This document shows, piece by piece, positions 1 through 17,042 of a stretch of 17,042 nt of DNA. The position numbers were made by a program, and so were the translations under genes. The notes below the pieces were generated by a model. It was given only the letters and a program-made list of their open reading frames with translations. It had not been told where the DNA came from and ran no database searches. The stretch lies in IMG/VR virus record IMGVR_UViG_2617270978_000019. The stretch is one strand, 5' to 3'. The DNA comes from a virus (taxonomy: Duplodnaviria > Heunggongvirae > Uroviricota > Caudoviricetes). Each line of letters starts with the position of its first letter. Position 1 is the stretch's first letter.

Positions 1-1284
1 TTACTTCTTCGCCTCTGCAACCACTTTACTACCCACGCCGCGGTTATTGTATTCCCACATGCGGTTGTAGTTAGTGTCATTCAGATTGCGCTGTATTTCG
101 TCGTTATCATCTACGCTGCCGGTATTACCCGCAAACGGACGATTAGAGATCACCGCATCGGCCCACGGTTTAGCCGTGTTAAAACCTTCGTTGATGGCGC
201 TATCACGGATCACCACCTGACCGTTGGTATTGGCATCAACATCCAGCGAGCGGCCCAGTTGCGCCACACCATCACCGAAAGCATTGAAACGGCTGTTTAC
301 GGCGAGGAAACCGTAGTAAATGTTGGACAGCGTAGCCGGTGCAAACACATACGCTTCTTGCTGAGTACGTGAGTTCACCACGCGGAATTCGGTGTTATCG
401 AACACCACTGCGCCGCGACCAGAAACGATATCCACATCCCCTTCAATGTAGCTGTTGGTCACCAGCGTACGCGGCTGACGATTCGTTTCCAGACGGTTCT
501 GCACACCGCTGTTGGTGACAAAGAAGGTGTTCTGACGACCGAGAATGTTAACGTTGTTAATCTGTACCTGGTCACCATCAGTACGCAGTGCCACCGCCGG
601 ATGGTTACCTGCATCTACGCTATCGCCCAGCGTGTTTTCGATGGTCAGATTTTGCAGTTGCAGGCCATTGTTTTGTGACCAGAAGACCGCAGAGCAGAGA
701 ACACCGATACTGTCGCTGCGTTTGCTCTGGCAGCTATCGTACATATACCACGCTGGTTTACCTGGCATATATTTGCCGCGCGGGTTGACGTCGTGACGCC
801 AGTCGGCAGGGCTCATGCCACCATCAAGGGAAAGCCCAATCTTCACATCAATCGGTTTTTCACCTGTACCGTACAGAGTAATTCCACCCGGAGCGGCAGG
901 GACATATACCGTTCCCTGATACTCACCAGGCATCACGGCAATATACTGGCGCTTGTTGGTACGCTTGATAATTGCCGCATCTACCGCCGCCTGAATCGTG
1001 GTATGCGTTACACCTTGAGTGCCCGCCGGGCCGACAACAAAGTCAGGTTGCGCAGGCAGGGTAATCGGGGAAGGATTCCACGCTGCAGCACCTGGTGTCA
1101 GGGATGCAAAATAGTGTTGAGCATCGAAATTCTGCGCTTCTTTTGCCGACAGAATCGGGCGAGAAGAGGTACCAGGCGCGGTTTGATCAGAAGGACGTTG
1201 ATCGGGCGGGGTTGAGCTACAGGCGGTCAGCGTCACGCCAAAAGCCAATGCCAGCGCCAGACGGGAAACTGAAAATGTGTTCAC
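1..1284 (-). CDS. ybhC: Outer-membrane lipoprotein YbhC (pectinesterase-family, putative acyl-CoA thioesterase); host gene flanking lambda attB
   Basis: Complete 427-aa ORF with lipoprotein signal peptide (LALAFGVTLTAC) and long beta-helix-like repeat composition; matches remembered E. coli YbhC; lies immediately outside the att core. Confidence 0.88.
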   Translation of the reverse strand: MNTFSVSRLALALAFGVTLTACSSTPPDQRPSDQTAPGTSSRPILSAKEAQNFDAQHYFASLTPGAAAWNPSPITLPAQPDFVVGPAGTQGVTHTTIQAAVDAAIIKRTNKRQYIAVMPGEYQGTVYVPAAPGGITLYGTGEKPIDVKIGLSLDGGMSPADWRHDVNPRGKYMPGKPAWYMYDSCQSKRSDSIGVLCSAVFWSQNNGLQLQNLTIENTLGDSVDAGNHPAVALRTDGDQVQINNVNILGRQNTFFVTNSGVQNRLETNRQPRTLVTNSYIEGDVDIVSGRGAVVFDNTEFRVVNSRTQQEAYVFAPATLSNIYYGFLAVNSRFNAFGDGVAQLGRSLDVDANTNGQVVIRDSAINEGFNTAKPWADAVISNRPFAGNTGSVDDNDEIQRNLNDTNYNRMWEYNNRGVGSKVVAEAKK

Positions 1285-1317
1285 AGGTTGCTCCGGGCTA
1301 TGAAATAGAAAAATGAA

Positions 1318-1418
1318 TCCGTTGAAGCCTGCTTTTTTATACTAAGTTGGCATTATAAAAAAGCATTGCTTATCAATTTGTTGCAACGAACAGGTCACTA
1401 TCAGTCAAAATAAAATCA
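1318..1418. other. attL: bacterial arm, 15-bp lambda core GCTTTTTTATACTAA (1331-1345), phage P-prime arm with Int arm-type sites
   Basis: Exact lambda core sequence; downstream CAGGTCACTATCAGTCAAAATAAAATCATTATTTG matches the lambda attP P-prime arm; about 74 bp from the int stop as in lambda. Confidence 0.93.
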
Positions 1419-2489
1419 TTATTTGATTTCAATTTTGTCCCACTCCCTGCCTCTGTCATCACGATACTGTGATGCCATGGTGTCCGACTTATGCCCGAGA
1501 AGATGTTGAGCAAACTTATCGCTTATCTGCTTCTCATAGAGTCTTGCAGACAAACTGCGCAACTCGTGAAAGGTAGGCGGATCCCCTTCGAAGGAAAGAC
1601 CTGATGCTTTTCGTGCGCGCATAAAATACCTTGATACTGTGCCGGATGAAAGCGGTTCGCGACGAGTAGATGCAATTATGGTTTCTCCGCCAAGAATCTC
1701 TTTGCATTTATCAAGTGTTTCCTTCATTGATATTCCGAGAGCATCAACATGCAATGCTGTTGGGATGGCAATTTTTACGCCTGTTTTGCTTTGCTCGACA
1801 TAAAGATATCCATCTACGATATCAGACCACTTCATTTCGCATAAATCACCAACTCGTTGCCCGGTAACAACAGCCAGTTCCATTGCAAGTCTGAGCCAAC
1901 ATGGTGATGATTCTGCTGCTTGATAAATTTTCAGGTATTCGTCAGCCGTAAGTCTTGATCTCCTTACCTCTGATTTTGCTGCGCGAGTGGCAGCGACAGG
2001 GTTTGTTGTTATATGGCCTTCAGCTATTGCCTCTCGGAATGCATCGCTCAGTGTTGATCTGATTAACTTGGCTGACGCCGCCTTGCCCTCGTCTATGTAT
2101 CCATTGAGCATTGCCGCAATTTCTTTTGTGGTGATGTCTTCAAGTGGAGCATCAGGCAGACCCCTCCTTATTGCTTTAATTTTGCTCATGTAATTTATGA
2201 GTGTCTTCTGCTTGATTCCTCTGCTGGCCAGGATTTTTTCGTAGCGATCAAGCCATGAATGTAACGTAACGGAATTATCACTGTTGATTCTCGCTGTCAG
2301 AGGCTTGTGTTTGTGTCCTGAAAATAACTCAATGTTGGCCTGTATAGCTTCAGTGATTGCGATTCGCCTGTCTCGGCCTAATCCAAACTCTTTACCCGTC
2401 CTTGGGTCCCTGTAGCAGTAATATCCATTGTTTCTTATATAAAGGTTAGGGGGTAAATCCCGGCGCTCATGACTTCGCCTTCTTCCCAT
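1419..2489 (-). CDS. int: Lambda-type tyrosine integrase Int
   Basis: 356-aa ORF beginning MGRRRSHERRDLPPNLYIRNNGYYCYRDPRTGKEFGLG, same length as lambda Int; C-terminal catalytic region with HELRSL and LLGH motifs; adjacent to attL. Confidence 0.97.
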   Translation of the reverse strand: MGRRRSHERRDLPPNLYIRNNGYYCYRDPRTGKEFGLGRDRRIAITEAIQANIELFSGHKHKPLTARINSDNSVTLHSWLDRYEKILASRGIKQKTLINYMSKIKAIRRGLPDAPLEDITTKEIAAMLNGYIDEGKAASAKLIRSTLSDAFREAIAEGHITTNPVAATRAAKSEVRRSRLTADEYLKIYQAAESSPCWLRLAMELAVVTGQRVGDLCEMKWSDIVDGYLYVEQSKTGVKIAIPTALHVDALGISMKETLDKCKEILGGETIIASTRREPLSSGTVSRYFMRARKASGLSFEGDPPTFHELRSLSARLYEKQISDKFAQHLLGHKSDTMASQYRDDRGREWDKIEIK

Positions 2490-2685
2490 TTCTGATCCTC
2501 TTCAAAAGGCTACCTGTTACTGGTCGATTTAAGTCAACCTTTACCGCTGATTCGTGGAACAGATATTCTCTTCCATCCTTAACCGGAGGAGGGAATATCC
2601 TGCATTCGCGCACCCATCGACGAACTGTTTCAAGGCTTCTTGGGCGTCGCTGGCGAGCGTTCCATTCCTGAAGTGTCAAGTACAT
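2467..2685 (-). CDS. xis: Excisionase Xis
   Basis: 72-aa ORF MYLTLQEWNARQRRPRSLETVRRWVRE, overlaps int start by 23 bp as in lambda. Confidence 0.95.
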   Translation of the reverse strand: MYLTLQEWNARQRRPRSLETVRRWVRECRIFPPPVKDGREYLFHESAVKVDLNRPVTGSLLKRIRNGKKAKS

Positions 2686-2710
2686 CGCAAAGTCTCCGCA
2701 ATTACACGCA

Positions 2711-2734
2711 AGAAAAAACCGCCATCAGGCGGCT
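2711..2734 (-). terminator. Intrinsic terminator (minus strand) just upstream of xis
   Basis: Minus-strand hairpin CCGCC-tgat-GGCGG followed by TTTTTT (plus A-run 2713-2718). Confidence 0.5.
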
Positions 2735-2903
2735 TGGTGTTCTTTCAGTTCTTCAATTCGAATATTGGTTACGTCTGCATGTGCTATCTGCGCCCACAGC
2801 ATCCAGTGGTCATAGCAGTCGCTGATGTTCTCGGCTTCGATAACTCTGTTGAATGGTTCTCCATTCCATTCACCTGTAACTCGGAAGTGCATTTATCATC
2901 GCC

Positions 2904-2960
2904 ATAAAACAAAACTCGCCGTAGCGAGTTCAGATAAAAGAAAACCCGCACTCGGCGGGG
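2904..2960 (-). terminator. Tandem intrinsic terminators (minus strand)
   Basis: Two minus-strand GC hairpins (AACTCGC/GCGAGTT 2913-2930 and CCCGC/GCGGG 2945-2959), each followed by a T-rich tract on the minus strand. Confidence 0.5.
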
Positions 2961-3240
2961 TCGCATTCGTTCAAATTGCGTTTACTTCTTGGCGTTCTGT
3001 TCATCCATATCGATATACCATGGGTTGCTTCCCTTGGGCATGTTTAACGACTGCTCGCGATAGTATCTGATGCGCTCCATGAAATACTCGCGTGAGTGCT
3101 CAGGTTGCTCTCATGATACCTGCTCAGTGATAACAGGTATGTTAAGGCGCTCTCTGTACTCCATGCCTGATGCTGCAAGGTCAACGTTTACCTTGTTCTG
3201 TTTTTCTTTCGATTTCTCGGCGATGTTATGCCTGACATTG

Positions 3241-3483
3241 TCAACCCGCCTCCTTCTGAACATAACGGTTATAAATCAGTCCCTGAGGGCCATAAGGAAG
3301 CGGGATGTGCAACTCCTCTGGTTCAGAAACTATCCATTCCCCGGCCATCTCCGCTGGAGAGGTAATGATAAGTTGTTTGCTAATAAAAGGACCACTCCTC
3401 TCAACAACAAGCTTACCATCTTCATTAATAAAAGCTTGGATGTCAGGTGTGCTTCCACACTTGGTGATGCAGCGTTTGAACAT
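3241..3483 (-). CDS. Hypothetical protein in the Ea8.5 position
   Basis: ORF with GGGGGA Shine-Dalgarno 6 nt upstream of the ATG at 3483 (longer 94-aa frame to 3525 possible); same strand as surrounding operon; family not recognised. Confidence 0.45.
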   Translation of the reverse strand: MFKRCITKCGSTPDIQAFINEDGKLVVERSGPFISKQLIITSPAEMAGEWIVSEPEELHIPLPYGPQGLIYNRYVQKEAG

Positions 3484-3609
3484 TTTGTGTCCCCCCATTT
3501 TATGGACGGGGTAATTATAACACATTGAAATATAGTAATATTTGACGTAGATTTCTTTTGATCTATAAGCGATTTTTTAATGCTTTTAAGTTATAAATAC
3601 TTGTTATCA

Positions 3610-4155
3610 TCACCCATCTTGCTGCGGTGCTACTATTGAAAAGTACTCACACCCTTTAGCCCAAATAGTTTTGATAGTTGTCCAACTGACTGGAACCTTG
3701 ATTTCGATTCTTCCGCTGCCGTCACAAGTTTCGCAATCATCATCACCAAAGCATTCCGGGCAGCTTATAAACGTAGTTTCTGAAAATTCACCGGATAGCA
3801 CACCCTTAGCGCCGTTCTCAGCGGTTAGTTTCTTCGGCACTATAACCCAACCATCCGGAGTTACCGGAGAGTTGCCATTTATATCGAAGTTTGGCTCTGC
3901 GTCCTGAACCAGGAGGATGTAACCATTCTTGGCAGTATCAAGTTCTAACGCCTCGGTGACGGTACCGAAATAGCGATTACCTAAATCCGCATCACAAGTG
4001 CTTACATCAATGGAAACCTCCATGCCTTCGATTAATTCTGGCAAGTTGTAAGTTTGGCTTACAGGTTCTGCTCCCAGTGATGCCAGTGCAATTCGTGCCA
4101 GTTCCATTTGTTCGCCACGAGTAAGCCCGTTTTCAAGCGGATTTTTAATGAACAA
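3610..4155 (-). CDS. Hypothetical protein with C-terminal CxxC...CxxCxGxG zinc-ribbon (DnaJ-type finger-like)
   Basis: 181-aa ORF; motif CPECFGDDDCETCDGSG near C-terminus; operon context. Confidence 0.6.
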   Translation of the reverse strand: MFIKNPLENGLTRGEQMELARIALASLGAEPVSQTYNLPELIEGMEVSIDVSTCDADLGNRYFGTVTEALELDTAKNGYILLVQDAEPNFDINGNSPVTPDGWVIVPKKLTAENGAKGVLSGEFSETTFISCPECFGDDDCETCDGSGRIEIKVPVSWTTIKTIWAKGCEYFSIVAPQQDG

Positions 4156-4195
4156 TTCAATACGTTCTTTGGTAATAGTGGTTATTTGTTAGTCC

Positions 4196-4951
4196 TTAAA
4201 CTGCTAGTTGCAATTGCATTTCAAAGCGGTCGCGTTGTTCACAATACGCAAGAGAACCAGGGCTATTGTGTGCCTCAATCCGTTCTACCATTAATGCTGC
4301 GCGTGTCTCTTTACTTGCAGGTGCATAAGCCCCAGACCAGGCTTTATCAATACCGATGTTTCGAGCGACGTTCGTACTATCTGCGCTGGCTAAGGGTAAT
4401 TTTGTGAATATCAGCGGATTTAACATGCGCAATCCATGTAGTTTCGTAACCGGCTGACCATGCCCATCAACAATGTGACGAATCAGGTCTTTCATTCTGG
4501 CTACCGCAAGAGTTGGGCGCTTTACGTCATAGTCGCCACAACTACCTATAGCCACTCGCGGAAACTCATTGCACAAATGAATAAATCGCTCGTCACTTTC
4601 ATTCATGTGCCACACTGGAACGCCAGCTAGTTTTCCGTGAGGCCACTCATTCAGAAGCGCATCATTTTCCTCCTCTCCGCCATCAATAACATCCGGGATA
4701 ATGGCAAAATCGAATCCTGGGTGATTCTTCCAGCGAGCAACAAACTCGTAGTAATCGCTCCAGTCGATTTTGTTTTTGCCAGCTGCTTTCCAGGCGGTGA
4801 ATGCACCGTTGTCCAGCGCGAACGACTGACAGTATTCAGCCGCGAGATTGATCTGGCCTGAATGCGCAAAACTGATAAACGCATGTCGCCCTTTCCATGC
4901 TCTCATTGCGCACGTATCAGGAGTAATAGGCCCACCGTGGTAGTGAATCAT
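4196..4951 (-). CDS. TGT-fold (tRNA-guanine transglycosylase-like) protein lacking the C-terminal zinc subdomain; candidate DpdA-like DNA-guanine transglycosylase
   Basis: Start at ATG 4951 with AGGAGA Shine-Dalgarno and 1-nt spacing from upstream stop; segments resemble TGT motifs: LDNGAF (cf. TDSGGF), VAIGSCGD (cf. AVGGLAVGE), KLHGLRM (cf. YLMGVG), STNVARNIG (cf. PTRNARNG); no CxCxxC...H zinc site. Confidence 0.5.
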   Translation of the reverse strand: MIHYHGGPITPDTCAMRAWKGRHAFISFAHSGQINLAAEYCQSFALDNGAFTAWKAAGKNKIDWSDYYEFVARWKNHPGFDFAIIPDVIDGGEEENDALLNEWPHGKLAGVPVWHMNESDERFIHLCNEFPRVAIGSCGDYDVKRPTLAVARMKDLIRHIVDGHGQPVTKLHGLRMLNPLIFTKLPLASADSTNVARNIGIDKAWSGAYAPASKETRAALMVERIEAHNSPGSLAYCEQRDRFEMQLQLAV

Positions 4952-4952
4952 C

Positions 4953-5360
4953 TCACTCTCCTTTGATGCGAATGCCAGTAGCGCGGATTGCATCGATGAC
5001 TTCAGAAACTTTGTATGCCATTACCGTTTGGTAATCATCGTGAAAATCTGTTCGATGAAGCATGCTGCTACGTTCCGGGAGCAGTATTTCCCGCGCTTCC
5101 AGTTCTGCAATGCGCTTTTTTGCTGCTTCCAGTTCATCCAGTAATTCCAGCACGGTAGCCGGATTAGCCTTGGCAACAAAATCCCGGACTGGCTTACAAT
5201 CAATCTCCGCAATGGGTTGATACGATGTGTAGCCATGCTGTCTTGTATAACTACCGTGACGAATAACGAAAAAATCACCATTTATTTTTTTAGCCTGCCA
5301 CTTATCTTCACCGGCTTTCTCTGCCGCTTCACGCAGTGCCTGAGAGTTAATTTCGCTCAC
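4953..5360 (-). CDS. Ea22-like protein (short variant)
   Basis: N-terminus MSEINSQALREAAEKA and C-terminus GIRIKGE match my memory of lambda Ea22 termini; central region differs. Confidence 0.6.
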   Translation of the reverse strand: MSEINSQALREAAEKAGEDKWQAKKINGDFFVIRHGSYTRQHGYTSYQPIAEIDCKPVRDFVAKANPATVLELLDELEAAKKRIAELEAREILLPERSSMLHRTDFHDDYQTVMAYKVSEVIDAIRATGIRIKGE

Positions 5361-5578
5361 TTCGAACCTCTCTGTTTACTGATAAGCTCCAGATCCTCCT
5401 GGCAACTTGCACAAGTCCGACAACCCTGAACGACCAGGCGTCTTCGTTCATCTATGGGATCGCCACACTCACAACAATGAGTGGCGGATATAGTCTGGTA
5501 GTTCAGACGACGCATTTTTATTGCTGTATTGCGCTGTAATTCTTCAATTTCTGATGCTGAATCAATGATGTCCGCCAT
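5357..5578 (-). CDS. TraR/DksA-family C4 zinc-finger protein (lambda Orf73-type)
   Basis: 73-aa ORF with CCECGD...CRTCASC four-cysteine motif typical of TraR/DksA C4 fingers. Confidence 0.75.
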   Translation of the reverse strand: MADIIDSASEIEELQRNTAIKMRRLNYQTISATHCCECGDPIDERRRLVVQGCRTCASCQEDLELISKQRGSK

Positions 5579-5627
5579 CTTTCATTAATCCCTGAATTGT
5601 TGGTTAATACGCTTGAGGGTAAATGCG

Positions 5628-5654
5628 AATAATAAAAAAGGAGCCTGTAGCTCC
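5628..5654 (-). terminator. Intrinsic terminator (minus strand) inside the leftward early operon
   Basis: Minus-strand hairpin agGGAGC-uacag-GCUCCuu followed by TTTTTTATTATT. Confidence 0.55.
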
Positions 5655-5676
5655 CTGATGATTTTGCTTTTCATGT

Positions 5677-5892
5677 TCACCGTTCCTTAAAGACGCCGTT
5701 CAACATGCCGATCGCCAGGCTTAAATGAGTCGGTGTGAATCCCATCAGCGTTACCGTTTCGCGGTGCTTCTTCAGTACGCTACGGCAAATGTCATCGACG
5801 TTTTTATCCGGAAACTGCTGTCTGGCTTTTTTGATTTCAGAATTAGCCTGACGGGCAATACTGCGAAGGGCGTTTTCCTGCTGAGGTGTCAT
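5677..5892 (-). CDS. Hypothetical small protein (orf61 position)
   Basis: ORF from internal ATG (MTPQQENALRSIARQ...); the longer 93-aa frame has an implausible Cys/His-rich N-terminus; weak ribosome-binding site. Confidence 0.4.
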   Translation of the reverse strand: MTPQQENALRSIARQANSEIKKARQQFPDKNVDDICRSVLKKHRETVTLMGFTPTHLSLAIGMLNGVFKER

Positions 5893-5968
5893 TGAACAAG
5901 TCCCATGTCGGCAAGCATAAGCACACAGAATATGAAGCCCGCTGCCAGAAAAATGCATTCAGTGGTTG

Positions 5969-6160
5969 TCATACCTGGTCTCTCTCATCTGCTTCTGCTT
6001 TCGCCACCATCATTTCCAGCTTTTGTGAAAGGGATGTGGCTAACGTATGAAATTCTTCGTCTGTTTCTACTGGTATTGGCACAAACCTGACTCCAATTTG
6101 AGCAAGGCTATGTGCCATCTCAATACTCGTTCTTAACTCAACAGGAGATGCTTTGTGCAT
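5969..6160 (-). CDS. Lambda Orf63-like protein
   Basis: 63-aa [26 protein letters not shown] in the position of lambda orf63, overlapping the next gene as in lambda. Confidence 0.7.
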   Translation of the reverse strand: MHKASPVELRTSIEMAHSLAQIGVRFVPIPVETDEEFHTLATSLSQKLEMMVAKAEADERDQV

Positions 6161-6321
6161 ACCGTCTCCCGTTTATTATTTATCTTCTCAGCCAGCCGCT
6201 GTGCTTTCAGTGGATTTCTGATAACAGAAAGGCCGGGAAATACCCAGCCTCGCTTTGTAACGGAGTAGACGAAAGTGATCGCGCCTACCCGGATATTATC
6301 GTGAGGATGCGTCATCGCCAT
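6133..6321 (-). CDS. Lambda Orf60a-like protein
   Basis: 62-aa [24 protein letters not shown] immediately upstream of exo with overlap. Confidence 0.65.
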
Positions 6322-6992
6322 TGCTCCCCAAATACAAAACCAATTTCAGCCAGTGCCTCGTCCATTTTTTCGATGAACTCCGGCACCATCTCGTCAAAAC
6401 TCGCCATGTACTTTTCATTCCGCTCAATCACGACATAATGCAGGCCTTCACGCTTCATGCGCGGGTCATAGTTGGCAAAGTACCAGGCATCTTTTCGCGT
6501 CACCCACATGCTGTACTGCACCTGGGCCATGTAAGCCGACTTTATGGCCTCGAAACCACCGAGCCGGAACTTCATGAAATCCCGGGAGGTAAACGGGCAT
6601 TTCAGCTCAAGGCCGTTGCCGTCACTGCATAAACCATCGGGAGAGCAGGCGGTGCGCATACTTTCGTCGCGATAGATGATCGGGGATTCAGTAACATTCA
6701 CGCCGGAAGTAAACTCAAACAGGGCTCTGGCGTCATTCTCGTACTGTTTTCCCCAGGCCAGCGCCTTAGCGTTAACTTCCGGAGCCACACCGGTGCAAAT
6801 CTCAGCCAGCAGGGTGTGAAAGTAGGACATTTTCATGTCAGGCCACTTTTTACCGGAGCGGGGTTTTGCTATCACATTGTGAACTTCTGAAGCCGTGATG
6901 ACGCCGAGTCGTAATTTGTTCCACGCATCATCTCCCTGTTCGACAGCTCTCACGTCGATCCCGGTACGCTGCAGGATAATGTCCGGTGTCAT
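6312..6992 (-). CDS. exo: Lambda exonuclease (Red alpha)
   Basis: 226-aa [43 protein letters not shown], lambda Exo length and sequence; overlaps bet. Confidence 0.97.
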
Positions 6993-7774
6993 GCAGCCAC
7001 CTTCTGCTCAGAGGCTTTCTGTTTCAGGAATCCAAGAGCTTTCACTGCTTCGGCCTGTGTCAGTTCTGACGATGCGCGAATGTCGCGGCGAAATATCTGG
7101 GAACAGAGCGGCAATAAGTCGTCATCCCATGTTTTATCCAGGGCAATCAGCAGAGTGTTAATCTCCTGCATGGTTTCATCGTTAACCGGAGTGATGTCGC
7201 GTTCCGGCTGACGTTCTGCAGTGTATGCGGTATTTTCGACAATGCGCTCGGCTTCATCCTTGTCATAGATACCAGCAAATCCGAAGGCCAGACGGGCACA
7301 CTGAATCATGGCTTTATGACGTAACATCCGTTTGGGATGCGACTGCCACGGCCCCGTGATTTCTCTGCCTTCGCGGGTTTTGAATGGTTCGCGGCGGCAT
7401 TCATCCATCCATTCGGTAACGCAGATCGGATGATTACGGTCCTTGCGGTAAATCCGGCATGTACAGGATTCATTGTCCTGCTCAAAGTCCATGCCATCAA
7501 ACTGCTGGTTTTCATTGATGATGCGGGACCAGCCATCAACGCCCACCACCGGAACGATGCCGTTCTGCTTATCAGGGAAGGCGTAAATTTCTTTCGTCCA
7601 CGGATTAAGGCCGTACTGGTTGGCGACGATCAACAATGCGATGAACTGCGCATCGCTGGCATCACCTTTAAATGCCGTCTGGCGAAGAGTGGTGATCAGT
7701 TCCTGTGGGTCGACAGAATCCATGCCGACACGTTCAGCCAGCTTCCCTGCCAGCGTTGCGAGTGCTGTACTCAT
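6989..7774 (-). CDS. bet: Red beta single-strand annealing protein
   Basis: 261-aa [62 protein letters not shown], lambda Bet. Confidence 0.97.
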
Positions 7775-7779
7775 CCGTT

Positions 7780-8076
7780 TTATACCTCTGAATCAATATC
7801 AACCTGGTGGTGAGCAATGGTTTCAACCATGTACTGGATGTGTTCTGCCATGCGCTCCTGAAACTCAACATCGTCATCAAACGCACGGGTAATGGCTTTT
7901 TTGCTGGCCCCGTGGCGTTGCAAATGATCGATGCATAGCGATTCAAACAGGTGCTGGGGCAGGCCTTTTTCCATGTCGTCTGCCAGTTCTGCCTCTTTCT
8001 CTTCACGGGCGATCTGCTGGTAGTGACGCGCCCAGCTCTGAGCCTCAAGACGATCCTGAATGTAATAAGCGTTCAT
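7780..8076 (-). CDS. gam: Gam (RecBCD inhibitor), short form only
   Basis: 98-aa [24 protein letters not shown] with AGGAGG Shine-Dalgarno; in-frame stop 19 codons upstream so no long Gam form. Confidence 0.93.
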
Positions 8077-8151
8077 GGCTGACCTCCTGAAAATGGCTGT
8101 GAAAATATCGCCCGCGAAATGCCAGGCTGATTAGGAAAACAGGAAAGGGGA

Positions 8152-8442
8152 TTAGTGATTCAGGCCGTTACCGCGTCCGTCGAGAAAAACTTCCACGAGC
8201 AAATCACGGGTATAAGTGCGCTCGATGCCGCGATGCAGATAAAGCCGTCCGCGTAAATTAGCTGATGCAGTCCAGGTACCATCTTTGTGTTTGACCAGCA
8301 TTCCTGGCATGACCGCACCTCGATTAACGGTCTGCGTTCCATAATGTTGATGAACCATAAAAACTCCTGCCCGTAAGCTGGGCTGCTGAACATATAGAGA
8401 CTTCTGCGCGTATTCAGGCGGTGGATGGCCGCCGGTTGTCAT
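8152..8442 (-). CDS. Hypothetical protein in the kil/cIII position (start uncertain; may begin at internal Met near 8301)
   Basis: 96-aa ORF ending 76 bp upstream of the gam start, as lambda kil does; no similarity recognised to lambda Kil or CIII; an alternative overlapping frame (8160-8393) exists. Confidence 0.4.
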
Positions 8443-8628
8443 AACTAAGCCGCCTCGTTGAAGCGACTAAGGTATGAAATGTTGAGTTAATTTCAGCTGG
8501 TCACACCGACGTTCACGCGTCCGTTTCACCCCTCGCACTCCCCGAAGCCTGCTGAAATTCAAACTGCGGATCTAAGCGGTCATCGCAACGGTGAATCAGG
8601 TAGTTGCCGTATCGTTGTGTTGTTGCGA

Positions 8629-8692
8629 TGAACTTATTTAAAACTATAGTTGTTTTATCGTCAACAACAAAAGTTGTTTTATTGGTTGTTTT
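8629..8692 (-). promoter_or_regulatory. OL/PL: leftward early promoter with operator repeats
   Basis: Minus-strand TTGACG (plus 8659-8664), 17-bp spacer, TTAAAT (plus 8636-8641); overlapping AAAACAAC / GTTGTTTT operator half-sites repeated 3-4 times, same motif as at OR. Confidence 0.65.
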
Positions 8693-8807
8693 AGATATAA
8701 CTGGTTGTATTTAGGATGGATTTATTTTGTGACTTGAATCGCATAGCGATAACTGAAGCGAGGTTATGGTGGTTTTTTTAACGGTGTGTGTGTGATGAGG
8801 GGAGGGC

Positions 8808-8834
8808 AAAAGAAAACCCGGCACGGTGACCGGG
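8808..8834 (-). terminator. Intrinsic terminator downstream of the repressor gene
   Basis: Minus-strand hairpin CCCGG-ucaccgug-CCGGG followed by TTTTCTTTT. Confidence 0.6.
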
Positions 8835-8955
8835 ATTCTTACGCCGTTAGGTAAAGATATTATTGCGGTGGCTTAATATTACTACCTAGAGCAAAGATAG
8901 GAATTAGTTCTTTACTGAATGAGCACAATGCCCAGTTGATAATTTTTAATTGGTA

Positions 8956-9645
8956 CTACCCATGCTTCCTATATGTCTGCGGCATGCTCCCAATAACCTT
9001 ACCGAAGATGAACACCCGGTTCATCTCGTCTTTCTCGATCGGGTCCCACGGTGAGTAGCTTTTGTTATCAGAGATGACCAGCAGCTTATCCTTCATCATT
9101 TGCAGGCGCTTTACATGGGCTGTGTCGTCGTACAGAAACGCATAGATACCATCACCGTCGAAAGATTTAACTGTGATATCAACGAACAGCAGATCACCTG
9201 GTTCGATCGTTCCTGACATGCTGTCACCACGCACGTTAATGATGCGGATATTTTCCGCCTTCCTACCATCGAACATGTGACGAGCATCGTCAAACGAGTA
9301 CTCAACCGAGCGTAGAACTTCTACAAACTCACGGTTGATGACTCCCGGCCCAGCACTGACTTCTATATCAAGAACGTCAATCTTGAAGTATTTGGAATGG
9401 CTGACAGTTGATTGTATTGGTTGCACTGTACTGTCTGACATATTTCCAACGCCAGAAGATAACCATTCTGCGCGCACACCCAAAGCGTTCGCGATCTCCA
9501 CGATTTTAGTTGTTTGATTAGCTTTCCCTGTTTCGATTTTCTGAATAGCAGCCTGGCTAACCCCGACCAAATCCCCAAGCGCCTTTTGTGTAAGGCCTCG
9601 CGCTAATCTGGCTTCTTTAAGTCTTTCTGAGAGTGTTGTTTTCAT
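8956..9645 (-). CDS. CI-type prophage repressor (N-terminal XRE HTH, C-terminal S24 LexA-like autopeptidase)
   Basis: Start at Met MKTTLSERLKEARLARGLTQKALGDLVGVSQAAIQKIE (HTH); C-terminal GDSM serine motif and HVKRL lysine of the Ser-Lys dyad; near-leaderless start downstream of PRM-like promoter. Confidence 0.9.
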   Translation of the reverse strand: MKTTLSERLKEARLARGLTQKALGDLVGVSQAAIQKIETGKANQTTKIVEIANALGVRAEWLSSGVGNMSDSTVQPIQSTVSHSKYFKIDVLDIEVSAGPGVINREFVEVLRSVEYSFDDARHMFDGRKAENIRIINVRGDSMSGTIEPGDLLFVDITVKSFDGDGIYAFLYDDTAHVKRLQMMKDKLLVISDNKSYSPWDPIEKDEMNRVFIFGKVIGSMPQTYRKHG

Positions 9646-9729
9646 AGTCCAAATGTACAACCAAGGTTTTATCCCATCAAACGAAAATGGTTGTTGACTA
9701 AAAACAACCATAGTTTTAATCTTGATTCA
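9646..9729. promoter_or_regulatory. OR region with divergent PRM and PR and palindromic operator
   Basis: PR: TTGACT (9694-9699), 17 bp, TAATCT (9717-9722); PRM on minus: TTGATG (plus 9675-9680), 17 bp, TACATT (plus 9652-9657), 6 nt before repressor ATG; palindrome ATGGTTGTT-n7-AACAACCAT (9687-9711). Confidence 0.7.
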
Positions 9730-9749
9730 AATTAACCACGGAGGTTGTT

Positions 9750-9980
9750 ATGAACCCAGCTATCAAAACAGCGATCAATATCGTTGGTTCACAAAAGAAA
9801 CTGGGCGCTGCTTGCGAAGTTTCACAGCAGGCCGTCTATAAGTGGCTTCACAACAAAGCAAAGGTATCCCCTGAACATGTCGGCAGCATTGTTACGGCTA
9901 CTGGTGGAGTAGTGAAGGCATACCAGATTCGCCCGGATCTTCCGAAGTTGTTTCCACACACCGAAAAGAACGCAGCTTAA
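9750..9980 (+). CDS. Cro-like HTH regulator (YdaS/Cro family)
   Basis: 76-aa ORF divergent from repressor, GGAGG Shine-Dalgarno; HTH segment QKKLGAACEVSQQAVYKWL. Confidence 0.85.
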   Translation: MNPAIKTAINIVGSQKKLGAACEVSQQAVYKWLHNKAKVSPEHVGSIVTATGGVVKAYQIRPDLPKLFPHTEKNAA

Positions 9981-9992
9981 ATTTCCATTTCA

Positions 9993-10005
9993 CGCTCTTT
10001 AACAA
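9993..10005 (+). promoter_or_regulatory. boxA-like element (CGCTCTTTAACAA) downstream of cro
   Basis: Contains GCTCTTTAACAA, identical to the rrn-type boxA consensus core, at the position of lambda nutR; no convincing boxB hairpin follows. Confidence 0.5.
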
Positions 10006-10049
10006 TAAGCAATCAACTTAACAGTCAATTCAAACTAAAGGAGTCAATT

Positions 10050-10589
10050 ATGCAACCACTTACATACCAACAGACTAGCGGATTTAGCCCGACTGCGGTG
10101 ATAAATCGTTCTCAAACAAAACAGGTGCCAGGCCACGAAAAAATCCGTGATGCCGTCCGCGCCTGGTCGGCTGTAGATAATCAGGATGTCGTTGCCACAC
10201 TCATTGTGAATGAGTATCGGGAGCAGGGCGGCGGCACCATCGATTTCCCTGATGATGTCAGCCGTGCACGCCAGAAGCTGTTCCGCTTCCTCGATAACAA
10301 ATTCGATTCTGAAAAATACCGAAATAACGTGCGTGAACTGACCCCGGCAATTCTGGCGGTACTACCGCTGGAATATCGCGGTTACCTGGTTGAGCAGGAT
10401 AGCTTCATGGCTAGGTTGGCTGAAATGGAAAAGGAACTCAGTGAGGCAAAACAGGCTGTCATTCTCAACGCACCACGCCACCAGAAACTGAAGGAAATTA
10501 GTGAAGGTATTGTGTCGATGTTTCGTGTGGACCCAGATCTGGCTGGTCCATTGATGGCGATGGTTACTACCATGCTGGGGGCGATATGA
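10050..10589 (+). CDS. Regulatory protein in the cII position (YdaT/CP76-type CII-like, not lambda CII)
   Basis: 179-aa ORF with AAGGAG Shine-Dalgarno, located between cro-like and O; family assignment from memory only. Confidence 0.5.
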   Translation: MQPLTYQQTSGFSPTAVINRSQTKQVPGHEKIRDAVRAWSAVDNQDVVATLIVNEYREQGGGTIDFPDDVSRARQKLFRFLDNKFDSEKYRNNVRELTPAILAVLPLEYRGYLVEQDSFMARLAEMEKELSEAKQAVILNAPRHQKLKEISEGIVSMFRVDPDLAGPLMAMVTTMLGAI

Positions 10590-10675
10590 CAGGTTCAGAA
10601 ATGGCGAAAGCCGGTCTGCTGGAACAGAACCGACTTTCAGGTGCAAATCGTAACACACTCATTGCGGGAGGAATT

Positions 10676-11605
10676 ATGGCAAACACTGCTGAGATATTCA
10701 ATTTTCCAGTGCCGGATGCGGCACAAAAGGAGCCGCGCGTGGCAGATCTCGATGATGGTTATACGCGCATTGCAAATGAGTTGCTGGAAGCTGTGATGCT
10801 GGCCGGATTAACACAGCACCAGCTTCTGGTCTTTCTGGCTGTCATGCGCAAAACATATGGCTTTAATAAAAAACTGGATTGGGTTAGCAACGAGCAACTT
10901 TCCGAATTAACCGGGATATTGCCGCACAAGTGTTCTGCTGCAAAAAGTGTTCTGGTAAAGCGTGGGATTTTTATTCAGAGCGGGCGGAATACCGGCATTA
11001 ATAATGTGGTCAGTGAATGGTCAACATTACCCGAATCAGGTAAGAAAAATAAAGTTTACCTGAAAGAGGTAAATTTACCTGAATCAGGTAAAAAAAGTTT
11101 ACCCACATCAGGTAAAGGCGTTTACCCGAATCAGGTAAACACAAAAGACAAACTAACAAAAGACAATATAAAACCTTTTTCGTCCGAGAATTCTGGCGAA
11201 TCCTCTGACCAACCAGAAAACGATCTTCCTGTGGTGAAACCGGATGCTGCAATTCAGAGCGGCAGCAAGTGGGGGACAGCAGAAGACCTGACCGCCGCAG
11301 AGTGGATGTTTGACATGGTGAAGACCATCGCGCCATCAGCCAGAAAACCGAATTTTGCAGGGTGGGCTAACGATATCCGCCTGATGCGTGAACGTGACGG
11401 ACGTAACCACCGCGACATGTGTGTGCTGTTCCGCTGGGCATGCCAGGACAACTTCTGGTCCGGTAACGTGCTAAGTCCGGCCAAACTCCGCGACAAGTGG
11501 ACCCAGCTCGAAATCAACCGAAACAAGCAACAGGCTGGCGTGATAGCCGGCAAACCAAAACTCGACCTGACGAACACTGACTGGATTTACGGGGTGGAGC
11601 TATGA
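10676..11605 (+). CDS. O: Replication initiator O (lambda O family)
   Basis: Start MANTAEIFNFPV with GGGAGG Shine-Dalgarno; N-terminal domain resembles lambda O (ADLDDGY, RKTYG); internal iterons; overlaps P start. Confidence 0.9.
   Translation: MANTAEIFNFPVPDAAQKEPRVADLDDGYTRIANELLEAVMLAGLTQHQLLVFLAVMRKTYGFNKKLDWVSNEQLSELTGILPHKCSAAKSVLVKRGIFIQSGRNTGINNVVSEWSTLPESGKKNKVYLKEVNLPESGKKSLPTSGKGVYPNQVNTKDKLTKDNIKPFSSENSGESSDQPENDLPVVKPDAAIQSGSKWGTAEDLTAAEWMFDMVKTIAPSARKPNFAGWANDIRLMRERDGRNHRDMCVLFRWACQDNFWSGNVLSPAKLRDKWTQLEINRNKQQAGVIAGKPKLDLTNTDWIYGVEL
11027..11139. repeat. Replication origin iterons: five 19-bp copies of TTTACC(C/T)GAATCAGGTAAA-like repeat, followed by AT-rich tract to about 11185
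   Basis: Repeats at 11027, 11055, 11074, 11098 and 11121, each internally palindromic; located inside O as in ori-lambda. Confidence 0.85.
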
Positions 11606-12303
11606 AAAACATCGCCGCACAGATGGTTAACTTTGACTGTGAGCAGATGCGCCGGATCGCCAACAACATGCCGGAACAGTACGACGAAAAGCCACAGGTA
11701 CAGCAGGTAGCGCAGATCATCAACGGTGTGTTCAGCCAGTTACTGGCAACTTTCCCGGCGAGCCTGGCTAACCGTGACCAGAATGAACTGAACGAAATCC
11801 GCCGCCAGTGGGTTCTGGCTTTCCGGGAAAACGGGATCACCACAATGGAACAGGTTAACGCTGGAATGCGCGTAGCCCGTCGGCAGAATCGACCATTCCT
11901 GCCATCACCCGGGCAGTTTGTCGCCTGGTGCCGGGAAGAAGCATCTGTTAACGCCGGGCTGCCAAACGTCAGCGAGCTGGTTGATATGGTTTACGAGTAT
12001 TGCCGGAAGCGTGGCCTGTATCCGGATGCAGAGTCTTATCCGTGGAAATCGAACGCGCATTACTGGTTGGTTACCAACTTGTACCAGAACATGCGGGCCA
12101 ATGCGCTGACTGACGCGGAATTACGGCGCAAGGCTGCCGATGAACTGACCTGTATGACAGCGCGAATTAACCGTGGTGAGACGATACCTGAACCAGTAAA
12201 ACAACTTCCTGTTATGGGCGGTAGACCTCTAAATCGTGCACAGGCTCTGGCGAAGATCGCAGAAATCAAAGCTAAGTTTGGGCTGAAAGGAGCAAGGGTA
12301 TGA
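11602..12303 (+). CDS. P: Replication protein P (DnaB helicase loader)
   Basis: 233-aa ORF MKNIAAQMVNFDCEQMRRIANNMPEQYDEKPQVQQVAQIINGVF, essentially lambda P. Confidence 0.96.
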   Translation: MKNIAAQMVNFDCEQMRRIANNMPEQYDEKPQVQQVAQIINGVFSQLLATFPASLANRDQNELNEIRRQWVLAFRENGITTMEQVNAGMRVARRQNRPFLPSPGQFVAWCREEASVNAGLPNVSELVDMVYEYCRKRGLYPDAESYPWKSNAHYWLVTNLYQNMRANALTDAELRRKAADELTCMTARINRGETIPEPVKQLPVMGGRPLNRAQALAKIAEIKAKFGLKGARV

Positions 12304-12602
12304 CGGGCAAAGAGGCAATTATTCATTACCTGGGGACTCATAAGAAATTCTGTGCGCAGGACGTTGCCGCGGTAACAGGCGCAACGGTAACCAGCATAAA
12401 TCAGGCTGCGGCTAAAATGGCGCGGGCAGGAATCCTGGTCGTTGATGGTAAGGTCTGGCGAACGGTGTATTATCGGTTCGCTACCAGAGAAGAATGGGAA
12501 GGAAAGGTGAGCACGAATTTGATTTTTAAGGAGTGTCGCCAGAGTGCCGCGATGAAACGGGTATTGAGGGTATATAAAAGAACATCAATGGGTACACAAT
12601 GA
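12300..12602 (+). CDS. ren: Ren (Rex exclusion protein), variant C-terminus
   Basis: 100-aa ORF MTGKEAIIHYLGTH...VTSINQAAAKMARAG matches lambda Ren; the last residues appear to diverge, consistent with a recombination junction at its 3-prime end. Confidence 0.85.
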   Translation: MTGKEAIIHYLGTHKKFCAQDVAAVTGATVTSINQAAAKMARAGILVVDGKVWRTVYYRFATREEWEGKVSTNLIFKECRQSAAMKRVLRVYKRTSMGTQ

Positions 12603-12619
12603 TGAAACAGGTGAGTTGA

Positions 12620-12654
12620 GTTCAAACTGTAGTACAATTCTCTCCAGTTTGAAC
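12620..12654. repeat. Perfect 10-bp inverted repeat GTTCAAACTG-n15-CAGTTTGAAC between ren and emrE
   Basis: Read directly; sits 18 bp after ren stop and 16 bp before emrE ATG; no T-run follows. Confidence 0.8.
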
Positions 12655-12669
12655 AGGAAAGAATATGCT

Positions 12670-13002
12670 ATGAATCCTTATATTTATCTTGGTGGTGCAA
12701 TACTTGCAGAGGTCATTGGTACAACCTTAATGAAGTTTTCAGAAGGTTTTACACGGTTATGGCCATCTGTTGGTACAATTATTTGTTATTGTGCATCATT
12801 CTGGTTATTAGCTCAGACGCTGGCTTATATTCCTACAGGGATTGCTTATGCTATCTGGTCAGGAGTCGGTATTGTCCTGATTAGCTTACTATCATGGGGA
12901 TTTTTCGGCCAACGGTTGGACCTGCCAGCCATTATAGGCATGATGTTGATTTGTGCCGGTGTGTTGGTTATTAATTTATTGTCACGAAGCACACCACATT
13001 AA
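12670..13002 (+). CDS. emrE: SMR-family multidrug efflux transporter EmrE
   Basis: 110-aa product MNPYIYLGGAILAEVIGTTLMKFSEGFTRLWPSVGT, four TM helices, matches E. coli EmrE. Confidence 0.95.
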   Translation: MNPYIYLGGAILAEVIGTTLMKFSEGFTRLWPSVGTIICYCASFWLLAQTLAYIPTGIAYAIWSGVGIVLISLLSWGFFGQRLDLPAIIGMMLICAGVLVINLLSRSTPH

Positions 13003-13257
13003 AAATAATTTGTTTTTAAACGACTAAAATATGGAGGTTCGTATATTTATATGGGCCTCGTTTTATGCTTTTTGTTAATGTCTTTAGTTTTTATTCATTC
13101 TTTTGTGCTTTCAGGATTATGGTGTAAGAAAATTGCAATACGATTATTGTTGTATATTTAAGATAATGTGACCTTAATTGTCTTTTTAAATAAAAATTAA
13201 ACAAAAATCATATCTCACCACTAAGGTTTATAAAAGCATACTTTAGCAGGTGTCACC

Positions 13258-14784
13258 ATGAAAAAAGCCATAGCATATATGCGATTTTCATCACCAGGTC
13301 AGATGTCTGGTGATTCATTAAACCGCCAGAGAAGGCTTATTACTGAATGGCTAAAGGTAAATAGTGATTATTACCTTGATACCGTAACGTATGAAGATTT
13401 GGGGTTAAGCGCATTCAATGGAAAGCATGCACAATCAGGAGCTTTTTCGGAATTTTTAGATGCTATAGAACATGGTTATATATTGCCAGGGACTACATTG
13501 TTAGTTGAAAGTCTGGACAGACTTTCAAGAGAAAAAGTCGGTGAAGCGATTGAGCGTCTGAAATTGATTTTGAATCACGGTATTGATGTTATAACTCTTT
13601 GCGATAATACAGTCTATAATATTGACTCATTGAATGAGCCATATTCATTAATAAAAGCCATACTTATAGCACAAAGGGCAAATGAAGAAAGCGAGATAAA
13701 GTCAAGTCGGGTTAAATTATCATGGAAGAAAAAACGGCAGGATGCACTGGAGTCAGGCACGATTATGACGGCGTCTTGTCCGAGATGGCTCTCATTGGAT
13801 GACAAAAGAACGGCTTTTGTTCCAGACCCCGACAGGGTGAAAACTATTGAGCTAATTTTTAAACTCAGGATGGAAAGGCGCTCATTGAATGCAATAGCCA
13901 AGTATTTAAATGATCATGCTGTAAAGAATTTCTCAGGAAAAGAAAGTGCATGGGGACCTTCTGTAATTGAAAAATTATTAGCGAATAAAGCTCTGATAGG
14001 TATATGCGTACCTTCATATCGTGCAAGAGGTAAAGGAATAAGTGAAATCGCTGGCTATTATCCCAGAGTCATATCAGATGATTTGTTTTACGCTGTGCAG
14101 GAAATTCGGTTGGCACCTTTTGGTATTAGCAATAGTAGCAAAAATCCTATGTTGATAAATCTACTTCGAACAGTTATGAAGTGCGAGGCTTGTGGTAATA
14201 CCATGATTGTTCATGCGGTATCTGGAAGTTTGCATGGCTATTATGTTTGTCCGATGAGAAGACTGCATCGATGTGACAGGCCATCAATAAAGAGAGATTT
14301 GGTTGATTATAATATCATTAATGAGTTGCTTTTTAATTGTAGTAAAATCCAACCAGTTGAAAACAAGAAAGATGCTAATGAAACTTTAGAGTTGAAAATT
14401 ATTGAGCTCCAGATGAAAATTAATAATTTAATTGCTGCATTATCTGTTGCGCCTGAAGTTACCGCTATAGCAGAAAAAATCAGAGTATTAGATAAGGAAT
14501 TACGAAGGGCTTCTGTATCATTAAAAACTTTGAAGAGTAAAGCGGTGAGTTCACTTGGTGATTTTCATGCTATTGACTTAACCAGTAAAAATGGGCGAGA
14601 GCTATGTCGTACACTTGCCTATAAAACATTCGAAAAAATCATAATCAATACAGATAATAAAACCTGTGATATCTATTTTATGAATGGCATTGTTTTTAAA
14701 CACTATCCTTTAATGAAAACAATATCCGCCCAGCAGGCGATAAGTACTCTCAAATATATGGTTGATGGTGAGGTTTATTTTTGA
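13258..14784 (+). CDS. ybcK: Large serine recombinase (YbcK-type)
   Basis: 508-aa ORF; N-terminal resolvase domain with catalytic-serine context AYMRFSSPGQ, central recombinase domain, CEACGN...CPMRRLHRC zinc ribbon, C-terminal coiled coil; low GC. Confidence 0.9.
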   Translation: MKKAIAYMRFSSPGQMSGDSLNRQRRLITEWLKVNSDYYLDTVTYEDLGLSAFNGKHAQSGAFSEFLDAIEHGYILPGTTLLVESLDRLSREKVGEAIERLKLILNHGIDVITLCDNTVYNIDSLNEPYSLIKAILIAQRANEESEIKSSRVKLSWKKKRQDALESGTIMTASCPRWLSLDDKRTAFVPDPDRVKTIELIFKLRMERRSLNAIAKYLNDHAVKNFSGKESAWGPSVIEKLLANKALIGICVPSYRARGKGISEIAGYYPRVISDDLFYAVQEIRLAPFGISNSSKNPMLINLLRTVMKCEACGNTMIVHAVSGSLHGYYVCPMRRLHRCDRPSIKRDLVDYNIINELLFNCSKIQPVENKKDANETLELKIIELQMKINNLIAALSVAPEVTAIAEKIRVLDKELRRASVSLKTLKSKAVSSLGDFHAIDLTSKNGRELCRTLAYKTFEKIIINTDNKTCDIYFMNGIVFKHYPLMKTISAQQAISTLKYMVDGEVYF

Positions 14785-14895
14785 GTAATAATCACTTTTT
14801 CAACCGTGCTATAGTAAGAAAGTTAGGTAAGTACAATAAAATTATCTATCCTGAACGAAGCGTCCTGAGCTATGGTTTTACTATAGGGACTGCCA

Positions 14896-15135
14896 ATGGA
14901 TGCTGGCGTTCTCGTTCTAGCAGTTCAACAATACCCAATCACAAAACAATTCACTGATAACAAACTTTGTGCACGTGCTTGGTTATGGCGAGCAGGTGAT
15001 GTGATGTTAACTGCCTGCCAGAACGTTACTCCACTACTTCAGGTTGCGGAGCACCGCGAAGCCGGCCGCTTTACTTCTATCGAGCATGAATATCCCCAGA
15101 TACTCAACAGAGCGCGAGCAATCCTCGCCAGATAA
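14896..15135 (+). CDS. Hypothetical small protein (possibly a gene remnant)
   Basis: 79-aa ORF with weak AGGGA ribosome-binding site in a GC-richer patch; no recognised family. Confidence 0.25.
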   Translation: MDAGVLVLAVQQYPITKQFTDNKLCARAWLWRAGDVMLTACQNVTPLLQVAEHREAGRFTSIEHEYPQILNRARAILAR

Positions 15136-15239
15136 ACGGCACATGTAAAATTCCAGCCGTGGCTGGATGATAAGTGGAGTCGAGTGTTACCATATTTCCG
15201 TCAGAATCTGTTCCAATAAAGTCACTAGTTAGAAATACT

Positions 15240-15277
15240 GCCAGCATTCTACGATGACGGAAGTGCTGGCATTTTTT
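15240..15277 (+). terminator. Intrinsic terminator (plus strand)
   Basis: Hairpin GCCAGCA...TGCTGGC followed by ATTTTTT. Confidence 0.6.
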
Positions 15278-15453
15278 GGGTAATATGCGAGTCCATTTCA
15301 TAAAATACGGGTGCTGTAAACTGGACGATATAATCTAAAATATACCATTACCAGTAGCCTTCAAATCGCTATGTGCCGATACGGATAAAATTATATTGAT
15401 TGTGCACATACCTTATTGGATATTACTGAGGGGTATTTATATAAGGTGTAACG

Positions 15454-15963
15454 ATGATGTGGAACTTTGACAGTGCCGACTTAAGTGCAATAGCAGCAGG
15501 TATTTCTGCGTTTGGCACATTAGCCGCAGCGGGGTCGGCGCTTGCAAGTTGGTACACGTCAAAAAAAGCGCTGCAGCTACAAAATAGAGTTTACCTTTAT
15601 GAGTCTTTAAAGGCTTGCGCTGAGAGAGCCAATTCATCAGCTAAAGATAAGCGCGGATCTGAATGGAGCGTTAATGATGCAGCGGATATCATCAGGTGCC
15701 TAGTACGGGCGATGGAGATCATCAAGCAGGATAGCCAGCAGAAAGAAGGTAATCAGGCATTAATGTTGAAACAGTACTTTGTTAATCTGCTAATAATGGA
15801 ACTGTACGAGGAAGTTCATAACGGTGATGCGGCTGATTCTGTTTTTAAAAGTACGGAACCTACACAAGTACTTGATAACTTATGGAGCAAATGGCAGGAG
15901 GCTATAGCTTTTTTTGATATTTGGAATTACCCAGTTGCGACTGAGGAAGACTTGGCAGACTAA
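15454..15963 (+). CDS. Hypothetical membrane-anchored protein (single N-terminal TM helix, helical soluble domain)
   Basis: 169-aa ORF; AAGGTG ribosome-binding site; hydrophobic segment LSAIAAGISAFGTLAAAGSALASWY; bounded by the upstream terminator and AT-rich promoter-like sequence; no family recognised. Confidence 0.6.
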   Translation: MMWNFDSADLSAIAAGISAFGTLAAAGSALASWYTSKKALQLQNRVYLYESLKACAERANSSAKDKRGSEWSVNDAADIIRCLVRAMEIIKQDSQQKEGNQALMLKQYFVNLLIMELYEEVHNGDAADSVFKSTEPTQVLDNLWSKWQEAIAFFDIWNYPVATEEDLAD

Positions 15964-16157
15964 TTTTCAGCACATTTGATTTCCAATAATCAACCAGCCA
16001 TAATCATGCCATTGGAGCCTGAACAACTCCGGTGACTTCTGCGCTAAACGGGGACGTTTATGCGCACATACAAACCAACCTATCTTCTCCATTCACAGAT
16101 GCAGAAATGCACCTGCGATATATTGTATCCAGCGTTTGACCTCTGCGGAGGTGAAGC

Positions 16158-16613
16158 GTGAATCTCCCACAAGATGGCATCAAATTACATCGCGGTAACT
16201 TCACCGCTATCGGTCGGCAGATCCAGCCTTATCTGGAGGAGGGCAAATGCTTTCGCATGGTGCTTAAACCGTGGCGTGAGAAACGCAGTCTTTCCCAGAA
16301 TGCACTCAGCCACATGTGGTACAGCGAAATCAGTGAATACCTCATCAGCAGGGGTAAAACGTTCGCTACTCCAGCTTGGGCAAAAGATGCTCTCAAACAC
16401 ACATATCTCGGTTATGAAACCAAAGACCTGGTTGATGTCGTAACCGGTGATATCACCACTATCCAGTCGTTACGCCATACCTCCGATCTTGATACCGGAG
16501 AGATGTATGTCTTCCTGTGTAAGGTTGAAGCCTGGGCGGTGAATATTGGCTGCCACCTGACTATTCCGCAGAGCTGCGAGTTCCAGCTGCTCCGCGACAA
16601 GCAGGAGGCGTAA
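16158..16613 (+). CDS. ninB: NinB-family recombination protein (YbcN-like)
   Basis: 151-aa ORF, GTG start with GGAGG Shine-Dalgarno; [20 protein letters not shown] aligns with the lambda NinB RSLDQN region. Confidence 0.7.
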
Positions 16614-16622
16614 TGGCTACAC

Positions 16623-17042
16623 TGAACCGCCCCGGGTTTCCTGGAGAGTGTTTTATCTGTGAATTCAGGCTGCCAGATCATCGTTTCCGATGGAAGCATA
16701 ATAAGCTTTTTCTGCTTCTGCCGGGGGGATATGGCCCAGCCTTTCCAGCAATCGTCGATTGTTATACCAGTCCACCCACGTGAGTGTGGCCAGCTCCACT
16801 TCTGTCCGGTTTTTCCAGCTCTTACGGTGTATTACCTCCGCTTTGTAAAGACCATTGATGCTCTCCGCCATCGCGTTGTCATACGAGTCGCCTGTACTTC
16901 CTGTTGATGCCAGTAATCCGGCTTCCTTAAGCCGCTGTGTGTAGGCCAGCGATACATACTGAGAACCTTTATCACTGTGATGGACCGTGCCGGACGGTCG
17001 ACGGGCCCATAACGCCTGCTCCAGTGCATCCAGCACGAATGT
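16623..17042 (-). mobile_element. IS3-family insertion sequence, terminal portion (IS629-like end); continues beyond window
   Basis: Terminal sequence TGAACCGCCCCGGGTTTCCTGGAGAGTG begins 9 bp after the ninB stop; encodes the C-terminal part of a DDE transposase. Confidence 0.75.
16665..17042 (-). CDS. IS3-family transposase OrfB, C-terminal part (5-prime end outside window)
   Basis: Translation contains the integrase-core region HSDKGSQY...DNAMAESINGLYKAEVI with the conserved catalytic E. Confidence 0.8.
   Translation of the reverse strand, partial: TFVLDALEQALWARRPSGTVHHSDKGSQYVSLAYTQRLKEAGLLASTGSTGDSYDNAMAESINGLYKAEVIHRKSWKNRTEVELATLTWVDWYNNRRLLERLGHIPPAEAEKAYYASIGNDDLAA

Follow-up and report, generated by a model that had tools for sequence, protein, structure and literature searches.

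A singleton DpdA-like protein with a zinc-free TGT fold in the early region of a lambda-like Escherichia coli prophage

A lambda-like prophage of Escherichia coli carries among its early genes a gene for a stand-alone, zinc-free protein with the fold of tRNA-guanine transglycosylase (TGT) and of the DpdA kind, and this identity is solid. The gene was analyzed within a stretch of 17,042 nucleotides from a virus of the Caudoviricetes (IMG/VR record IMGVR_UViG_2617270978_000019), which as a whole is called the window in the following. Judged by its sequence, the protein belongs to the singleton DpdA group, which was catalogued already in 2019, and the find would hardly be a surprise for specialists. 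The explanation that we prefer, with a probability of roughly 60%, is that the product is a minimal zinc-free DpdA from the phage branch of the TGT superfamily and a member of the singleton group, which would exchange bases in DNA and cause modification at a low level.

The gene and its setting in the prophage

The open reading frame (ORF) runs on the minus strand from an ATG at 4951..4949 to a TAA at 4198..4196 and comprises 251 codons with the N-terminus MIHYHGGPITPD, and a GGAG sits just 5' of the start codon. A second in-frame ATG is located 14 codons upstream (4993) and gives a 265-aa reading, which was rejected as it would overlap the preceding Ea22-like gene and as both PGAP and the homologues start at the ATG of the 251-aa form. 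The ORF, the PGAP start and the starts of the homologues confirm the predicted 251-aa product at 4196-4951. The TGA of the Ea22-like gene (4955..4953) is separated from the ATG of the DpdA-like gene by a single base (4952), which confirms the distance of 1 nt between stop and start from which translational coupling had been proposed (Table 1).

The DpdA-like ORF is a real gene and not a chance ORF, and it is under strong purifying selection. The window protein matches 7855 clusters at 90% identity, and a HMMER pass through 1.84 billion representatives of 50%-identity clusters yielded 1524 relatives with E <= 1e-3, 204 of them with E <= 1e-30. Comparisons with relatives sharing 87-90% of the amino acids yielded a dN of 0.07-0.10 with dS being saturated, and the median dN/dS is 0.02 where dS is measurable. 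Among 5426 complete E. coli genomes, 201 (~3.7%) carry the gene, always with the RefSeq label "hypothetical protein". Using tblastn, we found it in 108 phage records, which include lambdoid phages of Salmonella, Escherichia and Klebsiella as well as many Vibrio phages and in which it is labeled either as hypothetical or as "queuine tRNA-ribosyltransferase".

Table 1. Coordinates of the DpdA-like gene, its upstream neighbors and the codons of predicted active-site residues in the window.
Feature	Position	Strand	Basis
DpdA-like gene, 251 aa, zinc-free (beta/alpha)8 TGT-fold protein	4196..4951	-	ORF and homology
Ea22-like gene, upstream in the same transcription unit	4953..5360	-	PF13935, E 2.6e-17
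DksA/TraR zinc-finger gene, head of the small gene run	5357..5578	-	PF01258
Stop-start junction TGA-n-ATG of the Ea22-like and DpdA-like genes	4949..4955	-	Direct sequence reading
D47 codon (LDNGAF), predicted general acid/base	4811..4813	-	Invariant (n=70); aligns with CAjan Asp63
D87 codon (IPDVI), probable base-recognition Asp	4691..4693	-	Invariant; loop after strand beta4
H115 codon (PVWH), predicted base-pocket His	4607..4609	-	Invariant; aligns with CAjan His132
G136-S137 codons (AIGSCG), loop after strand beta6	4541..4546	-	G136 at least 90% conserved; aligns with CAjan Gly153-Gly154
D191 codon (SADSTN), predicted catalytic nucleophile	4379..4381	-	At least 90% conserved; aligns with CAjan Asp206

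The prophage adjoins ybhC at the lambda attachment site, and the DpdA-like gene lies in its exo-xis region. The gene order is int, xis, an Eaa-like ORF, the DpdA-like gene, the Ea22-like gene, a DksA/TraR-like gene, DUF1382, exo, bet and gam, followed beyond gam by an S24-type repressor and the replication proteins O and P. The annotation of the neighboring genes by PGAP and Pfam returned lambdoid early genes only. With int, xis, exo, bet, gam, O and P as neighbors and the lambda attachment site as integration point, the lambda-like prophage assumed in the original prediction is well supported. No sigma-70-like promoter was detected on the minus strand between ~5640 and 4196, and the DpdA-like gene is therefore most simply regarded as part of the early transcript from pL, which would reach it by read-through. 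Because of this position in the early leftward run of a lambda-like prophage, its product is most likely made during lytic growth, while the phage DNA replicates.

The Ea22-like gene is the upstream neighbor in 37 of 74 close relatives. A conserved or obligate partner gene was considered and rejected, as the neighbors differ among SPN3UB, HK106, Vibrio phage D453 and the window and as an Ea22-like gene accompanies only this part of the relatives. The close relatives are single-gene cassettes of variable position. This can be seen in Salmonella phage SPN3UB, which like the window has its cassette in the lambdoid early region, but in the nin region after the replication genes, whereas the window gene lies between exo and xis; in HK106 the gene is found beside xis as in the window.

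Family membership, catalytic residues and predicted fold

Over all 251 residues the window protein is 93% identical to gp54 of SPN3UB (YP_007011024). With gp032 of phage 7-11 (YP_004782407) it shares 36% identity (E 6e-33); this protein is likewise a singleton DpdA of the same family from a phage of an enterobacterial host, but phage 7-11 is large and virulent in contrast to the window prophage. A BLASTP comparison with the DpdA of phage CAjan resulted in E 3e-9 with 25% identity over 152 residues, and hhalign of a profile built from 70 family sequences against the profile of the CAjan family gave a probability of 98.9% with E 1.2e-17 over 171 columns. This homology in combination with a conserved pair of aspartates (see below) bears out the reading as a stand-alone, DpdA-like protein of the TGT fold, and the results named in the original prediction as refuting it were not obtained. 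In PHROGs the protein is assigned to phrog_887 (E 2.3e-103), which is annotated as "queuine tRNA-ribosyltransferase".

Pfam, including PF01702, contained no match for the window protein up to an E-value of 10. NCBIfam and PADLOC also gave no match, and sequence searches of the PDB with the single protein, a 29-sequence profile and the 70-sequence profile returned chance matches only. The profile of the CAjan DpdA family found nothing in the PDB either; the lack of matches is due to how far phage DpdAs have diverged and does not indicate a problem with the window gene. Two TGT alignments, consisting of 14 enterobacterial sequences and of 81 proteobacterial sequences from a genome scan, were not significant in hhalign comparisons (probability <5%) and equally non-significant against the proven CAjan DpdA, and they are too shallow to argue against membership in the superfamily. 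Thus, none of the sequence searches (Pfam, NCBIfam, PDB, PADLOC, hhalign) linked the window protein directly to canonical TGT or to the bacterial DpdA structure 7UI4. CAjan DpdA itself showed a weak match to the PADLOC model of bacterial DpdA (E 1.3e-3), in which residues 147-209 correspond to profile positions 200-259; if the numbering of the profile follows 7UI4, this section would span G206/G207 and the nucleophile D256.

The four segments that had suggested a relationship to TGT are all present in the expected order, namely LDNGAF at residue 46, VAIGSCGD at 133, KLHGLRM at 170 and STNVARNIG at 192. A CxCxxC motif does not occur in the protein, and none of its only five cysteines (C14, C41, C127, C138, C237) is conserved in the family, which is in line with the predicted absence of the CxCxxC...H zinc subdomain. 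Canonical Tgt (PF01702), by contrast, has 375 aa and a zinc site formed in E. coli by C302, C304, C307 and H333. The original prediction had further described the zinc-free architecture as a trait of phage and bacterial DpdA enzymes alike. This is correct for phage DpdA1, as CAjan DpdA is also without CxCxxC, but not for bacterial DpdA, which keeps a CxCx2Cx22H site in 7UI4.

To describe the active site we used 70 diverse family members with 32-55% identity to the window protein, in which D47, A50, D87, H115 and H172 are invariant and D191, G136, L174 and R175 are conserved in at least 90%. In CAjan DpdA, Asp206 is the proposed nucleophile and Asp63 the second catalytic aspartate, and the base pocket consists of Ser64, Phe67, Asp105, His132, Gly153, Gly154 and Phe189, with Gly153-Gly154 belonging to the part that holds preQ0 (Kot 2020). 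In the hhalign alignment D206 and D63 of CAjan are paired with D191 and D47, so that both catalytic aspartates, the conservation of which the original prediction depended on, have a conserved counterpart. The pocket residues S64, F67, D105, H132, G153, G154 and F189 are paired with N48, F51, D90, H115, G136, S137 and L174, of which F51, H115, G136 and L174 are identical or conservative, while N48 and S137 differ from their CAjan counterparts. CAjan D105 stands opposite D90, which is not conserved; the invariant aspartate of the family is D87, three residues earlier, and the register is uncertain at this point. D87 is likely the functional counterpart of Asp105. With respect to the bacterial enzyme (bDpdA), D47 corresponds to D95, which forms a D-x-x-x-F pattern with F99 (Gedara 2023), and H115 is likely the counterpart of His181.

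A first AlphaFold model calculated from a shallow alignment had a pLDDT of 73, and Foldseek with that model retrieved generic TIM barrels only. The AF2 model rebuilt from the 70-sequence alignment reached a pLDDT of 93.7 and a pTM of 0.89 and shows eight beta strands, with the conserved residues all being located at the C-terminal ends of the strands. Active sites of TIM barrels are found at the C-termini of the strands. The predicted structure, which had been named as a check of the assignment, thus presents the window protein as a TGT-type (beta/alpha)8 barrel. The fold results also list QTRT2 at rank 10.

The annotation as queuine tRNA-ribosyltransferase brings up an alternative in which the protein is a real transglycosylase that does not serve bulk protection of DNA; it would set a few site-specific 7-deazaguanine marks that serve regulation, packaging or replication, or its substrate would be RNA, for example host tRNA. 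We consider this unlikely. The database label speaks for it, as does the network of Hutinet et al. (2019), in which the singletons cluster apart from DpdAs that belong to phages with heavy modification. On the other hand, the window protein is without the zinc subdomain and the C-terminal parts by which TGT and ArcTGT hold tRNA, and homology is detectable to the DNA-acting DpdA1 and not to TGT. Furthermore, the neighbors of the gene serve replication and recombination, and a Dam-type DNA methyltransferase is the fusion partner in one metagenomic family member, which also argues against this alternative.

For the preferred reading, a low-level exchange of bases in DNA, a double-displacement mechanism can be proposed in analogy to CAjan and bacterial DpdA. 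D191 would attack C1' of the target deoxyguanosine, so that guanine leaves and a covalent enzyme-DNA intermediate is formed, and D47 would deprotonate N9 of the incoming 7-deazaguanine base and thereby allow the intermediate to be resolved. H115, D87 and the G136 loop may read the base, which would be sandwiched between F51 and L174. This base, either made by the host or imported, would be preQ0 itself or a compound closely derived from it, for example ADG or CDG, and the outcome would be a low-level modification, probably at specific motifs, and not a bulk replacement. The analysis establishes that the gene is real, its homology, fold and conserved catalytic residues, and the genomic link of the family to precursor supply; that DNA is the substrate, which base is inserted, how much of the DNA is modified and any protection from restriction are inferred.

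Supply of the base and extent of modification

HMM searches of the window detected no homologue of QueC, QueD, QueE, FolE or YhhQ, which extends the earlier statement that queC, queD and queE are absent from it. For these searches the QueD HMM was built without the fusion protein P0253 described below, as a version containing it matched all DpdA-like genes. The absence of que genes from the window means that the base must come from the FolE-QueD-QueE-QueC pathway of E. coli or from uptake by YhhQ. No queC, queD, queE or folE was found nearby in 80 viral contigs encoding proteins with at least 87% identity to the window protein. A single one of these 80 close-relative loci (L152, with a protein of ~90% identity) has a supply gene, which belongs to the YhhQ family (PF02592) and shares 4 nt with the beginning of the DpdA-like gene.

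The situation is different in a sister subfamily with 50-58% identity to the window protein, in which 45 of 80 loci have a supply gene on the same strand that abuts the DpdA-like gene or is at most 446 nt away. In 35 of them this is a YhhQ-type transporter, always located downstream, and in 10 it is QueD; QueC occurs in one locus alongside a YhhQ-type gene. A Pfam check of a sample of ten sister-locus neighbors confirmed PF02592, PF01242 and PF06508. In Caulobacter phage DMCA, QueD abuts the DpdA-like gene, and one metagenomic protein (P0253) is a QueD-DpdA-like fusion in which the first beta strand of the barrel is absent and which we use as supporting evidence only. Fusions to a baseplate GPD domain and to DUF551 were also noticed and given no weight, as they look like chimeric or truncated gene calls. 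Within the 7-deazaguanine pathway QueD acts at the first committed step, and preQ0 enters the cell through YhhQ. The association of the sister subfamily with YhhQ, QueD and QueC is therefore a strong argument that proteins of this family still deal with 7-deazaguanine as a free base, and it provides new and systematic context evidence for the singleton branch.

E. coli K-12 has queC, queD and queE. In folE and queC mutants of CAjan host-derived preQ0 is still incorporated, with a ~12-fold lower level (Kot 2020), and the dpdA of phage 9g alone introduces dPreQ0 into plasmid DNA of E. coli at 0.03-0.3% of G. By analogy, a reliance of the window protein on host preQ0 seems plausible.

Phages of this kind have been surveyed before. 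SPN3UB gp54 is listed as DpdA of a phage without preQ0 or G+ synthesis genes in Supplementary Data 1 of Hutinet et al. (2019), and the same DpdA-only listing contains HK106, SfI, SEN1, BTP1 and 7-11. This "third group" is the largest of the survey with 76 of 182 viruses, and its similarity network shows singleton DpdAs from phages of gamma-proteobacteria as a separate cluster, for which a functional divergence was left open (Hutinet et al., 2019). In the literature published since then we found no paper testing a lambdoid singleton DpdA. The DNA of phage 7-11 contains dADG and not dPreQ0, with 50 per million nucleotides corresponding to ~0.02% of G, and the DNA of mycobacteriophage Orion, which also has a singleton DpdA, is unmodified, its host being without the preQ0 pathway.

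These data bear directly on the DNA hypermodification that had been thought to follow from the presence of the gene. As the sole tested singletons are weak (7-11, with a protein 36% identical to that of the window) or negative (Orion), this implication could not be upheld, and bulk hypermodification and an anti-restriction role are unproven. By our arithmetic the dADG content of 7-11 would amount to a few sites per lambda-sized genome, which is a further point for site-specific marks. The same data can be interpreted in a way that the gene is conserved but brings about no 7-deazaguanine modification in E. coli, the fold being used for another purpose, for example base excision or the binding of a deazapurine metabolite. 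Orion, the near-trace level in 7-11 and the lack of a que or yhhQ gene in the window and in 79 of 80 close relatives would agree with that. [quoted passage not shown]

Relation to named systems and implications

CAjan DpdA (DpdA1, Queuovirinae) resembles the window protein in being zinc-free and in having the same pair of catalytic aspartates and most of the base pocket, but it is 55 residues longer. Its gene is part of a 12-gene cluster with folE, queD, queE, queC and yhhQ, unlike the window gene, and ~32% of G is replaced in this phage; deletion of dpdA abolishes dPreQ0 in CAjan DNA. The bacterial DpdA of S. Montevideo (PDB 7UI4) is more distant, with 413 residues in the structure, the zinc site mentioned above and large insertions, and it requires the ATPase DpdB and belongs to the dpd restriction-modification island (Gedara 2023), whereas the window locus has no conserved partner. 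A sequence-level match between bacterial DpdA and the window protein was found neither in PDB nor in PADLOC searches. As points against the preferred explanation we note that the sequence searches gave no direct link to canonical TGT or 7UI4 and that Hutinet et al. (2019) left a functional divergence of the singletons open, and further the register shift of three between D105 and D87, the weak or negative data for 7-11 and Orion, the presence of a supply gene in only one of 80 close relatives and the need of bacterial DpdA for DpdB.

Cap10 of type IV CBASS (PDB 9NTN) is zinc-free as well, and its fold is a remodelled TGT with an Asp/His catalytic pair. It binds the NDG-modified N-terminus of the CD-NTase and works together with Cap9 in a CBASS operon. 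One could imagine that the window protein handles protein-linked 7-deazaguanine in a similar way, possibly as a counter to type IV CBASS or to QatABCD-type defences, which involve QueC-like and TGT-like proteins. We regard this as very improbable. An operon with a CD-NTase and a QueC-like Cap9 does not exist at the window locus, where the neighbors are Ea22-like, DksA-like and Eaa-like genes, exo, bet, xis and int, and PADLOC detected no system there.

On the level of the whole group, it is conceivable, though in our opinion improbable, that the singletons of temperate phages are no bulk modifiers against restriction but set a few site-specific marks using preQ0 scavenged from the host or the environment, or that their substrate is not DNA at all and could be tRNA or, in the style of Cap10, protein-linked deazaguanine. 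If this were true, these proteins would have a hitherto undescribed role in regulation or counter-defence, and the recurrent combination of a YhhQ-type importer with a DpdA-like gene would represent a self-contained salvage-and-mark unit.

The function of singleton DpdAs is a question that has been standing since 2019, and it can be approached very well in a lambda-like E. coli prophage, as the phage is inducible, host que and yhhQ mutants exist and nucleoside mass spectrometry is established. A correct label for the ~200 "hypothetical" copies in RefSeq E. coli genomes would change how such prophages are read. Even a low level of 7-deazaguanine in the DNA of a temperate phage would matter for the evasion of restriction, and it would also be relevant for the sensitivity to the newly described defences that sense 7-deazaguanine, the restriction system GrwAB of Vibrio cholerae and the DNA glycosylase Dag1.

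Spread and annotation of the DpdA-like family

Of 5426 complete E. coli genomes, 201 carry the DpdA-like gene, five of these copies being plasmid-borne, and the only label that PGAP assigns to the E. coli copies is "hypothetical protein". The family comprises more than 1500 clusters at 50% identity, and neither Pfam nor NCBIfam holds a model covering the DpdA-like family to which the window protein belongs.

Pairing with precursor-supply genes

DpdA-like genes recur in a two-gene module together with an abutting gene for a YhhQ-type preQ0 transporter, QueD or QueC. In the subfamily that is 50-58% identical to the window protein, this module was found in 45 of 80 loci on viral contigs (L172-L251), with a YhhQ-type partner in 35 loci, QueD in 10 and QueC in one, which also carries a YhhQ-type gene. 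YhhQ has been described as having no correlation to any phage group (Hutinet 2019). Among the 80 close relatives of the window protein, a YhhQ-family neighbour occurs only in L152, a contig of lambdoid size whose DpdA-like protein shares about 90% identity with that of the window; here the YhhQ-family gene and the beginning of the DpdA-like gene share 4 nt.

Two proteins combine the DpdA-like domain with a second domain in a single chain. P0253 consists of an N-terminal QueD (PF01242) and a C-terminal DpdA-like domain, the latter missing the first barrel strand, and in P0241 a truncated Dam-type N6-adenine DNA methyltransferase (PF02086) is fused to the DpdA-like domain. Each of them could be either a true fusion or a deletion chimera.

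Genomic surroundings of the gene in the window

A terminator-like hairpin with a T-run sits directly upstream of the DksA-like/Ea22-like/DpdA-like gene run, and transcripts from pL would need antitermination past this hairpin to arrive at the DpdA-like gene. At the start position of the adjoining Eaa-like gene (4183-4185) the window reads ATA, the ATG start being found in 30 related loci (MTTITKERIELF...), and the sole remaining start is an internal TTG at 4155. The C-terminal half of the product, which is unlike that of its relatives, contains the DnaJ-like zinc-finger motif CxxCxGxxxCxxCxGxG, and in an E. coli prophage with 99% identity the PGAP annotation lists this gene as a pseudogene, partial.

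Downstream of the replication genes O and P, within the late-early region of the prophage, lie a small multidrug resistance (SMR) gene and a gene for a large serine recombinase, a segment that may be an inserted element. A YdaT-family gene of the Rac-prophage type follows cro at the site held by cII in lambda, which makes the immunity region a mosaic of lambda-like and Rac-like phages.

Coordinates of the features discussed
Feature	Location	Strand	Remark
Module examples	L175:3184-3705; L208:6977-7462; L172:1854-2273; L232:1675-2199		
YhhQ-family gene (PF02592)	L152:7414-8004		viral contig IMGVR_UViG_3300013935_000001
P0253, QueD/DpdA-like fusion	L168:2840-3847		
Terminator-like hairpin + T-run	window 5638-5656	minus	
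Eaa-like ORF	window 3610-4185	minus	directly downstream of DpdA-like gene
YdaT-family protein (PF06254)	window 10050-10589	+	Rac-prophage type
SMR gene	window 12616-13002	+	EmrE-like
Large serine recombinase	window 13258-14784	+	508 aa; Resolvase, Recombinase, Zn-ribbon domains

Follow-up and report, generated by a model that had tools for sequence, protein, structure and literature searches.

In phage lambda, the early-left region is ordered rexAB, OL/PL, nutL, N and tL1, and the segment from kil to N carries the PL-proximal terminators tL1 and tL2. In HK022, the put RNA acts through the β' zinc-binding domain of RNA polymerase and gives terminator read-through in cis. The dicB operon of Qin is a leftward operon in a lambdoid immunity region as well, with an RNA element placed before the gene for a cell-division inhibitor, although DicB is, to our knowledge, unrelated to KilR. 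In the Rac prophage, Rho silences genes, the lethal kilR among them (PMC4150792), and the 5' UTR of kilR yields the sRNA KilS (PMC8175672), which is annotated in K-12.

Here, we analyzed a 17,042-nt viral sequence (Caudoviricetes; IMG/VR record IMGVR_UViG_2617270978_000019), referred to in full as the window, and concentrated on positions 8443-8955. The initial annotation had described this interval as about 510 bp without a gene between the repressor and the ORF at the kil position, with N, rex, cIII and sieB all missing from it. Both descriptions held. No ORF of at least 40 aa lies inside 8443-8955 on either strand, and only six ORFs of 21-37 aa are present; none of the four genes lies between the repressor and kil. 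Scans for N families with Pfam and PHROGs, extending over the left-arm ORFs and some of those in the right arm, returned no match among the window ORFs scanned, and a cmscan of the whole window against Rfam 15 (E ≤ 10) gave five weak matches, none of them inside 8340-8960. Pfam identified the products of the immunity genes as an S24 repressor, a YdaS-like Cro and a YdaT-like protein, and gam, bet, exo and int were named from their 97-98% identity to lambda. The 513 bp resolve into three features, namely the end of the repressor operon with a deletion scar, OL/PL, and an untranslated leader, which are listed here with their flanking genes.

8956-9645, minus strand: CI-type repressor (HTH plus S24 peptidase), 229 aa; Pfam HTH_3 and Peptidase_S24, annotated as cI in PhiR34_1
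8916-8955, minus strand: 3' flank of the repressor, leading into gevT in relatives; aligns with the cI end and gevT start of PhiR47_2 up to TTCAGTAAA
8839-8914, minus strand: gevA-like (ASCH-domain) remnant, the final ~76 nt of the gene; matches PhiR47_2 and 4A7 up to 8914
8817-8834, minus strand: intrinsic terminator of the repressor (PRM) operon, CCCGGTCACCGTGCCGGG plus TTTTCTTTT; terminator scan
8636-8715, minus strand: OL operators and PL; operator copies and inverted matches to OR, in a layout that mirrors PR
8359-8629, minus strand: ~270-nt untranslated leader preceding kil-gam-bet-exo; copies at least 90% conserved, no coding signature, frame-breaking indels
8152-8358, minus strand: Kil, a KilR-type cell-division inhibitor of 68 aa; whole-length phrog_294 match and a GGAG Shine-Dalgarno sequence of its own

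The repressor-proximal part of the interval carries the trace of a cassette that relatives still possess. In PhiR47_2 and 4A7, two genes lie between the repressor and PL, annotated either as GevT/GevA or as a hypothetical protein plus an ASCH-domain protein, and a three-way alignment places the scar junction of the window at a TAAA microhomology (8915-8911). The terminator at 8834-8817, a hairpin followed by a T run, closely follows the gevA stop codon in relatives, and the repressor transcript would end there. The alignment indicates a precise and clean loss of a gevT/gevA defense cassette at the rex position; lambda likewise has a moron slot between its repressor and PL. With respect to a simple deletion scar in related prophages, which the initial annotation had named as a refuting observation, we found such a scar at the rex position and none at the N position. 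A literature search on GevA/GevT and on the PhiR phage names returned no relevant paper.

OL consists of several copies of a ~17-bp AAAACAAC..GTTTT site, and these sites match OR in inverted orientation, with 19 nt that are 95% complementary to 9701-9719. PL has a -35 element TTGACG at 8664-8659 and a -10 element TTAAAT at 8641-8636, so that its TTGACG-17-TTAAAT mirrors the TTGACT-17-TAATCT of PR. We infer that PL transcription starts at about A8629. Heteroimmune relatives have unrelated operators and promoters, each of which is fused to the common leader exactly at this predicted +1.

At its other end, the leader is bounded by Kil, and the position of the Kil start determines its length. The ORF at the kil position can be read as 96 aa from 8442, but we dropped this model in favor of 68 aa and place Kil at 8152-8358 because several observations agree on the shorter form: the phrog_294 match (E = 1.3e-37) covers residues 1-68; divergent Kil homologues, nearly all of which have PF27398 recorded, conserve only the C-terminal 68 aa, starting MVHQHYG; the ATG at 8358 is preceded by GGAG-N5; the frame upstream of Kil is closed by a stop in HK225; and the 96-aa frame is broken in eight variants in which Kil itself is intact. 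Position 8442 is thus probably not the real start. Kil is intact in 89 of 92 variants and shows strong third-position bias. Since the start that we assign is 8358 rather than 8442, the leader measures ~270 nt and not the ~190 nt first given for it.

Comparison with lambda defined what has been exchanged at this locus. Repressor operon, OL/PL and the leftward operon gam-bet-exo-orf60a/63/61 ... xis-int follow one another as in lambda, and nucleotide identity to lambda is 97-98.6% in the Red and int arms, two terminators included: window 1331-2947 is 98.6% identical to lambda 27724-29340 (att, int, xis and orf55), and window 5319-8158 is 97.3% identical to lambda 30354-33193 (the orf61/63/60a homologues, exo, bet and gam). 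Homology stops at the gam/kil border, at lambda 33193. Where lambda has its kil-cIII-ea10-ral-N-nutL block, the window has a KilR-type kil and the 270-nt leader, and it also differs from lambda in lacking nutL and in having immunity genes of Rac type (the YdaS-like Cro and the YdaT-like protein).

This exchange is widespread. Of 5426 complete E. coli genomes, 2235 (~41%) contain the same leader at 90% identity or more, nearly always in one copy per genome, and 16 isolated, sequenced phages carry it together with the same N-less PL-leader-kil junction. Among lambda-type gam loci in IMG/VR, about half have the lambda kil and cIII and about half have the N-less leader and kil. Window 8100-9000 is 99.8% identical to one of these phages, PhiR34_1, whose record names E. 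coli K-12 MG1655 as the host and has Q as the only antiterminator annotated. The suggestion that the prophage is a degenerate, N-deleted derivative did not survive this comparison: because isolated phages and many genomes share the layout, the absence of N is a property of a large lineage and not a recent deletion, and in alignments heteroimmune phages join the same leader at the transcription start. A literature search found no paper that contains strings of the leader sequence or deals with N-less phages of this type. The layout is already in public records and, as far as we found, seemingly undescribed in the literature.

The leader itself is composed of several hairpins, a long-range helix and short sequence elements.

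8581-8630, minus strand: hairpin H5, 5'-terminal, 9-bp stem and 32-nt loop; paired in 99.3% of cells over 63 distinct variants
8572-8583, minus strand: mini-ORF ATG ACC GCT TAG in the 3' arm of H5, without a Shine-Dalgarno sequence
8490-8558, minus strand: long-range helix P1, 8558-8548 with 8490-8500, 10 of 11 pairs; inverted repeat, 90% and 100% of cells paired
8467-8562, minus strand: arginine-rich pseudo-ORF, ..RGVKRTRERRCDQLK.., in frame with kil and ending at TAG 8469-8467; judged non-coding
8470-8489, minus strand: G-free C/U/A tract with UCAAC repeats; alignment and composition
8448-8468, minus strand: hairpin hp1, 9 bp with loop AAC, then UAGUUAU; folds, 99.5% of cells paired, kept in HK225
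8417-8433, minus strand: hairpin hp2, GGCGG/CCGCC with a 7-nt loop; folds, 98.7% of cells paired, kept in HK225

H5 corresponds to the 9-bp inverted repeat of the initial annotation, and direct reading confirmed its arms as CATCGCAAC (8630-8622) and GTTGCGATG (8589-8581), spanning 32 nt; counted from the predicted +1, the stem has 8 bp. It is kept across promoter types, with CG/UG and AU/GU at the first two pairs. The only ATG in minus-strand 8630-8443 is that of the mini-ORF (8583-8581), as had been reported. P1 encloses a G-rich stretch of 47 nt with a small GACG/CGUC hairpin (8521-8508), and the 81-nt P1 element folds at -26.7 kcal/mol (z = -2.4); the whole leader folds no better than shuffled sequences (z = -0.1 to -0.5). 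The G-free tract lies between P1 and hp1, and its UCAAC repeat is present in two copies in the window and in three in some relatives. In its 5' part, the leader has a C/G ratio of only ~1.6-1.7. In HK225, hp1 and hp2 accompany kil but are placed after a gene and its terminator, not after the promoter.

All five leader helices are kept over the 63 distinct variants, with 96.9% of cells paired compared to 23-49% when the partners are slid. There is no real covariation because stem changes are one-sided and wobble-compatible, with only one double-sided change among all pairs; in hp1, four pairs vary, by wobble-compatible changes only. All phage and E. coli copies of the leader are at least 90% identical, and a 20-mer scan for diverged homologues in one genome per species returned only four chance matches in unrelated taxa. 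The constraint on the leader is modest, as nucleotide diversity in its core (π = 0.032 in the gam-anchored sample) amounts to roughly half of the value at Kil third positions (0.063) and resembles the value in the kil-gam spacer (0.037). The same sample ruled out that the leader is as conserved as Kil codon positions 1 and 2 (0.032 versus 0.005). Indels of 1 nt and 5 nt are polymorphic within the element.

We then compared the leader with the described RNAs. Like the put RNAs of HK022 and HK639, it is a non-coding folded RNA found at or near the +1 of PL in an N-less lambdoid phage, and HK639 also has Kil-Gam-RecT downstream of put; the likeness in location, directly downstream of the PL start, is one of position only. 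A BLAST search started from HK022 putL returned the established family members (HK75, O276, HK639, phiEt88, UPF_BP1, S9-5, CobraSix and PdC23), and a covariance model was made from eight RNAs (HK022 putL and putR, HK639, phiEt88, CobraSix, S9-5, UPF_BP1 and PdC23), in whose alignment invariant motifs and compensatory pairs are visible. This model scored its own training sequences at 95 bits for HK022 putL, 51 for putR and 95 for HK639 putL, but with filters off and E ≤ 10 it found nothing in the leaders of the window, PhiR47_2, 4A7 and Perceval. The motifs that are invariant in put, GAACGGC, GTCGG and GGCGGGYTCAGGA, are all missing from the leader. As a further difference, blastn-short and nhmmer found no second leader copy in the window (PR side, within 7 kb). 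Of the proposal that read-through here is N-independent, for example through a put-like RNA, membership in the put family is therefore rejected, and N-independent transcription of the early-left region is supported.

The kilR region of Rac is alike in its homologous Kil family (phrog_294/PF27398), its type of immunity genes and its lack of N, and it too has a long non-coding stretch upstream of kil, from which an RNA product is made in Rac (PMC8175672; PMC4150792). It differs in that there is no detectable nucleotide similarity upstream of kil and in that ydaG, ydaF and sieB lie between the Rac repressor and kilR, whereas kil is the first gene after PL in the window.

Consistent with the initial annotation, the leftward operon contains intrinsic terminators, which we located as minus-strand hairpins with T runs.

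5638-5656, minus strand: first strong intrinsic terminator, after the orf61 homologue; identical to lambda 30669-30691
2716-2959, minus strand: three more terminator-like hairpins, at 2959-2945, 2931-2912 and 2735-2716; terminator scan

The hairpin at 2735-2716 lies just upstream of xis and of a TTGC-N6-TTGC pI box, and both hairpin and box are identical in lambda. From PL to 5656, the minus-strand scan found no strong terminator, only weak hairpins without a proper T run, bar one at 6251-6229 in the orf60a homologue.

Together, these findings lead us to lean, at a little over even confidence for the explanation as a whole, toward the view that the interval is an N-less early-left region at the left border of the immunity region in a mosaic lambda-type prophage, that N has been absent from the PL-proximal site since the outset of the lineage's present form, that PL drives kil and the Red genes directly, and that the leader tunes kil and transcript stability. 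PL transcripts would start at about 8629 and run through the 270-nt folded leader into kil, gam, bet, exo and the orf60a/63/61 homologues. With the N segment and its tL1 and tL2 missing, antitermination should be dispensable for kil, gam, bet and exo, and as the stretch from PL to the end of orf61 is free of strong intrinsic terminators, PL would drive kil and the Red genes directly upon derepression. The orf61 terminator would be the effective end of the operon, and genes past it, including xis, would depend on leak-through or on other promoters. H5, at the first transcribed base, may stabilize the transcript, while the downstream helices and the G-free tract may set the amount of toxic Kil by Rho-dependent attenuation and/or translation control. 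Tuning of this kind would be expected because the Rac kil homologue is kept silent by Rho.

Several other readings of the interval have to be weighed against this explanation. The arginine-rich ORF in the leader could encode a small N-like (or Nun-like) protein that acts on a nut-like site and is fused to Kil in relatives as a 129-139 aa protein. It can start at TTG 8562 or GTG 8538 and encodes RGVKRTRERR, of which KRTRERR resembles the arginine-rich motif of lambda N. Where the window has TAG at 8469-8467, PhiR47_2, 4A7 and Perceval have CAG in the frame shared with kil, and PhiR47_2 and Perceval are annotated with a Kil of 129-139 aa, 4A7 with the 68-aa form. A conserved N-like ORF of this sort had been named at the outset as what would overturn the absence of N, but the ORF, although present, fails the tests for coding. 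Variable sites at codon positions 1:2:3 number 5:3:5 in the arginine-rich stretch, without the third-position excess seen in Kil (7:13:36; 92 distinct IMG/VR variants), and 38 of the 92 variants (41%) break the ORF by a stop or by a frameshift, the indels inside it being of 1 nt and 5 nt. TAG and CAG are polymorphic at 8469 in a ratio of 16:21 among 37 variants anchored on gam, not on the leader, and the deposited phage PhiR34_1 has TAG as well. No usable Shine-Dalgarno sequence precedes the TTG or GTG start, divergent Kil homologues lack the extension, and the 139-aa and 71-aa upstream translations have no Pfam or PHROG match. As for a nut-like site, an exact boxA, GCTCTTTAACAA, at 9994-10005 downstream of cro (~0.002 exact chance matches expected in the window) speaks for the reading; no evident boxB comes after it, the next 50 nt being unstructured (minimum free energy -4.1 kcal/mol, z = +0.2). 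This boxA is absent in the heteroimmune phage 4A7, and the PL leader has no nutL boxA at up to 3 mismatches in 8340-8640. Codon-position counts, the TAG polymorphism, indels, start signals and homology together speak against an N-like gene at 8562-8467; the reading is largely refuted already, and we regard it as scarcely credible. By analogy with KilS, and with DicF upstream of dicB in Qin, the leader might instead be mainly the precursor of a trans-acting sRNA or an attenuated short transcript that ends at hp1. We consider this unlikely. Its position is the same as that of KilS, hp1 is a GC-rich hairpin of 9 bp followed by UAGUUAU, and both hp1 and hp2 stay with kil in HK225 despite the different upstream context, but the best local alignment with KilS (b4833) scores 18 against a shuffled mean of 17.9, neither DicF nor any other Rfam family matches the leader, and the U tract after hp1 is interrupted, with hp1 left uncalled by the terminator scan.

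The remaining two readings concern the genes behind the terminators, and both stay in play because xis lies behind four hairpins inherited from lambda. The prophage may be a defective recombinant, in which a lambda int-xis arm that needs N-modified transcription has been joined to an N-less early region, with poor excision as the outcome. We judge this quite unlikely, given that the early genes seen in the window are all intact, that isolated phages match the immunity and Red regions at 97-99.8% identity and that the cassette scar is the sole degenerate part of 8443-8955; in its favor, the int-xis-orf55 arm with its terminators is 98.6% lambda, the nearest isolated relatives have other integrase arms, and the pI promoter has a cII-type box without lambda CII, a YdaT-like protein being present in its stead. 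Alternatively, H5 and P1 (8629-8480) may form a new cis-acting processive antiterminator RNA, put-like in function and unrelated to put in sequence, that engages RNA polymerase as the PL transcript begins and takes it past the lambda-derived terminators to the accessory genes, xis and int. Such an RNA would fit a non-coding folded element found at the +1 of PL in every immunity type of a lineage without N and without put, and PhiR34_1, with the same arrangement, was deposited as an isolated phage. The orf61 terminator of lambda is kept in 50 of 51 leader-type loci, as it is in 27 of 28 loci with the lambda kil, but the terminators may merely travel with the 97%-identical Red module through recombination, and essential lytic genes do not lie behind them. 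Given that neither the put model nor Rfam matches the leader, that each prophage has a single copy with no counterpart on the PR side within 7 kb, and that the element is modestly constrained and polymorphic for indels, we hold an antiterminator RNA to be very unlikely.

Under the explanation that we favor, the window appears to work like the early-left region of lambda minus the N step, and its sequence places it outside both the N/nut and the put families. For annotation, the arginine-rich stretch is a translation artifact, and the database models of Kil with 96-139 aa are over-extended. Present in ~41% of complete E. coli genomes, the N-less module is among the commonest early-control layouts of lambda-like prophages, yet neither of the textbook solutions to early antitermination, N/nut and put, is part of it. 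If all that happened is that kil and the Red genes moved next to the promoter, evolution would have found a cheap way to bypass N. Should the leader act on RNA polymerase or on Rho, a new regulatory RNA would control a toxic cell-division inhibitor and prophage excision in many clinical and commensal strains.

In and beyond the leader, the untranslated RNA upstream of kil, we recorded these features:

8359-8442 (-), a reading frame immediately upstream of kil
8480-8489 (-), tandem UCAAC units within the leader's G-free tract
8839-8955 (-), a cassette loss at the rex position (the slot of lambda rexAB)
9993-10005 (+), CGCTCTTTAACAA, an exact rrn/lambdoid-type boxA

We found that the upstream frame contains a PPP motif and that its polymorphisms are mostly synonymous (2/3 sites fully) when one divergent three-sequence block is set aside. 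Its first nine codons also occur in phage HK225, where they form part of a separate 21-codon uORF, and in eight variants the frame is shifted out of that of Kil, the KilR-type cell-division inhibitor. This frame is possibly translated as a leader peptide. The UCAAC repeat is present in two copies in most variants and in three copies in four loci (L030, L042, L053, and L101). Across public records PV340567 and OV696612 and PGAP models in E. coli genomes, we found Kil annotated as 68, 77, 96, 129, or 139 aa on nearly identical DNA, with the long gene models taking in the untranslated leader.

At the rex position, a gevT/gevA-like two-gene cassette, which is still carried by PhiR47_2, 4A7, and Perceval-type relatives, has been precisely lost from the window. 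The two flanks are joined across a TAAA microhomology, and the loss has left the terminator in place. Separately, a promoter-like TTGCGA-16-TATAGT at 8623-8650 (+) overlaps PL/OL1 and is directed at the 3' end of the repressor gene; this site may be a chance occurrence.

Lambda homology starts at window position 1331, corresponding to lambda 27724 in the attP core; 1-1330 is therefore host flank, and the prophage lies at a lambda-type attachment site. A TTGC-N6-TTGC just upstream of the xis start, at 2698-2711 (-), is identical to lambda's CII box at pI, even though lambda CII is replaced by a YdaT-like protein in this phage. The non-lambda insert separating the lambda-derived arms contains a 265-aa ORF at 4196-4993 (-) whose similarity to PHROG 887 (queuine tRNA-ribosyltransferase-like) is confined to the first half of that family. 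Within the O-like gene, iteron-like repeats (TTTACCTGA...GGTAAAC) at 11028-11141 probably represent the replication origin; they also account for weak, false Rfam hits.

The boxA comes immediately after the stop codon of cro, where nutR would be expected. It is not followed by a boxB hairpin, and the phage carrying it has no N gene. The element was found in 46 fetched loci, all of the same immunity type as the window, and was missing from the heteroimmune phage 4A7. The post-cro boxA may be left over from an ancestor that carried N, or it may serve as a Nus-factor site that counteracts Rho.

Follow-up and report, generated by a model that had tools for sequence, protein, structure and literature searches.

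Does a boxA sequence of the ribosomal type which follows cro in the early region of a phage, with neither a boxB nor an N gene, still engage the host Nus factors on its own, or is it what remains of a nut site? A first-pass annotation based on the letters of the DNA had put forward both possibilities for an element located in the rightward operon of the IMG/VR virus record IMGVR_UViG_2617270978_000019, a stretch of 17,042 nucleotides which was analyzed here as a whole (hereafter called the window, to which all positions refer unless a locus is named).

The window corresponds to the early region of a lambdoid phage. The interval 8900–10700 shows 99.9% identity to Escherichia phage PhiR34_1, and IdasGreatGrand, PhiR5_1, and Bievrevirus phages such as 4A7 are also close kin of this early region. 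The features surrounding the element are listed in Table 1. Past ydaT, the rightward operon continues with O, P, ren, an EmrE/QacE-like gene, and a DLP12-like nin region. In the interval 12616–13059, ren is followed by the EmrE/QacE-like gene, which belongs to the small multidrug-resistance type. The only convincing terminator-like hairpin identified on the + strand of the rightward operon (13034–13059) occurs past this gene, and a DLP12-like serine recombinase gene (13258–14784) lies downstream of the hairpin.

Table 1. Coordinates of the boxA element and of the neighboring features of the window.
Feature	Position	Strand	Remarks
exo-bet-gam		−	same strand as the Kil-like gene
Kil-like gene, first of the PL operon	8152..8442	−	PHROG 294; no arginine-rich motif
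PL and its leader (about 190 nt)	8443..8664	−	no boxA, no boxB
PL promoter	8664–8659 (TTGACG), 8641–8636 (TTAAAT)	−	read from the sequence
Terminator after cI	8834–8817
cI-like repressor, immunity module	8956..9645	−	PHROG 4 / 6201
Operator inverted repeat	9687–9711		PR lies inside it; PL has the same architecture
PR promoter region	9694..9722	+	TTGACT 9694–9699; AT-rich −10 region 9715–9722; read from the sequence
cro, YdaS family, 76 aa	9750..9980	+	Pfam PF15943, PHROG 35
C-rich, G-poor 70-nt stretch	9954..10023	+	20 C, 6 G; spans boxA
boxA, CGCTCTTTAACAA	9993..10005	+	12/12 match to the rrn boxA core and to the GYTCTTTAANA consensus
Spacer, AT-rich, in the place of boxB	10006..10049	+	unstructured according to folds
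ydaT Shine-Dalgarno, AGGAG	10039–10043	+
ydaT, cII-analogue regulator, 179 aa	10050..10589	+	Pfam PF06254, PHROG 163; begins the ydaT-O-P-ren module

Sequence and Surroundings of the boxA Element

The sequence GCTCTTTAACAA occurs only once in its exact form in the window, on the + strand at positions 9994–10005, and is preceded by the C at 9993. No exact match was obtained in 200 dinucleotide-preserving shuffles of the window, the chance expectation being about 0.002 per window; a search in which two mismatches were allowed was uninformative, since 1.8 chance matches are then expected in the window. The search for a second boxA was negative for the window, the leftward leader, and the remainder of the PhiR34_1 genome alike. 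The element starts 12 nt past the cro stop codon, ends about 44–45 nt before the ydaT ATG, and is located at a distance of about 265 nt from PR on the rightward early transcript; it is untranslated, and no ORF of the + strand extends over 9993–10005. The perfect match to GYTCTTTAANA (GCTCTTTAACA, 9994–10004) begins at −56 relative to the ydaT ATG. The element is nearer to the rrn consensus than the boxA of lambda nutR (CGCTCTTACACA), and those of P22 nutR (CGCTCTTTACCA) and P22 nutL (CGCTCTTTAACT) are also slightly further from this consensus. The first-pass annotation was thus right in describing an exact rrn-type core which resembles the ribosomal consensus more closely than that of lambda, and in placing it at the position of nutR, given that the boxA of relatives is found 7–24 nt past the cro stop.

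The 70-nt stretch spanning boxA (Table 1) is the most C>G-skewed stretch of this length in the rightward operon and is unstructured, so that a rut-like, Rho-loading site at this position is plausible in view of its composition. This arrangement is comparable to that of lambda, in the annotation of which rutA and rutB flank nutR.

The 13-mer might also act at the DNA level, as part of a YdaT-dependent leftward promoter (the equivalent of PRE) or as a YdaT operator, or it might be a mere coincidence. The interval from ydaS to ydaT in CP-933P contains PRE and a YdaT footprint of about 95 bp (PMC8630535, PMC9986795); this is in line with a role of this kind, as is the recurrence of TTAACAAT and TTAACAGT in the spacer, with a third copy in one variant. 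However, there is no TTGATT-N6-AATCAA sequence with two mismatches or fewer over boxA and no credible leftward promoter is readable there, the low chance expectation given above argues against coincidence, and the positional homology with nutR in relatives carrying a lambda-type cII (see below) explains the motif fully. We therefore grant these readings next to no probability. Two specific candidates were rejected: a YdaT operator over boxA, where the best match to TTGATT-N6-AATCAA has three mismatches, which is the chance level, and a leftward PRE-like promoter, for which no convincing pair of hexamers was read from the sequence.

By analogy with CP-933P, the cro-ydaT spacer is where a YdaT-dependent PRE would be expected. 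AGTCAATT forms a direct repeat (10023–10030 and 10042–10049) flanking the ydaT Shine-Dalgarno, and TTAACA(A/G)T is recurrent in the spacer. Far downstream, an exact copy of the CP-933P YdaT operator consensus TTGATT-N6-AATCAA (TTGATTTCCAATAATCAA) is present on the + strand at 15976–15993, where it coincides with a promoter-like TTGATT-17-CATAAT (15976–16004) located about 165 nt upstream of an ORF with a sub-threshold NinB match (16158–16613); this site is a candidate for a promoter under YdaT control within the nin region.

Absence of boxB, nutL, and N

The 80 nt starting at 9981 were found to fold at −4.1 kcal/mol, as shuffled sequences do (z = 0.0), and the 45 nt 3′ of boxA at −1.7 kcal/mol, which makes it the least stable of all 42 boxA-type sites folded (39 from related loci, along with lambda nutR, P22 nutR, and P22 nutL). 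No TGTGTGGG-like boxC was found on reading 10006–10120 directly, nor any hairpin upstream of the boxA. On the leftward side, the − strand at 8100–8660, which includes the PL leader, carries no boxA-like sequence which could correspond to nutL. The PHROG scan of the window yielded no N gene, the first gene after PL being Kil-like, and tblastn searches with nine proteins (six N-like proteins from relatives, lambda N, P22 gp24, and HK022 Nun) produced no hit in either the window or the complete PhiR34_1 genome, although they did recover the positive control. Searches in Rfam gave nothing meaningful, either at the gathering threshold over the whole window or at E ≤ 10 over 8000–10300. Two further statements of the first-pass annotation, that no GC-rich boxB follows the boxA and that no N gene is present, are therefore confirmed.

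An unrecognized phage factor or a non-hairpin RNA element might nevertheless cooperate with boxA in a non-canonical nut site, in which case dedicated antitermination would have been kept. The great diversity of N and boxB among the relatives described below is compatible with this idea, and so is the PL leader, which is conserved over its approximately 190 nt and holds a 31-codon arginine-rich ORF. However, the leftward transcript contains no boxA, the rightward operon has no further copy of the PL leader, nothing resembling the HK022 put RNAs was found, neither an N/Nun homolog nor an Rfam match was identified, and the 31-codon ORF has no Shine-Dalgarno and shows a mixture of synonymous and non-synonymous substitutions. 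A site of this kind seems to us highly improbable.

HK022 is also a lambdoid phage without N which must express its delayed-early genes, as the phage of the window must, and its put RNAs are structured two-stem elements acting in cis and independently of N, whereas the boxA region of the window is unstructured. The put RNA was rejected as a candidate, as no putL/putR similarity was found anywhere in the window.

The PL leader (8443–8632, − strand) is 94–100% conserved among hetero-immune phages, in which the similarity begins right at the predicted transcription start. It includes a 10-bp stem (CATCGCAAC...GTTGCGATG) and a hairpin beside the ribosome-binding site, its stability being no better than that of shuffled sequences (z = −0.6). 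Its arginine-rich ORF (8467–8562) starts with a TTG codon.

Relatives of the cro Gene and Origin of the Element

Homologs of Cro were collected, 27 were aligned, and 45 loci were fetched from species-representative genomes. A boxA (with two mismatches at most) is present 7–24 nt past the cro stop in at least 16 of these 45 cro-family loci, which belong to other species, and in nearly all these cases it is followed within a few nt by a hairpin (−3.4 to −17.2 kcal/mol). These boxB-like hairpins include GCTCTGAAGAAGAGC in a Serratia locus, which is like that of lambda nutL, CCGCCGACAACGCGG, which is identical to the boxB of P22 nutR, and (G)CCCTCGGAAC(A/T)CCAGGG(C) in Pantoea, Erwinia, and Buttiauxella. 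Most of the boxA-bearing loci have another boxA just past cI on the other strand, in the place of nutL, and in all five loci tested the gene downstream of this nutL boxA is N-like (PHROG 271) and has an arginine-rich motif at its start. In locus L029, a lambda-N-like ORF with an arginine-rich start also matches PHROG 271, and no nutL boxA was detected there. The N proteins and the boxB sequences of the cro-family relatives are very diverse.

When the ends of the cro genes were aligned along with the downstream sequences, which is the comparison with nutR regions recommended in the first-pass annotation, GCTCTT was found to be invariant in the relatives, P22, and lambda. The window follows the cro family through ...GCTCTTTAACAAT (...AACAAT) and then diverges completely, right 3′ of the boxA. 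Like lambda, P22, and the N-encoding cro relatives, it therefore has an untranslated boxA of the CGCTCTT(T)A type 7–24 nt past the cro stop; the nutR of lambdoid phages is accompanied by a boxB, an N gene, and a nutL partner, whereas the window has none of the three, and the downstream gene is ydaT instead of the lambda-type cII of the nutR relatives. Because of this shared place after cro and of the alignment with the relatives, P22, and lambda, the boxA is the positional homolog of the nutR boxA belonging to the cro module, and it very probably originated as a nutR remnant. The relic nut site envisaged in the first-pass annotation is thus well supported as regards its origin, since the element occupies the nutR position of N-encoding cro relatives and its partners are all missing.

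The conservation of the motif in relatives, to which the same annotation attached importance, turned out to be partial: it holds for the 16 or more cro-family loci mentioned above, but not for the closest cro relatives outside E. coli (79–86% identity; Klebsiella, Kosakonia, Enterobacter, and Serratia sp. Ag1), in which no intact boxA follows cro. The locus of Serratia sp. Ag1 (L010) has GCTTAATAACAG (about 2735–2746) in the nutR boxA position, 7 nt past the end of cro. This sequence has the appearance of a decayed boxA; in this lineage, a gene start now follows it at 13 nt, and an exact boxA has been kept on the leftward side of the locus (669, − strand). Five other loci (L007, L009, L025, L033, and L035) show the reverse mosaic of the window, with a leftward (nutL) boxA and none detected within 160 nt after cro. 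L013 and L045 were rejected as independent cases of a boxA without N, the flanks fetched being too short to exclude an N gene further to the left.

Proposed Modular Exchange and Distribution in E. coli

The explanation we favor, to which we assign a probability of about 0.55 when the residual activity considered below is included, is that an ancestral nutR was divided and that its boxA half was kept with the cro/immunity module while the neighboring modules were swapped. On the left side, the N-nutL module would have been replaced by the N-less PL-leader-kil module; on the right side, boxB-(tR1)-cII would have been replaced by the ydaT-O-P module, with a break immediately 3′ of the boxA. The element would then be a clean natural case of a nut site dismantled by modular exchange, the break falling right at the conserved boxA.

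Phage 4A7 has the PL leader, kil, ydaT, O, P, and ren in common with the window and differs from it in the immunity region and cro. In 4A7, cro is followed by a 30-nt spacer without any boxA, and the two sequences become similar again precisely at the ydaT ATG. Since 4A7 has the same right-hand module without the boxA, the module of the window works boxA-free in a sibling phage; the boxA is evidently dispensable.

A single fixed unit, consisting of the 3′ end of cro, the boxA, the spacer, and the first part of ydaT, is present in 1515 of the 5426 complete E. coli genomes (about 28%); when delimited as 9700–10060, the cro-boxA-ydaT unit was counted in 1515–1524 of these genomes, including those of O157:H7 strains. 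The unit is at least 99% identical in 1466 of the 1515 genomes, and a 12-nt spacer insertion occurs in 47. This insertion (TTAACAGACTGA, L053/L133) adds a third copy of the spacer repeat. The end of cro, the boxA, and the spacer co-occur without exception in the 1515 genomes, and the 44-nt spacer was not found in any other context, but only with the window-type cro. Any Nus-dependent effect of the boxA would therefore touch a very common prophage switch.

Among the 80 IMG/VR copies, there are about five types of intergenic variants, one of which lies inside the boxA (GCTCTTTGACAA); a single boxA-hitting type is approximately the neutral expectation for 12 of 69 nt. No signal of selection on the boxA was detected among these 80 copies and the 1515 E. 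coli copies, all of which are too similar to be informative: the E. coli copies being nearly identical, their conservation therefore carries no information. That the function of the boxA is maintained by selection is in our opinion doubtful.

These data also bear on the possibility that the element is an inert relic, a young leftover to which Nus factors may bind without any measurable effect on expression, growth, or lysogeny. The consensus boxA on nascent RNA has recruited the Nus complex wherever this was tested, as at rrn and suhB (PMC5725501, PMC4807359), and a 12/12 match located in a rut-like stretch is unlikely to be fully silent. On the other hand, the sibling phage 4A7 does without a boxA in front of the same downstream operon, the copies give no signal of selection, the nearest relatives outside E. 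coli either have no boxA or have a decayed one (L010), and boxB, boxC, nutL, and N are all missing; in addition, with an identity of more than 99% within E. coli, the module has had little time to decay. We consider complete inertness to be a serious alternative, although a rather unlikely one.

Comparison with Known boxA Systems

Besides the rrn operons and suhB, CRISPR leaders are another locus at which a boxA recruits the Nus complex. The boxA of the rrn leaders and spacers (rrnTAC) is identical to that of the window over 12–13 nt (GCTCTTTAACAA(T)). In the rrn operons, it lies in an untranslated leader or spacer with a boxB upstream and a GU-rich boxC downstream, whereas that of the window lies between the translated cro and ydaT genes and has neither. 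The Kd of NusB:NusE is about 8 nM with the rrn boxA, as compared with 80–90 nM with the lambda nut boxA (PMC2800207), and the boxA-nucleated Nus complex prevents Rho-dependent termination in rrn operons (PMC4807359, PMC6614797).

In the explanation favored above, the boxA would belong to the RNA made whenever PR is active, in an untranslated part some 265 nt downstream of the transcription start, and this rrn-type boxA RNA would bind the host NusB-S10 and could nucleate a NusA/NusG/SuhB complex on RNA polymerase without the help of N. Since the boxA is a high-affinity rrn-type sequence, tight NusB-S10 binding is to be expected, and it is likely to occur in vivo. Our best guess as to the consequence is a modest, non-essential drop in Rho-dependent termination at the cro/ydaT junction (the equivalent of tR1), as in rrn operons. 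Some residual N-independent antitermination at this boxA in the present-day phage is plausible, given the rrn-type sequence, the rut-like stretch around it, and the occurrence of boxA-only sites in N-less phages such as T7; the boxA-free operon of 4A7 and the lack of a selection signal among the copies speak against it. The chances that the boxA has any measurable effect on downstream expression are in our estimate slightly short of even. The direction of any such effect is unpredictable from the sequence alone, because the rrn boxA opposes Rho termination but the suhB boxA promotes it. It is on the whole unlikely that the orphan boxA is a fully working N-independent site of Nus recruitment, making the PR operon resistant to Rho or controlling the level of YdaT. 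If it does work independently of N, the early development of the phage would be coupled to the ribosome-biogenesis machinery of the host without any phage antiterminator protein. Transcription of the boxA might also compete with the rrn operons for NusB during induction.

The suhB gene is the sole tested precedent for a boxA located just upstream of a protein-coding gene, and the outcome there is repression, the opposite of the antitermination envisaged in the first-pass annotation: the Nus complex formed at the boxA represses translation, and Rho termination is promoted (PMC5725501). This repression is maintained when the boxA and the Shine-Dalgarno are as much as 100 nt apart, and the rut site overlaps the boxA (PMC5725501). 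The 5′ UTR of suhB (Baniulyte et al., 2017) resembles the window in having a GYTCTTTAANA boxA shortly before the Shine-Dalgarno and a pyrimidine-rich, G-poor stretch. The published search for sites of this type covered 50 nt before the start codon; the motif of the window, at −56, is just beyond this range, yet inside the functional range of 100 nt (PMC5725501).

A Nus complex formed at the boxA of the window might accordingly loop the RNA to the polymerase and block the ydaT Shine-Dalgarno, which lies 33 nt past the boxA; there would then be less YdaT, the cII analogue, and Rho termination would be polar on O and P. The choice between lysis and lysogeny would in that case be tied to the Nus and ribosome-biogenesis status of the host. 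The match to GYTCTTTAANA about 44–45 nt before the ydaT ATG, the distance tolerated at suhB and the overlap between rut and boxA there, the rut-like composition around the boxA, and the weak complementarity of the boxA to the ydaT Shine-Dalgarno are all compatible with repression of this kind. However, the pairing between the boxA and the Shine-Dalgarno is no stabler than in shuffled sequences (z = 0), a translated gene, cro, terminates 12 nt upstream of the boxA, which is not the case in the suhB 5′ UTR, and a decrease in O and P would hurt lytic growth; we regard this reading as improbable. A switch based on the pairing of GCUCUUU (9994–10000) with AAAGGAGU (10037–10044; −4.1 kcal/mol, z = 0) was rejected.

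Sites consisting of a boxA only are thus already known in rrn and suhB, and the element of the window is not of a new kind; its distinguishing feature is its probable past as a stripped nutR.

boxA-Only Sites in Other Phages Without N

A search with a short query showed the presence of the same 14–18 nt in unrelated phages. In T7 (L257), CGCTCTTTAACAATCTGG occurs at 812–829 (boxA 812–824), between the annotated A3 promoter, which is about 63 nt upstream, and gene 0.3. In K1E (L135), a promoter-like TTGACA-17-TACATT is followed about 35 nt later by CACGCTCTTTAACAATAG, and a second boxA is located just ahead of the first early ORF (about 2003–2018 and 2164–2176, respectively), while in PJNS034 (L134), TTGACA-17-TAAGAT is followed about 15 nt later by CGCTCTTTAACAAT (about 2005–2018). 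The scan of IMG/VR for CGCTCTTTAACAAT gave at least 120 stretches, and 76 distinct contexts were analyzed among the matches listed. Among these listed matches, 44 of the 76 contexts look non-coding; 20 of these 44 (L138–L210) lie 20–57 nt past a sigma-70-like site scoring 9–12 of 12, and 13 have no downstream hairpin.

T7, K1E, PJNS034, and the IMG/VR contigs resemble the window in that an exact CGCTCTTTAACAAT is present in an early transcript of the host RNA polymerase without any N gene. The T7-type sites are located about 15–65 nt past a strong sigma-70 promoter or promoter-like site and before the first gene, whereas that of the window is about 265 nt from PR and after cro. The rrn-type boxA without boxB or N is therefore a recurrent sequence motif in phage early transcripts, which suggests that phages may commonly use the host Nus machinery without N. 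The literature searched contained nothing on an N-independent boxA in lambdoid phages, nor on boxA in SP6/K1E. Together with the leaders of T7, K1E, and the viral contigs, the boxA of the window raises the question, which we did not find addressed in that literature, as to whether N-less phages routinely borrow the rrn antitermination of their host. In five of the IMG/VR contigs (L143, L149, L160, L168, and L170), a hairpin, AAGCGCCCTATAGGACGCTT, is present immediately upstream of CGCTCTTTAACAATCTGG, which corresponds to the order found in rrn operons (boxB followed by boxA) and not to that of lambdoid phages.

Follow-up and report, generated by a model that had tools for sequence, protein, structure and literature searches.

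Organisation of the ren-ninB interval

The window (the whole stretch of DNA that was analysed, 17,042 nt) belongs to a prophage that adjoins ybhC and has its own tyrosine integrase. Between ren and ybcN lies a block (12603-16157) made up of emrE, the large serine recombinase (LSR) gene ybcK, a C-terminal fragment of the antirepressor gene rha and a 169-aa ORF, hereafter ORF169 (Table 1). The GC content of the block is 38.8%, against 48.2% at 1-12602 and 0.504 for O-P-ren, and GC3 is 0.33 in emrE and 0.30 in ybcK versus 0.59 in both P and ybcN. This agrees with the first-pass annotation, which had described an AT-rich stretch past ren and named EmrE and a YbcK-type LSR, both recovered here with NCBIfam (EmrE) and Pfam domains (YbcK). 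It had also listed two uncharacterised ORFs: one is the rha fragment, while the other is a member of phrog_1779, to which no function is assigned.

Table 1. Features of the block and its surroundings, in window positions
Feature	Position	Strand	Remarks
Tyrosine integrase	1419-2489		integrase of the host prophage
ren	12300-12602	+	phrog_142 Ren-like, E 1e-41; left anchor of the slot
Cassette M1	12593-13009	+	emrE
emrE CDS	12670-13002	+	NCBIfam EmrE NF042984, 240.6 bits (cutoff 226)
Hairpin with U-run, terminator-like	13034-13059	+	downstream of emrE; -14 kcal/mol, z -3.35
Cassette M2	13010 to about 14908	+	ylcJ'-ybcK
ylcJ-like ORF, truncated	13042-13160	+	within M2
ybcK	13258-14784	+	508 aa; large serine recombinase; followed by ~124 nt of 3' flank of M2
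Cassette M3	14909-15971	+	rha'-ORF169
rha' ORF	14896-15135	+	P22_AR_C only; 3' part of Rha/antirepressor gene
M3a	14909-15283	+	3' part of rha, then hairpin
Hairpin with U6	15239-15277	+	-20.3 kcal/mol, z -3.0
ORF169 (M3b)	15454-15963	+	169 aa, phrog_1779
Right boundary	15976-16035	+	promoter-like TTGATT-17-CATAAT and hairpin (CCATTGGAG...CTCCGGTGA), in every variant
ylcH	16060-16161	+	backbone nin gene
ybcN	16158-16613	+	NinB/Orf family, phrog_72, E 6e-52; backbone nin gene
IS3-family element end (IS1203-like)	16623-17042	-	named from database matches; outside the block

The cargo had been said to start right after ren and to replace nin-region genes until phage-like sequence resumes at ninB. 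The block is real, but its left homology break falls inside the end of ren (12567-12590), before the stop codon. The last ~10 ren codons (12567-12602) are allele-specific and track with the cargo downstream, and similarity ends at 12575 against lambda and at 12566 against phages without emrE. On the right, phage-like sequence does resume, but earlier than stated, at about 15972-16000, ~160-185 nt upstream of ybcN and together with ylcH; all variants regain similarity there. In the phage 82 record X92588, the promoter-like element and hairpin at this boundary carry the labels putative -35/-10 and 'possible regulator-binding site'. Farther right, the IS element is inserted 10 nt into ninE, and the window departs from E. 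coli 55989 at 16622. The replacement of nin-region genes was not borne out. Since the ren-ninB gap of lambda (order ren-tR2-ninB, a slot without cargo) is just 73 nt and holds only tR2, the block is extra DNA in the slot and not a substitute for nin genes.

Fillings of the slot and histories of the cassettes

On comparison with the genomes of K-12, O157 and 55989 and with about ten lambdoid phage isolates, the block is probably not one element but a mosaic of three nested cassettes, each with a history of its own (M1, M2 and M3), lodged in the ren-ninB accessory ('moron') slot. Overall, this is ordinary phage mosaicism, a textbook lambdoid case. GC is unequal between the cassettes (0.39, 0.355 and 0.43, with flanks at about 0.50), and each of them ends in a terminator-like hairpin.

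M1 encodes an efflux pump that benefits the host and has a leader and a terminator of its own. EmrE, the model SMR transporter, exports drugs and osmolytes, and the sequence encoded here (MNPYIYLGGAILAEV) has E at position 14, corresponding to the membrane-embedded Glu14. The 77-nt leader contains a hairpin (12620-12654) that is conserved, but without compensatory change in ~92% identical copies; Rfam gave 0 matches in the block at E<=1, and hence no riboswitch or other known RNA upstream of emrE. The 417 bp of M1 recur, ~92% identical, next to fliE as emrE-ybcL-ybcM in many E. coli chromosomes, with neither ren nor ybcK, and dN/dS of emrE against these fliE-side copies is 0.01-0.04. E. coli emrE is a phage-shuttled cassette that is common in two genomic settings: the ren-ninB slot of lambdoid phages, and the fliE-yedK interval, where it lies in the degraded remnant of a DLP12-like prophage.

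M3, as judged from other lambdoid phages in which the module is intact, is the 3' remnant of an rha-ORF169 module. Similarity to full-length rha of PhiR5_1 and PhiR26_1 begins at 14909, within the gene, and rha' is annotated as a pseudogene in 55989. ORF169 accompanies rha in other phages; in PhiR5_1 and PhiR26_1 the pair is found without emrE or ybcK. The ORF169 protein is all-helical with a hydrophobic N-terminus, and its homologues, restricted to prophages, form just 15 clusters, all without names. Its AF2 model reached a pLDDT of 69 (13-sequence alignment), and Foldseek against PDB and BFVD returned nothing below E 0.08.

The slot had been proposed to carry exchangeable cargo, and this is supported: the ren-ninB interval was seen with at least eight different fillings. 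Five begin with emrE-ybcK, which is followed by rha'-ORF169 (as here), by ybcL-ybcM, by an alpha/beta hydrolase gene, by other small ORFs or, in O157:H7, by nothing; the others are small ORFs-rha-ORF169, PD-lambda-1-rha-ORF169 (PD-lambda-1 being the annotation in PhiR26_1) and acyltransferase-lipoprotein. The outer boundaries, i.e. the end of ren and the promoter-like element with its hairpin before ylcH-ybcN, are common to all variants, with or without ybcK. Searching 5,426 E. coli genomes with a chimeric ren+ybcN query revealed no empty site, that is, no ren-ybcN pair closer than ~800 bp; about 1,400-1,700 of these genomes carry ybcK. The ren-ninB interval keeps its place between conserved phage genes while its content is highly diverse, and most of its fillings have no recognisable defence systems.

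An intact recombinase gene in a low-GC block of variable content among prophages might suggest that emrE, ybcK and the downstream ORFs are one island, inserted by YbcK, which would also exchange the cargo downstream. Such a recombinase-borne island, as the first-pass annotation had it, is largely refuted and very improbable. The cassettes occur independently of one another and differ in GC, and the slot content varies between those outer boundaries even in phages without ybcK, which also speaks against YbcK as the agent of exchange. Furthermore, in surveys of at most 60 sampled matches per search, where rare arrangements may be missed, the junctions downstream of ybcK fell at 14850, 14876, about 14880, 15002, 15110, 15201, 15212 and 15270. 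They are thus scattered over about 480 bp, some of them with microhomology; the O157 deletion lies between TCTATC microhomologies. No direct or inverted att-like repeats bounding the block or the ybcK cassette were identified at 12300-16700, where only chance-level matches and a 6-bp AATAAT were seen. Since the lack of identifiable att-like repeats had been named in advance as a ground for giving up the island, that reading fails by its own measure. The attP and attB sites of LSRs share little sequence, so the lack of repeats is not decisive for att sites. Nevertheless, recombinase and cargo are not inherited as a unit, and we saw no precise junctions, attL/attR or empty site. An integron-like capture 3' of ybcK was also considered and rejected, the junctions being scattered and nested in the rha remnant.

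The slot might alternatively be an anti-phage defence hotspot, with YbcK and/or ORF169 as prophage-expressed defence or superinfection-exclusion genes. It follows ren, a gene related to Rex exclusion, one of its fillings carries the gene annotated as PD-lambda-1, and ORF169 combines a hydrophobic N-terminus with restriction to prophages. However, PADLOC gave 0 matches for EmrE, YbcK, the rha fragment, ORF169 and YbcN, ORF169 has no informative fold match, and EmrE, as an exporter, is not a defence protein. Moreover, ybcK of K-12 is held off by Rho-dependent termination, with a Rho/NusG-dependent terminator in its 5' UTR (PMC4150792), which is ill-suited to a defence gene expressed in the lysogen. 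We regard a defence role as quite improbable.

YbcK and its relatives

YbcK has the architecture of an LSR: a catalytic domain (Resolvase PF00239, E 9e-19) followed by recombinase (PF07508, E 2e-14) and zinc-ribbon (Zn_ribbon_recom PF13408, E 8e-8) domains, within the range of about 450-700 aa. R9, S11, D87, R88 and R91, as well as the zinc-ribbon residues C309, C312, C331 and C339, do not vary among 16 homologues. All eight alleles compared keep 508 codons, with a dN/dS of 0.06-0.08 (about 0.07) at dS up to 0.18. Thus, YbcK is intact and under purifying selection and, judging by its conserved residues, catalytically intact. Transcription of ybcK would probably occur only when N-antiterminated pR transcription overrides the upstream terminators. 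These data bear directly on the idea that ybcK is the dead relic of another phage's integration module, passively carried. Such a relic would fit with a phage that has its own tyrosine integrase, as Perceval does too, and with an att site that was not found. But retention of the full reading frame, invariance of the catalytic residues across genera and presence in viable, isolated phages such as Perceval, where ybcK stands alongside separate tyrosine Int/Xis, make a dead relic scarcely credible.

Another possibility is that the ybcK cassette alone (about 1.6-2.1 kb, approximately the gene only) is a self-mobilising LSR element that hops among accessory slots of temperate phages (nin; tail-fibre-distal) across Enterobacterales. 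M2 is absent from the fliE-yedK copy of emrE-ybcL, and this clean 2078-bp presence/absence polymorphism between emrE and ybcL would then be one insertion. Consistent with this reading, similarity across contexts is confined to the ORF and short flanks (-68/0 nt in Atlantibacter; -222/+56 in Pantoea, 94% identical; also in Ewingella), the gene recurs in two unrelated kinds of slot, and it is under purifying selection without an obvious phage role. However, the AATAAT that bounds the indel fits a short-repeat deletion equally well, and the cassette ends vary by clade with no shared terminal repeats. The flanks are poorly conserved (the noncoding flanks of ybcK less so than its third codon positions), and among the sampled E. 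coli matches ybcK is found only after emrE, with a median of one match per genome. The relatives of YbcK in other genera are indeed gene-sized cassettes, but gene-sized blocks of similarity are the usual signature of phage morons, for which self-mobility is not needed. We therefore consider this reading unlikely. A supposed case in Ca. Pantoea alvi, a cassette splitting the P gene, was rejected: there is a complete P gene as well as a second P pseudogene fragment, with no clean insertion.

The position of the relatives gives some indication of what YbcK might do. Homologues sharing 48-60% identity stand last in a prophage or island and adjoin host genes such as ssrA (Atlantibacter), lepA (Erwinia) or yedK(SRAP) (Citrobacter pasteurii and 'Enterobacteriaceae G50'); Ewingella and others have such terminal copies too. 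In Yersinia, the homologue lies at the end of a lambdoid prophage, directly beside another prophage that is P2-like. Because relatives in other genera end integrated elements beside host genes, we tentatively suggest that YbcK may be an auxiliary integrase/excisionase acting on some att site. Their terminal position could instead mean that a further moron slot lies beyond the tail fibre genes, and not point to integrase function. Other homologues lie in the post-P nin position as here (Atlantibacter RC6, Pantoea), and two Atlantibacter copies, 83% identical, occupy both kinds of position. No ybcK beside chromosomal DNA was seen among the sampled E. coli matches, and this, like the poor conservation of its flanks, counts against an integrase role. 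A plasmid search for the cassette gave three matches, two of them, including ybcK, on chromosome-sized records (1.3 and 4.9 Mb) and the third, on a 393-kb record, with emrE only. Outside E. coli, the LSRs of isolated phages share no more than 32% identity with YbcK. We also considered an invertase, given that relatives stand just after tail-fibre/chaperone genes, like Gin/Cin; it was rejected, as the fibre genes of four loci lack bracketing inverted repeats. Among papers that mention ybcK, none with biochemical or genetic work on recombination by YbcK was found, nor was a characterisation of the ren-ninB slot found in the literature.

Proposed origin and comparison with known systems

As deduced from the comparisons above, a prophage of the lambda family would have integrated next to ybhC by means of its own tyrosine integrase. 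New junctions, such as the M2/M3 joint within rha, might arise by illegitimate or microhomology-mediated recombination. Phages and prophages that share a cell might then swap whole fillings through homologous recombination within the conserved sequence on either side, namely P-ren to the left and promoter/hairpin-ylcH-ybcN to the right. Red or RecA, with Orf/Rap/RusA, would catalyse these swaps, and YbcK would not be required. Red-dependent exchange of lambdoid phages with DLP12, nin region included, has been shown experimentally, and for lambda and phi80 this was homologous exchange in the flanks (PMC3945230). The mosaic reading corrects the attractive but wrong inference that a recombinase beside cargo makes an island. 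It also singles out a conserved and selected serine recombinase in phages that already have an integrase.

The closest parallel is DLP12 of K-12 (renD-emrE-ylcJ-ybcK-ybcL-ybcM-ylcH-ybcN), which has the same gene order, orientation and outer boundaries and about 96% nucleotide identity from ren to ybcK and again from the region upstream of ylcH to ybcN. By BLAST, similarity stops at 14793, although divergent sequence can still be aligned up to about 14880; it returns at 15988. Between these points DLP12 has ybcL-ybcM, in contrast to rha'-ORF169 here (14794/14880-15987), and the earlier remark that the content after ybcK differs from DLP12 therefore holds. In addition, ren is intact here but interrupted by IS3 in DLP12, ylcJ is truncated here, and the prophage lies at ybhC, not argU, and is far more complete.

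Hendrix, Juhala and colleagues reportedly described morons and the exchange of mosaic modules among lambdoid phages. Like such morons, the block consists of extra genes between backbone genes, present or absent among close relatives, with deviant GC, junctions at gene boundaries and transcription signals of its own (terminator-like hairpins after emrE and rha'; promoters are weakly predicted). Unlike them, one of its cassettes is a recombinase gene and not a lysogen-benefit gene, and this cassette is found again in other genera, in slots of two kinds.

LSRs include phage integrases of the phiC31, Bxb1, TP901-1 and A118 type and the transposases TnpX and TndX. Should YbcK turn out to be an auxiliary integrase or self-mobile cassette, the LSR toolbox would gain a compact site-specific recombinase whose natural target lies in E. 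coli. YbcK resembles these enzymes in domain architecture, size and catalytic motif, and its relatives are terminal in integrated elements. It differs from them in that no attP/attB pair, directionality factor or integration event is attributable to it, and in that its gene lies within a phage whose integration relies on a tyrosine integrase.

Cassette structure of the block between ren and ybcN

The window is part of a lambda-family prophage adjoining ybhC, with the gene order ybhC, tyrosine integrase, xis, exo-bet-gam, cI, cro, O, P, ren, the low-GC block (12603-16157) and ylcH-ybcN. The prophage of E. coli 55989 and O104:H4-type strains is 99.5-100% identical across most of the window and departs from it at 2944-5344 and again beyond 16622. 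The first of these, a second variable segment located between xis and exo-bet, carries four ORFs, only one of which has a family match (Ead/Ea22-like). The junction formed by the IS element at the window's end is reproduced at >=99% identity in no genome of the collection searched; in two O157:H7-type records, one single-piece match (94.6%) extends across a ybcN-IS junction. IS insertions upstream of rusA activate this gene in K-12.

The composition shift after ren reported by the first-pass annotation was borne out by GC content (0.388 in the block vs 0.482 in 1-12602 and 0.504 in O-P-ren) and by GC3 (0.33 in emrE and 0.30 in ybcK vs 0.59 in P and ybcN). Family matches agreed with its gene list of emrE, the serine recombinase ybcK and two further ORFs, and the cargo behind ybcK indeed differs from that of K-12 DLP12, where ybcL-ybcM stands in place of rha'-ORF169 (primes denote truncated genes).

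Features of the block and of the window's right end (window positions)
Feature	Position	Strand	Remarks
M1, emrE	12593-13009		GC 0.39
emrE leader hairpin	12620-12654		13-bp stem
emrE	12670-13002		score above curated EmrE cut-off
M2, ylcJ'-ybcK	13010 to about 14908		GC 0.355
ybcK	13258-14784		all three large-serine-recombinase Pfam domains present
rha/antirepressor gene fragment (ORF of M3a)	14896-15135		P22_AR_C only; pseudogene in RefSeq
M3, rha'-ORF169	14909-15971		GC 0.43
ORF169 (M3b), 169 aa	15454-15963		followed by ylcH and the NinB-family gene ybcN
IS3-family element (IS1203-like)	16623-17042	-	transposase on this strand; begins 10 nt into ninE, which it interrupts; directly upstream of ybcO-rusA

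Sequence comparison indicates that the block consists of three cassettes, M1, M2 and M3, and not of one unit. The 417 bp of M1 recur, ~92% identical, in many E. coli chromosomes, at a locus arranged fliE / emrE-ybcL-ybcM-ylcH'-quuD'-nmpC' / IS200/605-yedK that has neither ren nor ybcK and is a degraded DLP12-like remnant. This second home of emrE (~90-92% identical) is exemplified by E. coli LY180 and XH990 (comparison loci L020 and L021, 6001-8489), and roughly one in two rows sampled in the E. coli search belonged to the emrE-only class. The emrE leader hairpin, which had no Rfam match, is kept in the ~92% identical chromosomal copies with one substitution breaking a stem pair. As to M2, DLP12 has 2078 bp that the remnant lacks, an insertion/deletion starting 8 nt past the emrE stop, with AATAAT on both sides. 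Since similarity to phages with full-length rha starts at 14909, within the gene, the M2/M3 joint is an illegitimate junction at which the 5' part of rha was lost. A terminator-like hairpin closes M1 and also M3a.

ORF169 has few homologues, in 15 clusters that are confined to Enterobacterales. Predictions make it an all-helical protein whose N-terminus is hydrophobic. Neither fold nor family comparison matched it significantly, and PADLOC gave no match. In other phages it is always found together with rha, the sole lead to its function.

Fillings of the ren-ninB slot

Lambda has just 73 nt, with the tR2 terminator, between ren and ninB. The block is thus a filling of this slot and not, as first proposed, a substitute for nin-region genes. 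The interval is always filled in DLP12/82-type phages, and in none of 5,426 complete E. coli genomes did window-type ren and ybcN lie within ~800 bp of each other. The proposal of exchangeable cargo was supported by at least eight distinct fillings, seen across E. coli genomes and isolated phages: emrE-ybcK followed by rha'-ORF169 (window), by ybcL-ybcM (K-12, PhiR68_2), by an alpha/beta hydrolase (Perceval, 4A7), by nothing (O157:H7) or by other small ORFs (Turner and others); small ORFs-rha-ORF169 (PhiR5_1); PD-lambda-1-rha-ORF169 (PhiR26_1); and acyltransferase-lipoprotein (PhiR30_1).

All fillings share their outer boundaries, whether ybcK is present or absent. On the left, variants diverge inside the last ~10 ren codons (12567-12590), and the ren C-terminus is specific to each cargo type. 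On the right, similarity returns at 15972-16000 in all variants. At this point, upstream of ylcH-ybcN, there is a conserved promoter-like TTGATT-17-CATAAT (15976-16004) with a hairpin behind it; the submitters of the phage 82 record marked the element as a putative promoter and site of regulator binding. In every phage compared, this region (15976-16035) delimits the slot on its right side. Its promoter-like element overlaps a palindrome, TTGATT-N6-AATCAA, and its hairpin has a 9-bp stem; the stability of the hairpin alone is not unusual (z -0.8).

YbcK and its relatives

The possibility that ybcK is a relic was rejected, as all 508 codons are kept in 8/8 alleles with a dN/dS of 0.06-0.08 at dS 0.12-0.18. 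Moreover, homologues down to 41% identity retain R9, S11, D87, R88, R91 and four zinc-ribbon cysteines without exception. The gene is found in 12 records of isolated lambdoid phages, and in Perceval, as in the window, it accompanies an ordinary tyrosine Int/Xis. The K-12 ybcK 5' UTR contains a Rho/NusG-dependent terminator (PMC4150792), and an intrinsic-type hairpin lies 3' of emrE. Our inference is that the lysogen keeps ybcK silent and that N-modified pR read-through allows its expression.

Outside E. coli, YbcK relatives occur in two contexts. In the first, they are the last gene of an integrated element: in Atlantibacter behind tail genes, about 540 bp from the ssrA 3' end; in Erwinia adjoining lepA; in Ewingella adjoining host metabolic genes; and in Citrobacter pasteurii and 'Enterobacteriaceae G50' directly 3' of the yedK/SRAP gene, with differing content beyond. 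Likewise, the Yersinia relative ends a lambdoid prophage abutting a P2-like prophage, and that of Pantoea dispersa S68 lies at an island edge adjoining host metabolic genes. In the second, they hold the post-P nin position as in E. coli (Pantoea dispersa, Ca. Pantoea alvi and Atlantibacter RC6, the last with P-ren-...-DNA methyltransferase-large serine recombinase-...-NinG-Q). Citrobacter koseri (L022, 6145-9530) offers a third kind of neighbourhood, plasmid/ICE-like (TraD, MobA), where a 49%-identical homologue adjoins a Shufflon_N-like protein.

In the two species with a yedK-adjacent recombinase (L029, 5992-8527; L032, 6107-8527), the protein is 50-52% identical to YbcK and encoded ~260 nt downstream of yedK/SRAP, followed in one by umuDC and a small resolvase, in the other by genes for phage tails. 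The emrE remnant of E. coli likewise adjoins yedK, and together these loci could hint at an attachment site nearby. Since the same host gene adjoins differing element content, an integrase function is favoured, at least for some members of the family. The most likely role of YbcK, which we put forward tentatively, might be that of an auxiliary integrase/excisionase with a putative att site. In Ewingella (L024, 9736-9939; L030), the conserved recombinase cassette starts at a TGTTCA-N6-TGAACA palindrome and includes a 67-aa ORF just 3', which could be a directionality factor.

As close relatives occupy two accessory slots, the gene may alternatively be a selfish, self-mobilising cassette. The two Atlantibacter proteins, one from each context, are 83% identical, with nucleotide similarity of their loci limited to the ORF and the 68 nt preceding it. 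In a Pantoea pair, the shared stretch (94% identical) consists of the ORF with 222 nt upstream and 56 nt downstream of it, without any further similarity. The recombinase gene therefore behaves as a gene-sized cassette.

Cargo exchange and lambdoid mosaicism

Matches starting in ybcK in the sampled E. coli genomes end at 14793 (really about 14880, the K-12 flank being diverged yet alignable), 14876 (an IS insertion), 14850, 15002, 15110, 15201, 15212 or 15270, or run through; in the O157 form, sequence has been deleted between TCTATC microhomologies. The repeat search found no direct or inverted repeats, att-like ones included, bracketing the block or the ybcK cassette. Variable columns amount to 39-83% in the ybcK 3' flank and 15% in the 5' intergenic region, against 12.6% at ybcK third codon positions, which is unlike a conserved att site. 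With separable cassettes, scattered junctions and the same slot variability in phages without ybcK, the initial idea of a recombinase-borne island was not supported, and the evidence at sequence level argues against YbcK being responsible for cargo exchange.

The pattern matches classical lambdoid mosaicism, in which rare illegitimate joints would give rise to novel cassettes and arrangements that homologous recombination within the conserved flanks would spread. Recombination of lambda and phi80 with DLP12, nin region included, has been shown experimentally (PMC3945230). The region adds one more variant to the DLP12-type emrE-ybcK moron cluster of the lambdoid nin region, a kind of feature that is already known and annotated.

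Follow-up and report, generated by a model that had tools for sequence, protein, structure and literature searches.

A PHROG 1779 gene in the cargo slot before the nin genes of lambda-like prophages: a predicted membrane-anchored protein and candidate exclusion factor

For inner-membrane proteins of lambda-like prophages, superinfection exclusion or abortive infection is the best-precedented role, as illustrated by SieA/SieB, Rex and gp15 of HK97. The latter is a "moron" product of a lambda-like phage which excludes superinfecting phages, and Sie2009-type proteins are thought to block injection from the periplasmic side. Here we describe a gene from a Caudoviricetes genome (IMG/VR record IMGVR_UViG_2617270978_000019), of which a stretch of 17,042 nucleotides, referred to as the window, was analysed. 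A first-pass annotation, made from the DNA sequence alone, had put the gene forward as coding for an orphan membrane-anchored protein and as a candidate single-gene exclusion or defence factor. In view of these precedents we favour this role tentatively: the gene may possibly encode a single-gene superinfection-exclusion or abortive-infection factor which would act at the inner membrane, on its cytoplasmic side. The features on which the following description is based are compiled in Table 1.

Table 1. Positions of the gene, its predicted parts and the surrounding signals in the window.
Feature	Position	Strand	Details and basis
Palindromic operator in the cI-cro intergenic region	9690-9715	n/a	ATGGTTGTTGACTAAAAACAACCAT; negative control for the promoter of the gene
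Rha/antirepressor-like remnant (P22AR C-terminal domain), pseudogene	14896-15219	+	Internal stop; RefSeq, E. coli 55989
Intrinsic-terminator-like hairpin after the Rha remnant	15239-15278	+	Stem TGCCAGCA/TGCTGGCA at 15239-15272, then T6 at 15273-15278
Putative sigma-70-type promoter	15396-15424	+	-35 TTGATT at 15396-15401, 17-bp spacer, -10 GATATT at 15419-15424
Inverted repeat CCTTA/TGAGG around the -10, followed by a U-rich run	15411-15431	+	Appearance of a tR2-type hairpin
Shine-Dalgarno sequence AAGGTG	15443-15448	+	Sequence; 8 nt 5' of the ATG at 15457
PHROG 1779 protein, coding sequence	15457-15963	+	168 aa (169 aa if the start is at 15454)
Codons of the predicted membrane anchor, residues 11-33	15484-15552	+	Hydropathy, column conservation, flanking charges
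Codons of residues 34-169: stalk helix, acidic helical bundle, C-terminal tail	15553-15960	+	AlphaFold2, alignments, pI

The open reading frame annotated at 15454-15963 on the plus strand (169 aa) is present and encodes a real gene. It is listed in RefSeq as WP_000990013.1 ("hypothetical protein"), it has homologues down to about 25% identity, and dN/dS values of 0.08-0.16, calculated for pairs with unsaturated dS, reveal strong purifying selection. At its 5' end two ATG codons lie side by side (15454-15459). Three groups of close relatives (L052, L056 and L078) have ATA in place of the first of them, and for some strains the product annotated in RefSeq comprises 168 aa; the likely start is accordingly the second ATG, at 15457. 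The designation of the protein as an orphan turned out to be wrong because it matches PHROG 1779 over its full length (E = 1.2e-102, residues 1-169 aligned to profile positions 1-169), a family which is annotated without function and whose profile is also matched by all 23 divergent relatives tested.

To what extent the family reaches beyond E. coli became apparent from searches at different depth. A word-indexed search of 5.8 billion proteins yielded 15 clusters and an exhaustive HMMER search through 1.84 billion representatives 22, while two profile rounds led to 42 and 36 clusters, the second of them adding a subfamily of 159-160 aa with about 25% identity. All named sources belong to the Enterobacteriaceae (Escherichia, Citrobacter, Enterobacter, Klebsiella, Scandinavium, Dryocola and Phytobacter). 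Copies with at least 95% identity are present in about 180 of 5,426 complete E. coli genomes (about 3%, from varied sources), and a divergent relative is found in 26 further ones. Within a collection of 50,697 phage records there are only two carriers, both of them temperate and none virulent. Members of PHROG 1779 are restricted to temperate elements of these gut bacteria (phages, phage-plasmids and a satellite-like island), where they are well conserved. A variant of the protein with 78-80% identity (P0002) occurs on contigs from IMG/VR and from metagenomes (L060 and L081); it exhibits a scrambled N-terminus and a premature stop caused by a frameshift, lacks the promoter hairpin described below and is probably a decaying copy.

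Several distant members reside in other surroundings. In P1-like phage-plasmids of about 93-98 kb the family member is located directly upstream of the addiction module phd-doc. The E. coli plasmid pS51_2 (about 98 kb; L087, 5920-7130) codes for a member of 154 aa with about 35% identity, which is preceded by Ead/Ea22 and DUF551 genes, followed by phd-doc and equipped with an extended -10-like TGaTACAAT upstream. On the chromosome of Dryocola sp. BD613 (L008) a distant member is part of a small integrative island which bears an integrase gene as well as Ogr/Delta and AlpA-like genes. About 2 kb from this member, a pair of genes encoding an RVT_1 reverse transcriptase and a SLATT_5 protein, resembling a retron or DRT, is present (L008, 5031-6931). 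In L009, a further distant member has recombination and methylase genes as its neighbours in an early-left operon close to int.

The statement that the protein belongs to no recognised family holds for Pfam, NCBIfam, PADLOC and the PDB. With the window protein as query, no family of Pfam-A or NCBIfam scored above its curated threshold and none of PADLOC-DB 2.0 appeared at E <= 10; the 23 relatives gave inconsistent weak hits in the former and merely scattered single hits (E >= 0.002) in the latter. A profile search against PDB sequences returned only values of E > 1, and fold searches with the AlphaFold2 models led to no significant or informative match. A resemblance to HEPN/MntA-HepT proteins suggested by Foldseek (E ~1, TM ~0.3) was dismissed as the Rx4-6H motif is not conserved. 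Homology to Sie2009 and to HK97 gp15 was likewise rejected in view of hhalign probabilities of 0.1% and 0.5%, respectively. From these profile and fold searches no function can be assigned to the protein by homology. No mention of the gene, of PHROG 1779 or of the carrier phages was found in the literature searched.

Over 15200-16100 the window shows 100% identity with the chromosomes of both E. coli 55989 and the O104:H4 outbreak strains. In E. coli 55989 this region belongs to a lambda-like (DLP12-type) prophage integrated beside ybhC. The left part of this prophage shows the order int-xis ... exo-bet-gam-kil, cI, cro, a YdaT-like gene, O, P, ren, emrE and ybcK, the latter encoding a serine recombinase. 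It is followed by the Rha remnant, the gene under study, orf33, ybcN, ninE and ybcO and, in the right part, by rusA (frameshifted), ylcG, quuD, ompC, the lysis genes and terminase (frameshifted). The gene is intact although Rha, rusA and terminase of the same prophage are pseudogenes. In E. coli, Rha is its usual upstream neighbour. The intact version, as present in phage PhiR26_1, comprises 202 aa with Bro-N and P22_AR_C domains. The copy in the window contains an internal stop and was apparently shortened by the emrE-ybcK block.

This neighbourhood raises the question of whether the protein interacts with, or regulates, the Rha/antirepressor-like protein encoded upstream, for instance by holding it at the membrane and thereby tuning prophage induction. 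Such a role is very improbable, although in the E. coli lineage the gene always follows Rha directly and shares an intergenic region with it (56 of 77 classified loci). Among 56 near-identical loci, 33 possess a complete Rha gene, while the other 23 have a shortened one or lack it. Yet the gene under study is intact in 55 of the 56 copies fetched irrespective of the state of Rha, as it is in the window. In addition, other genera harbour DUF551/PHROG 60, theta-like or other genes instead of Rha at the upstream position, and a terminator together with a separate putative promoter lies between Rha and the gene.

The gene lies in a cargo slot of variable content which extends from the replication/ren genes to the first nin gene, in agreement with the prophage cargo position initially assigned to it. 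The stretch from ren to the first nin gene (12300-15219 in the window) has interchangeable contents in sister phages (L002, L017, L018 and L089-L092). It may harbour emrE-ybcK-ybcL-ybcM, the gene of PD-lambda-1 (DUF4041) on the opposite strand together with Rha and the 169-aa gene, an acyltransferase gene plus that of an outer-membrane lipoprotein, or an unrelated reverse-strand gene of 347 codons. Residents such as emrE, ybcL/ybcM or the acyltransferase and lipoprotein pair would be in line with a lysogenic-conversion membrane protein which, apart from any conflict between phages, contributes to the envelope, to stress tolerance or to colonisation, and so would an own promoter and a frequency of about 3% among complete E. 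coli genomes of varied sources. The protein, however, displays no enzymatic or transporter feature, and the gene keeps a phage-specific position on strictly temperate phage backbones, which renders a conversion function of this kind unlikely.

Despite the variable contents of the slot, the address of the gene within it is fixed. In all lambda-like backgrounds examined, and down to about 25% identity, it is co-directional with the early-right operon and represents the last gene, or in three loci the last but one, ahead of the first nin gene, which is NinB, YbcN or DUF1367. The upstream neighbour, in contrast, differs. It is Rha in the E. coli lineage, whereas three loci have a gene related to that of DNA polymerase III theta and others a modular DUF551/PHROG 60 gene; early accessory genes such as Ead, Ea22, DUF551 and PHROG 60 precede the gene. 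The constancy of this address even at 25% identity indicates that the family is an old resident of the slot rather than a freely hopping cassette. As to base composition, the gene has a GC content of 37-46% compared to 46-57% of its flanks in the seven backgrounds compared from outside E. coli. Within the E. coli lineage the 2 kb on the upstream side are even lower in GC (38-41%), and it is solely the downstream flank which exceeds the gene.

Upstream of the gene, the plus-strand terminator noticed at first reading is indeed present. Its hairpin contains an 8-bp core stem (MFE -20.3 kcal/mol, z = -1.8 upon RNA folding) and was missed by a consensus scan because its loop exceeds 8 nt. The 173 bp between this terminator and the gene (15281-15453) have a GC content of 35%, so that the description of an AT-rich upstream region is correct. 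Its promoter-like character is not borne out by a promoter scan of this interval, in which nothing rose above threshold (best match 8 of 12 positions), but is supported by comparison with relatives. The members whose upstream regions were compared fall into two classes. In class A, to which the promoter listed in Table 1 corresponds, the arrangement TTGnnn, 17 bp, GATATT is kept in all nine distinct upstream sequences while spacers and flanks diverge; in the window this pattern is found once. An AT-rich stretch is located 5' of the -35 element, and the transcript is predicted to start near 15431. Class-B relatives possess a perfect TATAAT as -10. Taken together, this suggests that a conserved sigma-70 promoter drives the gene. 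No sequence resembling a CI operator was found at this promoter upon comparison with the OR operator of the prophage (ATGGTTGTT..AACAACCAT), and as the sequence is unlike that operator, control by CI was rejected. The conserved promoter without a CI operator and a GC content below that of the flanks suggest transcription in the lysogen, independent of pR.

A peculiarity of this promoter is its overlap with a hairpin. In most class-A phages a GC-rich inverted repeat, e.g. CCCCTGC/GCAGGGG or ACCCTGA/TCAGGGT, brackets the -10 element. Among ten sequences folded, nine of them from distinct class-A phages, six form stable hairpins with z of -2 to -4.4; in three others, all class-A phages, the hairpin around the -10 is absent, and the fold of L004 was mis-anchored. 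Covariation is modest, as 67.5% of the cells are paired and 15 of 500 shuffles reach a value as high. For these two reasons a strict claim of RNA covariation was downgraded. In class B, TATAAT abuts CCCCTC(N8)GAGGGG-TTTTT-ATG, with the ribosome-binding site inside the 3' arm; in class A the U-run is imperfect. In lambda (tR2) and P22 ("L2") a GC-rich hairpin with a U-run ends the replication segment just before the ribosome-binding site of ninB. The hairpin upstream of the gene has this form, most clearly in class B, and differs in that it overlaps a promoter, with the -10 being situated in the loop (class A) or abutting the 5' arm (class B). Judged from its sequence, it may be the equivalent of tR2 and would form only on read-through transcripts arriving from upstream. 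Transcripts of the gene itself would escape it because the promoter is placed such that they start inside or after the hairpin and lack the 5' arm. P22 ninA was discarded as a relative of the gene since it is an ORF of 26 aa containing the terminator. The motif TTGGATATTAC was rejected as a repeated element of the window as its occurrence is not beyond chance, and no Rfam family was detected in 14700-16700.

Measured against what is typical of a moron, an autonomously transcribed cargo unit of a phage genome, the gene differs in base composition and in presence or absence among similar phages (in the E. coli lineage as regards composition with respect to the downstream flank only) and has, as judged from comparison of relatives, an own promoter, for which the theta-linked subfamily leaves no room. 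Directly 3' of the stop codon no hairpin with a U-run is present in the window or in other nin-located forms, where the stop is followed by the nin leader and not by a terminator. The distant members L008 and L009 do possess a terminator after the gene.

The nin leader deserves a description of its own. This element preceding orf33/ybcN (15976-16065 in the window) is conserved in many lambda-like phages with or without the 169-aa gene. It starts with a promoter-like TTGATT, 17 bp, CATAAT (15976-16004) and continues with two hairpins. The first (16010-16034) displays an invariant 9-nt loop, CCUGAACAA, on stems which are wholly different between phages; the second (16041-16065) exposes the ribosome-binding site of orf33, GGGGAC, in its loop and contains the orf33 ATG (16060) in its 3' arm. 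RNAalifold assigns 17 pairs, seven of them with compensatory changes. The leader has no Rfam match and no U-run, and the record of phage 82 labels part of it as "possible regulator-binding site". Possibly, this leader serves to control translation or antitermination in the nin operon.

The theta-linked loci bear directly on the main rival of an exclusion function. In L008 (8756-9519) as well as in L096 and L097 (7730-8483 in both), members with about 27% identity directly follow a gene for a DNA polymerase III theta-like protein (P1 Hot-type), separated from it by a gap of 13 nt or overlapping it by 4 nt. This spacing implies co-transcription and perhaps a functional link between the two genes. 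According to this rival, the gene would be a non-essential "pre-ninB" early lytic accessory gene of the pR operon which does not protect the lysogen; during phage growth its product would target the host, e.g. through inhibition of one of its defence or membrane proteins, or would serve as a membrane tether linked to replication or recombination. Besides the coupling to the theta-like gene in three loci, the invariable strand and position before NinB, YbcN or DUF1367 and the early accessory genes upstream argue for it, as do the presence of the L009 copy in an early-left operon and the missing terminator downstream of the nin-located forms. We consider it less than likely, though only slightly below the exclusion reading. 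Against it, the conserved sigma-70 promoter devoid of a CI operator suggests expression independent of pR, the GC content lies below that of the flanks, the family is absent from the virulent phages of the 50,697-record collection, and the gene stays intact in defective prophages. Moreover, the acidic domain of the protein speaks against a DNA-binding tether such as p16.7 of phi29. The fixed position in the early operon and the coupling to the theta-like gene are equally compatible with a defence cassette and with an accessory gene of the early lytic phase.

The protein itself starts with a segment which had been described as an N-terminal transmembrane helix. The existence of an uncharged hydrophobic helix (residues ~11-33), rich in Ala, Ser and Gly, is supported, while its capacity to span the membrane is marginal: the best 19-residue Kyte-Doolittle mean amounts to 1.59, compared to 1.5-2.5 across the family. 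It is therefore to be asked whether this segment is an alanine-rich oligomerisation helix of a soluble protein rather than a membrane anchor. Apart from the low hydropathy, a summed Hessa-scale value of +2.7 kcal/mol for the window protein, a helix surface consisting mostly of Ala, Ser and Gly and a low AlphaFold2 confidence in this region would agree with a soluble protein. Yet charged residues are absent from about 22 consecutive positions in all 23 divergent members, relatives reach Kyte-Doolittle means of 2.0-2.5, and throughout the family Trp and acidic or neutral residues precede the helix and a cluster of Lys/Arg follows it. A soluble protein is improbable in the light of these features. 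The acidic to neutral N-terminal flank and the Lys/Arg cluster after the helix predict an N-out/C-in orientation, with which the flanking charges are compatible in 23 of 23 members, the hydropathy being borderline. A signal peptide was rejected on account of the acidic n-region and because, at the would-be AxA site, the residue at -1 differs between members and is frequently a bulky one. Accordingly modelled, the product is probably a single-pass inner-membrane protein with about ten residues outside and an acidic helical domain in the cytoplasm.

Within the helix, Ser18, Ala19, Gly21, Ala24-Ala26, Ala28/Ala29 and Ser32 are invariant or nearly so and line up on one face with a periodicity of 100-105 degrees, whereas the bulky residues 20, 23, 27 and 30 vary. 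As indicated by column conservation, the helix is better conserved than much of the soluble domain, which suggests helix-helix packing rather than a passive anchor. The AlphaFold2 models (pLDDT 72 and 74; core ~85-94; low confidence at the N-terminal helix) are all-helical, so that the helical soluble domain claimed at the outset is confirmed at the level of prediction. They show a long helix (residues 8-63), a bundle of five to six helices extending to residue 154 and a short terminal helix. The soluble domain is acidic (pI ~4.7 here; ~4.5-5.4 for the C-terminal domain of most members) and ends in a tail, ATEEDLAD in the window protein, whose ATDEDLAD type is conserved in the family. Conserved residues belong mainly to the hydrophobic core, complemented by Gln43, Glu50, Asn60 and Lys106; no catalytic motif is apparent among them in the family alignment.

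How would such a protein exclude a phage? If the exclusion reading holds, the gene would be transcribed in the lysogen independently of pR; the small-residue helix would self-associate or bind a partner in the membrane, and the acidic domain would hold or sense a component of the incoming phage. The response would then consist in blocked establishment of the incoming genome or in a membrane compromised by the helix. Expression from the prophage is indicated by the CI-independent promoter, the atypical composition, the presence of a validated defence gene among the cargo, the restriction to temperate elements and the retention in a decaying prophage. Several further observations point towards exclusion: purifying selection and intactness in 55 of 56 copies whatever the state of Rha, the neighbouring phd-doc on P1-like plasmids, the reverse transcriptase and SLATT pair near the Dryocola member, the conserved small-residue face of the helix and the N-out/C-in charge pattern. 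On the other side of the balance, there is neither similarity to PADLOC models, Sie2009 or HK97 gp15 nor an informative fold match; no catalytic motif is present and the helix is marginal for insertion. Likewise against exclusion stand the orientation shared with the early-right operon, the place in it which is kept even by members with about 25% identity, the theta-like gene which in one subfamily lies 13 nt before the gene or overlaps it and leaves no space for a promoter, and the nin-located forms without a terminator after the gene. The original proposal of an exclusion or defence candidate is partly supported. Its circumstantial case gains, beyond what the sequence alone could show, from the conserved promoter, a GC content below that of the flanks, the variable slot, intactness in a decaying prophage and exclusive occurrence in temperate elements; homology to PADLOC families, Sie2009 or HK97 gp15 does not back it, and neither does the bulk of the protein, which is predicted to be cytoplasmic, acidic and devoid of catalytic motifs.

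A more elaborate version, which as a whole we regard as unlikely, would make PHROG 1779 a new single-gene prophage immunity factor and a bitopic protein of the inner membrane. Its acidic domain and ATDEDLAD tail would capture or sense a phage protein, its helix would oligomerise to abort the infection or to block genome establishment, and its promoter would be built into a tR2-type terminator, whereby the gene would be insulated from the early transcription of its own phage. If an exclusion function proves true, about 3% of the complete genomes of E. coli, those of the O104:H4 outbreak lineage among them, carry a compact immunity gene of this kind, and the pre-ninB gene of lambda-like phages is a place to look for similar genes. 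Even without such a function, the promoter within a terminator would be a neat example of cargo uncoupled from early phage transcription. The gene represents a well-defined candidate for a phage-challenge screen and not a discovery.

With holins, pinholins and SAR-anchored lysis proteins the protein has solely the helix rich in small residues in common. Its gene is not located in a lysis cassette beside an endolysin gene, the lysis genes (essD, rrrD and Rz) lying about 4 kb downstream beyond Q and ompC. PD-lambda-1 (DUF4041) uses the same ren-to-nin slot in the same phages (PhiR26_1 and E. coli 118UI), about 1.6 kb upstream of the gene, but is an unrelated protein of 500 aa encoded on the opposite strand; its presence indicates that the slot accepts defence cargo, and nothing more. 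In common with HK97 gp15, we find a small single accessory gene of a lambda-like phage with own transcription signals and a predicted membrane helix. HK97 gp15, however, comprises 62 aa compared to 168 aa, is encoded among tail genes and has no large cytoplasmic domain. Sie2009 of a lactococcal prophage (Tuc2009 orf2) is similar in its length of about 170 aa, its one N-terminal membrane helix and its prophage origin. Unlike the protein described here, it carries a Lys-rich N-terminus before the helix, and its gene is situated between repressor and integrase. Since this charge pattern is opposite, the bulk of Sie2009 is predicted to be outside the cell, in contrast to the predicted cytoplasmic location of the PHROG 1779 domain. 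The domain predicted here to be cytoplasmic, acidic and non-enzymatic, in turn, suggests that a protein of the phage or the host is bound or sequestered at the membrane, and not that injection is blocked from the periplasmic side.
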